DNA of 64,000 nt from Octopus sinensis (lineage: Eukaryota), in NCBI RefSeq assembly GCF_006345805.1, contig NC_042998.1:91574001-91638000 (forward strand), in the 5' to 3' direction. Below are positions 1 to 64,000 of the stretch, piece after piece. The position numbers were made by a program, and so were the translations under genes. The stretch's first letter is position 1; each line of letters starts with the position of its first letter. The notes beneath the pieces are model-generated. The model searched no databases. It was not told the origin of the DNA and saw nothing but the letters and a program-made list of their open reading frames with translations.

Positions 1-2470
1 TAGTCACTGAAATTGAACAGACAGAGGTTGATATTAAACCTGAATCTAAAGAGGAAGTGGCAATCCAATTTGAGATTTCTGATAAATCTGTTGAGAAAAC
101 AGAGATTACCAGAATTGATATTGATAAACCAGAAGAAGTAGTCACTGAAATTGAAAAGACAGAGGTTGATATTAAACCTGAAACTAAAGAGGAAGTGGCT
201 ATCCAATCTGAGATTTCTGATAAACCTTTTGAGACAACAGAGATTACCAGAATTGATATTGGGAAACCAGAAGAAGTAGTCACTGAAATTGAAAAGACAG
301 AGGTTGATATTAAACCTGAAACTAAAGAGGAAGTGGCTATACAACTTGTGATTTCTGAGAAACCTGTTGAGAAAACAGAGATTACCAGTATCAATATTGG
401 TAAACCAGAAGAAGTAGTCACTAAAATTGAAAAGACAGAGGTTGATATTAAACCTGAAACTAAAGAGGAAGTGGCTGTCCAACTTGAGATTTCTGATAAA
501 CCTGTTGAGAAAACAGAGATTACCAGAATTGATATTGTTAAACCAGAAGAAGTTGTCACTGAATTTGAAAAGACAGAGGTTGATATTAAACATGAAACTA
601 AAGAGGAAGTGGCTATCCAATTTGAGATTTCTGATAAACCTGTTGAGATGACAGAGATTACCAGAATTGATATTGGTAAACCAGAAGAAGTTGTCACTGA
701 AATTGAAAAGACAGAGGTTGATATTAAACCTGAAACTAAAGAAGAAGTGGCAATCCAATTCGAGATTTCTGATAAATCTGTTGATAAAACAGAGATTACC
801 AGAATTGATATTGTTAAACCAGAAGAAGTTGTCACTGAAATTGAAAAGACAGAGGTTGATATTAAACCTGAAACTAAAGAGGAAGTGGCAATACAACTTC
901 AGATTTCCGATAAACCTGTTGAGACTACGGAGATTACCAGAATTGATATTGGTAAACCAGAAGAAGTACTTACTGAAATTGAAAAGACAGATATTGATAT
1001 TAAACCAGAATCTAAAGAGGAAGTGGCTATCGAACTTGAGATTTCTGATAAACCTTTTGAGAAAATAGAGATTACCAGAATTGATATTGGTAAACCAGAA
1101 GAAGTAGTCACTGAAATTGAAAAGACCGTCGTTGATATTAAACCTGAAACTAAAGAGGAAGTGGCTATCCAATTTGAGATTTCTGATAAACCTGTTGAGA
1201 CAACAGAGATTACCAGAATTGATATTGGTAAACCAGAAGAAGTTGTCACTGAAATTGAAAAGACAGAGGTTGATATTAAACCTGAAACAAAAGAGGAAGT
1301 GGCAATCCAATTTGAGATTTCTGATAAATCTGTTGAGAAAACAGAGATTACCAGAATTAATATTGGTAAACCAGAAGAAGTTGTCACTGAAATTGAAAAG
1401 ACAGAGGTTGATATTAAACCTGAAACTAAAGAGGAAGTTGCTATCGAAATTGTGATTTGTGATAAATCTGTTGAGAAAACAGAGATTACCAGAATTGATA
1501 TTGGTAAACTAGAAGAAGTAGTGACTGAAATTGAAAAGACAGAGTTTGATATTAAACCTGAAACTAAAGAGGAAGTGGCTATCCAACTTGAGATTTCTGA
1601 TAAACCCGTTGAGAATACAGAGATTACTAGAATCGATATTGTTAAACCAGAAGAAGTAGTCACTGAAATCGAAAAGACAGAGGTCGATATTAAACCTGAA
1701 ACTAAAGAGGAAGTGGCTATCCAACTTGAGATTTCTGATAAACCTGTTGAGAAAACAGAGATTACCAGAATTGTTATTGGTGAATCAGAAGAAGTAGTCC
1801 CTGAATTTGAGAAGAAAGATCTTGATATTAAACCTGAAGCAAAACAGGAAGTGGCTATCCAACATGAGATTTCTGATAAACCTGTTGAGACAACAGAGAT
1901 TACCAGAATTGATATTGGGAAACCAGAAGAAGTAGTCACTGAAATTGAAAAGACAAAGGTTGATATTAAACCTGAAACTAAAGAGGAAGTGTCTATCCAA
2001 TTTGAGATTTCTGATAAATCTGTTGAGAAAACAGAGATTACCAGAATTGATATTGGTAAACCAGAAGAAGTAGTCACTGAAATTGAAAAGACAGAGGTGG
2101 ATATTAAACCTGAAACTAAAGAGGAAGTGCTATCCAACTTGAGATTTCTGATAAACCTGTTGAGAAAACAGAGATTACCAGAAACGATATTGGTAAACCA
2201 GATGAAGTAGTCACTGAAATTGAAAAGACAGAGGTTGATATTAAACCTGAAACTAAAGAGGAAGTGGCTATCCAATTTGAGATTTCTGATAAACCTGTTG
2301 AGACAACAGAGATTACCAGAATTGATATTGGTAAACCAGAAGAAGTTGTCACTGAAATTGAAAAGACAGAGTTTGATATTAAACCTGAAACTAAAGAGGA
2401 AGTGGCTATGCAACTTGAGATTTCTGATAAGCCTGTTGAGGGACTTGATGTTAAATCTATTGATATTGGT
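1..2470 (+). repeat. Coding tandem array, 138-nt (46-aa) unit KPEEVVTEIEKTEVDIKPETKEEVAIQFEISDKPVEKTEITRIDIG
   Basis: Motif aaaccagaagaag recurs at 126, 264 and onward (period 138); about 18 copies. Confidence 0.97.
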
Positions 2471-3467
2471 AAACCTGAGAAAACAGTAAGTGAAATTGAA
2501 ATGCTAGTGATATCTCAAGTATCTGAAGTTGTTTCTTTTCAAGAAGATCAGATAACTACTGAGAAGAATGACATTATTACTAGAAAAGAAGAAACTGAAA
2601 TTATTCCACATATGTCTATATTTGATATTGAGCCTGAAAGTACAATTCAGATTGAAGCTAAAGAAATGGAAATTAAAGAGAAGAAACCACAAATTACTGA
2701 TATTACAACAATTTCTACTGCTGTAATGAAGGAAAAACAACCAGAAGAAGTGAAACCTGTTTCTGAAATTCAACTAACAGATATATCTGAGTCGGTAATA
2801 CCAGAGAAAGTTGAAACTGCTAAAGTTAGTTCAATTATAACTACAAGCACTGAGGAACGGAAGACTGAGATTTCTCCAGAGAAAATTAGTGATATTCCTG
2901 TGGAAATGGTATTATCAATTGACTCTAAGAACGTCACATCTGAAGATCAGGTACCAATGGTTATAAAGACTGAACAGACATATACAACAGGTGAAGAAGA
3001 AGTGCAGAAAGAAATTACAGTGGAATCACTTGAAATGCCATTACAAGACTCCATAACTCTGAAATCAGTGGAAGATTCTCTGATACAAATCCCTTTGAGT
3101 TCTACTAAATTATCTCCTACCGAGGAAGCTCTTGCTCTAGATGAAAGTGATAGTGTGGGTGAAGTTGGCAATGAAATTGAAACCTCTCCTTCGTTGACGA
3201 TGAAGGTTACAGATTCGAAAATTACTTATATTGCACCTACGCCTTCCCCTGAAAAGAAAGAAAATGTTCCAGATGAGGAATATTTGCTGCCTGAAGTGGA
3301 TATTGATGAGAAAGCTTCTGAAGAAGTTATCATATCCGAAGTCAAAGAAGAAATGCCATTTGAATTTCCCAGAATTCCACATGTACCAGATATTTTTAGT
3401 GGAGATATAAAAAGCCTTCCTGGTCCTGAAATCCTTCACTCGTTGAAAGAAGTTGTTGAAGACATAG
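1..3467 (+). CDS. Giant repeat exon A (5' end outside window): about 18 x 46-aa repeats then one diverged copy of the long unit
   Basis: ORFs 57-2210 and 2264-3529 are joined by one -1 deletion near 2128 (gaagtgctatcc vs gaagtggctatcc in other copies). Phase-1 donor GACATAG|GTATTT at 3467/3468. Confidence 0.8.
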
Positions 3468-3775
3468 GTATTTTGTGGAGTATTATCCAGGATTTCACTT
3501 ATGCTTCTACACTTGCTGCTACTGCTTGACTATACAGAAGCATATATATATATGTAGCTTACCAATGCCTTGGTAGCATGCTTCAGTTTTGTATTAAGAT
3601 GTCTTTATACGTACTTAACCAGTGTATTTGTTTTTATGTCTCTTTCAGCTCAGTAATTTGTCAATAGTTTTGTCAGGTCTCTGTAATTTCTGATAATCAA
3701 GGAGTTTAACATTGTTTTTATTAAACAGAAGATGCTTTCTTAATATTATATTGTCATGCATGTTGCTTTGCCTTC
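3468..3775 (+). promoter_or_regulatory. Conserved intronic element downstream of exon A (YGCY cluster, TGCATG, 3'ss-like tract); copy 1 of 3
   Basis: Aligns by eye with 17310-17620 and 30023-30340: cttgctgctactgct, TTTTATGTCTCTTTCAG (ends 3648), TGCATG at 3757-3762. A second shared block carries TGCATG at 4456. Confidence 0.6.
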
Positions 3776-4079
3776 ATGTTTAAAATGATATTATGTAATA
3801 TAAGATTGGATACTCTTCTCCATCATGCTCTCTCTTCATTCTCTGTCTGTCTCTTCTTCCTTTCTCCCTTTGTCCTTTGTATCTTTCCCTCCTCTCAATG
3901 CCTTCATTTTTTATCATACATTTTTCTCTTTCTGGTCTCTTCATGTCTCTCCCTCTTTCCTTACATTTATTATTTCTACTATGTTTTCTCTAAGTTTTCT
4001 TTTGTTTTGAAACTGATTTTTGCAACCTTTCTTTTTTGTGTCCTTTCCCTTTCTGCCATTTTCATTTTTTCTTTCATTA

Positions 4080-4245
4080 ACTCCTGCTGCTCCTCCTCCT
4101 CCCCCTCCTCCCTCTCCCTCCTCCCCCTCCTCCCTCTCCTCCCTCTCCCTCCTCCCCCTCCTCCTATCCCCTCTCCCTCTCCCTCTCCCTCCTCCTCTCC
4201 CCCCTCTTCCCCCATCCCCCTCCTTCTTCATCATCTCCCTTTCTC
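4080..4245. repeat. C/T-rich (CTC/CCCT) low-complexity tract
   Basis: Almost pure pyrimidine run; it produces the spurious poly-P/S and poly-G/E ORFs in the track. Confidence 0.9.
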
Positions 4246-7200
4246 ACTTTTTTCTGTAGAAATCTCTGTACTTTATTACGGTGTAAATATTCTAAATCTG
4301 CTTTTTTCCTCTTAGAATATATTTGAAGATATTTAGTATTGAATACATTCATCAATACTGGTAACTTCTAACTAATTCTTTATCATATATGATTGTTTAT
4401 AGGTCCAATATTTGTGCATCATACGTTATTTCATGTTAGTGTGTAAGGTTTCACTTGCATGAAAACATGGCTACAATAATTGCAATTTTTGCACAAATGT
4501 AAAATTATACACTTGCAGTATGGAAGCTTGTATTAATTCACACACAATACAGTTTTTGTCTTTTTAATAAGGGGATTATAAGAAGAAATATTTCACCAGT
4601 TATTTCACTTTTTTATATATAGTTTATGTAATGTTGTAATTCATAATTAAATGTGTGTGTGTGTGTATGAGTATACAACAATATGTGTAAAAGGATAACT
4701 CAAAATGTGAAGTAAAAATCCTATTATTTCTTATTATCAAAGAGTCCTTATAAACAGATGTTTTCTTAGTATTCCTTTTACTCAGAATAGACTCAGAAAA
4801 ATATTTTTTCTCAATCTAGTTTTAAAATTAGTGCTTGTATTTTGAAGGCAAATTTTTTATCCTTTTTTACATAAAGGAATAGATCTCTTGATATGATATA
4901 AAATCAGAGAAACTTATAAAAATAAACATAGAAAGAAATAATGACAAATAATATATGAGACATTACTATTGTAAAATCTCATTTCTGAAATTTAAACATG
5001 TACTGTTATATTTCTTGTGAAAGGTTTCATATAGTGTTTATCTTAGAAAATTTTGTTTTATTTTTGTGATGTTTTGCACACCTTACTTGTCAGTCTTCTT
5101 GAGATCTCTCCATCCCTTTTGTCTAGAACATAGAATTCAGTTTTAATTTACACTTGTCTTACAAATTGAGCAAAACTACTTTCCTTGTTGTCCAAGAATT
5201 TTCTGTTCTCAGTTACTTGTTAGTATTTTTGCCATTATGAATATCACAATATTTTGAACTGTAGCTGGTTCCACTTTCCTAAGAGATTATAGGATGAAAA
5301 CCAGGTTGTCTTCTAATAAAAAATTCCAATGACATTCAAATGGGAAAAATATCAGTATTATTTTAGTAATTACAACTAACTACAAAGAATTATACTAAGA
5401 AGTCCAGGACAGAGACTAAGTAAATATCTTCACACAGAATTCTTTACTGAACTTGCTGATGATCTTAACATTGATTTCAAGAACTTTGTACATGGTTTTA
5501 TTTTTCTCTCACAGATTATTGATCTACTGCTACACATCTGTCCATGCAAGTAATTAAAGCATGGGAGGTTGTTATAGCTGGGTCCCAAGTTGACAAATCC
5601 ATAGTGAAATATTTGCTTTCTTTTAAAAGCTCCTCATACTATTTTCTGATCATTTCTACCTTCAAATCAAAATTACAACTTTTCTAAGCTAATCATATCT
5701 TGCATTAACTGCAAAATATTGTAAATCCACTTGTTCATACCCTCAGTTATGCAATACATCCCTTTCATTTTTGTATCACTTTTTAATGGCCTCGCCAGTC
5801 ATTATACCTAACAGCTTCCTGGACTACCTTATCTAGCAACTTTTTGTAATGATACTTTTAAGGCTACATTTCTACTCACAAAACTGGAAAATTGCAGGAG
5901 TGTTGTTCTCAACATACTTCTAATACCAGTCAAGTTCATATAATAATATTGTCTTGCAATTAAGAATAGTGAACAGCTCTTATTCTCATTGAGAATTATT
6001 CTACTCTCAGATTCTTTGCTGGTTAAATAAAATTGACATCTTATCTCTGACCTAGATTTCTGATACCTCCTTTTGCTACCCATTTTTTCTTAGTCCTTTC
6101 AATACATAAGCTTCACTATTAAAACTTTGAAATCACAAGCTATTATGATAACATATCTGTCATCAATTTTGGGGTTACTTATTATATTGATGATTCTAGT
6201 TATTTGTTACAATTTTCATTTGCCATTGAAAGTTTTGAGTTATTGAAGAGATAAAAGGGGAAGTAAAATAATGGAATAGAATATTTTTTTAAAATGTTAA
6301 TTGTATTTTGCTCTGCAATATAGATTTAACAGCTTCATTAGTGAAACTGTAAATTTGTTAAAAATGTCAGGCTAATGTTTTGTTGTATCTGCACATGTAG
6401 TTGCTATATAGAACAATTGATTTATGTATAATTGTTTATCTTGGTCAACAGAATTGTCATATGTATTAATTAATGTATACTGTATTGTGACTTGCTTGTT
6501 TTTTCAATTAAAATGAAAATTATTTTCTTATATTTATTATTGATTGTAATTGTTGAAAACTGTCTTTTACAACCTTCAGTGCAAACTTTGTTTATATTTA
6601 AAAACAAACCTACCTAGTTCTTTTGATGTAATTATCTTAATACACATGATGTTTGAATATTGAATGCTTACAAATAATTTTCAAACATTGAAAAGAGCTT
6701 CGTTGTTTATTATATGATGGGCTTGACAGTAATTGTATTTCTATTCCTGATTTCCAAATTGGTGTCACTTCTTTAGATTCTTAGTTTTTGCCAAGATTGC
6801 ATTCTTTGATTTCAATCTCTAAGTAAATCAGAAACTCCATTCATATTTAGATGAAAAAAAAAAAGAGAAAAAAACATATGAATTTGGTATTTGATTTAGT
6901 TAATGAAATTTAAAACTTTTTTCCAGAATTTTGTTTATAGAAGCTATATTTAATTAATCTTAACAAATGAATTTATATAGTTTCTCAGTGTGTAATATTT
7001 AGAAGAACAAATAAATCTTTAATGAATACATTGTATATATATATATATATATATACAAGAAATAATTAAGATTCAGTTGAATTGGGTACTTAAGTTGAGG
7101 TACCAATTTAGTCTGGTATTATCTGCATAGCTCAAAGTAAGGTGAATAAAATTAAATAAGTAACAAGATGTCAAGTATTAATGCAATACAACCATTTCAG

Positions 7201-7404
7201 GTGGGTCCATTTATACCGAACAACACAAGCATTAAATCAATTTAAATGCAGTGCCATCTTCAGTTGCAAAAAATATGGACTTTCAACAGACAAGATATAT
7301 TATTTTATCAGAGTTAGAGGATGAAGGAATTTCATGTTGCCACTGTTGCAGCAGAAAAAATCTGCAATAGAGGCAACCATGGAATTCTTTCATCCTCTAG
7401 CTCT

Positions 7405-7993
<589 letters not shown>

Positions 7994-7999
7994 CATATA

Positions 8000-8035
<36 letters not shown>

Positions 8036-8179
8036 TATATAATCCAAGGAAGAGTCAATTTCTTTTAAAGGGATGGAAAACATCCAACTTTCTCTGGTTC
8101 TTCAGTTAAATACCACAATATAGTAGAGAAGTAGAGAGAAAAATCAGAACTTAAAATGGTATTATTTAAAAAAACGTAA

Positions 8180-8671
8180 ATATTAAAAGAAATAGAAAAA
8201 TACAATTGGCATATTATAAATTTATTAACATTATAGTATAATATAATTATACTATGAAAACATATAATGTAATATGATTTAGTATAACAAATTAATAAAA
8301 CAAATATATATCTTACAATCTGTTTCGTTTCATATCCGCTAGTGAATTTATGTATATGGATCTCATCAGGTAATATCTGTCTAAAAAATGTACAAAAATT
8401 TCATGAAATTTCATAAAATAGTCTATTTTATGACTTAACAGTCCTTGCATGAAATTTTTGTCTATTTTTTAGACAAACATTATCCTGGCGAGGTCCATAT
8501 ACATAAATGTGATTTTTTTATAAATTCACAAGTGGATATGAATCGAAACAAATTGTAGGTTATATATTAATTTTATTTAATTTTTATATTATATCAATTT
8601 ATAGTATAATTATATTATATTAATTTGTTAATAAATTTATAATACATCAATTGTATTTCTCTATTTCCTTT

Positions 8672-8676
<5 letters not shown>
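8180..8676. mobile_element. About 500-bp imperfect foldback (MITE-like palindrome)
   Basis: Arm 8180-8405 is the reverse complement of 8448-8676 (e.g. tacaatctgtttcg...gtgaattta vs taaattcac...cgaaacaaattgta). The loop contains a nested palindrome at 8411-8433. Confidence 0.85.
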
Positions 8677-8703
<27 letters not shown>

Positions 8704-8984
8704 ACAGCCAACTTATGTTTTGGTGAATTCTTCATGTCACATTTGATTACAGAATATTTAATGGCTACTTTTTACTGTTACTATTACATTTTGTGTCATT
8801 ATAAATATTTTTTTTACTAAACAATTATTTACCCTTCTTTTAGAAATTTATAATCTGTTTTTTTTTTGTGTTGCAATTTACATTTTTAAGATATTTAAAA
8901 TGAATTTACTGTTATAGTTTGTCTTGTATTGTTGAATAATTTGTTAGATGTAATATATATATGTTTCCTTTTAATAATGTGTCT

Positions 8985-9270
8985 CTTTCACTTAACTCTT
9001 TTTGTTTATTTCAGGTAAGTTGCCCGTTTTTGAATTGAATTTCTGTTACCAGATACCAAATTCAATCTCTATAATCCACATGTACCATTTACAATACTAC
9101 AGAACCATAGCTTGTATATCAGTTATGGTTAACATTTATGGTAATGTGTATCCTTATGTGAGAAGAACATAAAAGGTTACAGTTATTCAACAGAGGAAGT
9201 AGGTATTAAATTTTAAAATTATGAATGATTTACCAAAGTTATGATTTAATTTTCTACACCCCAGGTATGT
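8985..9270 (+). promoter_or_regulatory. Putative recursive splice site (YnCAG|GTAAGT at 9014/9015) plus downstream donor CAG|GTATGT at 9264/9265
   Basis: Polypyrimidine tract ctctttttgtttatttCAG directly abuts a perfect GTAAGT donor; a homologous arrangement occurs at 22115-22406. Confidence 0.6.
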
Positions 9271-10661
9271 AATCCTATAATTTCTATTTTCAAGAATTAA
9301 AATGTTTTATGATAGGCAGATAGGAAATTTAATTTTACCTCCAAATTGTTTTATCCTGCTAATCAATCTTAATTTCAGATATTCAGTTATCTTTTTTGTT
9401 ACTTATTTATTAAATATATTGATCAGTTTTCATACATTTTGTCAGGAGAAATTAAAGAAGAATATTTCTGAAAGTTGGAGAACATATTTCTGATTTTTAA
9501 ACAAGGCTATAAAAATTAATTTAAAATCAATACTTAATTTAAAACATAGTTTTATATTTTTAACCCTTGGACATTAACTTTTATATCAATCATACTGAGA
9601 TATATTTAAAGATGTTTTTAAAAAAATAATGCAAATAAGAAACCTTTGGTAATTTTACCAATTAGATAACTGAGCATTGTTTTTACACTTTACTTGTTCA
9701 AGTGAGAAAAAACCCATCATTCCTGAATGCTTTTATTGCATTCGTGCATGAATTCATGGGAAAAATATATGCATTCTGTATAAAAGAATAATAGGTGCTT
9801 ATGTGCAGACCCATGTATACATATACAATACACACACTCACACAATTACACACACGCACACTGATGTATGGAAAATCATGTTGAATAGAAGATAAAAAAA
9901 AAGTATGTGGCAATAAGATTGATTTTGGAGAACAACAAAACTACAACCAATAATTTTCTTTTGATGGAAATTTATTCAAAGATTGTTTCCCATCTCTTTG
10001 GAAAATATTTGTATTTGATGAATTGGTATAAGTATCTCTTGCATAGACATGCAGAACAATAAAATTCTTGCCTTATGTTCATCCATCATTTTCTACATGA
10101 ATTCTATTCAACCATTGTAAGAATTTATTAAATAACAACAGTTTATATCATATCAGACCAACTTTACATACAGCTTAGAATCTGAAGTTAAGAAAAAAAA
10201 GACAAATACATAGTATTAAGTCAGCAGAAATCTCTGAGTAAGTAAAAATTAAAAAATGTTGGAAACAGCTATTATTAAAATCCTATACGGACGCATACAA
10301 GAAATATTTAAATGTGCTTCCAGATGGTCATTCAAAGATCAATGAAAGTTTCATCCATACAACATTCAGATAAATTTCTAAACATATGCCCTATATTAAA
10401 AAGGATCCTCATTTACATCAGAGTATTGCACAAGTTCAACCTGTAATAAGTCTAAATACTATTAACCATCATAAATTACTCCTCTTTCAAGGTAATATTC
10501 TCTATATTACATGAAATTAATATTTGTTCTTTATTTCTCTCATTTAGATGTAAACAAAATTTCATATTTCTTTAAATCAAGGGAAGATAAATAACCATCA
10601 GATAAAACTCTGATTATTATATGAGAATGTATTTTTTAAAAACTTATTTGATTTACATTAG

Positions 10662-13600
10662 GTGATATGCCAGTTGTTAGAGAAATAACAAAGACAGACG
10701 AAGAAGAAGAAAAGATTAAAGAAATACCAGAAATGGCACTGCAGGAAGTTGCAGAAATAAAAGAAAGTTTACCATCTTTAGAAACACCTGAAAGCATTAA
10801 AATGGATATAAATGTACAAATAACTTCAGATGTAGTAAAAGCTAAAACAGATGAAGTAAAAGATATGAAGGAAAAAGATGTTGAAAAAGAAATAGCCACA
10901 TCCGATGAGGTATATATTTCTCACAGAGAACAAATAACAACGGCACCAACATCATTTGAGACAATTATTGATAAGAAAATAGACAAGAAGGATAAAATTA
11001 AGGAAAAGACGGAGGTTGATATTAAGCCAGAAACTAAAGAAGAAGTATCTATCCAACTTGATATTAGTGATAAACCTGTCGAGAAAACAGAAGTCATATA
11101 CATTGATATTGGTAAACCTGAGAAACCAGTCAGTGAAATTGAAGTACAAGTTGCACCTCAAGTACCTGAGGTTATTTCTATAGAAAAAGATCAGGTATCT
11201 ACCGATAAGAGAGAAATTATCATTAGCAAAGAAGAAACTGAAGTTATTCCAGAAATGTCTACATTTGACATTGTGCCAGACAGTACAATTCAGATCGAAG
11301 CTAAAGAAATGGAAATTAAAGAGAAGAAACCACAAATTACTGATATTACAGCAATTTCTACTGCTGTAATGAAGGAAAAACAACCAGAAGAAGAAGTGAA
11401 ACCTGTTTCTGAAATTCAACTTACAGATGTATCTGAGACGGTAATACCAGAGAAAGTTGAAACTGCTAAAGTTACCTCAATTATAACTACAAGCACTGAG
11501 GAACGGAAGACCAAGATTTCTCCAGAGAAAATTAGTGATATTCCTGTGGAAATGGTATTATCAATTGACTCTAAGAAAGTCACATCTGAAGATCAAGTAC
11601 CAATGGTTATAAAGACTGAACAGACATATACAACAGGTGAAGAAGAGGTGGAGAAAGAAATTACAGTGCAGACATTGGAAATGCCTTTACAAGACACAGT
11701 AACTGTAAAACCAGTGGAAGAAACTGGTATTCAGATTTCTGTGAGTTCTACTAAAGCATCTGCTATTGAAGAAGCTCCTGTTGAAGATGTAACTGATAAG
11801 GTTGTTGAAATCAGCAAGGAAAGTGAAATCATTCCTGTGAGTAAAGAAGTGAAAGGTATCTCTGAAATGACCATTATAAGTGCTCCATCAGTAAGTGTTG
11901 TGAGTACAGCTGAAGAAGAGCTTTCTGAAGAAGAATTCTTTGATATTCCATCAACTGAAGAAAAAAAGTGGAACCTAAAGAAGTTTCTGATGAGGAAAAA
12001 GACACATCAGTTAGTGTACGTGATGAGATTCGCAGCAGAAGATGTGTTAGTTGATGCTATTGAACATATCACTGATATAGAGAAGAACATGTAGAGATAC
12101 CTAAGTCTGCAGCTGTTGTTAGCACTGATCTTCAAGAGATTACAATTAAAGAGACAATTCCTACTGAAATTGTACATGAAGAAGTAGTTTCAAAGGAACC
12201 TGTTGAAAAGACAGAATTTGTTATTAAACCAGAAACTATAGAGGAAATGTCTATTCAACTTGACATTGGTGCTAAGCCTGTTGAGAAAACAGAAGTTGTA
12301 TCCATTGATATTGGTAAACCAGAAAAAGTTGTCACTGAAATTGAAAAGACAGAGGTTGAAATTAAACCAGAAACTAAAGAGGAAGTCTCAATCCAACTTG
12401 ACATTGGTGATAAACCTGTTGAGAAAACAGAAGTTATCTCCATTGATATTGGTAAACCCGAGAAACCAGTCACTGAAATAGAAATGCAAGTGGCACCTCA
12501 AGTACCTGAGATAATTTCTATAGAAAAGGAACCAATCACTATTGATCAAAGGAAAATTATCATTAGCAAAGAAGAAACTGAAGTTATTCCAGAAATTTCT
12601 ACGTTTGATATTGTGCCAGACAGTACAATTCAGATCGAAGCTAAAGAAATGGAAATTAAAGAGAAGAAACCACAAATTACTGATATTACAGCAATTTCTA
12701 CTGCTGTAATGAAGGAAAAACAACCAGAAGAAGAAGTGGAACATGTTTCTGAAATTCAACCAACAGATGTATCTGAGACGGTAATACCAGAGAAAGTTGA
12801 AACTGCTAAAGTTACCTCAATTATAACTACAAGCACTGAGGAACGGAAGACCAAGATTTCTCCAGAGAAAATTAGTGATATTCCTGTGGAAATGGTAGTA
12901 TCAATTGACTCTAAGAAAGTTACATCTGAAGATCAGGTACCAATGGTTATAAAGACTGAACAGACATATACAACAGGGGAAGAGGAGGTGGAGAAAGAAA
13001 TTACAGTGCAGACATTGGAAATGCCATTACAAGACTCAGTAACTGTAAAACCAGTGGAAGAAACTGGTATTCAGATTTCCGTGAGTTCTACTAAAGCATC
13101 TGCTATTGAAGAAGCTCCTGTTGAAGATGTAACTGATAAGGTTATTGAAATCAGCAAGGAAAGTGAAATCATTCCTGTGAGTAAAGAAGTGAAAGATATC
13201 TCTGAAATGACCATTATAAGTGCTCCATCAGTAAGTGTTGTGAGTACAGCTGAAGAAGAGCTTTCTGAAGAAGAATTCTTTGATATTCCATCAACTGAAG
13301 AAAAGAAAGTGGAACCTAAAGAGGTTTCTGATGAAGAAAAAGACACATCAGTTAGTGTACGTGATGAGATTCGCACAGCAGAAGATGTGTTAGTTGATGC
13401 TATTGAACATATCACTGATATAGAGAAAGAACATGTAGAGATACCTAAGTCTGCAGCTGTTGTTAGCACTGATCTTCAAGAGATTACAATTAAAGAGACA
13501 ATTCCTACTGAAATTGTACATGAAGAAGTAGTTTCAAAGGAACCTGTTGAAAAGACAGAATTTGTTATTAAACCAAAACTATAGAGGAAATGTCTATTCA

Positions 13601-16600
13601 ACTTGAAATTGGTGCTAAACCTGTTGAGAAAACAGAAGTTGTATCCATTGATATTGGTAAACCAGAAAAAGTTGTCACTAAATTGAAAAGACAGAGGTTG
13701 ATATTAAACCAGAAACTAAAGAAGAAGTATCTATCCAACTTGATATTAGCGATAAACCTGTTGAGAAAACAGAAGTCATCTCCATTGATATTGGTAAACC
13801 TGAGAAACCAGTCAGTGAAATTGAAGTACAAGTTGCACCTCAAGTACCTGAGGTTATTTCTATAGAAAAAGATCAGGTATCTACCGATAAGAGAGAAATT
13901 ATCATTAGCAAAGAAGAAACTGAAGTTATTCCAGAAATGTCTACATTTGACATTGTGCCAGACAGTACAATTCAGATCGAAGCTAAAGAAATGGAAATTA
14001 AAGAGAAGAAACCACAAATTACTGATATTACAGCAATTTCTACTGCTGTAATGAAGGAAAAACAACCAGAAGAAGAAGTGGAACATGTTTCTGAAATTCA
14101 ACCAACAGATGTATCTGAGACGGTAATACCAGAGAAAGTTGAAACTGCTAAAGTTACCTCAATTATAACTAAGCACTGAGGAACGGAAGACCAAGATTTC
14201 TCCAGAGAAAATTAGTGATATTCCTGTGGAAATGGTAGTATCAATTGACTCTAAGAAAGTCACATCTGAAGATCAGGTACCAATGGTTATAAAGACTGAA
14301 CAGACATATACAACAGGGGAAGAGGAGGTGGAGAAAGAAATTACAGTGCAGACATTGGAAATGCCTTTACAAGACACAGTAACTGTAAAACCAGTGGAAG
14401 AAACTGGTATTCAGATTTCTGTGAGTTCTACTAAAGCATCTGCTATTGAAGAAGCTCCTGTTGAAGATGTAACTGATAAGGTTATTGAAATCAGCAAGGA
14501 AAGTGAAATCATTCCTGTGAGTAAAGAAGTGAAAGATATCTCTGAAATGACCATTATAAGTGCTCCATCAGTAAGTGTTGTGAGTACAGCTGAAAAGAGC
14601 TTTCTGAAGAAGAATTCTTTGATATTCCATCAACTGAAGAAAAGAAAGTGGAACCTAAAGAGGTTTCTGATGAAGAAAAAGACACATCAGTTAGTGTACG
14701 TGATGAGATTCGCACAGCAGAAGATGTGTTAGTTGATGCTATTGAACATATCACTGATATAGAGAAAGAACATGTAGAGATACCTAAGTCTGCAGCTGTT
14801 GTTAGCACTGATCTTCAAGTGATTACAATTAAAGAGACAATTCCTACTGAAATTGTACATGAAGAAGTAGTTTCAAAGGAACCTGTTGAAAAGACAGAAT
14901 TTGTTATTAAACCAGAAACTATAGAGGAAATGTCTATTCAACTTGAAATTGGTGCTAAACCTGTTGAGAAAACAGAAGTTGTATCCATTGATATTGGTAA
15001 ACCAGAAAAAGTTGTCACTGAAATTGAAAAGACAGAGGTTGATATTAAACCAGAAACTAAAGAAGAAGTATCTATCCAACTTGATATTAGCGATAAACCT
15101 GTTGAGAAAACAGAAGTCATCTCCATTGATATTGGTAAACCTGAGAAACCAGTCAGTGAAATTGAAGTACAAGTTGCACCTCAAGTACCTGAGGTTATTT
15201 CTATAGAAAAAGATCAGGTATCTACCGATAAGAGAGAAATTATCATTAGCAAAGAGAAACTGAAGTTATTCCAGAAATGTCTACATTTGACATTGTGCCA
15301 GACAGTACAATTCAGATCGAAGCTAAAGAAATGGAAATTAAAGAGAAGAAACCACAAATTACTGATATTACAGCAATTTCTACTGCTGTAATGAAGGAAA
15401 AACAACCAGAAGAAGAAGTGGAACATGTTTCTGAAATTCAACCAACAGATGTATCTGAGACGGTAATACCAGAGAAAGTTGAAACTGCTAAAGTTACCTC
15501 AATTATAACTACAAGCACTGAGGAACGGAAGACCAAGATTTCTCCAGAGAAAATTAGTGATATTCCTGTGGAAATGGTAGTATCAATTGACTCTAAGAAA
15601 GTCACATCTGAAGATCAGGTACCAATGGTTATAAAGACTGAACAGACATATACAACAGGGGAAGAGGAGGTGGAGAAAGAAATTACAGTGCAGACATTGG
15701 AAATGCCTTTACAAGACACAGTAACTGTAAAACCAGTGGAAGAAACTGGTATTCAGATTTCTGTGAGTTCTACTAAAGCATCTGCTATTGAAGAAGCTCC
15801 TGTTGAAGATGTAACTGATAAGGTTATTGAAATCAGCAAGGAAAGTGAAATCATTCCTGTGAGTAAAGAAGTGAAAGATATCTCTGAAATGACCATTATA
15901 AGTGCTCCATCAGTAAGTGTTGTGAGTACAGCTGAAGAAGAGCTTTCTGAAGAAGATTCTTTGATATTCCATCAACTGAAGAAAAGAAAGTGGAACCTAA
16001 AGAGGTTTCTGATGAAGAAAAAGACACATAGTTAGTGTACGTGATGAGATTCGCACAGCAGAAGATGTGTTAGTTGATGTTATTGAACATATCACTGATA
16101 TAGAGAAAGAACATGTAGAGATACCTAAGTCTGCAGCTGTTGTTAGCACTGATCTTCAAGAGATTACAATTAAAGAGACAATTCCTACTGAAATTGTACA
16201 TGAAGAAGTAGTTTCAAAGGAACCTATTGAAAAGACAGAATTTGTTATTAAACCAGAAACTATAGAGGAAATGTCTATTCAACTTGAAATTGGTGCTAAA
16301 CCTGTTGAGAAAACAGAAGTTGTATCCATTGATATTGGTAAACCCGAAAAAGTTGTCACAGAAATTGAAAAGACAGAGGTTGATATTAAACCAGAAACGA
16401 TAGAGGAAATGTCTATCCAACTTGATATTAGCGATAAACCTGTTGAGAAAACAGAAGTTGTATCCATTGATATTGGGAAGCCTGAAAAAGTTGTCACTGA
16501 AATGGAAAAGACAGAGGTTGATATTAAACCAGAAACTAAAGAGGAAATGTCTATTCAACTTGACATTGGTGCTAAACCTGTTGAGAAAACAGAAGTTGTA

Positions 16601-17309
16601 TCCATTGATATTGGTAAACCAGAAAAAGTTGTCACAGAAATTGAAAAGACAGAGGTTGATATTAAACCAGAAACGATAGAGGAAATGTCTATCCAACTTG
16701 ATATTAGCGATAAACCTGTTGAGAAAACAGAAGTTGTATCCATTGATATTGGTAAACCAGAAAAAGTTGTCACAGAAATTGAAAAAACAGAGGTTGATAT
16801 TAAACCAGAAACGATAGAGGAAATGTCTATCCAACTTGATATTAGCGATAAACCTGTTGAGAAAACAGAAGTTGTATCCATTGATATTGGTAAACCAGAA
16901 AAAGTTGTCACAGAAATGGAAAAGACTGAGGTTGATATTAAACCAGAAACTAAAGAGGAAATGTCTATCCAACTTGACATTGGTGCTAAACCTGTTGAGA
17001 AAACAGAAATTACAACCATTGAATTTGGTAAGCCTGAGACATCTAAAATTGATATTAGTGATGTAGTTTGTGCTCCATCTGAAGTTATTGATATATCCAC
17101 TGATACAAAACCTGCCACTGAAGAAATTGTTTCATCAGACTTGTACAGTTCAGAGCTTCAAAGTCCGAATATATATGATGAAGCTTCTGCTGTGAAATCC
17201 ATTGTGCCAAGCTTAATTCATGAAGGAGATGTATTGATCGAATCAAAAAGTAGCCTTTCTGGTCCTGAAGATCTTCAGTTATTGAAAGAAGAAGTTGTGG
17301 AAGATATAG
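10662..17309 (+). CDS. Giant repeat exon B, phase 1-1 cassette (about 2220 aa after restoring apparent deletions)
   Basis: Acceptor ttacattAG|GTGATATG, donor GATATAG|GTATTT. ORF fragments are separated by ten 1-2-nt deletions (total 12 nt) relative to sister repeat copies. Confidence 0.8.
11000..16365 (+). repeat. Higher-order coding repeat, 4 x 1344 nt (448 aa), each containing two 138-nt-type monomers
   Basis: Landmark spacings of 1340, 1340 and 1342 become exactly 1344 when the local deletions are added back. Confidence 0.93.
16260..17030 (+). repeat. 138-nt monomer array, about 5.5 copies, near the end of exon B
   Basis: Repeated KPEKVVTE(I/M)EKTEVDIKPET(I/K)EEMSIQLDI(S/G)xKPVEKTEVVSIDIG in ORF 16067-17371. 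Confidence 0.93.
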
Positions 17310-17620
17310 GTATTTGGCGGAGCATTATCCGGGATTTAATTTATGCTACTGCACTTGCTGCTACTGCTTGACTTTACACAAGCATCAATTTCTGTAGCTT
17401 ACCAATGCCTCGGTAGCATGCTGTTAAATGTGTATTTAGATGTTTTAATGTACTTAACCAGTGTATTTGTTTTTATGTCTCTTTCAGCTCAATAATTTGT
17501 CAATAGTTTTGTTGGGTCTTTGTTATCTCTCATATCTAAAGAGTATAACTGTCTGTATAAAAAGAAAATGCTTTCTTTGTATTTTCATATAGATGCATGT
17601 TGCTTTGCTTAGGTATTTAT
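17310..17620 (+). promoter_or_regulatory. Conserved intronic element downstream of exon B; copy 2 of 3
   Basis: cttgctgctactgct, TTTTATGTCTCTTTCAG (ends 17487), TGCATG at 17594; second block TGCATG at 17856. Confidence 0.6.
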
Positions 17621-18197
17621 AATAATTTTACATAGCAAGTAATCAATCTCTACATTTTTGCTTTGCTAAATTTATATTGAATATAAAACTAAATTCATCA
17701 TATCTGCTTTTTAGCCTTAGGATTATTTAAAGATATATAGTATTAAAATATCCTCGAATATCTAAAATATTTAACAAATGCCATACGATATTTAGAATTA
17801 GTTAGGTTCTGGTTTATTAGTTTATCATAGATTAGAATGTTTCAGTTCAAACATTTGCATGGAAAAGAAGCTCTTATACTTGCATTTTGTGCATAACTAT
17901 AAATTTAGATATCCTCAATTTTTATATCTGTAGTAATTCTACATTTTCATGTGTCTCAGTTTTTCCACATTATTACTGTTATTTTGTATATAATTTAAAA
18001 GAAATAAAATAAATATTTTATGCCAATTACTGCATAATTTTATTTTAACGTTATCTTAACAGTTTTATTCACCAAGGAGAAGTTTTGATATACAACTTAG
18101 CATAACTTAGTTAAAAATTTTGTGATTGAAAACTTTCTTTGAATTATATTTACATTTATAAAATGGTGGTGAGCTGGTAGAATCATTAGCACTGTGG

Positions 18198-19039
18198 ACT
18201 TTCTTGTATAATGAAATTCTGTAAAAGTATTTTTAAAAATTAGATTTAATGAATTAATAATATTATTGTGTCAATAATAGGTTTTATTTAATTATATTAA
18301 GGGTGGTAAGTGTCTGAAATAGTAGAGTCAGGGCTTAAATGCCTTGCAGCAGTTACATTCAAGTCCAAATCTAAGTGGCATTTTTCCCAGCTCTTTGCAT
18401 TCTGTGTTCATATTCCACTGAGGTTGACATTACCTTCCATCTTTTTGCTGTCAATAAAATAAGCACCAATTTTCTACTCGGGTTGATGTAATAAACTCAC
18501 CCCGCTAAAATTCTGGCCTTGTGCCAAAATTTGAAACCATTATGTTATATTTATATATATATATAACACTGAAACATAAAAATATTACATTTGATATTAT
18601 GAAAAAATGGTTGCTTTAAATAAATAATAGATTATTTACACTAGTTATTTCTCGAAGGAAAAGTATTTAAAATGAACATTGAATGAGATTTTTGATGAAA
18701 CTAAATCCATGTAATGTATCTTTTTTTATATTGTTAATCATTTTGGAAACTCAGATTAATATTTAATTGCAAGTTATTTTATCTGGTTAATGTTAGATTT
18801 ATAGAAGAAATTTTAAAATTTAATAAAACTTTTGGGAATTAATATATTTCTTACTTAGATCATACTTTCTTGTATAATGAAATTTTGGTTAAAATATTTT
18901 TAGAAATTGGATTTATTGAACTAATACTATTATTGGATCAATAATAGGTTTTATTTAATTATATTGAGAGTGGTAAGTGTCTGAAATAGTGGAGTCAGGG
19001 TTTAAATGATTTGCAGCATTTACATTTAAGTCCAAATCT
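18198..19039 (+). repeat. Local direct duplication of about 175 bp (18198-18372 and 18864-19039) overlapping degenerate SINE-like sequence
   Basis: actttcttgtataatgaaatt...gtggtaagtgtctgaaatag...aagtccaaatct occurs twice, about 666 bp apart. Confidence 0.8.
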
Positions 19040-22000
19040 TATCAAGTTTACTATACTGTTCATCCACTTGAAGTTGATAAAATAATCTTCTGTCAAGTGC
19101 TGAGGTTGATATAACTGATGATATCCTCTCCTAAATTTCATGGCCTCTGTAACAAATCTTTATTTAAGTATTTAGATTTTTTGAATTTTAGATTTTATTA
19201 CCATTTCATCAGATCACAATTTTAATTTAAATTACAATTTAAAAAGACATTATTTAAATTTAATTTTACTATATAATTGAAAATTAATGTCTGCTTTAAA
19301 AATCAGCATTTGAAATTACGTTTGTATCTATTTTGTTGCTTATTCTCAGCTGAAGAAGCTTTCCATGGTTTACACATTGTTATCTATCTTGTGTGAAACA
19401 GATATTCAAAACATTTTATGTAAACTGTCCATATTTGCTAAATGGTATTATTTTGTTTTTTGTTTTGTACTGTATTTGTTGTTTGGCAGCCATAACTCTC
19501 TGTCCCACTTAAGTGATTTATTGTAGCATTGTCTTTTAGTGTGCTTCACTATGAGCAGCTTTGCAATAATTGTACTTTGGCAGATTTCTAAAATTAAACT
19601 AGTATGTAGGTGCCTTTCTTTTTTTTAAATATTTTGATATAGGAATTGCCCATTAATGTTATCATAGAGATAAACTAAATTATTCATCAGTATCAAAATG
19701 GAACTGACGTTTTAATACAGAATCTAATTTTGCAACTGTATATACTTATTTTTTTTTTAAATGTATAATTTTTATATCACAATTGTACTTGTATTGTTCT
19801 TTGATTTACAAACTGAGGGACATCACTAATAACATTACTTAGAAATGGTAGTTAGAATAAACAAAAGTTCTTCAAATTCTTACATTGCAATCAAATGGAA
19901 GTTTTGTATCAAAAGATGAAATAATACTCAGAAAGCAACATTTCTTTACATCCTAATTTTATTTACTATTTTACCATATACTTCAGTATAGTTTTCAATC
20001 ATTCTCAGTCCTCAGTAATTATGTTATAGAATTTAGTGTTGCAGTCTTATGCTATTATATTTTTTATTTTTTAATTGTGATTACAAATATTTATTCCATT
20101 CCTTATTTACTTTTGCAGTTGTATAGATGAAGATATTAAGTTTTGATCAATTATTACCATCTTTTAGCAAAGTGATAAATAATCACTGAATTTCTGAAAA
20201 TTAAAATTCACTTTAGAAATATTTGTCTATGAACTTCTTTTTATGAGAAAATGTTAGGCTATCTACTTATGGCTAAAATATATTGTATGAATTTTAAAAG
20301 CAAATAAATAATTTTAATTTTGGAAGGGAGGAAAATCGAAAGCAATATAAGAGAGCAGATTAAGTTTTTGAAATCTGGATTTTATTTTGTTCTAAAATTT
20401 ATTTTAGATATTATCATACAAGAAAATTGTTAATTACTATATCATCAGAAGTAGGAATATTTGTACAAGTTTAGTTCAAGAACATAAGAATTGTTTTTCT
20501 TGTAAGCATCTAGTTTGGGAATTATAGTTGTTCATTGCTGTATGTTTGAAAAATATTCTTTTGTTTTTCTAAACATATCTTGTCAAAAGCCACATGCTTA
20601 GAAATGATTATTCATATTGTAGCATATTCATATTGTAGAAAACTTGGTCCAGGTTATCTTGCAATGTTTCAGTTTTCAATATTTCTATATTTTTCTTGAA
20701 AGTGGTTGCAAATAGTATTTATTTATGTAAGTTTTGGAGCAAATTTTATTTTAAATATAAGAATAACAAAACTTGTTTCAATTTAAATGTCTTCTCTTCA
20801 GATATGCATCTCCCATTCTCTTTTATATATGCTTTGTATCTGTGCCCACACTTAGTTTAAAAGTAGAAATTAGAAATTTTTTGCTATCATTCAAATATTT
20901 CAGTATACAATATATTGATATGAAATCTTTTTCTTATTCAAATTTAAGGTATTTTTTATAAACCTCTAAATTATTTTAATTCAATTTCTTTTGAGTAAGG
21001 AAGACAGTGTCCACAATCTTTTTACTACCAATTTGGCAATAAAGGAGAGGGACAGTTGGGTCAAGTTAAGCTGGTTAATATGGAATTTGGACATATGACA
21101 ATCACTTGTTGCTGATTAATTTGGCTTCAAGATAGCAAAGGCGTTCAAGACATTCAATTCCACAGGTAGAGTTCTGAAAAAGAATGTTATGGAAGTATAT
21201 TTAGAGGATTGGATACAGTCATATGGACAGGAAAGTTAGATGGTAGTAGGTTTACAATCAGCAATTCCAAAAGGTAGAATTTTTGGTTACACTAGAAGAG
21301 AGAGAGAGAGAGAGCATGGTTCAGAAGTGATCTAGTCATAGCAATGTCTCGTTTAGTAAAAGTCTATATATCAACTATCAGGTGGATTTTTTATTGATAT
21401 AGTTGAAAATGTGTGTGTGTCATTGAACATTTTACAGATGTCAACAATTGTTTTATAGTTAAAATTATGTTATTAGAGTCTTTATTTTATTCTTAATAAA
21501 ATGTCATTACAAATATTTTAAAATTTCTGAATGGTCATATTTTCATATGGTAGTGATTTTCTCTCAATCATAGTGTATATCCTCTTTTTCATTTCTAGTT
21601 GGTGAAATTTCATTTATAAATTTTTAGAAAAGCAGCTAGTCACACCTTTCTGATGTTTTCTATGTCCCTACAAAAAATAAAGTAAAATAGTTAAAAAAGA
21701 CTGAAATCAGTTCCAGATATTTAAAGTATACAATTACGTTATAATAAAATTCAATACACAAAAACTATATGTTTCTTGTCTCACCTACTGGAAAACTAAA
21801 TTATATACATGACAATCAGCTAATACTTTAGTGTATTATTAGTGACAAATATGATTGTAGAATATTTATTTATCAATCTATTAATTTATTTACAAAATAT
21901 TGCCCTTCATTGTGGTAAAAATCTCTTTATTAAAGTTTGACTTTATTTATCCTGTCGAAATTTAAAGCTTATGTTGTTTTCCCTCAAATTTTATATTTTA

Positions 22001-22089
22001 TGGTACCTACATTGTATGTATATTTGCTGTAATTTATGCTCTTGTATGTTGGTTTATTTATCCTATGTGGTTCAAATATATATCTGACA

Positions 22090-22406
22090 CTGCTCTTTCA
22101 TATTTCTCTTTACAGGTAAGAAAACACATTTTATGATGGATTTCATGTTATTGTATAACGAGACAAGTCTACATAATCAAAATATGTATTTTACAACACT
22201 TTAATATAATAGTTCTTACAATATATAAGTATGGGTTATATATATATATATATATATATGCTCATGCACATATATGTGTGTATGTATGGTGGACATAAAA
22301 TGAAATATGCCAGTTTACCAATACAGGAAGTATATATTTAAATTCTTAAAAATTCATCTGAATATTCACCAACATCATAATTTAGTTATCTTCAACTCAG
22401 GTATGT
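22090..22406 (+). promoter_or_regulatory. Putative recursive splice site (YnCAG|GTAAGA at 22115/22116) plus downstream donor CAG|GTATGT at 22400/22401
   Basis: ctctttcatatttctctttaCAG|GTAAG with no other AG for more than 100 nt upstream. The 27-nt second site matches the one at 9264 at 22 of 27 positions. Confidence 0.6.
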
Positions 22407-25400
22407 TTCCATATAGTTTCTACTTTCTATTTAAAATTTGTGGAAATCAGGTATGATGTAAACAACCATTTTATTTAGTTTTTAATATTTGTTTTATTTT
22501 ATGCACCATGTACACTCACTCAAACAACATTGTTTTCTTTTCACTCACTACCTTTGTTGGTTATGCAATACATTTTTATTTTCAAAGTCTATATTTTTGA
22601 TATTTTAAACCAGTAATATTCTAATCATAATTGTTTAAATAGTAAGTAAATTATTTAGACCAATATTTAATTTATCACATTTACTGGTCTATATTTTAAA
22701 TTTGGGCCTTACAGTTTTGTCTATGATAAAATACCTGTAAATTATGGGTGGAAATGCTATTTTGAAATGTTCAGGAACCCAAATTTAACTTTCATTTTAA
22801 TTATAATACACTCATAATCTTTTCTTTCTTTGTCTAAAACCAGTGTAACTGACCAAACATTGATGACTATATCTGATTATGAAAAGTCCGACAATTTGGA
22901 TCTTATTAAAGTCTCCTAGATAACAAACACTATGAACTGCTTCTGAAGCTTATCTAGCCTCTGTAAAAATTTTTTTCATGAGAGTCTTACTGTTAACAAC
23001 TTCTTAGAATCTCCTACATACTAAATCTGCTCAGTTAGTCTTCCTATAATTCCACAACATCTCTTGTGCATTTATAGTTTACATTTTGTGCAAACTACAG
23101 AGTCCCTGTCTACTCCTTTTCTGCCTATTGAGCATGGCTACCTCTCTGATAGCAAGAGATCCAGCCTTCTTACCTGTGATACCTCGCAATTCTAGATTCT
23201 GCTTCTATGGTTGGGATTTCTTCTCTAATTCTTTAACAACATCACTAAAAACTAGCTTATTGATATGCTGAAGTTATCTTAGACAGCTGCTCTTAAACTC
23301 CTTCCTTGTGGTTTGGAGAAGTATAACAAACAACAGCAAGCTGAAACTGAACTCTGATGACTCATGGATACTTACATGCACAATAAATTTCTTATCAAAC
23401 TCATTTCTAACTCACAATTTGGTCATGGCATTTCTGTTCATGGCTTGCACAAGCCATGTATTTACACCTAATTTTCTTAGTGATCACTAGACTACATAGT
23501 GTGATATCCTTTCAAAGACTTTCTTCTAAATGCTAGGTGTAGTAGCTTACTCTCACATAAGAAATTTTGCTGTAAATGTCTTAAGAAGAGAGTACCTGTG
23601 GCATTCCATCCCAGTACAAACCAAAACTGCTTCTCATCTAAACTAACTCTCTTCCTAATCATTTACTTTCATGAATAGGTGTTTTGCCTATTTCTTTCAT
23701 AGCCTTGTACATCAATTTGGCATAACTATAATTATTTCTTTTTACATTTCCTTTGTCCGTGTAGTAGTTAACAATGAAACTGCTATGCCTGTCATTGAGA
23801 ATGATAGCACATTATATAATCTGACTGACTATGCAAGGGACTAGTGTACATCTTAATTTGTCACATATTTTCAGCATTTCAGTAATACTTCCCTTATGAC
23901 CAAACGAACTTCAATATCTGCTCTTTCTATTTGTGCATTTGATATTGATTTCATCTGTAGTTATATTAGTTTCATTAAACCATTTAAATATACATGGTAT
24001 TCCATACTAAAATTGAAAGATGTATAAATTAATGTAAAAACTAACTTACAATATATGTATGGTAATCATTTATATGATAATGTCCAAATATTAGTACCTA
24101 CATATAGTTTTTATATGAATGACATCCAATCACACCATACACACACACATCCCCATACATACATACATACATACATACATACATACATACATACATACAT
24201 ACTATCAAATTATAATCCTGCATTCCAAGAATCCTTGTAAATTACAGTTAGGAACATTCTCAGTTGCACATTACATCATCATCATAATTTTACATCTTTT
24301 TTCTATGATGGTATGGGTTAGGTGAGTTGTCCTCATCACAGCTAGATTCCATTATTTGAGTTACTGCTTTCTCAGATGGTTCAGGAGATCATGTCTTGCT
24401 TGTAATTTAATCTTACATAGCTTTAAAGGCTGGATACCTTTCCTAACACCAGCCTCTTTAGTAAGAGTACTGAATATATTTTATTGAGGCACCAGTAGTT
24501 GAGAAGTTTTTCTGCTCTCTTTGCTATTGTCTCTATTCATTTGCCAATAACTTTACACTCAAGTGAGAATGCCTTGTCCTTTGCAAGACAAAAGAATCCT
24601 CTCTTGTTCTGTTGCCCAAGACAGACATAAACAAGAAACTAACCAGAAGATAGTATATGAGTATGTGTTTGAATACAATGAGTTTAAACAGAGTGGATAG
24701 TGTGGTAAGGATGGAAGTAATTGAAGAGAAACAGTGATAAGTGACAACATGTTAGGACAGACAAACTGATGGAAGGAATAATTGCAGTGAAGGAGAGTTA
24801 TATAAAATAGAAATATTCTGTGTCAATAAAAGTGCAATTGTAGAGGGGCAATGTGTATGTGTGTATATGAGAGAGAAAGGCTGAAGTATAACAATAAGAT
24901 GGGTGATGGCAAGAGACGGTGATTGATATTTAAGAAAGGGAGTAAATGATGGTAAAAGAGAGTGTTTAGTGTAAGTGTCATTGAAAGATGATGTGGGGAA
25001 GAGAAAATGTTTGTTAATCATGACTTGTTACACATGAAGACATACAGGTAGGGTGACAAACTGCGATTGGTGGGGGCACTGAATATAGACAGTTCCAGGA
25101 CCAGCCACCATCACAGGCATGACATAGTACAATGATTAAGAAAGAGAGTTGAGTGATAGTTGGGAGAGTAATAGGCAGTAGATGGAAAGATAATAAATTT
25201 AATTGATGCTGTCATTAACATGCCAATTAAAGTAATTCTACATATTAAGTTATCAACAGCATGTGTACAAACACACTAAGTTATGTAAAAATCATTTGAA
25301 GTCTCACTAATTCAATATTTTAGTGAAAACAATGAAAATGCAAACTTTTATAGCAATAATCATTTACACAAGCATACTGTACTAGTATTATCTACTGTTA

Positions 25401-25611
25401 GAGGGAGTTTATTGATTACCTGTATAAACAACAAATGTGTTATGGAGTTGATGTCACTGATTTCATTTCTCTCATTTACTACACCAAATATAAATAAATA
25501 ATAATTTCAATTTTTTTTATGTTAAGTCAAAGCAGGATGAATAAACATGGAGACAAAACAATAATTACAATGTAAAAATGTTTTTCTTAAAACTTATTTG
25601 ATTTATATTAG

Positions 25612-28600
25612 GTGATATGCCAGTCCATACAGAAATAAAAGAAATAGTGGAAGAAGAACAAAGGACTAAAGAAATACCAAAGATGGTGGTACAGGAAGTC
25701 GCAGAATTAAAAGAAAGATCACCCTCATTAGAAACACCTAAAAGCATTGAAATGGATATCCAAACAGCTTCAGTTCTAGTTGAACCTACAACATATGAAA
25801 CAAAAGTAGTAGAAGAAAAAGATGTTGAAAAAGAAATAGTAAAATCAGATGAAGTTTATGTTTCTCATAGGGAACAAATAACGACGGGACCAACAATCAT
25901 TGAAAGTATTCCTGATAAAAAAATAGACATAAAAATAACAAGTAAAGAAAAGACAGAGGTTGATATTAAACCAGAAACTAAAGAAGAAATGTCGATCCAA
26001 CTTGATATTGGTGCTAAACCTGTTGAGAAGACAGAAGTTGTATCCATTGATATTGGTAAACCAGAAAAAGCAGTCAGTGAAATTCAAATGCAGTTTGCAC
26101 CTCAGCAAATCACTACTGATACAAGAGAAATTATCATTAGCAAAGAAGAAACTGAAGTTATTCCGGAAATGTCTACATTTGATATTGTGCAAGAAAGTAC
26201 AATTCAGATCGAAGCTAAAGAAATGGAAATTAAAGAGAAGAAACCAGAAATTACTGATATTACAGCAATTTCTACTGCTGTAATGAAGGAAAAACAACCA
26301 GAAGAAGAAGTGATACCTGTATCTGAAATTCAACTTACAGATGTATCTGAGACGGTAATACCAGAGAAAGTTGAAACTGCTAAAGTTACCTCAATTATAA
26401 CTACAAGCACTGAGGAACGGAAGACCAAGATTTCTCCAGAGAAAATTAGTGATATTCCTGTGGAAATGGCAATATCAATTGACTCTAAGAAAGTCACATC
26501 TGAAGATCAAGTACCAATGGTTATAAAGACTGAACAGACATATACAACAGGTGAAGAAGAGGTGGAGAAAGAAATTACAGTGCAGACATTGGAGATGCCA
26601 TTACAAGACACAGTAACTGTAAAACCAGTGGAAGAAACTGTATTCAGATTTCTGTGAGTTCTACAAAAGCATCTGCTATTGAAGAAGCTCCCGTTGAAGA
26701 TGTTACTGATAAGGTTGTTGAAATCAGCAAGGAAAGTGAAATCATTCCTGTGAGTAAAGAAGTGAAAGGTATCTCTGAAATGACCATTATAAGTGCTCCA
26801 TCAGTAAGCGTTGTCAGTACAGCTGAAGAAGAACTTTCTGAAGAAGAATTCTTTGATATTCCATCAACTGAAGAAAAGAAAGTGGAACCTAAAGAAGTTT
26901 CTGATGAGGAAAAAGACACATCAGTTAGTGTACGTGATGAGATTCGCACAGAAGAGATATGTTAGTTGATGCTATTGGACATATCACTGATATAGAGAAA
27001 GAACATGTAGAGATACCTAAGTCTGCAGCTGTTGTTAGCACTGATCTTCAAGAGATTACAATTAAAGAGACAATTCCTACTGAAATTGTACATGAAGAAG
27101 TAGTTTCAAAGGAACCTGTTGAAAAGACAGAATTTGTTATTAAACCAGAAACTATAGAGGAAATGTCTATTCAACTTGACATTGGTGCTAAACCTGTTGA
27201 GAAAACAGAAGTTGTATCCATTGATATTGGTAAACCAGAAAAAGCTGTTAGTGAAATTCAAATGCAGTTTGCACCTCAGCAAATCACTACTGATACAAGA
27301 GAAATTATCATTAGCAAAGAAGAAACTGAAGTTATTCCGGAAATGTCTACATTTGATATTGTGCAAGAAAGTACAATTCAGATTGAAGCTAAAGAAATGG
27401 AAATTAAAGAGAAGAAACCACAAATTACTGATATTACAGCAATTTCTACTGCTGTAATGAAGGAAAAACAACCAGAAGAAGAAGTGAAACCTGTTTCTGA
27501 AATTCAACCAATAGATGTATCTGAGACGGTAATACCAGAGAAAGTTGAAACTGCTAAAGTTACCTCAATTATAACTACAAGCACTGAGGAAAGGAAGACC
27601 AAGATTTCTCCAGAGAAAATTAGTGATATTCCTGTGGAAATGGTATTATCAATTGACTCTAAGAAAGTCACATCTGAAGATCAGGTACCAATGGTTATAA
27701 AGACTGAACAGACATATACAACAGGGGAAGAGGAGGTGGAGAAAGAAATTACAGTGCAGACATTGGAGATGCCTTTACAAGACACAGTAACTGTAAAACC
27801 AGTGGAAGAAACTGGTATTCAGATTTCTGTGAGTTCTACAAAAGCATCTGCTATTGAAGAAGCTCCCGTTGAAGATGTTACTGATAAGGTTGTTGAAATC
27901 AGCAAGGAAAGTGAAATCATTCCTGTGAGTAAAGAAGTGAAAGGTATCTCTGAAATGACCATTATAAGTGCTCCATCAGTAAGTGTTGTGAGTACAGCTG
28001 AAGAAGAACTTTCTGAAGAAGAATTCTTTGATATTCCATCAACTGAAGAAAAGAAAGTGGAACCTAAAGAGGTTTCTGATGAGGAAAAAGACACATCAGT
28101 TAGTGTACGTGATGAGATTCGCACATCAGAAGATATGTTAGTTGATGCTATTGAACATATCACTGATATAGAGAAAGAACATGTAGAGATACCTATGTCT
28201 GCAGCTGTTGTTAGCACTGATCTTCAAGAGATTACAATTAAAGAGACAATTCCTACTGAAATTGTACATGAAGAAGTAGTTTCAAAGGAACCTGTTGAAA
28301 AGACAGAATTTGTTATTAAACCAGAAACTATAGAGGAAATGTCTATTCAACTTGACATTGGTGCTAAACCTGTTGAGAAAACAGAAGTTGTATCCATTGA
28401 TATTGGTAAACCAGAAAAAGCTGTTAGTGAAATTCAAATGCAGTTTGCACCTCAGCAAATCACTACTGATACAAGAGAAATTATCATTAGCAAAGAAGAA
28501 ACTGAAGTTATTCCGGAAATGTCTACATTTGATATTGTGCAAGAAAGTACAATTCAGATTGAAGCTAAAGAAATGGAAATTAAAGAGAAGAAACCACAAA

Positions 28601-30022
28601 TTACTGATATTACAGCAATTTCTACTGCTGTAATGAAGGAAAAACAACCAGAAGAAGAAGTGAAACCTGTTTCTGAAATTCAACCAACTGATGTATCTGA
28701 GACGGTAATACCAGAGAAAGTTGAAACTGCTAAAGTTACCTCAATTATAACTACAAGCACTGAGGAAAGGAAGACCAAGATTTCTCCAGAGAAAATTAGT
28801 GATATTCCTATGGAAATGGCAATATCAATTGACTCTAAGAAAGTCACATCTGAAGATCAAGTACCAATGGTTATAAAGACTGAACAGACATATACAACAG
28901 GTGAAGAAGAGGTGGAGAAAGAAATTACAGTGCAGACATTGGAGATGCCTTTACAAGACACAGTAACTGTAAAACCCGTGGAAGAAACTGGTATTCAGAT
29001 TTCTGTGAGTTCTACAAAAGCATCTGCTATTGAAGAAGCTCCTGTTGAAGATGTAACTGATAAGGTTGTTGAAATCAGCAAGGAAAGTGAAATCATTCCT
29101 GTGAGTAAAGAAGTGAAAGGTATCTCTGAAATGACCATTATAAGTGCTCCATCAGTAAGTGTTGTCAGTACAGCTGAAGAACGACTTTCTGATGAAGAAT
29201 TCTTTGATATTCCATCAACTGAAGAAAAGAAAGTGGAACCTAAAGAAGTTTCTGATGAGGAAAAAGACACATCAGTTAGTGTACGTGATGAGATTCGCAC
29301 AGCAGAAGATGTGTTAGTTGATGCTATTGAACATATCACTGATATAGAGAAAGAACATGTAGAGATACCTATGTCTGCAGCCGTTGTTAGCACTGATCTT
29401 CAAGAGATTACAATTAAAGAGACAATTCCTACTGAAATTGTACATGAAGAAGTAGTTTCAAAGGAACCTGTTGAAAAGACAGAATTTGTTATTAAACCAG
29501 AAACTATAGAGGAAATGTCTATTCAACTTGACATTGGTGCTAAACCTGTTGAGAAAACAGAAGTTGTATCCATTGATATTGGTAAACCAGAAAAAGTTGT
29601 CACTGAAATTGAAAAGACAGAGGTTGATATTAAACCAGAAACGATAGAGGAAATGTCTATCCAACTTGATATTAGCGATAAACCTGTTGAGAAAACAGAA
29701 GTTGTATCCATTGATATTGGGAAGCCTGAAAAAGTTGAAAGTGATATTAGCATATCATCCAGTATTGTTCGTCCCATATCTGATGAAGTTGATTCTACTA
29801 CTTCTGAAGTTGTTGACATATCCATTGATGCTAAACCTCATGTTGAGAAAATTGATGAACCTGAATTAAAATTTTCAGAAATTCATGAATTGCCTTTGCA
29901 TGATGAGGGTACTTCCTTAAAATCAGTCCGTCCAGTGATGGAGCATGAAGGTGATACATTTATTGAACCCATACTAAAACTTCCTGGCCCTGAAGATCTG
30001 CGCGCAATCAAAGAAGACATAG
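25612..30022 (+). CDS. Giant repeat exon C, phase 1-1 cassette (about 1471 aa after restoring two -1 deletions)
   Basis: Acceptor ttatattAG|GTGATATG (homologous to that of exon B), donor GACATAG|GTATTT. ORFs 25617, 26654 and 26959 are joined across -1 events near 26640 and 26950. Confidence 0.82.
25947..29473 (+). repeat. Higher-order coding repeat, 3 x 1176 nt (392 aa)
   Basis: Landmark gaaaagacagaatttg at 27121, 28297 and 29473; antisense ORFs also recur at +1176. Confidence 0.95.
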
Positions 30023-30340
30023 GTATTTTGTGGACGATTATCTGGGATTTATTTTATGCTACTGCACTTGCTGCTACTGCTGCTTCTTTTTACACAAGCA
30101 TAAACTTTTGTGTAGCTTATCTATGCCTAGGTGGCATGTCGTCAATCGTCTATGTATATGTCCTTTACTGTATTTATTACCGTATTCGTTTTATGTCTCT
30201 TTCAGCTCCATCTTTGTCAAGAGTTTTGTTCAGTCTTTGTTAATTTCATTAATTAGAAAGCATAGAATTATCATTCATATAGGAAACAAATGCTTTCTTT
30301 GTAATGTTATATAGATGCATGCTGCTTTACTCAGGTATTT
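30023..30340 (+). promoter_or_regulatory. Conserved intronic element downstream of exon C; copy 3 of 3
   Basis: cttgctgctactgctgct, TTTTATGTCTCTTTCAG (ends 30205), TGCATG at 30316; second block TGCATG at 30570. Confidence 0.6.
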
Positions 30341-30938
30341 ATTATAATATTACCTATCACAAAATTTCTAATCACTTTTAATTATAGGAGATTAATATAT
30401 TTGTTTAGAACTTTAAAATCTCAATTTGCTACTTTCATATTAGAATCATTTTACAATATCCATTAATGATCAATTTTTGAATACTTATAATTTTTCTAAT
30501 GTATAGAATTGTATAGATCTGATATATTATATTAGTTCATTTTAGTTTAGAATGCTTCAATTTATGATTTGCATGTCAAATGAAGCTGTCAGACTTGCAT
30601 TTTGTGCACATCTATAAATTCATAATTTTACCATTCTCTTAGACTATGTATATATAGATGCAGTGTTGATTTTCCTAAAGGAGTTCATCAATCATAAATC
30701 CTTTTACCTTACTGGACACAGTCATTGATTCATATCTATGCTGGAGCATCATCTTCAATGACCTTAATTCATGTCGACCATACTACTTTATTAGGTAGTA
30801 CTTTTAGAGAACTGTATTGAAAAGCCAAGTTTTACATGATTTTAACCCTTTTGTAGTCTTATACACAGCAAAGTATTTACACAAGTAAATACTTAAGCAT
30901 ACACATATGCAAGCATGAAATGTATTTATACATATATG

Positions 30939-30979
<41 letters not shown>

Positions 30980-31827
30980 AGAATTCACAAAAAACACAAG
31001 ACAAAGACAGGTGGTGTAGAAACCAAACAGAAGTGAAAAAGTTTTTTATTTTTTGAGCCTACACTCTTCCATAGAAAGGAACACAGAAAGAAACAAGGAG
31101 AAAAATAAAGAATGTGTAGTGGCTAGCAATCTATCATGGTGAATCACACATATATATTTGTGTACGTACATGAATGTATGTATATGTGTGTATGCATGTG
31201 CTCACACACTTTGACTGATATACAAGAAGCTTCTGATATACAATAATATAATTTAACTCACAAAAGTTGGTAATCCCAATATAGAAGACACTTTCAATAT
31301 ATTCAATGTGATATGATTAAATTTAGGACTACATGATTGGACAGTGACTTCTTAATGACTAAGTCATTCTTCAACTCATATTTATAAATAAACAATTGAA
31401 TAAATATCATTGTTATTTTTATGAAATAAATTCATTCTTGAGTCTACAGGTCCATAAGTTTGGAGCTCATCTTTGTTTCTGGAGTATTTATTAAACTGAG
31501 AGTACATAATAATGAAGGGTAAGCCCACTTTATTACCAGTTTAAACTCCACTCTCAAATTGGTGGTACTCATTTTCAGCTGAATAAGCTGAAGCAACATA
31601 ATATACAAGTAGAGTACCTTTCTCAAGGACACAAATACTGCCTAGTCTGAGAATTGATCTGATGACCTTTTGATCATGAGGCCAAAATCCTAATCACTTG
31701 ACCATAGACCTTTTTTTTATTAAATAAATTTAGATAATTGTCAAATGTGTGTATCACAGATAATTTTGCCATGATTTTAAATAATTGTCTTGAACAGAAA
31801 AGTGTTAATAATCTGATAAATGAACTA

Positions 31828-32050
31828 CATCATCATCATCATCGTTTAACATTAGCTTTCCATGCTGGCATGGGTTGAATGGTTTGACTGAGGACTGCAA
31901 GCCAGGAGGCTGCACCAGGCTCCAGTCTGATCTAGTAAGGTTTCTACAGCTGGATGCCCTTCCTAATGCCAACCACTCCGAGGGTGTAGTAGGTGCTTTT
32001 TACATGACACCAGCACAGAGACCAGTCAGATGGCACTGGCATTGACCATG
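31828..32050 (-). mobile_element. Interspersed repeat (probable retroposon 3' end with (GAT)n tail on minus strand)
   Basis: Shares ttccatgytggcatgggttg...ctggatgcccttcctaatgccaaccactccgag with 39325-39720 and, more diverged, 43670-43810. Confidence 0.75.
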
Positions 32051-35000
32051 AGGAATAACTATATGTTTCTAAAATTATACATTATTTTTTAGAATAGAAT
32101 AATTCTTCTCTCTGTCATATGTAGTAGCATGGAATGTACATTGACATTTCTCTTGAACAGTCTTGAAAGTTACTTAGAGAAGTTAAATCATAAACCATTA
32201 TGCATAAATAGTAAAAAATGTAAAAATATACAAAAAGTAACTCCCTATTTTAAAATACTTGCAAATTATTTATTAATTGTAATTCTTTTCTCAAATTTTT
32301 GTGTTTGTTTTTTGAAATATAAATAAAACCTTAAAGTTTTCCTTTCATACTCTTTTACTCTTTTACATATTTCAGTCATTTTGACTGTGGCCATGTTGGA
32401 GCACCGTCTTCATATCTATTTTTTGTAAAAATTACAATTCATAAATAATTTATAAGTATTTTAAAATAGGAAGTTGTTTTTTCCATAGGGAGTTACTTTT
32501 CGATCAACCTGTAGATTATTTGAATATGTGCTTTCATAAAATTTCTGTGCCAAAGTAGTTGATTAGAAAGTGATATATAAATTCTAGATTATTTAATATG
32601 AAATTATGTGATTTTGAAAATTCTCTAATTACTTATCCATAGTTTTTGCTCTTTAGAATTCAATTAGCAAATTAAAACAATTAAATTTTACTTTATTGCT
32701 GAATAATATGGTAAAATGTGTATGTAATAATGTCAAAGTCCTTGCTGTAGATATTATCATTGTTGCCATCATTGATATTAACTTTTTCCTTTTATTCAAT
32801 ATTATGATTATTTTCTTTTTAATTTTATTTAATTTCTGGGTTTTTATCTCCATTAAGATAGCCTCAATCATCTTGATAATGTATTATCTCGGCTGTGGAA
32901 TTTAACATTTCAATATCTAATTTCTTTACTTTCTCTCATGATTTTTGCTACAAGTATCTTCAATTTCATTCTATAGTAATGCAGATGTTTCTGTTCCTCA
33001 CATTAGCCGGCACCTTATGGTACCTTATCTATATCCAGCTTATTTGCATTGTACCTTTGAATTTGCTCAATTTATAGTACATGATCATTTCTTTCCAACC
33101 ATTGAAAATCTATATTCAAACCTCTAACAGCCATATTTTAGACACTTTATTCTTTACATAGACAGAGGAACTATTTGCAGCCAACAAAGTTAACAGCTGT
33201 CTAAAAATATTCCACAACTTTGGTGCCTCACCCACTAATAATTTCATTACAATAACATCAAATGTTCTGGCTTTAGAAAGCTAAATGAGCAGTCTACTGA
33301 AATAATGTCATGAGTCTCTTAAGAATCTTAGTTTGCTGTCAATTTGTTAGTTATGTTCTTCTACCAGTTATATGCAGTAAATATGCGGTATTGTTTCAAT
33401 ATATTCCTGACATTTAGAACAAGGTTATTTCTCGGATAATAGTAGGATTTTGTGGTTTCTGTCATTAATTAGTTCTTTGATATTTTATCATATTGACCTT
33501 TAGCAGATTCTTTTAGTATATAAACATTCCCAATGGTATCTTCTATTTATTTAATATCTCAAGAACTATAATAAATAGAAGTTTGCTTTGGACATGAACA
33601 CAAAACTCCTCACTGAAATTTGTACCTTTCTTTATCATGCATACAACATCATTGTACATGGCTTGTATCACTGATATGAATAACTCTTTCATCTACATCT
33701 AAGTTTCCTGATACCCAACAGACTACAGAACATTAGTCTCTGTCAAAAGCCATTTTTTGGTTCAACTAATACCATTTGTTGCTCGCTCCAACACATCTAA
33801 GTACTTGTCTAGCAGTTATGTTGCTAGAAACATATGGTACTATGTAAGAACATGTTTCATCCATAGAATTGGTCAATGAGGCTTGACATGTTGTCTCAAG
33901 AACATCTACCTGTCTCTACATTACAGTTATCTACCATCTCTTCCCTTATATAATAAGCATTATCTAACTTAGTGAAAGTCATTTTTAGTGAAAGCTCCTT
34001 TCACTCCCACAGTGTTCTTCTGATCTTGATTATTTCTTCATTTTTCCCATCTTCAACCTAAAATTGCTGACAGTTAATCCAGGTTGGTGGAACATATTCC
34101 TCACTTGCATGAGATTTGGTGTTCACTACAACTCATAAAGTTGATACCCACTTATTTTGGGCTAAAAACAACTTTCTAAGGAAAAATATTTCATTATATT
34201 TTTGCTGTCATTCACAAATTCTGCCTTTGTTATTTTGTTAGGTGCATTGTGTTATCATCATTATGTTATCATCATGAAACAGTCATTAACATTTAGTCAC
34301 CAATGACTGAAATTTTAATTACATATTTTATCTATTATTCAGCTTTTATTTTTCTTTAATACCATATCATAGGATTACTGTTACATTACATATAAACCTG
34401 TTAAAAGAAATATGGTTTGATATAATATTTGAGAAAAACTTTCCAAACATAAGGAAACAACTTACTGAAGTAATGAATTTTTCAGCTAATCTGTCATTAT
34501 ACTATCAATTACTTTTTGTTATTAATGTTAACAATTGTTTTCTGCTTACAGAATTTTTTCCATGCAAAGATGACAACTATTTCATTAATGAATTTTGCTT
34601 TCTGTGTATTTAGCTTGCTGCTCAATGTTACAGTGCTCTGTTACTTCAAAATGTTGCTATAAAATTATTATGTTACTTGTTGAATATAATTGTGCTTTTA
34701 ATGTTTAATTCATGCGTCTTCTGAATTGTTATTTTGTGTGCCTTATTTTGACAACAAAAACATCACACAAACAAAATGGTTAAATTTTTTAGTCACAGAA
34801 AGTGATATTGTTATAAGTAATTATATGAAATTTTCAGTCATTTGATAGAAAATATTGAGAATAAATATTTAAGTGAATTATTAAGTTTCTTGATGTTGTT
34901 TTGAAATAGAGATCAATTTATCAAATGAGGAAAGACAACTCACAGAAAAAGTTTGTATTTTTATGCGATACTGGCATAAGTGATTGCATTTATTGTTCTG

Positions 35001-35660
35001 TTAAACTTGGACTGCCAATAAGGTCCAACAATTTAACACTCTAATAATATAGGGATTGTGCAATCCTCTACAACTGAAGTATTTTGCTATTTTAGTCACC
35101 TAACTTAGTTGTCTTAGAAATAGAAAAAATATTTTGTTCAACTTAGATATCTGAATGAGAAAGTTGATTTTCACTTTTAATTTAGAGTTAATTAAAATAT
35201 ATGCATTTACTGTGCATATCAGCATTAAAATTTTCTCTAACACAAAAAGGTAAATAAATACACTAAACTATATTTAGATTAACTTAGGCATTGGAAACAT
35301 TTTCTAAATAAATGTTTTCCTTTTATACTCTTCCCCTAAAACAGATAAACAGTTTAGTTTGATTTTTCAAATACATATTTTTCTTTCTTTAAGGTCACAT
35401 TAGTTGCAATATTTCTTTTAAAAATCTTAAAGAGTTACAGTGCTTTATATTTTCAATTTTGATATATTTTATTTCCCAAATATTTGCTAATATTTGTGTA
35501 AATCAAATAACTAAAAAATATTAGATTTCATCATAAAATTGTTTCAATTCACCAAATCAGATTTTATTATTTCACACATATACCACATATCACACACATC
35601 TCACACCCTCTCATGTTTTCTGAAATATATATTTTGATATAAATATTTTCTCTTCTAAAG

Positions 35661-35717
35661 TTGATGAGACCTCACCAGAATATTTCACACCAGAATATTC
35701 CACACCAGAAGAAAGAA
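35661..35717 (+). CDS. Small linker exon (V)DETSPEYFTPEYSTPEER, phase 1-1
   Basis: tcttctaaAG acceptor, GTAAGT donor, 57 nt, in frame with its neighbours. Confidence 0.8.
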
Positions 35718-35968
35718 GTAAGTAGCTTTAATTAATTTTAAATGTGTTGATGTTTCATTAAAATTCAATTCTTATGTAATTTATATTCCAAAATTCAGTG
35801 AATGTATTGAAAATAAAGTTTGGTTATCATAAAAGCAATGCATAAAAGGCCCTATAATTAGTTTTTTTTTCTTGAAGTGTCTTTTTATATTAGAATATAA
35901 TAAATTTAGAACAATTTGCTTTGCTTTAAAAAGTTACAGATTTTAAAACAGTATTTCTTTTGATATAG

Positions 35969-36096
35969 TGATTGTTACTGACTCTACTGAGGTTCAGAAA
36001 CCCAAATTGATAAGTAAACCTCAAAATGAATATACTGTCAGTGTTGGTAGCTCTGCGAAATTTGATTACACCGTGGAAGCAAATCCTGCTCCTTCA
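35969..36096 (+). CDS. Ig I-set domain 1, N-terminal half
   Basis: ...KPKLISKPQNEYTVSVGSSAKFDYTVEANPAPS; acceptor gatatAG, donor GTAAGT; phase 1-0. Confidence 0.9.
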
Positions 36097-38080
36097 GTAA
36101 GTAAAGTTTTACTTCAGTTTGTCTTTATTTTGATAGCTTGTAATCATCAGTATTTTAACATACTGACATCAGTTACAATGATCTGTTGCATAGCATATCA
36201 TGGATCAGTTTATTTTTGTCATCTCTTCTGTAGGTTCAGTCTCTTGTGTTTTGATATCAGCACCACTTGCATAGCCTTCAGCCCCCCATGAAGTGTCATA
36301 CACTCTCTATTAAGAGTACATAACACTTTTCCCTTAACATCCATTATTCACATGTACCATTTGTTCCCCTCCCCAGAGCAATAATTTTTTCCTGCTCACT
36401 TTAGAGTACACTTTTTATGCCCAACTAAAGTCTTAAATTCTCAAATCACTTGTGCTTCACCTTGTTTCTCTCAAGCTTCCTTTGGTCTCCTGCATTCAAT
36501 ACCTCTGTCTTATCACTGGGCAGCATTACAGATTTTACTTGTTTTATGCAGTTTTTTCTGTTTGTACAAGGAAAGCCCTTTGCTGACAACAGAGGATGTA
36601 GTTGCTAGAATTTCTTTTTTCTTGTTTTTATCCCAGCAATTGAACTTTCACTACATCCACTTCAACTACTAATTAGGTCACCTAAGTAATTAAAAGCATT
36701 AACTAAAACTACTGGATCATCAGAACAAGTTCATCAACTCAATTTAATAAGTGCTCCTACTGGTACTACTCTTTGGTTTCTGTTGGACTTCCAGGAATCT
36801 CACTATACTTTTTATATAGCCATTGCTTGCATTATATGCACATTTTTGTATTCCTATTTCTGTCTCCCTACATGTTGAGTTAAGCCATTTCACAAATAGT
36901 ACTAGCATTGAGTATTTGGCTCTGAGTTGCTTGCTCTAAGCATACAATACTGAATTCTAATTTACTAATTTTCTATGTATCAAGTGAGTCCACTTTATAG
37001 ATGGCACTGATATTTCCTGCTGTCTTTTACTAACTAGCAGTTTTATATTTGTCATGTTATTGTATACTTTTGGAATCTAGATAATACTTTCAGATTTGGA
37101 AATTTTCTGCATCTCCTTAACAGGGATTGCTTTAAAAATCAAATCAACAACATACAAATATTCACTAGGCCATCCAGTCCTAAATATATTATAAGCAGCC
37201 AAGAAAATATGAATAGAAAGGGGGTGAGCAAAAATCTTGTTGAATCACTAAAATCAGGACTATTTTCTAACTTTAGCCTTGTTAACACATTATCCTAATA
37301 TATGCCTTAAACAATTTCCACAATAAATTCAGCTTTATCTCATTTTCTAAGCACACTCCAAATTTCAGAATGAGAGACTGTGTCAGATGTGTTCTTATCA
37401 ACAAAAGCAATATACTGTTTTTTGGATCTTGGCTAAAAGTTTATCTCATAGAAATATTTTCACCTGTTATTCTGTATTGTGACACAAATTGAAACTACAT
37501 TTTTTTTCAGGCTAACATTATACCGAATTTGCTTTGTTAAAATTGTTGCAGTTTGAAGTCTTGGGCTGTCATCTGAAATATCTGCAGATAGCCCTCTGAG
37601 TGCAACCTCTTGGCACCTGTAGCACTTGACAATATCTTCCTCTCTACTTAGTTCATCTCCCTTGTTAGATTATAACATTTTTCAATTTTCTCAGTTTTCC
37701 ATGATAGCCCCTCTACTATCATATGATATTGCAAAGTCAATGATCTTACACTCTTCTGTTTGTCCTCCATAGTTACATCATATATCTTTGCTTCTATTGT
37801 ATAGTTATAAAATACCTTCAAAATCTTATTATTATTGTTATTGCCATGATCACAGCCATCATTATTATCATCATTGAGAACAAATGCCTCTGTGCTTGTG
37901 AACTATGGTTCATACAAACCCATTGTTTTACAATTTAAGAATTTCATAACTCTCATCCGTATAGTGCAGAATACTATAACCAACTCCCCCCCCATCATAA
38001 ATGCTCATCTCTCCTTGTCAGATACACCAACCCCCAGCGTTTGTTGAAAATTATTACATAATTTGTTTTGTTAATTATAG

Positions 38081-38279
38081 CTAACATGGTTCCATAATGG
38101 AGTTGAGATTAACACAGAAGAAGAAAATTATCTCATTGAAATGAGAAAAGATGAAAACATCTATAATATATCAATGATCCTTGATGATGTTACCCCAGAA
38201 GATGCTGGAAAATATACTGTAGTTATTAAGAATTTTGTTGGAGAAGATTCTTATTCTGTTATTCTTACAATTGATGATG
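38081..38279 (+). CDS. Ig I-set domain 1, C-terminal half
   Basis: LTWFHNG...DDVTPEDAGKYTVVIKNFVGED; phase 0-1, donor GTATGT. Confidence 0.92.
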
Positions 38280-38957
38280 GTATGTATATATTTCTGTGTC
38301 AAATGTGTTTTCATTTTTTTTCCTCCTTGGAAGATATTATTCCTTAACTGAGATAAATTACTAAAAATAAAATTAAAGGGAAAATAAGAGGAAAATTCCA
38401 TTTCACAAATAAAAAAAAGAAGGCAAGATTATTAGAGTTAAACTTCATTATTTTCATTATATGCTGAATGAAATGTAAAAAGAGAAAATAATAATAAACA
38501 ACTTGGTTGAAACCAATACTTACTGATTTAAAGAATTCTTAATTTATTTTCTGAAAGTTATGGTATGATGTAAAACTCATAACATTTTATGTCAATTTAT
38601 AAAAACTTTGTCAACAAATTTATAGCGATTGTGAGAATCCTTAAATTTTCAGCTTTTGTCCTTTAAAACTTTTGATTTTTATTGGCCATAGCCAATTCTA
38701 GGGATGTATTGTTCATTTCATTGAATCAATACCGATGTATTATGGGTATTAATTTAGTCTATCTACTCCTGGAAGATTAAAAATAGTGTTTATCAGGGTG
38801 AGATATTACTTATAGATGCAGAATTATGAAAGTACACACCTTATTGTTTCTGACATTTTACTTTTCTTATCATTGATGAATATTTTGGTGAAATATGTTT
38901 TTTACATTTGAAAAACAAAACATTTTTATCATTTAATTATTTATATTTTATTTGCAG

Positions 38958-38991
38958 AAGAAATAGAATTTGATGAAGCTTCTGAATTCAT
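38958..38991 (+). CDS. Micro-exon EEIEFDEASEF(I), phase 1-2
   Basis: tttgcAG acceptor, GTAAGT donor, 34 nt, phases match both neighbours. Confidence 0.8.
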
Positions 38992-39324
38992 GTAAGTATT
39001 GTTTCTCTATTTTCATTCCTTTATCAATTTGATAAAAACTATTCTAAAAGTAAGAAGGTGAAAATATCCTTTAAAAACTGTCTTAGACTATACTTTGATA
39101 ATAAGCTTTACTACACATTATTTTTAATCATCTTTATGTATTAAGATCTCATCATCATCACCATTGTCATCATTATCCTCTTCCTTCTCATCATCATCAT
39201 TAATAACAATGACAAGTTCATTTTCTCTCCTTGCATAGAAATGTTAATTTTAACTATTGTGCTTTTCTCTACATATCATAGAAGATGTATAAAACTTAAG
39301 AAATGCAGCAGCTTTCTCATCGAT

Positions 39325-39720
39325 AACGTCCATTTTCCATGTTGGCATGGGTTGGATGGTTTGACTGAGGTCTGAAGAGCTGGCAGCTGCACCAGACTCT
39401 AGTCTGGTCTGGCAGAGTTTCTACAACTGGATGCCCTTCCTAATGCCAACCACTCCGAGAATGTAGTGGGTGCTTTTTACGTGCCACCGGCACCGGAGCC
39501 AGTAAGGTGGGCCTGGCAACGAACACGTTCAGATGGTGGCTTTTTAAGTGCCACCATCACAGGAGCCAATCAGCGGGGTACTGGCATCGGATGGTACCTT
39601 TGACCTGCCATCAGCACAGATGCCAGCTACGATATTAGTTTTACTTGACTCAACAGGTCTTCTCAAGCATATCATATTACCCAACGCATCAGGAGTATTT
39701 TTAACAGGTCTGGATGTGTG
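39325..39720 (-). mobile_element. Longer copy of the interspersed repeat seen at 31828
   Basis: High by-eye similarity to 31828-32050; GC-richer than the flanks. Confidence 0.75.
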
Positions 39721-40295
39721 TGGCTGCAAACTGACTTTAGTTAGCTGTCAAAGACAATTTGTACAACTTTTCAATGAGGGAGGGTGAACTTTTATAGCAC
39801 AATTTAGGAGAAATATTCAACCACATCTTATGCTATCTCACTGCATTTCAAAAACTTCAAAAAAATATTTTTGTCTAAATTGGTTTACAAATAGTAATAA
39901 GAAAATAAATTCATTCTTTTACCTTTGGAAAATATAATTTAATTTTATAAAGTATATAGTTGATAAGTAATAGACCAATAATAAAGAGTAATAATGAAAA
40001 TTCAATAGACAAATTCTATTGATCAAATTAAATTTTTATTGTAATTATTTTATCAGTTATAGCTAATTGTTTTACATATTCTCTAATTTTTTATTTTGTT
40101 ATTTTGAATATGTGTTATTCTTATATTTTGATTATATTTTTTATTTTGCTAGGGAAAAATATCAAGTATCATAGAAATGTATGCTTGATTCATCTTCAGT
40201 ATATAACTGATACTGATATGCTTCTTTATCTGTTTCTTGTTTAATTTTCATTAAAATTTTCTTTTATTGTAAAACCTTATATTTTGTTTTTCTAG

Positions 40296-40332
40296 TGAGG
40301 TGAAAGAAAAGGATTCTGGAATTACAATCGAG
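40296..40332 (+). CDS. Micro-exon (I)EVKEKDSGITIE, phase 2-0
   Basis: ttttgtttttctAG acceptor, GTTTGT donor, 37 nt, frame-compatible. Confidence 0.72.
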
Positions 40333-41067
40333 GTTTGTATTTAATAATTCAATTATATAATTTTAAAATACTTAAAGCATTCATATCTTATTTGTATTAT
40401 ACTTATTTACATGTATGATACAATTTTTGAAAGGAAACAACAGCTAACGTTCTATATTACAAACTATCTTACTATAACCATGTTTTTGTTGTAACCATTT
40501 TGGTCTAAGAAGTTTTATATTGATCACTTAAGACTGAGACTGGGTGTGCTAGTTTTCAATCTTGTCTTGGACCTTGGTACACACTTTCCCCACAGTAGTT
40601 AGATTTGTGGGATGCAATTTGGCAGTCTGGATATGTAACCAGTCTGCAGTCCTTTGATATATCCAGTGATTTTAGTGGTGATTAAAGCAGAGAAAGGGAA
40701 AGTTGGCTTACTCAGTACATTGTAGATTCAGTTCTCTCTGGTAATCCACATTCTTCTCAACTTTTAGAACTCAGCAGAGAATAAGATGTCATGTATGAAC
40801 AACTACTCAAACAGTTTACTGAAAATAGCCAGCATTTTCTTTTGAGAGAGTGGTCCTTCCTGTTAAATCATTTCCTCCAGCAATATGGAATTATCCACAT
40901 AAAATATCTGTAAAATTATAATCTGTAAAATATAAAAAGAGAGAATAAGAGATGTAAAAGCTTTTAGGGATTATTTCAATAGATCTGGGAAAATTTCTTT
41001 TCTTTTCTCATAGCTTCTTGTAGATTCTGTGTTTAAGACAAAGCAATTGATAAAATAAATTCTCATG

Positions 41068-41244
41068 AGCGTAGGAGTGGCTGTGTGGTAAGGAGCTCGC
41101 TTACCAACCACATGGTTCTGGGTTCAGTCCCACTGCTTGGCACTTTGGGCAAGTGTCTTCTACTATAGCCTCGGTCTGACCAAAGCCTTGTGAGTGGATT
41201 TGGTAGACGGAAACTGAAAGAAGCCCATCGTATATATGTATATG

Positions 41245-41342
<98 letters not shown>

Positions 41343-41552
41343 TTGTGTATCTGTGTTTGTCCCCCCAACATCGCTTGACAACCGATGCTGGTGTGTTTAC
41401 GTCCCTATAACTTAGCGGTTTGGCAAAAGAGACTGATAGAATAAGTACTAGGCGTACAAAGAATAAGTCCTGGGGTCGATTTGCTCAACTAAAGGCGATG
41501 CTCCAGCATGGCCACAGTCAAATGACTAAAACAAGTAAAAGAGAAAGATAAA
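41068..41552 (+). mobile_element. tRNA-derived SINE with internal (TA)n/(TG)n microsatellite
   Basis: Head ggagtggctgtgtggtaag...ggttctgggttcagtccc, core cttgggcaagt-like motif, tail ctccagcatggccacagtcaaatgac. A sister copy lies at 55483-55885. Confidence 0.9.
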
Positions 41553-41725
41553 GTGATAAGATATATGGTAATTTCAGATTGTAGCAGAAGCTTGTGCTAA
41601 TAAGATAAATAATAGTTGTTAAATAAAATTAAGATAGTGTAAAGGGAATACATTTTGTTTTGTAAAAACTTTTATTTTGAATTAATGACCATTATAATTA
41701 AAGTTATTTTTATTTTCTATTTCAG

Positions 41726-42023
41726 GTCAAACAACCTGGCGATAGGGCTCCTATTTTTGAAATTTCTCTGATTGATCAAACAGTTGAAGAAGGTGGATCT
41801 GTGTCTTTCGTATGCAAATACAGAGGTCAGCCAATTCCAAATATTACATGGTTTTATAACAACATCCCTATTGAAGATGGAGAAATGTATCATGTAATAC
41901 CAGGTGCTAATGAATCAACTCTGATGATTCCTGAAGTATTTCCAGAAGATGCTGGAACATACACTGTTAAAGCTTCTAATGACTATGGAGAAATTGTATC
42001 ATCATGTGTTCTTGATGTTTTAG
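41726..42023 (+). CDS. Ig I-set domain 2 (single exon)
   Basis: RAPIFEISLIDQTVEEGGSVSFVCKYRGQPIPNITWFYN...PEDAGTYTVKASNDYG; phase 0-1. Confidence 0.95.
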
Positions 42024-42610
42024 GTAATTTAGTTTATACTGTTTAATCTTGCTTGCATCATATTTTTTACATATATTAATATGATTAGAACTAAGGCAAT
42101 GATCTGGCAGAATTGTTTGCCTGTCAAACAAATTGCATATCAGCATTTCTTTTTGCTCTTTGCATTCTAAGATTTTCAGCTTTTTGGAGTTAATTTAATA
42201 AATTACCATTTAATGTAATCAAGTACCTACCGCCTCCAAATTTCAGATCTTGTGCCTATATTAGAAACAATTATCATGATTAGGACTAAAAACTTCTATT
42301 AAACTTTAAGGGTTATATTTTCATAGTTATAGCTTACACTAAGGAAATTTTATAGTTTTTTTTATATACTAGGAATATTAATGAAGCAAATTCTATTTTC
42401 TGCTAAATTTTATTTTTTAATAGTCATTTACAGTTTGATTCTATATTATTATTGGTTTAATTTTTGAAATATAATTATCTTTAGAAATAGTATTTTTATG
42501 ATAAATAAAAAAATAACTATTATGATTTAGTAATACATCAATTTCATTTTAAATGGAATGGGAACAATTTCTGTTTTTCATTGCATTTTGTTCTTAATTT
42601 TTAATTTTAG

Positions 42611-42690
42611 AATTTGCTGATCTATCTGAAGAGGAAGACATTGTTGAACAGGCTGCTGTAACAATACAAGCTGCCTACAGAGGTTTTAAG
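42611..42690 (+). CDS. Exon encoding the first part of an IQ motif (EFADLSEEEDIVEQAAVTIQAAYRGFK)
   Basis: ttttAG acceptor, GTAAAG donor, phase 1-0. Confidence 0.88.
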
Positions 42691-43943
42691 GTAAAGCTGA
42701 ATTTCTTCCCATTTCTTCTTAAAAGCAATTTACCCCCTTTTTAATTAAATATTTTCATTTTAATGATATGTACTCCAAAAGTATTCTCAAATATTTTATT
42801 TTCTATCTTAACATGTATGAAAAGAATAAAGGCATTTAGAGTAAACAATGTTTGAAAAAAATCTATTTATCAATGTTTCTGATAAGCACATAGCAGTATT
42901 AATATCCTTATAACAAGTCAAGTGTTCATAAAAATCTCTATTTTTAAATAAACATTTTACTTGTAAAAGGTAGCAAAAATCTTGCTTAAACATACTTAAA
43001 ATGAGGTCTTGGAATCTTTTTTTCTCAACCTGAAATAGTATTTAGATATGTTTATTTTTCATTGGAGTAAGTTAAAAGCTCAGGAATAAAACAAATTTTA
43101 TTCCAGTGATTTTTTAGAACTATTTTTATGTATTGATATGTTGTTATTAATGTTAAAGTTTCAAAGCTGTTCTTACAGCTAATAATTGTTGCTGTAACTC
43201 TCATAGGTCAGCATCCATTGTGTTTTATCCATTGAGGGATTGGCTATAGACCTAGTAAGATTCTAAGCTTCATGTTTGCAAAAAGAGGACTGTTTTCATT
43301 GCTGTTATAAGGATTCTCTTCTTAAGTTATCTGGAGAAGTTGGAGGACTAGATATTCTTCATCTCATTGAACATTTTCTAGTTAAAACCTCTAATGTGTG
43401 TCCCAAACATACCATGAAATTAGATCTCACTTCAGTAGCTTAAATTTGACAGTCTTGAATGTAGCTTACCATGAGTCTTGAATGATGCATGGTCAGCTAC
43501 ATTGTAAACCATGTATTTTGTCTACTTGATACTTTTGTATCACCTAGTTTATTTTCATCTTTACCTTAGTATTTCAGATTTCATCCAATAGCAAAAAATA
43601 TGTACATATATCTATGATTTTACAAATTACATTATAGTGTAAAGTTCTTTATTATTAGTTAATATCTATCTTCCATGCTGGAATGAACTGGATTATTTTG
43701 ACGGGACTGAATGAGATGGAGGAGTGAGTCATGCTCCAAAATCCACTTTAGCATGTTTTTTATAACTGGATGCCCTTTTTCACATCAACCACTTTACAGA
43801 GTGTACCAGGAGCTTAAGAATAATTTGATTTTGATTGAACTATTTCATAAAAAGTTCTTCTGTTATTACTTTTAAATGTATAAAAAGAAACTCGAAAGTT
43901 TAAATATTTTATAATATTTATCATTTTATTTATGCACATGAAG

Positions 43944-44018
43944 GCAAGAAAAGAAGTTGAGAATATCAAACAGACAAAGACAGTTTTTGCTGCTGAAGAA
44001 ACACGACATATTATTGAG
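43944..44018 (+). CDS. Exon completing the IQ motif (ARKEVENIKQTKTVFAAEETRHIIE)
   Basis: Weak AAG acceptor, but it supplies the terminal Arg of IQxxxRGxxxR; donor GTAGGG; phase 0-0. Confidence 0.78.
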
Positions 44019-44214
44019 GTAGGGTTGAATTTTCTATTCTCTATATTTAAAATATAATGTAAATAGTTTAAATACTGATCTCTTTGCTAAATAAAAGACA
44101 TAAATTAATTTCAAAACATCATACAGGAGGAGATTAAGATAAATATGGGTATAAATTATTAGTTCCTGCTTCACAGAGATCTATATTATATCTCTGTGAT
44201 AGAATGCAATAAAG

Positions 44215-44314
44215 TGTTCCCCTGATGATCCATTGTGGTTAGGCAGCTAAATGCACTTGAAACATTCAATGCTGAGTTCCAAATAACTACAGTGGTGAAA
44301 CGTGTGTAGGAACA
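44215..44314 (+). ncRNA. Putative type I hammerhead ribozyme (variant core) with long stem II
   Basis: CTGATGA 44222-28; 12-bp stem II (44230-41 with 44284-95); GAAAC 44297-301; minimal stem III; GTA triplet 44306-08; stem I tgttcc/ggaaca with one extra C; U.U at 10.1/11.1. Confidence 0.5.
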
Positions 44315-44613
44315 AATAATTTATTGTTGTGTTTATCATAATTTTTCCCAACATATGCTTTGTATATTATGACTAGTAATACTTCTAAGTACAAGGGTAA
44401 CTACCCACTATAATAAAAGCTAACTGGATAATGATAATCGATGTGAAGCTCTAACTCATACAGTAGCAGTCATACATTTAACTGTATGCACAAGATGTGA
44501 GTACATACATATATGTGTGTGTGTGTGTATGCATGTTTATGTACGTGTATATTACATATGTAATTAATATACTAGTACACTCACATGCACGTGTGTGCAT
44601 GCGCACACACACA

Positions 44614-44828
44614 TATAGGGTGACTATAAAGTCTGGATAGTTACACAAAGATACAAAGTTTCAATAATTTTAATCAACTACATTAATAAATAACATTTTC
44701 AACATGGTTTTTCACTACTAGTGATACAACGTTTGGTGTGCTTTGTGAGATTCACATGAATCTGATGCAGTAACTCTACAGTTCTCTCAATTTGAGTAGA
44801 TTCATTCAGACTTTTAGGTCACCCTATA
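44614..44828. mobile_element. Tc1/mariner-like MITE
   Basis: TIRs tagggtgactataaagtctg and cagacttttaggtcacccta, flanked by TA on both sides. Confidence 0.8.
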
Positions 44829-44949
44829 TATATATATATGTATGTATGTATATATATATATATATATTATATATATATATATATATATGTATATATGTGT
44901 ATATATATATATATATGTAAGTGTGTGTATATATATATGTATGTGTGTG

Positions 44950-44982
<33 letters not shown>

Positions 44983-44989
44983 ATATATA

Positions 44990-45088
<99 letters not shown>

Positions 45089-45272
45089 GTATATATATGA
45101 TATATATATATATATGTATATATGTATATATATATATATGTATATATATATGTATATATATATATGTATATGTATATATATATATAGTATATATATATGT
45201 ATATATATATATATATGTATATAGTATATATATATGTATATATATATGTATATATATATATATGTATATATG

Positions 45273-45307
<35 letters not shown>

Positions 45308-45415
45308 TGTATATATATATATATATAATATGTATATATATATATAATGTATATATATATATATGTATATATATATTATATATATATATGTATAATATAT
45401 ATATATATATATTAT

Positions 45416-45485
<70 letters not shown>

Positions 45486-45719
45486 GTATATATATAATAT
45501 ATGTATATATATATATATGTATATATATGTATATATATATGTATATATATATATATATGTATATATATATGTATATATATATATATGTATATATATATGT
45601 ATATGTATATATGTATATATGTATATATGTATATATGTATATATATGTATATGTATATGTATATATATATGTATATGTATATATGTATATATATATGTAT
45701 ATATGTGTATATATATATG

Positions 45720-45764
<45 letters not shown>

Positions 45765-46135
45765 AGTATATATATATATATATATAATATATATATATAT
45801 ATGTATATATATATGTATATATATGTATATATATGTAATATATATGTATAATATGTATATATATGTTATATATATGTATATATATAGTATATATATATGT
45901 ATATATATATGTATATATATATGTATGTATATATATGTATTATAATATATATATATGTATATATGTATATATAATATATTATATATATATATATTATATA
46001 TATGTATATATTATATATAATATATATGTATATATATGTATATATATATATATATGTATATATGTAATATATATGTATATATATGTATATATATATGTAT
46101 ATATGTGTATATATATATATATGTATATATATATG

Positions 46136-46169
<34 letters not shown>

Positions 46170-46184
46170 AGTATATGTATATAG

Positions 46185-46215
<31 letters not shown>

Positions 46216-46369
46216 ATATATATATATATATATTATATATATTATATATGTTATATGTATATATAATATATGTATATATATATGTATATATATATATATA
46301 TGTATATATATGTATATATGTTATATATATGTATATTATATATATATATGTATATATATGTTATATATG

Positions 46370-46400
<31 letters not shown>

Positions 46401-46402
46401 GT

Positions 46403-46441
<39 letters not shown>

Positions 46442-46587
46442 GTTATATGTATATATGTATATATATGTATATATGTATATATGTATATATATATATGTAT
46501 ATATTATATATGTATATATATGTATATAATATGTATAATATATGTATATATATATAATATGTATATTATATATAATATATGTATATA

Positions 46588-46634
<47 letters not shown>

Positions 46635-46978
46635 ATATATATGTGTATATATATATATATATATGGTATATATATATAATATATGTATATATATGTATAT
46701 AATATGTATATATATATGTATATATATATATGTATATATATATGTATATATATATTATGTATATATATATGTATATAATATATATATGTATGTATATATA
46801 TATGTAATATATATGTATATTATGTATATATATATGTATGTATATATATATGTATATATATATATATATATAGTATATATATATGTATATATATATGTTA
46901 TATATATGTATATTATATATATATATATATATATGTATAATATGTAATATATATATATGTATATATATTATATATATA
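44829..46978. repeat. About 2.15-kb degenerate (TA)n/(TATG)n microsatellite
   Basis: Direct reading; source of the Y/I/M/C-only ORFs. Confidence 0.98.
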
Positions 46979-47066
46979 AAATTAAGGGTAGAAATTGATA
47001 TTAATCAATTAAAACCAGTGGTCTAACATATTAAAAAGAATCCGAAGATTAAAATATTTTTATATA

Positions 47067-47234
47067 CCAATTAAGGACTGAACATGAAAAGTGGACAGTC
47101 AACATGCTAGATATAGAAGTGAAATCGCAATTCTCCACAAAGAGTATGTGGAGAATGGCGATCTGTGGAGAATGGCGATTTGACGTCTATATCTAGCATG
47201 TTGATTGTCCACTTTTCGTGTTCTGCCCTTAATT

Positions 47235-47236
<2 letters not shown>
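47067..47236. mobile_element. Hairpin MITE (about 73-bp arms, TA-flanked)
   Basis: ccaattaagg...ttctccaca (47067-47139) is the reverse complement of tgtggagaat...ccttaattgg (47164-47236); followed by (TA)n(TATG)n to about 47400. Confidence 0.85.
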
Positions 47237-47287
<51 letters not shown>

Positions 47288-47288
47288 G

Positions 47289-47367
<79 letters not shown>

Positions 47368-48098
47368 GTATGTATATATATATATATATATATGTATATA
47401 AATATCTGCATGTTCTTGTATGAATATGTACTTATTTAGAAATATAAACATCAATTAATGTTGTAAAGTAGTTATGAAAAATTAAACTCTATTAATTGCC
47501 ATTATAGTTTACTGTCCTAATTAAAATTTAGCAACTAATATTGATACACAGTTGATTAGTTTCTATGGTCATTGTAAACTTAATTATTATATATAAAAGC
47601 TTTATTTTATGTTATTCAAAACTTGATTGTGTGCTATTGCTATAGTTGATGGGCAGAGCTTTGTATTGCTTTATATGTTTGTAACTAGTTTTCTTCGCAA
47701 TGTTGCTTTGTATTATATGTTTAACGACTTTCTGTCCTGCAATTAGTTTTTTTTTTCATATTTTATGTGTAATTGGTATTTTATATGTAACTGTTTAGAA
47801 TATTTGCTTTCAGTGTTTATTATAGTAAAAGTCAAATTTGTTGTTCTTTAATGTATATTTGTTGTACTGTCTAATATGCTTTTTGCAGTTGTATTGTTCA
47901 GCATGATATAAATTTTCATGTGGTGCCAATATATATGTAGATGTAAATGATAGAATGTATAACTTCAAATCCATTATATTTTATACATAGATTGTAAATG
48001 AATGGTCAAATGTATGAAGTAAAATCTAACAAATATTGCTTCAAGGCACAATTTATATGTATGTATGTATGTATGTATGTATACACACACACACACAC

Positions 48099-48203
<105 letters not shown>

Positions 48204-48320
48204 CAAAGTTATTTTATTCCTGATAGGCAGAAATATAGGCAAAATAGAAGTTGAAAAGGCACTGAGGATAGTTAAAATATTTATTTGTTAATAGATTTAA
48301 AACTTTAACTGGTTTCATAT

Positions 48321-49860
48321 ATTTTCAAAACGTCGAAATAGAAAAACGTGGCTTATGTTGCAGCTGTCTAGCTTCTGACTAGTGTTTGAAGCTTGCCCTA
48401 TTTTTATAGGGACTTCATGGCTCAAATTAGTATATGGATTTATCACATGACTGGTCTTAGAAATTTTTGTAGGTTCCTCACTACGTCCATGTGTTTGTAT
48501 CAAGTGACACTGTTTGGCTTTGTAAGTTAAGGCTGCCATGGTTGACTGAACATGTCCAAACAATCAATGCTCTGAATGTTTTCTGTCAAGTGTTTGTAGA
48601 GAACGAACACATGATTAAGTTTATAACCTTTTGTACGTTTCCTGCTACGTCCGTCCGTCCGTGCAGATGTGTGCGTCCATAGGATTAGGCAGTCATCTAA
48701 GTAACATTTCTAGTTTTCAAGTAGATAAACGTTCAAGCCATATATTAATTTGGATTGTTCATATATCAGGACTTCCATGTATACCATGACTAGATTGGTG
48801 TAAGTCAGAGCAACTTTTGCCTTCATTGCAGTCCCAAATATTTGTTTGTAAATATTGCCATTGAAGTCAAAAAAGTTATTTTTGAGGATAAATTTTAATC
48901 CTTCAGTGATGAAACTCTTTTCAGTTCTGTCTGGAATTTCATGAGGGAATTTCTCAAGCCAGAGATTTATTGTCTCTAGTCCATATTAGCATGGGATTGT
49001 GGTAGAGAGGTTTACCACATCAAAAGATGCAATAGTGGTATCATTGTTTATGGGTTTTGAGAGGCTGTTTAACAGGTCCAGGTCATCTCTTACAAGACTT
49101 GGTATGTATTTTAGAATAGGTTTCAGTAATATATCTAAAAAGTTGCCGAGTCTGTGTGTTTCACAGTTTGGGCCTGCTGCAATTGGCTTAAATTTAAGGT
49201 GGGATATTGTATGTTTATGAAACTTGAAGTTGGTTCTTTACATGCATTCTTAATAGTTTGGTTCTTATGGATTTTTTGGAGACCATAGAAGTAGTTAGTC
49301 TTGCAATCAAATGGGTTACATAGTCACATTCGTTGTTTGTTAAACCACCTTTTTGATGTATGTGAATGAGTGTGTCCATTTTAATCATTATCTTTGATTT
49401 TTGGTAATTATGTACCTTTTTGTAGTGGGTCATATCTTGCAATATAGACAGTATATCTATTTTGTAGTGTTCAATATCGATAATAACTATAGCACGTCCC
49501 TTATCTGCTTCCTTAATTATAATGTTGTTATTGGTTTTCAGTTCCTGTATAATATCCCATTCCTTTTAGGGTGTAAGGGAAGGTAGACATAAAATCACAA
49601 AATTTATCTAAAGCTTTATTCTTACCTTTTGGAGGCTTGTAATTGTTCTTGTTTCTGCAATTGATTTGTCCCTGTTTTCTTAATCATACAATTCCTCTGT
49701 TAGGCATAGTTTTCTATCCTCTAGCAATCAAATTTTATTCAAAACATATACTAATTTGAGTCATGAACCCCCTATAAAAATAGGGCAAGCTTCAAACACT
49801 AGTCAGAAGCAAGACAGCTGCAACATAAGCCATGTCTTTCTATTTAAATGTTTTGAAAAT
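48321..49860 (-). mobile_element. Degraded Penelope-like retroelement: RT remnant between about 115-bp inverted repeats
   Basis: Minus-strand translation gives PIAAGPNCET, SFDVVNLSTTIP, YKQIFGTAM and YLDDC (YLDD at 48692-48703) with stops and frameshifts. 48321-48436 is the reverse complement of 49745-49860. Confidence 0.8.
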
Positions 49861-49975
49861 CAGTGTAAACTGTGAAACTGGTCAAAGCTTTGAATATATT
49901 AATAAAAAATATTTTAACTATTCTCAGTGCATTTTCAACTTCTGTTTTTCTTATAAACACACACACACTCACTCA

Positions 49976-50032
<57 letters not shown>

Positions 50033-50488
50033 ACACATAAATGTCAAACTCATGCTAGTATGGAAAGTGGGCGTTAAATGATGATAATGGTATGCATGTA
50101 TGTATGTGAATAATAGAGAGGAGTGAGAGTGTGCATGTGTGGGTTTGTGTATTGTGTGCATGTGTGTGAATGTTGGCTGCATATTATATGCGTGTGTATG
50201 TTGTCTGCATATTATGTGATATAATATATGTGTGTGTGTGTGTGTGTGTGTGTATGATACAATGTATCACATACAGATACATATACACATAAAACATAAT
50301 GCTATTTGGTAGGTGACTACTCTTTTATCATAAACCGTTTCCTATTTTTCAAGAAATTGTTTTTTGTTCCACTTGTTTTTGAAAGAAAGTACAGTGTATG
50401 TATATACTTGTGTGTGTGTGTGTGTGTGTGTGTGTGCATACATACATATGTAAGTGGAAATATAAGCAAAATGTGAGTATATATATAT

Positions 50489-50524
<36 letters not shown>

Positions 50525-51423
50525 GGTCAGAGGACATATGTATTGGTGTTCTATTTTAACAGGTGAATACATTCAAATGTTAATTAATCTTTATTCTTAT
50601 GTAATAGTTAATTAGCTTCACATATAGATGCCTTAGAATTCCATTTTTTTGTGGCACCTTTGAAATATGCTTATTTGTACCCGCAGCTTTTGTTGTTTGT
50701 AAATTATATTCTGAAGTTTTGACAATTTCACTTAATGTCAAATGTGTGTATTGTTTTTTACTTATGTTAAAACTATATTTTATTTCTTTTATGTGTTATT
50801 TTTTTATGATTCATATTTATATATTCAATATTTATTAAATATTTTATTGGGAATATTTAAATGTATTAAATATATATATTCTAGCTTTTTTAAATTAATT
50901 GTAGTTTTCTTTAATGAAATTTCATATATTTCTAAGCATTTTCAAAACACTATTTACTTGAAGTGCTTTTGATCACCTTTATTTTAAAGAAAATGTATCT
51001 CAATAGATATTTCTACCATTGAATTAGAATTGGTAATGATTATTCAAATTGCATTTAAAGTAAAAAGAAAACTAGAAAAGCCCCAAAAGCCAAGCCTATA
51101 TAAAATTTCTGTAACATTTGTAACTATAATATAGTTTTAACATAAATGTTGTCAAAACTGTGAAACATATGTTTCATTGTACAGCATGTTGTTTATTATG
51201 TTGATATTTATTGTTCATTACGTTGAAATTTATCAGTAGCTTTTATGTATTAGAAGTATGTTGTTTTGTCTTATATCTGTGTGTTCATGATATCTGTACA
51301 TGTGTCTGTGACCATCGCTGCTTTTAAATGCATGCATGACCGGCTGCCCACTGGCTGATTTGCTTTTTAAAATAACAACCAATTAAACTCTTGAACTTTA
51401 ATGATGGCTCACATTTATTAAAG

Positions 51424-54400
51424 CCTGAAACAACTGAGCTGCCTCAGAAAGAAGAACAGATCATAGAAATTTCTCCTGAAGTGTCACAGGAAGCTGTATC
51501 ACTGACTATTGCTACAGATGAAAAAATGGAAAGTTCATCTGAAATCCTTCCAACTAAAGTCGATGTTAGTACTTACCAAGTATCTGAAAGCATTACAACT
51601 GATATTGTCTCTGATAAACAAGAGCAATTATCTGGTGTGGTTTCTGATCATGTTTTGCAAACATCTGAACAGATTACACCTTTGATTCAAACAGATGTTA
51701 CAAAATCTGATATTATTATGGATGAAAAATTATCAGATATTTCACAAATTGAAAGCCAAAACTTATCTGAAATATCTATTTCAAGTAAATCTACAGATGA
51801 AGTTTCCCAAATAAGTATTCCTCTTTTAAAATCTGATGAGGTTCAAGAAGCAGTCGTTGAAGATAAAATTAGTGATATTGTGTCAGAAGACACACAAGAA
51901 AATATTACTAGCCTCTTGATTGAACCAAAATCACTTGATACAACAGTTTCAAAGATAGTGAGCATTCAAAGTGATTTGGTTGAGGAGCAAACTCCAAGTA
52001 GTTTAGTTACTGATATTATTCCTAAGGAACTTCTTGGTGCTAAACAAGAAGATATCAGTGAAAAGGCAACTGAAATAACTATGCAAACTGAAGTTCCAGT
52101 CATACAGACCGATATTGTATGTGATGAAGTTTCATCAGATATCGTATCAGATATCAGTGAATCTGTAGTAACTCAAAAGATTGATAGTGAATTAATTGAT
52201 AAACCATCGGTTGTGGAGATTACTGTAAAAGACAAAATACAGCAAGAAACTGGTACAATTTCAGAAAGTATTCAAGAATTTACAACTGATATACAAACAG
52301 AAGATGTACCCAAAGATATTGTTTCTAGTATTGTTGAAAAAGTTGCTACCAGCTCCCAGTCAACCGAAGAAGTATTGACAAAAGCTAACATTATGGAAGA
52401 AGAATTTATAGATGCACTTTCAGATATTGAATCAGAAGAAGATGCAGCAGGTATAACTCCAAACATCATATCTGAAGTTGCTACAGAAAAAATGGAAATA
52501 ACTTCTGCTCCATTTGTAAAAACAGAATCCATAGATGTTGGAATATCAGAATCTACTGTCACTGATGTTTCAGAAGAGACAAAGATAACATTAGAATCTG
52601 TTGATACCAAATCATTACAAGAAAAGAAATTAGATTTGATTGATACACCAAAATCTATGACAACAATCATGCAGGAACATTTAACAGAAAATGGAATAAG
52701 TGAAATTTCTGATGTCACTTTAGAAAATGTAAGTATTGTTGATGCTGATAAAAAGGTAGATAAAAGTCAGGCCAGTCTAGGTGACATGCCTAAATCTATG
52801 GTTACAATCATGCATGGAGATGTAACTGAGAATATTGTTGCAGATATTAAAGATGTCAGTGTAGAAGAAGTAAGCATTGTTGATTCAGAGAAAAAACCTG
52901 AGAAAAGTGAAGCAACCTTTACTGATATCCCCAAATCTATGGTTGGTGTTGTACTGGAGCATTTGACAGAAAATGGACTTTCAGATATTTCTGATGTAAG
53001 TGTTGACAAAGTAAGTATTGTTGACTCTGAAAAGAAACCTGAGAAAAGTGAAGCCACCTTTACTGATATTCCTAAATCAATGGTTGGAGTGGCTCAAGAG
53101 CATATCACTGAAAATATCGTATCTGATATCAAGGATGTCAGTGTAGAAGAAATAAGTGTTGTTGATTCTGAGAAGAAACCAGAGAAAAGTGAAGCCACTC
53201 TAACTGATATCCCCAAATCTATGGTTGGAGTTGCCCAAGAGCATATCACTGAAAATATTGTATCTGATATCAAGGATGTTAGTGTAGAAGAAATAAGTGT
53301 TGTTGATTCTGAGAAGAAACCCGAGAAGAGTGAAGCCACTCTTACTGATATCCCCAAATCTATGGTTGGAGTTGCCCAAGAGCATATCACTGAAAATATT
53401 GTATCTGATATCAAAGATGTTAGTGTAGAAGAAATAAGTGTTGTTGATTCTGAGAAGAAACCCGAGAAGAGTGAAGCCACTCTTACTGATATCCCCAAAT
53501 CTATGGTTGGTGTTGTGCTGGAGCATTTGACCGAAAATGAACTTTCAGACATTTCTGATGTAAGTGTTGACAAAGTAAGCATTGTTGACTCTGAAAAGAA
53601 ACCTGAGAAAAGTGAAGCCACCTTTACTGATATTCCTAAATCAATGGTTGGAGTGGCTCAAGAGCATATCACTGAAAATATCGTATCTGATATCAAGGAT
53701 GTCGGTGTAGAAGAAATAAGTGTTGTTGATTCTGAAAAGAAACCAGAGAAAAGTGAAGCAACTCTTACTGACATACCCAAATCTATGGTTGGAATTGTGC
53801 AAGAACATTTGACCGAAAATGGTCTTGCTGATATTACTGATGTCAGTGTTGAAAAAGTCAGTGTTGTTGATTCTGAAAAGAAACCAGAGAAAAGTAAGGC
53901 AACTTTGACTGATATCCCCAAATCTATGGTAGGCTTTGTTCAAGAAGAGGTATCAGAGAACGGTTTATCTGACATTTCTGATATTCCTCTTGAAAAAGTA
54001 ACTCTTATGGATGATAAACAAAAACTACCTCTTAATATTTCACAATCTGATATAACTGTTATACAAACCGACACTTTGTCTGGCACAGATACCCAAGACA
54101 TGGTTTCAGAAATCAGTAAGAGCCAAAAAGATACAGTGACTGCTTCTGAATCAATTGCTGATAAACACAAAACTCAGATTGCAGAAATGAGTACAGTAGA
54201 AATATTGGAAGACAAAACAGATATATCTGAAAAACAACCTACTGAAGATGTTGAAGCTGAATTTAGCATTGCAGAAGAGGAAACCTTTGTTGATGCAAGC
54301 TTCCAGTTGGAGGAGGAAAAAGAAATTCCTACAGTTCAAACAGCTGAAGATGCTGAGTTTAGTTTAATGCTTGATAGTACCACTGAAAAGAAACCACGTG

Positions 54401-55065
54401 ATACTGAAGCAACTATCCAGATTGAAGAAGAGAAACCACTTGATACTCAAGCAACTTTCCAGATTGAAGAAGAGAAACCACGTGATACTGAAGTAGCCTT
54501 CCAGATTGAAGAAGAGAAACCACGTGATACTGAAGTAGCCTTCCAGATTGAAGAAGAGAAGCCACTTGATACTGAAGTAGCCTTCCAGATTGAAGAAGAG
54601 AAACCACGTGATACTGAAGTAGCCTTCCAGATTGAAGAAGAGAAACCACGTGATACTGAAGTAGCCTTCCAGATTGAAGAAGAGAAACCACTTGATACTG
54701 AAGTAGCCTTCCAGATTGAAGAAGAGAAACCACTTGATACTGAAGTATCCTTCCAGATTGAAGAAGAGAAACCACGTGACACAGTTGATACTGCTGAAAC
54801 CTTCAAACTAGAAATACAAGATAAAGAAGTTGAAGACATTTCAGCTGACTTTGTTTTTGAGGATAAACCAAAGAAAATGGCAGTTGAGGATGTGGAAACA
54901 GACTTTGTATTTCAACAACCAAAAACAGAGGATGTTAGTACAGATATGTCTTTCACTCTACCAGCTGAAGACAAATCTGATAAGGAAGATGTAGAATTAT
55001 CTGTATCATTTGGTGTTGATACCGCTGAAGATGTGACTGTTGAAGACACTTTCATTTTACAAGAG
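51424..55065 (+). CDS. Giant exon D, 1214 aa, acidic S/T/D/E/I/V-rich, phase 0-0 cassette
   Basis: Uninterrupted ORF 51391-55128. The first AG after the upstream in-frame stop (ttattaaAG|CCT) gives phase 0; donor CAAGAG|GTAAAT. Confidence 0.88.
52642..54050 (+). repeat. Coding tandem array, 141-nt (47-aa) unit, about 10 copies
   Basis: DxPKSM codons at 52642, 52783, 52924, 53065, 53206 ... 53911 (period 141). Confidence 0.95.
54400..54777 (+). repeat. Coding tandem array, 42-nt (14-aa) unit DTEVAFQIEEEKP(R/L), 9 copies
   Basis: gatactgaagtagccttccagattgaagaagagaaaccac(g/t)t repeated. Confidence 0.97.
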
Positions 55066-55482
55066 GTAAATTTGTTATTATCTACATTAATGGTAATAAT
55101 ATTTATTCTTATAACTGTGATAACATGATTAATATTTGTTTCCTTTTAGCAAATTTTATATATGATATATGGCTATATATTTTTAATTATTCAGTGAGAA
55201 CATAAATATATGTACCAAGAATAACACTAATGGACACATCTATTATTTTTTAGGTTGTTCAGGTGGTCGTCAAGTGAAAGAAAATGTAAAAGATTGTTAC
55301 TCTGTTCCTTCAACTTAAACACTCCACTAAAATCTTAAAATTATTGCAGATATTTATTCTGATTTAAGCTCTCCATTTGTAAATTATCCTTTCTTTTTCC
55401 TATAGAAATGTATGAGAAAAACTTAGGATTAAACCTCAGCAGTTCACAAATATTTTGTTTATTTTCTATTTTCCTGACTATA

Positions 55483-55644
55483 GGTGCAGGAGTGGCTGTG
55501 TGGCAAGTAGCTTGCTTACCAACCATATGGTTCTGGGTTCAGTCCCACTGTGTGGCACCTTGGGCAAGTGCCTTCTACTATAGTTTCAGGCTGACCAAAG
55601 CCTTGTGAGTGGATTTGGTAGAAAGAAACTGAAAGAAACCCGTC

Positions 55645-55682
<38 letters not shown>

Positions 55683-55885
55683 GTTTGTGTTTCTGTGTTT
55701 GTCCCTCCAACATCGTTTGACAACCAATGCTGGTGTGTTTACGTCCCTGTCACTTAGCAGTTCAGCAAAAGAGACCGATAGAATAAGTACTAGGCTTACA
55801 AAGAATAAGTCCTGGGGTCGATTTGCTCGACTAATGGCGGTGCTCCAGCATGGCTGCAGTCAAATGACTGAAACAAATAAAAGAA
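55483..55885 (+). mobile_element. tRNA-derived SINE, same family as 41068, with internal (TA)n
   Basis: Collinear similarity over head, core, microsatellite site and tail. It is followed by a more decayed SINE-like head at about 55905-56090. Confidence 0.9.
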
Positions 55886-56816
55886 TATCATCACAGGTGA
55901 AAGAAAGGGCTTTGGTGGTTAGGGCATTATCCTCACATTCATCAGATCCTGAGTTTTATTCCCAAACCAGTGGACATGTATCATTGAACAAGGCACTTCA
56001 TTTTCTGTTGCTCTACTAGGGCAGCTACTAGGGGTTAACCCTCAAATGAACTGGAAACTCATTCAAAGGAAGGTAGTCTTGTACTCTCAGACACCTAAAC
56101 ACTTCAGAAACCCCATGTAATATCTGGGCTAATGAGATCATAGAGAAAGTGAGAAAGAGAGGGAGGAATATTATGATTCAATTTTTATTAGAAATGGACA
56201 GCTTTCTATAAATGAATATATTTTTCTTTTTTTAATATTGGTTTTAATAATTTTAAACAAATTTTGATAAACCTTTGATTAAATTACTAAATTTCTAAGA
56301 TGAATAGTTAATATAATTATTATTTTTTAGACTATTAACCACATCTTTAGAGATTAAATATGATTTTCCGTAATATTTGCATTCTCGTTGCTTTGATTGG
56401 TTTGGTCTCTGCCATCAGGTATCATATCTCTAATTGTGTACATCATCTTCGACTAGATTCTAAAAAGCAGCTGTTATTTCTAAATTAATTACAAAAAGAG
56501 TCAAATTGAATCTTGGAGTACACATTATGGTGATGATCAGAGATGTAAATATTGTAAATATTGTAAAATACTATTTTCATCTGTAAAATAAGTGGTTAAT
56601 AATCTGAAAAATGATAATATCTTTAACAAAGCTTTTTATATATTTTTTTAGGAGAGGACTTGATCCACTTCAAACTTAAAAATCAAACTGAACTCATCTA
56701 TTTATTGAACAAGATATTTTCTTATGCAATCATGAATTTCTTAATTGTAGATTTTGCAGTTCATCAGTTTTTTTCTGCAAATCTTCACAGAAAAAGCAGT
56801 TGCTGTATGCTGTCCC

Positions 56817-56945
56817 CTCCACTCCTCCTCCTCCTCCTCCTCCTCATCATCATCATCATCATCATCATCGTCATCATCATCATTGCCATTGTTGATATTG
56901 TCTTCATGATTGTTGTCATTGTTATCATCATCATTATCATTGTTC
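56817..56945. repeat. (CTC)n-(CAT)n trinucleotide microsatellite
   Basis: Direct reading. Confidence 0.9.
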
Positions 56946-57445
56946 ACCATTACTCTCATCCTCCTCTCCAATCTTCCCCTTTGTCCTCTCTACCTCCTCT
57001 TTCTCTTCCTCTTTCACTGTCTCTTTTGGAATACTGGGAAAAAAATATACTTTGTGGTATTTGTTCCAGCTCTTTATATTCTGATTTCAAATATCTTTAA
57101 GGTCATTTTTTGCCTTTCATCCTTCTGGGGTTAATAAACAAAATAAAATACCAGTCAAGTACTATGGTTGATGGTATCAACTACCTCAAAATTGCTGGTC
57201 TTCTGCTTGAATCAGAAGCAAGTATCATCATCATCATCATCATAAGGCAGAGATTAACAGAATCAAAATGGACAAAAGGCCTTGCAATATTTGCTTCTTG
57301 TCCTTTATGTTGTGAGTTCAATCCACAGTAGGGTTTATTTTTTCTCTTTCATCCATTTTAAGTTGATAAAATAAGTGTCAGTCAAATATTGGGATGTATT
57401 TTAAATCATTCTGCAAAAAAAAGCCAGATTTGCATTTTGCTCTCA

Positions 57446-57624
57446 AATACCCTTTAGCATTCAGATTTCTCTGTCAAAAGTGAGGGTTATTATCATTGTT
57501 TTGAATTAATCATGCAATATCTTGTAGCTTTTAAGATATTGATGAGGTAACTTAATTTTTAGAATGATATTGTATGGTTTGTGTGAGAGGCCAGATCAGG
57601 CCAGTTTAAATGTTAAAGGGTTAA
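57446..57624. mobile_element. piggyBac-like (TTAA/CCCTT) MITE
   Basis: Ends ..accctttagcatt and aatgttaaagggTTAA. Confidence 0.6.
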
Positions 57625-59311
57625 TCTTGAACAGATTCTTTTCAAAGCATGTTCATATCTTACTATGATTTACCCTAACATACAACTGACTTGGTGCCCT
57701 ACAATCTGCTATATACATAACTACATACAAGAGAACTTAAGTGAAACTTCTTCTAATAACTGACCAATATTTCCTCCTCTTTGGGATTTTTTTTTTTGCA
57801 TTTGCGTTACCATATCTTCTTGAACAATCCAGTACCAACTCAGACTGGTGGATTATCAGAGCTGTTAGAATGTTAGGCAAGAGGCCTCATAGTACCTATC
57901 CTAGCCCTTTACATTCTGACAGCAACATCTGCAATGACACAGGTGCCAAACTTTATTGGTCCAGCTTGGCTTGAACATCTGTCAGTCTTCCTCAAAAAAC
58001 ATCTTGTCAAGGCCTACACATACATGTGAAAATGAATGGTGAACATTAATTAATGGAAGCCCTGCTACGGTTTCTGCTTCTGTAGTCTTACCTAAACATC
58101 TCACAGTTTCACTTTCAAGTTAGCACTATACACAATAACATTAATTTCAAACTTGCACCTCTTCTCGGCAAGTAATATGCAATGATTCACATAAAATACC
58201 CAGGTCATATGAATACTTCAGTTTGAAATACTAAAAGAAAACCTTAGGCATGCTAATTAATTGCCATTAGAATTTTGAAATGAAACGTCAGTATTAGTAT
58301 TGATTTAACACTTCATATGAGATCATATTCCATACTGTTTTCAGTAACATTTTGTCATCATTTGTATATTTTTATTGTTCAGGTTGTTATAAATTGTCAG
58401 TATTATAACCATTTTCTCATTTGGTATGATTTAGGTTGTTTCTAGAATAAGTATTAATTACTGAGTTATTTAAAATTAATCCGCTTTACATTTACCTTAT
58501 TTCAGTGATATATAGTATCATATTTTGCTGTTGGGATTTCTTTATGCTGTCAGTCAAGGAAACCTTAATGTAATTACCACAAACTACAAAATGATAATGG
58601 CTCTTTACCTCTATTTAATGCTTAGCTAATTAATATTTGTAAATATAGCTTGCAACAATTCTATCAAATTAATCTTACTAGCCTCTTTGGGCCTCAGAGT
58701 GCCCAAAGTGGTTATGAGCACAACCCTACTTTCTAACCAAACCAGTAAAAAAAAGGCAAAACAATGCTATTTAAGTCATCTTCAACACTTCAGTCAACTG
58801 AGTTTTCAGAATTTATGCATCTATTTTTCATAGTAATTAGTAAAATACATGCATGAGCTTAAATATGACACCCAAAATGGTAGGACAGTTTTACTGAATT
58901 TCATGATTTCATGTTTAGGTCTTCTTAAGGATGTTAAAAATTCACCCTTTACTGAAATTCTTTAGACCCAGGACACTCTTGATCAATTAAACCTATGCTC
59001 AAAGGTTTTTCATCTCTTCATCTCAGACTACATTATTCAATGTGTACTTGTTTTGATAAGGTAGTAGGGTGCAATTAGATAGAAATTTGACTGGTATGTC
59101 TAGCAGATGGAGTGGTTATATTGAAACTCTTACGACAATTCTCAATAAAACTGTTAACAGTTCTTATTAATAATTTAAATAAATGTAAAAATAACCATAG
59201 ATAGTTTTATGAAATAATATCTTTAGGATTGATATGATTCCTTTATTTGACTCTTAAATAGTGGGAAAGGGTTGCGTGAATGTGTATACTAGAGGCAACC
59301 CCCCCTTCCTC

Positions 59312-59541
59312 TTAACTCTTTTGATATCAACCTGTCTGAAACTGCCCCTGGTTCTATGATACAACCATCTTGCCTTAAAGTGATTTAAATTAATACCTTC
59401 TATCAAAATTTCATGTTAACATATGCTCCAAATGTCATCATACTAACGACAAAGTTATTTTACTAAATTCTTCATTATTTTCAAAATTATTTGCTACAAA
59501 TGCAGTCCATATTAATAGAAATATGGTAACAAAAGGGTTAA
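59312..59541. mobile_element. piggyBac-like (TTAA) MITE
   Basis: TTAActcttttgatatc ... ggtaacaaaagggTTAA imperfect TIRs with TTAA at both ends. Confidence 0.65.
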
Positions 59542-60368
59542 GAGTAATTTTTATACTTATTTTCACTTTAACTTAGCACAAAAACCATAACAATTGTTAG
59601 TCTCTTGCATGGTAAGATTTAGTTTCATTATCTGAAAGTTCCCTAAAATTCTTACTTTCATTTGATGATGGTCATATCCAAGTAAAAGTTTTGAAACATC
59701 ACTTGATGTCTGCTGTTTAAGGGTTAAAGCAGTTATCTAAAAGCATTATTTCTTTAAAATATTGATAATTTATTTAAGAAAAACTAATTTAAACTTCAAT
59801 TCATCCATTTAAATTAGAATGTTTCTAATATTACCACCACAAATTTCTACATTCAATGATATATATTTTTAAAAACTAATATTGATATAGGTTGCTAAAA
59901 TACTACAATATATTAATTTAGCAGAAATTACTTGTTAAACATTATCTTATGAAATTTTAAATAATGATTTATTTTTCAGCTGACACTAATTTTCAGTTAT
60001 TCTGTATTTTGTAATCTTTACTTTCAGTTTTGATGAAAATTATTATTGCTTCTCTTCATAACAGTATATGTCTCTGTGGAAAAAAAAAACAAAAGGGAGA
60101 AAAATGATCTTAAATATTTTATATATGTGTGTTTATTGTTGTATAATTCATAATACAAATCTATATAATAATTTCTTTACTGAATTCAAGTGAAATTTTA
60201 ATAATGTTTCATTTTATCTTTAGATTTACAATTATATTTTACCATATCTTATTTCTTGAACAGCAAAATAATTTGGTTCCCATTTGATGATTTTAATTTT
60301 CACACTTTTTATGCAATTTTCACACTTTTTATGCAATTTAAACAACTATAATTAAATATCTTGTATAG

Positions 60369-60511
60369 GAACAAGATCTAATAGATGCTTCTGCTGAATT
60401 TACAATTGCTCCTTCATTCACCAAAAAATTGGAGGATAAACAACCAGTTGAAGGAACTGATGTCCAGTTTACTGTCATGACTGAAGGAGCTCCAAGTCCT
60501 GAAATAACATG
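60369..60511 (+). CDS. Ig I-set domain 3, N-terminal half
   Basis: EQDLIDASAEFTIAPSFTKKLEDKQPVEGTDVQFTVMTEGAPSPEIT(W); phase 0-2, donor GTAAGT. Confidence 0.92.
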
Positions 60512-61567
60512 GTAAGTTGTTTTTCTTATAAGCTTACAATAAAATCACGTTAGTATATATAATATCAAATAATCAGTCTTTTTTATATTATTATTTATTC
60601 TGTATCCTTGTATATATTTCTGTAATCAGTTTTATAATATTAATGGTAATCAGTTTATATGCCATCATTTTATGTCTGTAGAAAAAATATGGACAGGGAG
60701 GTAGATTCAAACAGGTGCAATTCCTGAAGATTAGATATTATATCTAATGTAGGGCAGTAAGTCAGAGGGAATGGCAATAGGTATGTGCAGTGTTTTTATA
60801 CAGTTTATTGTTTCAGAGGAAAGGAGACCATCTATAGTTACAGTAAAGGTACATAAGGAGATGCCACAAAACATCAGTGAGGTAGTAATTATGTAAAATT
60901 GTTGAACTGAAAACTTCCCCACCTGTTTCAGTACCATTTCCTGAATGTGATCTTAAATAGTTCTGTCACAACTGTTGTGTCTCAGACATGATATCATTGT
61001 TTCAATGTGGGGTTCATTTTTACTTTGTAGTGGGTCAGCAATTGCTCAGAGGGGAAGTTGTTTCTGGACCAAAATATAAAGCCTAATTTTCGGGATCTTG
61101 TCTTTGCTATATTATACATGCATTTGCCCCCATGAAAGTTAATCAGAATTTGATGGTTATTTAGATGTATATTGTTAGATACTATTGTGAGAGAAATACT
61201 GTGTGTTTCTTTTGTATGTATAGTGACTATATTTTGATATTGTTGGATGATAATAAGCTGGAGGAAGTTTTCAAGGTCTATGTTGCTATAAATAATATTT
61301 TTTAGTTAGCTTTGTCTAAGTTTCTTGTCTATATTGTAAATAGTTTGCTCTGGGAAAATTTATACGTTTACTTCTTAAACCAACCAATACTATCTTAATT
61401 ATTATGTTGGTGATTTTGTATAAAGCATTTCAAATTGTAAAATAAATGTGAAATATTTTCCTGTTTTCATTTTTATTCTTTAATCATTCATGTTAATTAT
61501 ATTTTTAGTAATGTGGATACTCATTACTCCGTACAAAAATTAACTGTTTAGCCATCTTTCTTTCTAG

Positions 61568-61740
61568 GTACAAAAATGGTGTTCAAATTAAACCATCTGA
61601 ACATTTCACAATTGAAAGTTCTGAAACCTCTCATACAATGACCATCCATAAAGTTACAAAACAAGACACTGCTGAATATACATGTAAAGCAACTAACAAT
61701 GTTGGTTCATCTTCAACTTCATGTAAAGTCAAAGTCACAG
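61568..61740 (+). CDS. Ig I-set domain 3, C-terminal half
   Basis: YKNGVQIKPSEHFTIE...QDTAEYTCKATNNVGSSSTSCKVKVT; phase 2-1, donor GTATGT. Confidence 0.93.
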
Positions 61741-61923
61741 GTATGTTTCATCTATTTCCAAACAAGTACTTTTGAATGCTTTTATTTGACCCTGAATTGG
61801 GAAGCAGTAAAAACTTCCATTATTATAAATTTTCCGTATTTTATGATGAACAATTTGATGTTAATTTCTTTCATAACTTTTCAATTGCTTTCTCACACTT
61901 ATACACTTTGTAAATTTACAGAG

Positions 61924-61973
61924 AAAAGGAACTAAAGAAGAAACCAGTCCTTGAAGAGGTATTTAACGCAGCT
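61924..61973 (+). CDS. Small exon, start of Ig domain 4 (EKELKKKPVLEEVFNAA)
   Basis: Homologous to EEKPKERKPEFEEIFTSA downstream; donor GTAAGT. The frame needs the second AG of cagAG, or one base is missing after the first AG. Confidence 0.7.
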
Positions 61974-62096
61974 GTAAGTAACATTATAAATATTTTAAAA
62001 CTTCTTCACAATTTAATAATTTCTTTATTGATTATATTTATTGTATTATCATTATGTTATACTTGTATTTATATATTATGTTTATTCTATGTTTAG

Positions 62097-62173
62097 TCTT
62101 TCAAAGTTGGTGACAGTATGGAATTGAAGTGCAAATTCAGTGGTGAACCAAAGCCAACTGTCAAGTGGTTTAA
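62097..62173 (+). CDS. Ig domain 4 middle exon (SFKVGDSMELKCKFSGEPKPTVKWF)
   Basis: tttAG acceptor, GTGAGT donor, phase 0-2. Confidence 0.9.
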
Positions 62174-63126
62174 GTGAGTATTCTTTCCACAAGAATTTAA
62201 ATTAAAGTTTCAATCTCAATTCTGACTTGAAATAATAGAAATATTAAGATATGAAGAATAAAAATAACCAACACTTATCTAAAGAGAATTATGATAATGA
62301 ATGAAATAAGAAGGTTTTTTTACTTCAAATATAATCAACTTATAATTTATTTTCATGGTTAGTGTCTGTTGTCATTCATGTTTTTTCCTAAAATGTATTT
62401 TCATTCCGGCCCTATGAATACATTTGGTTATAAAAGTCTTCTATTTGTAATCTAGTCCAGTTTAATTGTAAATCATTCAAAGTTTCATAAAACCTGATTA
62501 TTGTTTTAAGGCTATAACTTCTCTCAGCATACATACTTGAAATAGTATTAAATTAAAATAACTAAGTGCATAACAAAATGTACATAGAAAAAGAGAATGG
62601 CATTAGTCATCTCAGAGAGACTCCTTATCAGCAAATCATCAGATGCCAGTTACAATATAGAAATCAGAAACAAAGCAGTTACTGATTTGTGCGGAAGCTG
62701 GACAAGCTTAAATTAAATATACACACTTGAAACAGCATTAGATTAAAATAATGGTGTGTGTGCCATTTACTATGTTTATACAAGCATAGAACAGTTCTAG
62801 CTGTAATATTTTGTTTCAGAGAAACTTCTCTTAAGGGAATTTGAGTTTTAAAAATGTCATCAGAGGATCATCAGATATTCGTGTTTTGGCCTGGTTTAGC
62901 CTCATCACTGATAAATAGCCCTGGGAAAATAACTAATTATTACATTAGAATTGACATATATGCTCTTCAAAATTTAATAATGGGAAAACAAAACTCATTT
63001 ACCTACCATTTTAAATAAATTAATATTTATTATAGATATATAGTCTTTATATTCCTATATCTTATGTAGTGATGCAAGAAAATTATGTTTTATGTAGATA
63101 TATAAGAAAATTATATATTTTTTCAG

Positions 63127-64000
63127 GAATGGAAAAGAAATCAGGCCAACCTCACTTACCAAAATTATTCAAGATGGTGAAGTGTGTACTTTAAAAACCA
63201 ATAAATTCACAAAGAATGATGTTGGTGTTTACAAGTGTGTTGTCACAAACACTGTTGGTTCTGTTGAATGTGAAGCTACTATTACACTTGATGAAGAAAA
63301 GCCTAAGGAACGCAAACCTGAATTTGAAGAAATCTTTACATCAGCCAATATCAAATTGAACGAACCATTGGAACTGAAATGTAAAGTAACAGGTGAACCA
63401 AAGCCTTCCATTAAGTGGTTTAAAGACAACAAGGAAATCAGACAAACCTCTCTCACCAAAATTATTCAAGATGGCTCAGTATATACTCTGAAAACTAGCA
63501 AATTCACTAAGAATGATGTCGGTGTTTACAAGTGTGTTGCTACAAATTCCACTGGCTCAGTTGAATGCGAAGCTACTATTACACTTGAGGAAGAAAAGAC
63601 ACGCAAACCTGAATTTGAAGAAATCTTTACATCAGCCACTTTCAAATTGAATGAACCATTGGAGCTGAAATGTAAGGTAACAGGTGAACCAAAGCCTACC
63701 ATTAAGTGGTTTAAAGACAACAAGGAAATCAAACAAACCTCTCTCACCAAAATTATTCAAGATGGCTCAGTATATACTCTAAAAACCAGTAAATTCACAA
63801 AGAATGATGTCGGTGTTTACAAGTGTGTTGCTACAAATTCTTCTGGTTCAGTTGAATGCGAAGCTACTATTACACTTGAGGAAGAAAAGACACGCAAACC
63901 TGAATTTGAAGAAATCTTCACATCAGCTACTATCAAATTGAATGAACCATTGGAGCTGAAATGTAAGGTAACAGGTGAACCAAAGCCTACCATTAAGTGG
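63127..64000 (+). CDS. Exon with end of Ig 4 and tandem near-identical Ig I-set domains (291-nt/97-aa unit), open at window end
   Basis: tttcAG acceptor; open frame NGKEIRPTSLTKIIQDG...NDVGVYKCV...; landmark cgcaaacctgaattt at 63311, 63602 and 63893. Missed by the ORF track because it lacks a start codon. Confidence 0.95.

What the first reader, a model, noticed from the sequence alone, without database searches (positions are those of the whole stretch)
8985..22406. Duplicated recursive-splicing (ratchet-point) modules upstream of giant exons B and C
Both long introns (A-B and B-C) contain a strong 3' splice site fused to a consensus donor with zero exon length: CAG|GTAAGT at 9014/9015 and CAG|GTAAGA at 22115/22116. 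In each, a second CAG|GTATGT follows 250 or 285 nt later. The second sites are homologous (atttaattttctacaccccaggtatgt vs atttagttatcttcaactcaggtatgt, 22/27 identical) while most of the introns do not align by eye. This matches the known Drosophila/vertebrate layout of a recursive site followed by a cryptic RS-exon donor; both putative RS-exons contain in-frame stops. Retention of these signals in both paralogous introns suggests selection. I am not aware of recursive splicing being described for a mollusc titin-like gene, but I cannot search. Inference: the module gates entry into each giant elastic exon.
Basis: partly seen in the sequence, partly recalled or inferred. Interest (0 to 1): 0.85.

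Follow-up and report, generated by a model that had tools for sequence, protein, structure and literature searches.

The report
Conserved recursive-splice module between giant exons
Each intron between the multi-kilobase "spring" exons of this cephalopod titin-like muscle gene carries a small element shaped like the recursive splice sites of flies and vertebrates, and the same element sits in the matching introns of a distant octopod (Argonauta hians), so it is under selection and is a strong, RNA-untested candidate for stepwise intron removal in a mollusc.

Summary
Among all 401 AG|GT positions on both strands of the window, they rank 1-4 for combined acceptor-plus-donor strength. The two introns align only at their ends and in one internal block (8690-9293 vs 21798-22429, E~1e-13) that holds both sites.

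An exhaustive protein search found a homologue in Argonauta hians. Its 38.5-kb locus has four intact giant exons with the same boundaries. Each of its three introns carries one Yn-YAG|GTAAGTTA site, the top 3 of 414 AG|GT positions there, followed 183-229 nt later by NAG|GTATGT.

In a five-copy alignment, AGGTAAG and AGGTATGT are the longest invariant runs. A profile built only from A. hians finds window 8977-9321 (E=1e-18) and nothing else. All five putative recursive exons have stops in every frame and variable, non-frame-preserving lengths. All have TT at -5/-6, a 44-146 nt AG-free zone and a branch-point-like motif.

This rules out neutral remnant, transposon, non-coding RNA and micro-exon readings. 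The layout matches ratchet point plus cryptic RS-exon, but the introns are short (3.7-8.3 kb) and no RNA evidence could be reached. The "gating" idea is untested. Best reading: a new member of a known kind, in a new phylum and context.

The parts
3461..3473 (+). Donor of giant exon A, GACATAG|GTATTT. Exon ends at 3467, phase 1. Weak by consensus.
   Evidence: ATAGGTAT is invariant in 6 copies from two genera.
3468..3800 (+). Conserved first ~330 nt of intron A-B. GCATG at +109 and TGCATG at 3757.
8969..9014 (+). Acceptor half of ratchet point AB. It has branch-point-like TTAAC/TTCAC, a pyrimidine tract, TT at -5/-6, CAG, and a 65-nt AG-free zone.
9015..9020 (+). Donor half of ratchet point AB, GTAAGT. 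After joining to exon A it would recreate TAG|GTAAGT.
   Evidence: AGGTAAG is invariant in 5/5 copies.
9015..9264 (+). Putative cryptic RS-exon AB, 250 nt, with stops in all frames. The first ~50 nt are conserved across genera.
9197..9207 (+). Conserved donor-like mid block AAGTAGGTATT. AAGTA.(G/A)TATT is invariant in 5/5 copies.
9262..9310 (+). RS-exon donor CAG|GTATGT (GT at 9265) plus ~45 nt of conserved downstream sequence.
10640..10670 (+). Acceptor of giant exon B, ttatttgatttacattag|GTGATATG. Exon starts at 10662. Pyrimidine tract is purine-interrupted.
17303..17640 (+). Donor of giant exon B, GATATAG|GTATTT (exon ends 17309), plus the conserved intron start. TGCATG at 17594.
22080..22115 (+). 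Acceptor half of ratchet point BC. It has CTGAC, a pyrimidine tract, TT at -5/-6, CAG, and a 146-nt AG-free zone.
22116..22121 (+). Donor half of ratchet point BC, GTAAGA.
22116..22400 (+). Putative cryptic RS-exon BC, 285 nt, with stops in all frames. It contains a (TA)n/(TG)n microsatellite. This is the most diverged copy.
22398..22445 (+). RS-exon donor CAG|GTATGT (GT at 22401) plus conserved downstream sequence.
25590..25620 (+). Acceptor of giant exon C, ttatttgatttatattag|GTGATATG. Exon starts at 25612.
30016..30360 (+). Donor of giant exon C, GACATAG|GTATTT (exon ends 30022), plus the conserved intron start. No module follows this exon.

Best explanation
**What it is.** Each intron separating the tandem giant E/K/V/P-rich exons of this cephalopod titin-like gene holds one conserved recursive-splicing cassette. 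The cassette has two parts. The first is a ratchet point: a very strong acceptor fused to a consensus donor, Yn-YAG|GTAAGT. The second is a donor, NAG|GTATGT, lying 183-285 nt downstream. Together they delimit a stop-filled cryptic RS-exon.

**Proposed mechanism (inferred, not shown).**
1. The small cassette is recognised by exon definition.
2. The weak donor of the upstream giant exon (ATAG|GTATTT) is spliced to the strong ratchet acceptor.
3. That junction recreates a strong donor, TAG|GTAAGT.
4. The recreated donor out-competes or matches the RS-exon donor and is spliced to the weak acceptor of the next giant exon. This removes the cryptic exon and the rest of the intron, so nothing remains in the mRNA.

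**What is shown.** The architecture, its position, and its conservation across paralogous introns and two octopod genera.

**What is inferred.** That splicing really goes through the intermediate. Also inferred is that the cassette serves as a strength relay for multi-kilobase exons, which cannot themselves be exon-defined.
For: - **Sites and ranks.** The sites are at the stated positions. They rank 1-4 of 401 AG|GT positions in the window.
- **Second species.** In the A. hians locus L004 the top 3 of 414 AG|GT positions are one Yn-YAG|GTAAGTTA per inter-giant-exon intron, at 6692, 21440 and 31362.
- **Invariant motifs.** In the five-copy alignments AGGTAAG and AGGTATGT are invariant and are the longest invariant runs.
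- **What else is conserved.** Between genera only the module, the intron ends and a retroelement align.
- **Alignment controls.** Strict local alignment scores of the ratchet-point and second-donor regions are 10-43. For control intron pairs the mean is 8 and the 99th percentile is 13.
- **Profile searches.** A profile built only from A. hians finds window 8977-9321 at E=1e-18 as its sole hit. A five-copy profile finds no extra copy in about 125 kb.
- **RS-exon properties.** Lengths are 183-285 nt, with length mod 3 of 1,0,1,0,1. All frames have stops in all five copies. The recreated donor TAG|GTAAGT scores at or above the RS-exon donor in 4 of 5 copies.
- **Acceptor features.** All five have TT at -5/-6, AG-free zones of 44-146 nt (control median 11, 90th percentile 43), and YTNAY motifs at -33 to -19.
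- **Host exons.** P0121 from A. hians joins two giant exons as ..DEDVKDIG|DLPDVSEITKK with no intervening exon. The A. hians giant exons are 7614 and 5742 nt, both multiples of 3.
- **Match to the literature.** These features match published ratchet-point and RS-exon descriptions (PMC8605326; bioRxiv 10.1101/006163).
Against: - No RNA evidence of any kind could be reached (junction reads, lariats or saw-tooth coverage).
- The introns are 3.7-8.3 kb and the segments are 0.8-5.5 kb. Fly recursive introns are 11-133 kb with segments of at least 2.6 kb.
- The RS-exons are longer than the roughly 50 nt typical in flies.
- They are more conserved internally than is typical for cryptic RS-exons. The first ~50 nt, a mid block and the last ~25 nt are conserved. 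This hints at an added or different role.
- In the window's B-C copy the recreated donor (TAGGTAAGA, 4.4) is weaker than the RS-exon donor (6.1).
- The splice-site scores come from a crude generic weight matrix that I wrote from remembered metazoan frequencies, not from a species-trained model.
- The A. hians protein is a gene prediction, not a transcript.
- Only two species could be compared.
Confidence: 0.6

Rival explanations
1. The module is a regulated cassette exon. It is really included in some mRNAs, where it introduces a stop. That would yield either truncated isoforms ending after a given giant exon or transcripts degraded by nonsense-mediated decay. On this reading the GTAAG at its 5' end is secondary.
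For: The acceptor and donor around a 183-285 nt unit are strong, which is ideal for exon definition. Stops appear 6-52 codons into the phase-1 reading. Conserved sequence inside the unit could be splicing enhancers or silencers. In the window's B-C copy the RS-exon donor is the stronger one.
Against: GTAAG directly after the AG is invariant in 5/5 copies. Meanwhile the encoded peptides, stop positions and lengths all differ. One poison exon per gene would be enough, yet all five introns keep theirs. The A. hians gene model omits it. This rival overlaps the recursive model, in which inclusion is the alternative outcome of the same cassette (PMC8605326).
Confidence: 0.2
2. The module is a decoy exon or intronic splicing scaffold. 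It binds U2AF and U1 and influences use of the weak terminal splice sites. It might promote intron retention or giant-exon skipping, or recruit spliceosomes, but is not itself spliced through a recreated donor.
For: Native donors score -2.0 to -0.8, below all five ordinary donors inferred in the same gene (0.6 to 6.1). The module's sites are the strongest in both loci. A decoy-exon model exists in the literature (PMC7373989, listed). The conserved (U)GCAUG-containing intron starts show that these introns carry other regulatory elements.
Against: A decoy needs an acceptor and a donor, but not a consensus donor abutting the acceptor AG. The invariant AG|GTAAG junction is unexplained on this reading.
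Confidence: 0.12
3. There is no function. The module is a neutral leftover of the tandem duplication, or copies of a transposable element that happens to carry splice-like motifs.
For: The two window copies are paralogous by descent, so the two sites are not independent. The 8-mer itself is not enriched. Transposable elements do populate these introns.
Against: The module is the only internal, non-transposon intron sequence alignable between genera whose exons share only ~42% amino-acid identity. There is exactly one copy per inter-giant-exon intron, always on the sense strand and in the same order. No copy occurs elsewhere in about 125 kb on either strand. The invariant runs coincide with the splice consensus. 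The AG-free zones are far above background.
Confidence: 0.03
4. The module is an internal promoter plus non-coding first exon, or the donor of an upstream micro-exon.
For: The window's exons B and C have an ATG five bases after the acceptor. The second site is a good donor 1.4-3.2 kb upstream of each giant exon.
Against: That ATG is absent in A. hians exons beta and gamma. Sequence upstream of the ratchet point is conserved only as a branch-point, pyrimidine-tract and YAG unit, with no AG for 44-146 nt, so there is no upstream micro-exon acceptor. The -3 base at the ratchet point is Y in 5/5 copies, which fits an acceptor. Exon phase and the DIG|(D/N/E)xP junction are conserved, and the read-through stop is not.
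Confidence: 0.05

Closest known systems
Drosophila intronic ratchet points with cryptic RS-exons (Ubx, kuz, Bx and others; bioRxiv 10.1101/006163; PMC6110457; PMC8605326)
   Same: Both have a juxtaposed strong acceptor and consensus donor (T-rich tract, TT at -5/-6, YAG|GTAAGT). In both, the motif is ultraconserved while the flanks are poorly conserved. Both have a downstream donor that delimits an out-of-frame, stop-containing cryptic exon. The ratchet donor is generally at least as strong as the RS-exon donor. GTAAGA, as in the window's B-C copy, is also the Ubx mI/mII sequence.
   Different: Host introns here are 3.7-8.3 kb, against 11-133 kb in flies. RS-exons are 183-285 nt, against about 50 nt. 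Parts of the RS-exon are conserved. One module recurs in every intron of a tandem array of multi-kilobase exons whose own splice sites are weak. The phylum is Mollusca. No splicing intermediates have been observed.
Vertebrate recursive splicing through RS-exons (Sibley et al. 2015; Blazquez et al. 2018, PMC6224609; Hoppe et al. 2023, PMC10156609)
   Same: In both, the RS-exon is defined first. Competition between the recreated donor and the RS-exon donor then decides between skipping and inclusion, and inclusion gives premature stops. Recursive sites have also been reported in shorter introns.
   Different: Classic vertebrate sites lie in introns over 150 kb in neuronal genes. This is a muscle-type structural gene with a repeated module. 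A role for the exon junction complex cannot be assessed.
Poison or cassette exons coupled to nonsense-mediated decay
   Same: Both are conserved, stop-containing, non-coding exon-like units inside introns.
   Different: Poison exons do not need a consensus donor at their first base, and one per gene is enough. Here AG|GTAAG is invariant and a module is kept in each of the five introns.
Decoy exons that promote intron retention (PMC7373989)
   Same: Both are non-productive exon-like units with functional splice sites inside an intron.
   Different: The decoy model does not predict a zero-length acceptor|donor junction.

Membership tests
Intronic recursive splice site (ratchet point) with cryptic RS-exon | Acceptor and donor juxtaposed with zero exon length: pyrimidine tract, YAG|GTRAGT | tested here: met
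   All five copies match: ttcag|GTAAGT, tacag|GTAAGA, ttcag|GTAAGT, tttag|GTAAGT and ttcag|GTAAGT. They are the top-ranked AG|GT sites in both loci. All have TT at -5/-6.
Intronic recursive splice site (ratchet point) with cryptic RS-exon | Lies on the sense strand inside an intron of the host gene | tested here: met
   Exon boundaries and phase are conserved in the window and in A. hians. The A. hians model joins the flanking giant exons directly.
Intronic recursive splice site (ratchet point) with cryptic RS-exon | The motif is much more conserved than other intronic AG|GT sites | tested here: met
   AGGTAAG is invariant in 5 copies from 2 genera, while the rest of the intron interior cannot be aligned.
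Intronic recursive splice site (ratchet point) with cryptic RS-exon | A downstream donor delimits a cryptic RS-exon that is out of frame or stop-containing | tested here: met
   AG|GTATGT is invariant 183-285 nt downstream. Stops occur in all frames, and lengths are not frame-preserving.
Intronic recursive splice site (ratchet point) with cryptic RS-exon | The recreated (ratchet) donor is stronger than the RS-exon donor | tested here: inconclusive
   By a crude weight matrix it is stronger in 3/5 copies (all A. hians), tied in window A-B and weaker in window B-C.
Intronic recursive splice site (ratchet point) with cryptic RS-exon | The host intron is very long (flies over 11 kb, mostly over 40 kb; classic vertebrate cases over 150 kb) | tested here: not met
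   The introns are 3664-8302 nt (compare). Lariat studies do report recursive sites in shorter introns, so this is typical rather than strictly defining.
Intronic recursive splice site (ratchet point) with cryptic RS-exon | Splicing intermediates exist: exon-to-ratchet-point junctions, lariats from the recreated donor, saw-tooth nascent RNA coverage | not testable with these tools
   No RNA-seq or transcript data for this species or for A. hians could be reached. Protein databases held no transcript-derived product of this region.
Titin-like / sallimus-like giant muscle protein gene (host) | Tandem Ig I-set domains combined with long PEVK-like disordered segments | tested here: met
   I-set domains score E=5e-63 at 63098-64000 and 1.6e-20 at 41726-42022. 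The giant E/K/V/P-rich exons have no Pfam family. True orthology to titin was not tested.

The most novel reading that the evidence does not exclude
The modules may form a ratchet relay specific to arrays of multi-kilobase exons. These 4.4-7.6 kb exons cannot be exon-defined and have weak terminal sites, so each intron would depend on its small, strongly defined RS-exon to be removed at all.

Every recreated TAG|GTAAGT donor then faces a choice. It can use the nearby weak acceptor of the next giant exon, or the much stronger ratchet acceptor one unit downstream. Splicing from ratchet point to ratchet point would skip whole spring exons, whose lengths are multiples of 3. That would give the animal a modular way to tune the length of an elastic muscle protein.

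This would also place RS-exon-type recursive splicing in Lophotrochozoa, which argues that the mechanism is ancestral to bilaterians.
Probability: 0.2. Interest if true: 0.85.

Novelty: new member of a known kind. Interest (0 to 1): 0.66.

Why it matters
Recursive splicing is documented experimentally in insects and vertebrates. Full-text searches of the held library found no report for cephalopods or other molluscs.

A deeply conserved ratchet-point/RS-exon cassette in octopods would extend the mechanism to a third major animal lineage. It would also place it in a new setting: short introns between giant exons with weak splice sites, rather than very long introns. That makes two questions directly testable. 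Does recursive splicing exist to solve a splice-site pairing problem rather than an intron-length problem? And how are multi-kilobase exons of elastic muscle proteins spliced and possibly selected?

For annotation, the result flags conserved non-coding pseudo-exons that gene predictors should not include.

Tried and rejected
- **Chance.** The bare 8-mer count is not enriched. Rank, homology and cross-genus conservation reject chance.
- **Pairwise identity as a measure.** Global alignments with cheap gaps give 56-65% identity even for unrelated AT-rich intron pieces. I dropped this in favour of strict local scores with controls, profile searches and invariant runs.
- **Non-coding RNA.** There is no Rfam hit at gathering thresholds. 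Only microsatellite-driven weak hits appear. No conserved fold was found (consensus -1.7 kcal/mol, with the covariation term adverse).
- **Degenerate Ig-domain exon as the origin.** tblastn of Ig exon peptides against the five modules gave nothing significant.
- **Separate tandem genes (ATG after the acceptor, stop after the donor).** The ATG is absent in A. hians and the stop position is not conserved.
- **A third module after exon C or before exon D.** None was found.
- **Cuttlefish comparison.** The Acanthosepion pharaonis locus (L005) has one giant exon and no equivalent intron, so it is uninformative.
- **First protein search with exon B.** It returned nothing, with 8000 low-complexity candidates. 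The exhaustive representative search was needed.
- **Logan contigs L001-L003.** These cover only Ig repeats at ~79% identity.


Full report
**Observation**

The sequence shows ttcag|GTAAGT at 9014/9015 and tacag|GTAAGA at 22115/22116. CAG|GTATGT follows 250 and 285 nt downstream, at 9264/9265 and 22400/22401.

- Giant E/K/V/P-rich reading frames end at ATAG|GTATTT (3467/3468, 17309/17310, 30022/30023).
- They restart at TTAG|GTGATATG (10661/10662, 25611/25612).
- Phase is 1 on both sides.

Both 250- and 285-nt intervals have stops in all three frames.

**Is it more than chance?**

The 8-mer YAGGTAAG is not enriched by itself (4 found, 3.2 expected). I then scored every AGGT on both strands with a simple acceptor matrix (pyrimidine tract plus YAG) and a donor matrix. 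These use generic metazoan frequencies written from memory and the window's base composition as background, so they are crude. The four sites take ranks 1-4 of 401, with scores 15.1, 14.8, 9.6 and 7.7; the next best is 7.5.

nhmmer shows that introns A-B and B-C align in only three kinds of place:
- the first ~330 nt,
- the last ~150 nt,
- one internal collinear block, 8690-9293 vs 21798-22429 (E=8e-14), which contains both sites.

**Related sequences**

A word-indexed protein search with exon B found nothing. An exhaustive HMMER scan with the end of exon A found two proteins:
- GAB1610542.1 from Argonauta hians (4426 aa, 42% identity),
- CAE1290795.1 from Acanthosepion pharaonis.

The A. hians locus (L004, 38.5 kb) has four intact giant exons. 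Their boundaries match the window's..DIG|GTAT(T/C)T and TTAG|GT(G/A)A. The predicted protein joins two of them directly (..DEDVKDIG|DLPDVSEITKK).

Scoring all 414 AGGT positions in L004, the top three are ttcag|GTAAGTTA (31362 and 6692) and tttag|GTAAGTTA (21440). That is exactly one per intron between giant exons. Each is followed 183-229 nt later by (G/A)AG|GTATGT.

The cuttlefish locus has a single giant exon followed by Ig exons. It has no comparable intron and is uninformative.

**Conservation**

In five-copy alignments AGGTAAG and AGGTATGT are invariant and are the longest invariant runs. A third block, AAGTA.(G/A)TATT, is also invariant. About 50 nt after the ratchet point and about 45 nt after the second donor are conserved as well. 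The middle is indel-rich, and one copy holds a microsatellite there.

Global percent identity proved useless as a measure, because unrelated AT-rich segments also reach ~60%. I therefore used three other tests:
- Strict local alignment against control intron pairs gives module pairs 10-43, with a control mean of 8 and a 99th percentile of 13.
- A profile built only from the A. hians copies finds window 8977-9321 at E=1e-18 and nothing else in 64 kb.
- A five-copy profile finds no additional copy in the window, L004, L005 or L001.

Between genera, the only other intronic matches are the intron starts, low-complexity sequence and a reverse-transcriptase element that sits in different introns and orientations.

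**Anatomy relevant to mechanism**

| Feature | Value |
|---|---|
| TT at -5/-6 of the ratchet acceptor | 5/5 copies |
| AG-free stretch upstream of the ratchet AG | 44-146 nt (control gaps: median 11, 90th percentile 43) |
| YTNAY motif | at -33 to -19 in every copy |
| -3 base at the first site | C,C,C,T,C (acceptor-compatible) |
| -3 base at the second site | C,C,G,A,A (donor only) |
| Native giant-exon donors | score -2.0 to -0.8 |
| Five ordinary donors inferred from Ig-exon boundaries in the same gene | score 0.6 to 6.1 |
| Native giant-exon acceptors | purine-interrupted tracts, score -3.6 to -7.6 |
| Ordinary acceptors in the same gene | score -5.3 to 4.6, so acceptor weakness is less secure |
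| Ratchet acceptors | score 5.9-10.2, above every ordinary acceptor |

Joining ATAG to the ratchet point recreates TAG|GTAAGT (6.1; 4.4 for GTAAGA). The RS-exon donors score 4.7-6.1. The recreated donor is therefore stronger in the three A. hians copies, tied in window A-B and weaker in window B-C.

RS-exon lengths are 250, 285, 187, 183 and 229 nt. They are not frame-preserving, and stops occur in all frames in all five copies.

**Interpretation**

These features match published descriptions of ratchet points and cryptic RS-exons:
- a tandem acceptor|donor with an ultraconserved motif,
- a short cryptic exon with a downstream donor,
- out-of-frame content,
- competition between the two donors (PMC8605326),
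- TT at -5/-6 in 99.5% of fly ratchet points, and GTAAGA in the Ubx microexons (bioRxiv 10.1101/006163).

One argument favours true recursive use. The acceptor is the strongest in the locus, and together with a good donor it defines an ideal-sized exon. That exon is full of stops in a gene whose downstream exons must be translated. Using that acceptor and still excluding the exon is exactly what the abutting GTAAGT allows.

That a module is retained in each of five introns argues for a local role in removing each intron. A gene-wide regulatory poison exon would not need five copies.

**Departures from the known kind**

The introns (3.7-8.3 kb) and segments (0.8-5.5 kb) are shorter than fly recursive introns (at least 11.3 kb, with segments of at least 2.6 kb). 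Lariat work in human cells does report recursive sites across intron sizes. The RS-exons are longer than the ~50 nt typical in flies. They are also more conserved internally than is described for cryptic RS-exons.

I infer, but cannot show, a relay function. Multi-kilobase exons with weak sites cannot be exon-defined, and the module would supply a strongly defined stepping stone.

**Rivals**

- Neutral remnant or transposon origin is essentially excluded.
- A non-coding RNA is unsupported.
- A promoter with first exon, or an upstream micro-exon donor, conflicts with three observations. The acceptor features are conserved, the ATG is missing in A. hians, and no upstream AG is available.
- A regulated stop-bearing cassette exon, or a decoy exon, cannot be excluded without RNA. 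Both overlap mechanistically with the recursive model.

**Novelty and limits**

Full-text searches found no paper linking recursive splicing with cephalopods or molluscs. One unrelated paper mentions both terms, and no titin paper is relevant.

The limits are these. Only two species were compared. The A. hians protein is a prediction. The window's species is not identified; it is cephalopod by homology. No transcript evidence was available.

**Verdict**

It is a new member of a known kind, in a new phylum and context. The mechanism awaits RNA data.

Noticed in passing
window 3468-3800, 17310-17640, 30023-30360; L004 4142-4480, 17532-17870, 28498-28840: The first ~330 nt of the intron after every giant exon is conserved in six copies from two genera (mean column identity 72%). 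GCATG lies at +107..112 in 5/6 copies and TGCATG at +272..294 in 5/6, including window 3757, 17594 and 30316. Elsewhere in these introns GCATG occurs at 0.71 per kb. This is the classical Rbfox-type (U)GCAUG arrangement downstream of a weak donor (ATAG|GTATTT).
   Followed up: partly
window 1-3467, 10662-17309, 25612-30022: The window's giant exons are broken into 2, 7 and 3 reading-frame pieces by 1-2 nt indels. Some of these lie in A-runs, judged against 97%-identical paralogous repeats. The A. hians giant exons are intact reading frames of 7614 and 5742 nt. The indels are probably assembly errors, though real decay cannot be excluded. Exon B is still a multiple of 3 (6648 nt); exon C is not (4411 nt).
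   Followed up: partly
window 8163-8693: A ~530-bp foldback (nested inverted repeats, 81-87% complementary) abuts the 5' edge of the block shared by the two window introns. It is absent from the B-C copy. It is probably an inserted foldback or MITE-like element.
   Followed up: no
L004 7127-9235 (+); window 22910-23901 (-): A 703-aa reading frame with reverse transcriptase (RVT_1, E=5e-32) and a PHD finger lies in the A. hians alpha-beta intron, downstream of its module. A related fragment lies in the window's B-C intron on the opposite strand. These look like independent retroelement insertions.
   Followed up: partly
window 35947-36096, 38081-38279, 41726-42023, 61568-61740: Ig I-set domain exons lie between giant exon C and the different EK-rich exon D (51.4-55.07 kb). 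The exon at 41726 resembles the Ig exon that follows the cuttlefish giant exon (L005 22309-22653).
   Followed up: partly
window 50563: The fifth-best dual AG|GT site in the window is ttttaacag|GTGAATAC, about 0.8 kb upstream of exon D. It is not homologous to the module, and no orthologous sequence was available.
   Followed up: no
window 10662, 25612; L004 9918, 22756, 32162: All five giant exons themselves begin with GT right after the acceptor AG (TAG|GTGATA, TAG|GTAATT, TAG|GTGAAA). Each exon junction therefore recreates a weak donor-like sequence. This may simply reflect the Gly codon GGT that spans the junction.
   Followed up: no
window 3468-3529, 17310-17371; L004 4142-4200: Reading through the giant-exon donor gives a 20-codon hydrophobic tail (GILWSIIQDF..LAATA*) in three copies. 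The stop position is not conserved in the other three, so this looks like nucleotide-level rather than peptide-level conservation.
   Followed up: partly
window 44800-47300: About 2.5 kb of TA/TATG-type microsatellite with 16-18% GC produces spurious long YI-rich reading frames on both strands. Similar low-complexity tracts lie at 7300-8000.
   Followed up: no
L001-L003 (Logan SRR11869390, SRR11869391, SRR11869384): Short contigs from unidentified sequencing runs carry Ig repeats ~79% identical in DNA to window 63.1-64.0 kb. Data from a related cephalopod therefore exist in public read archives and might be mined for the module.
   Followed up: no
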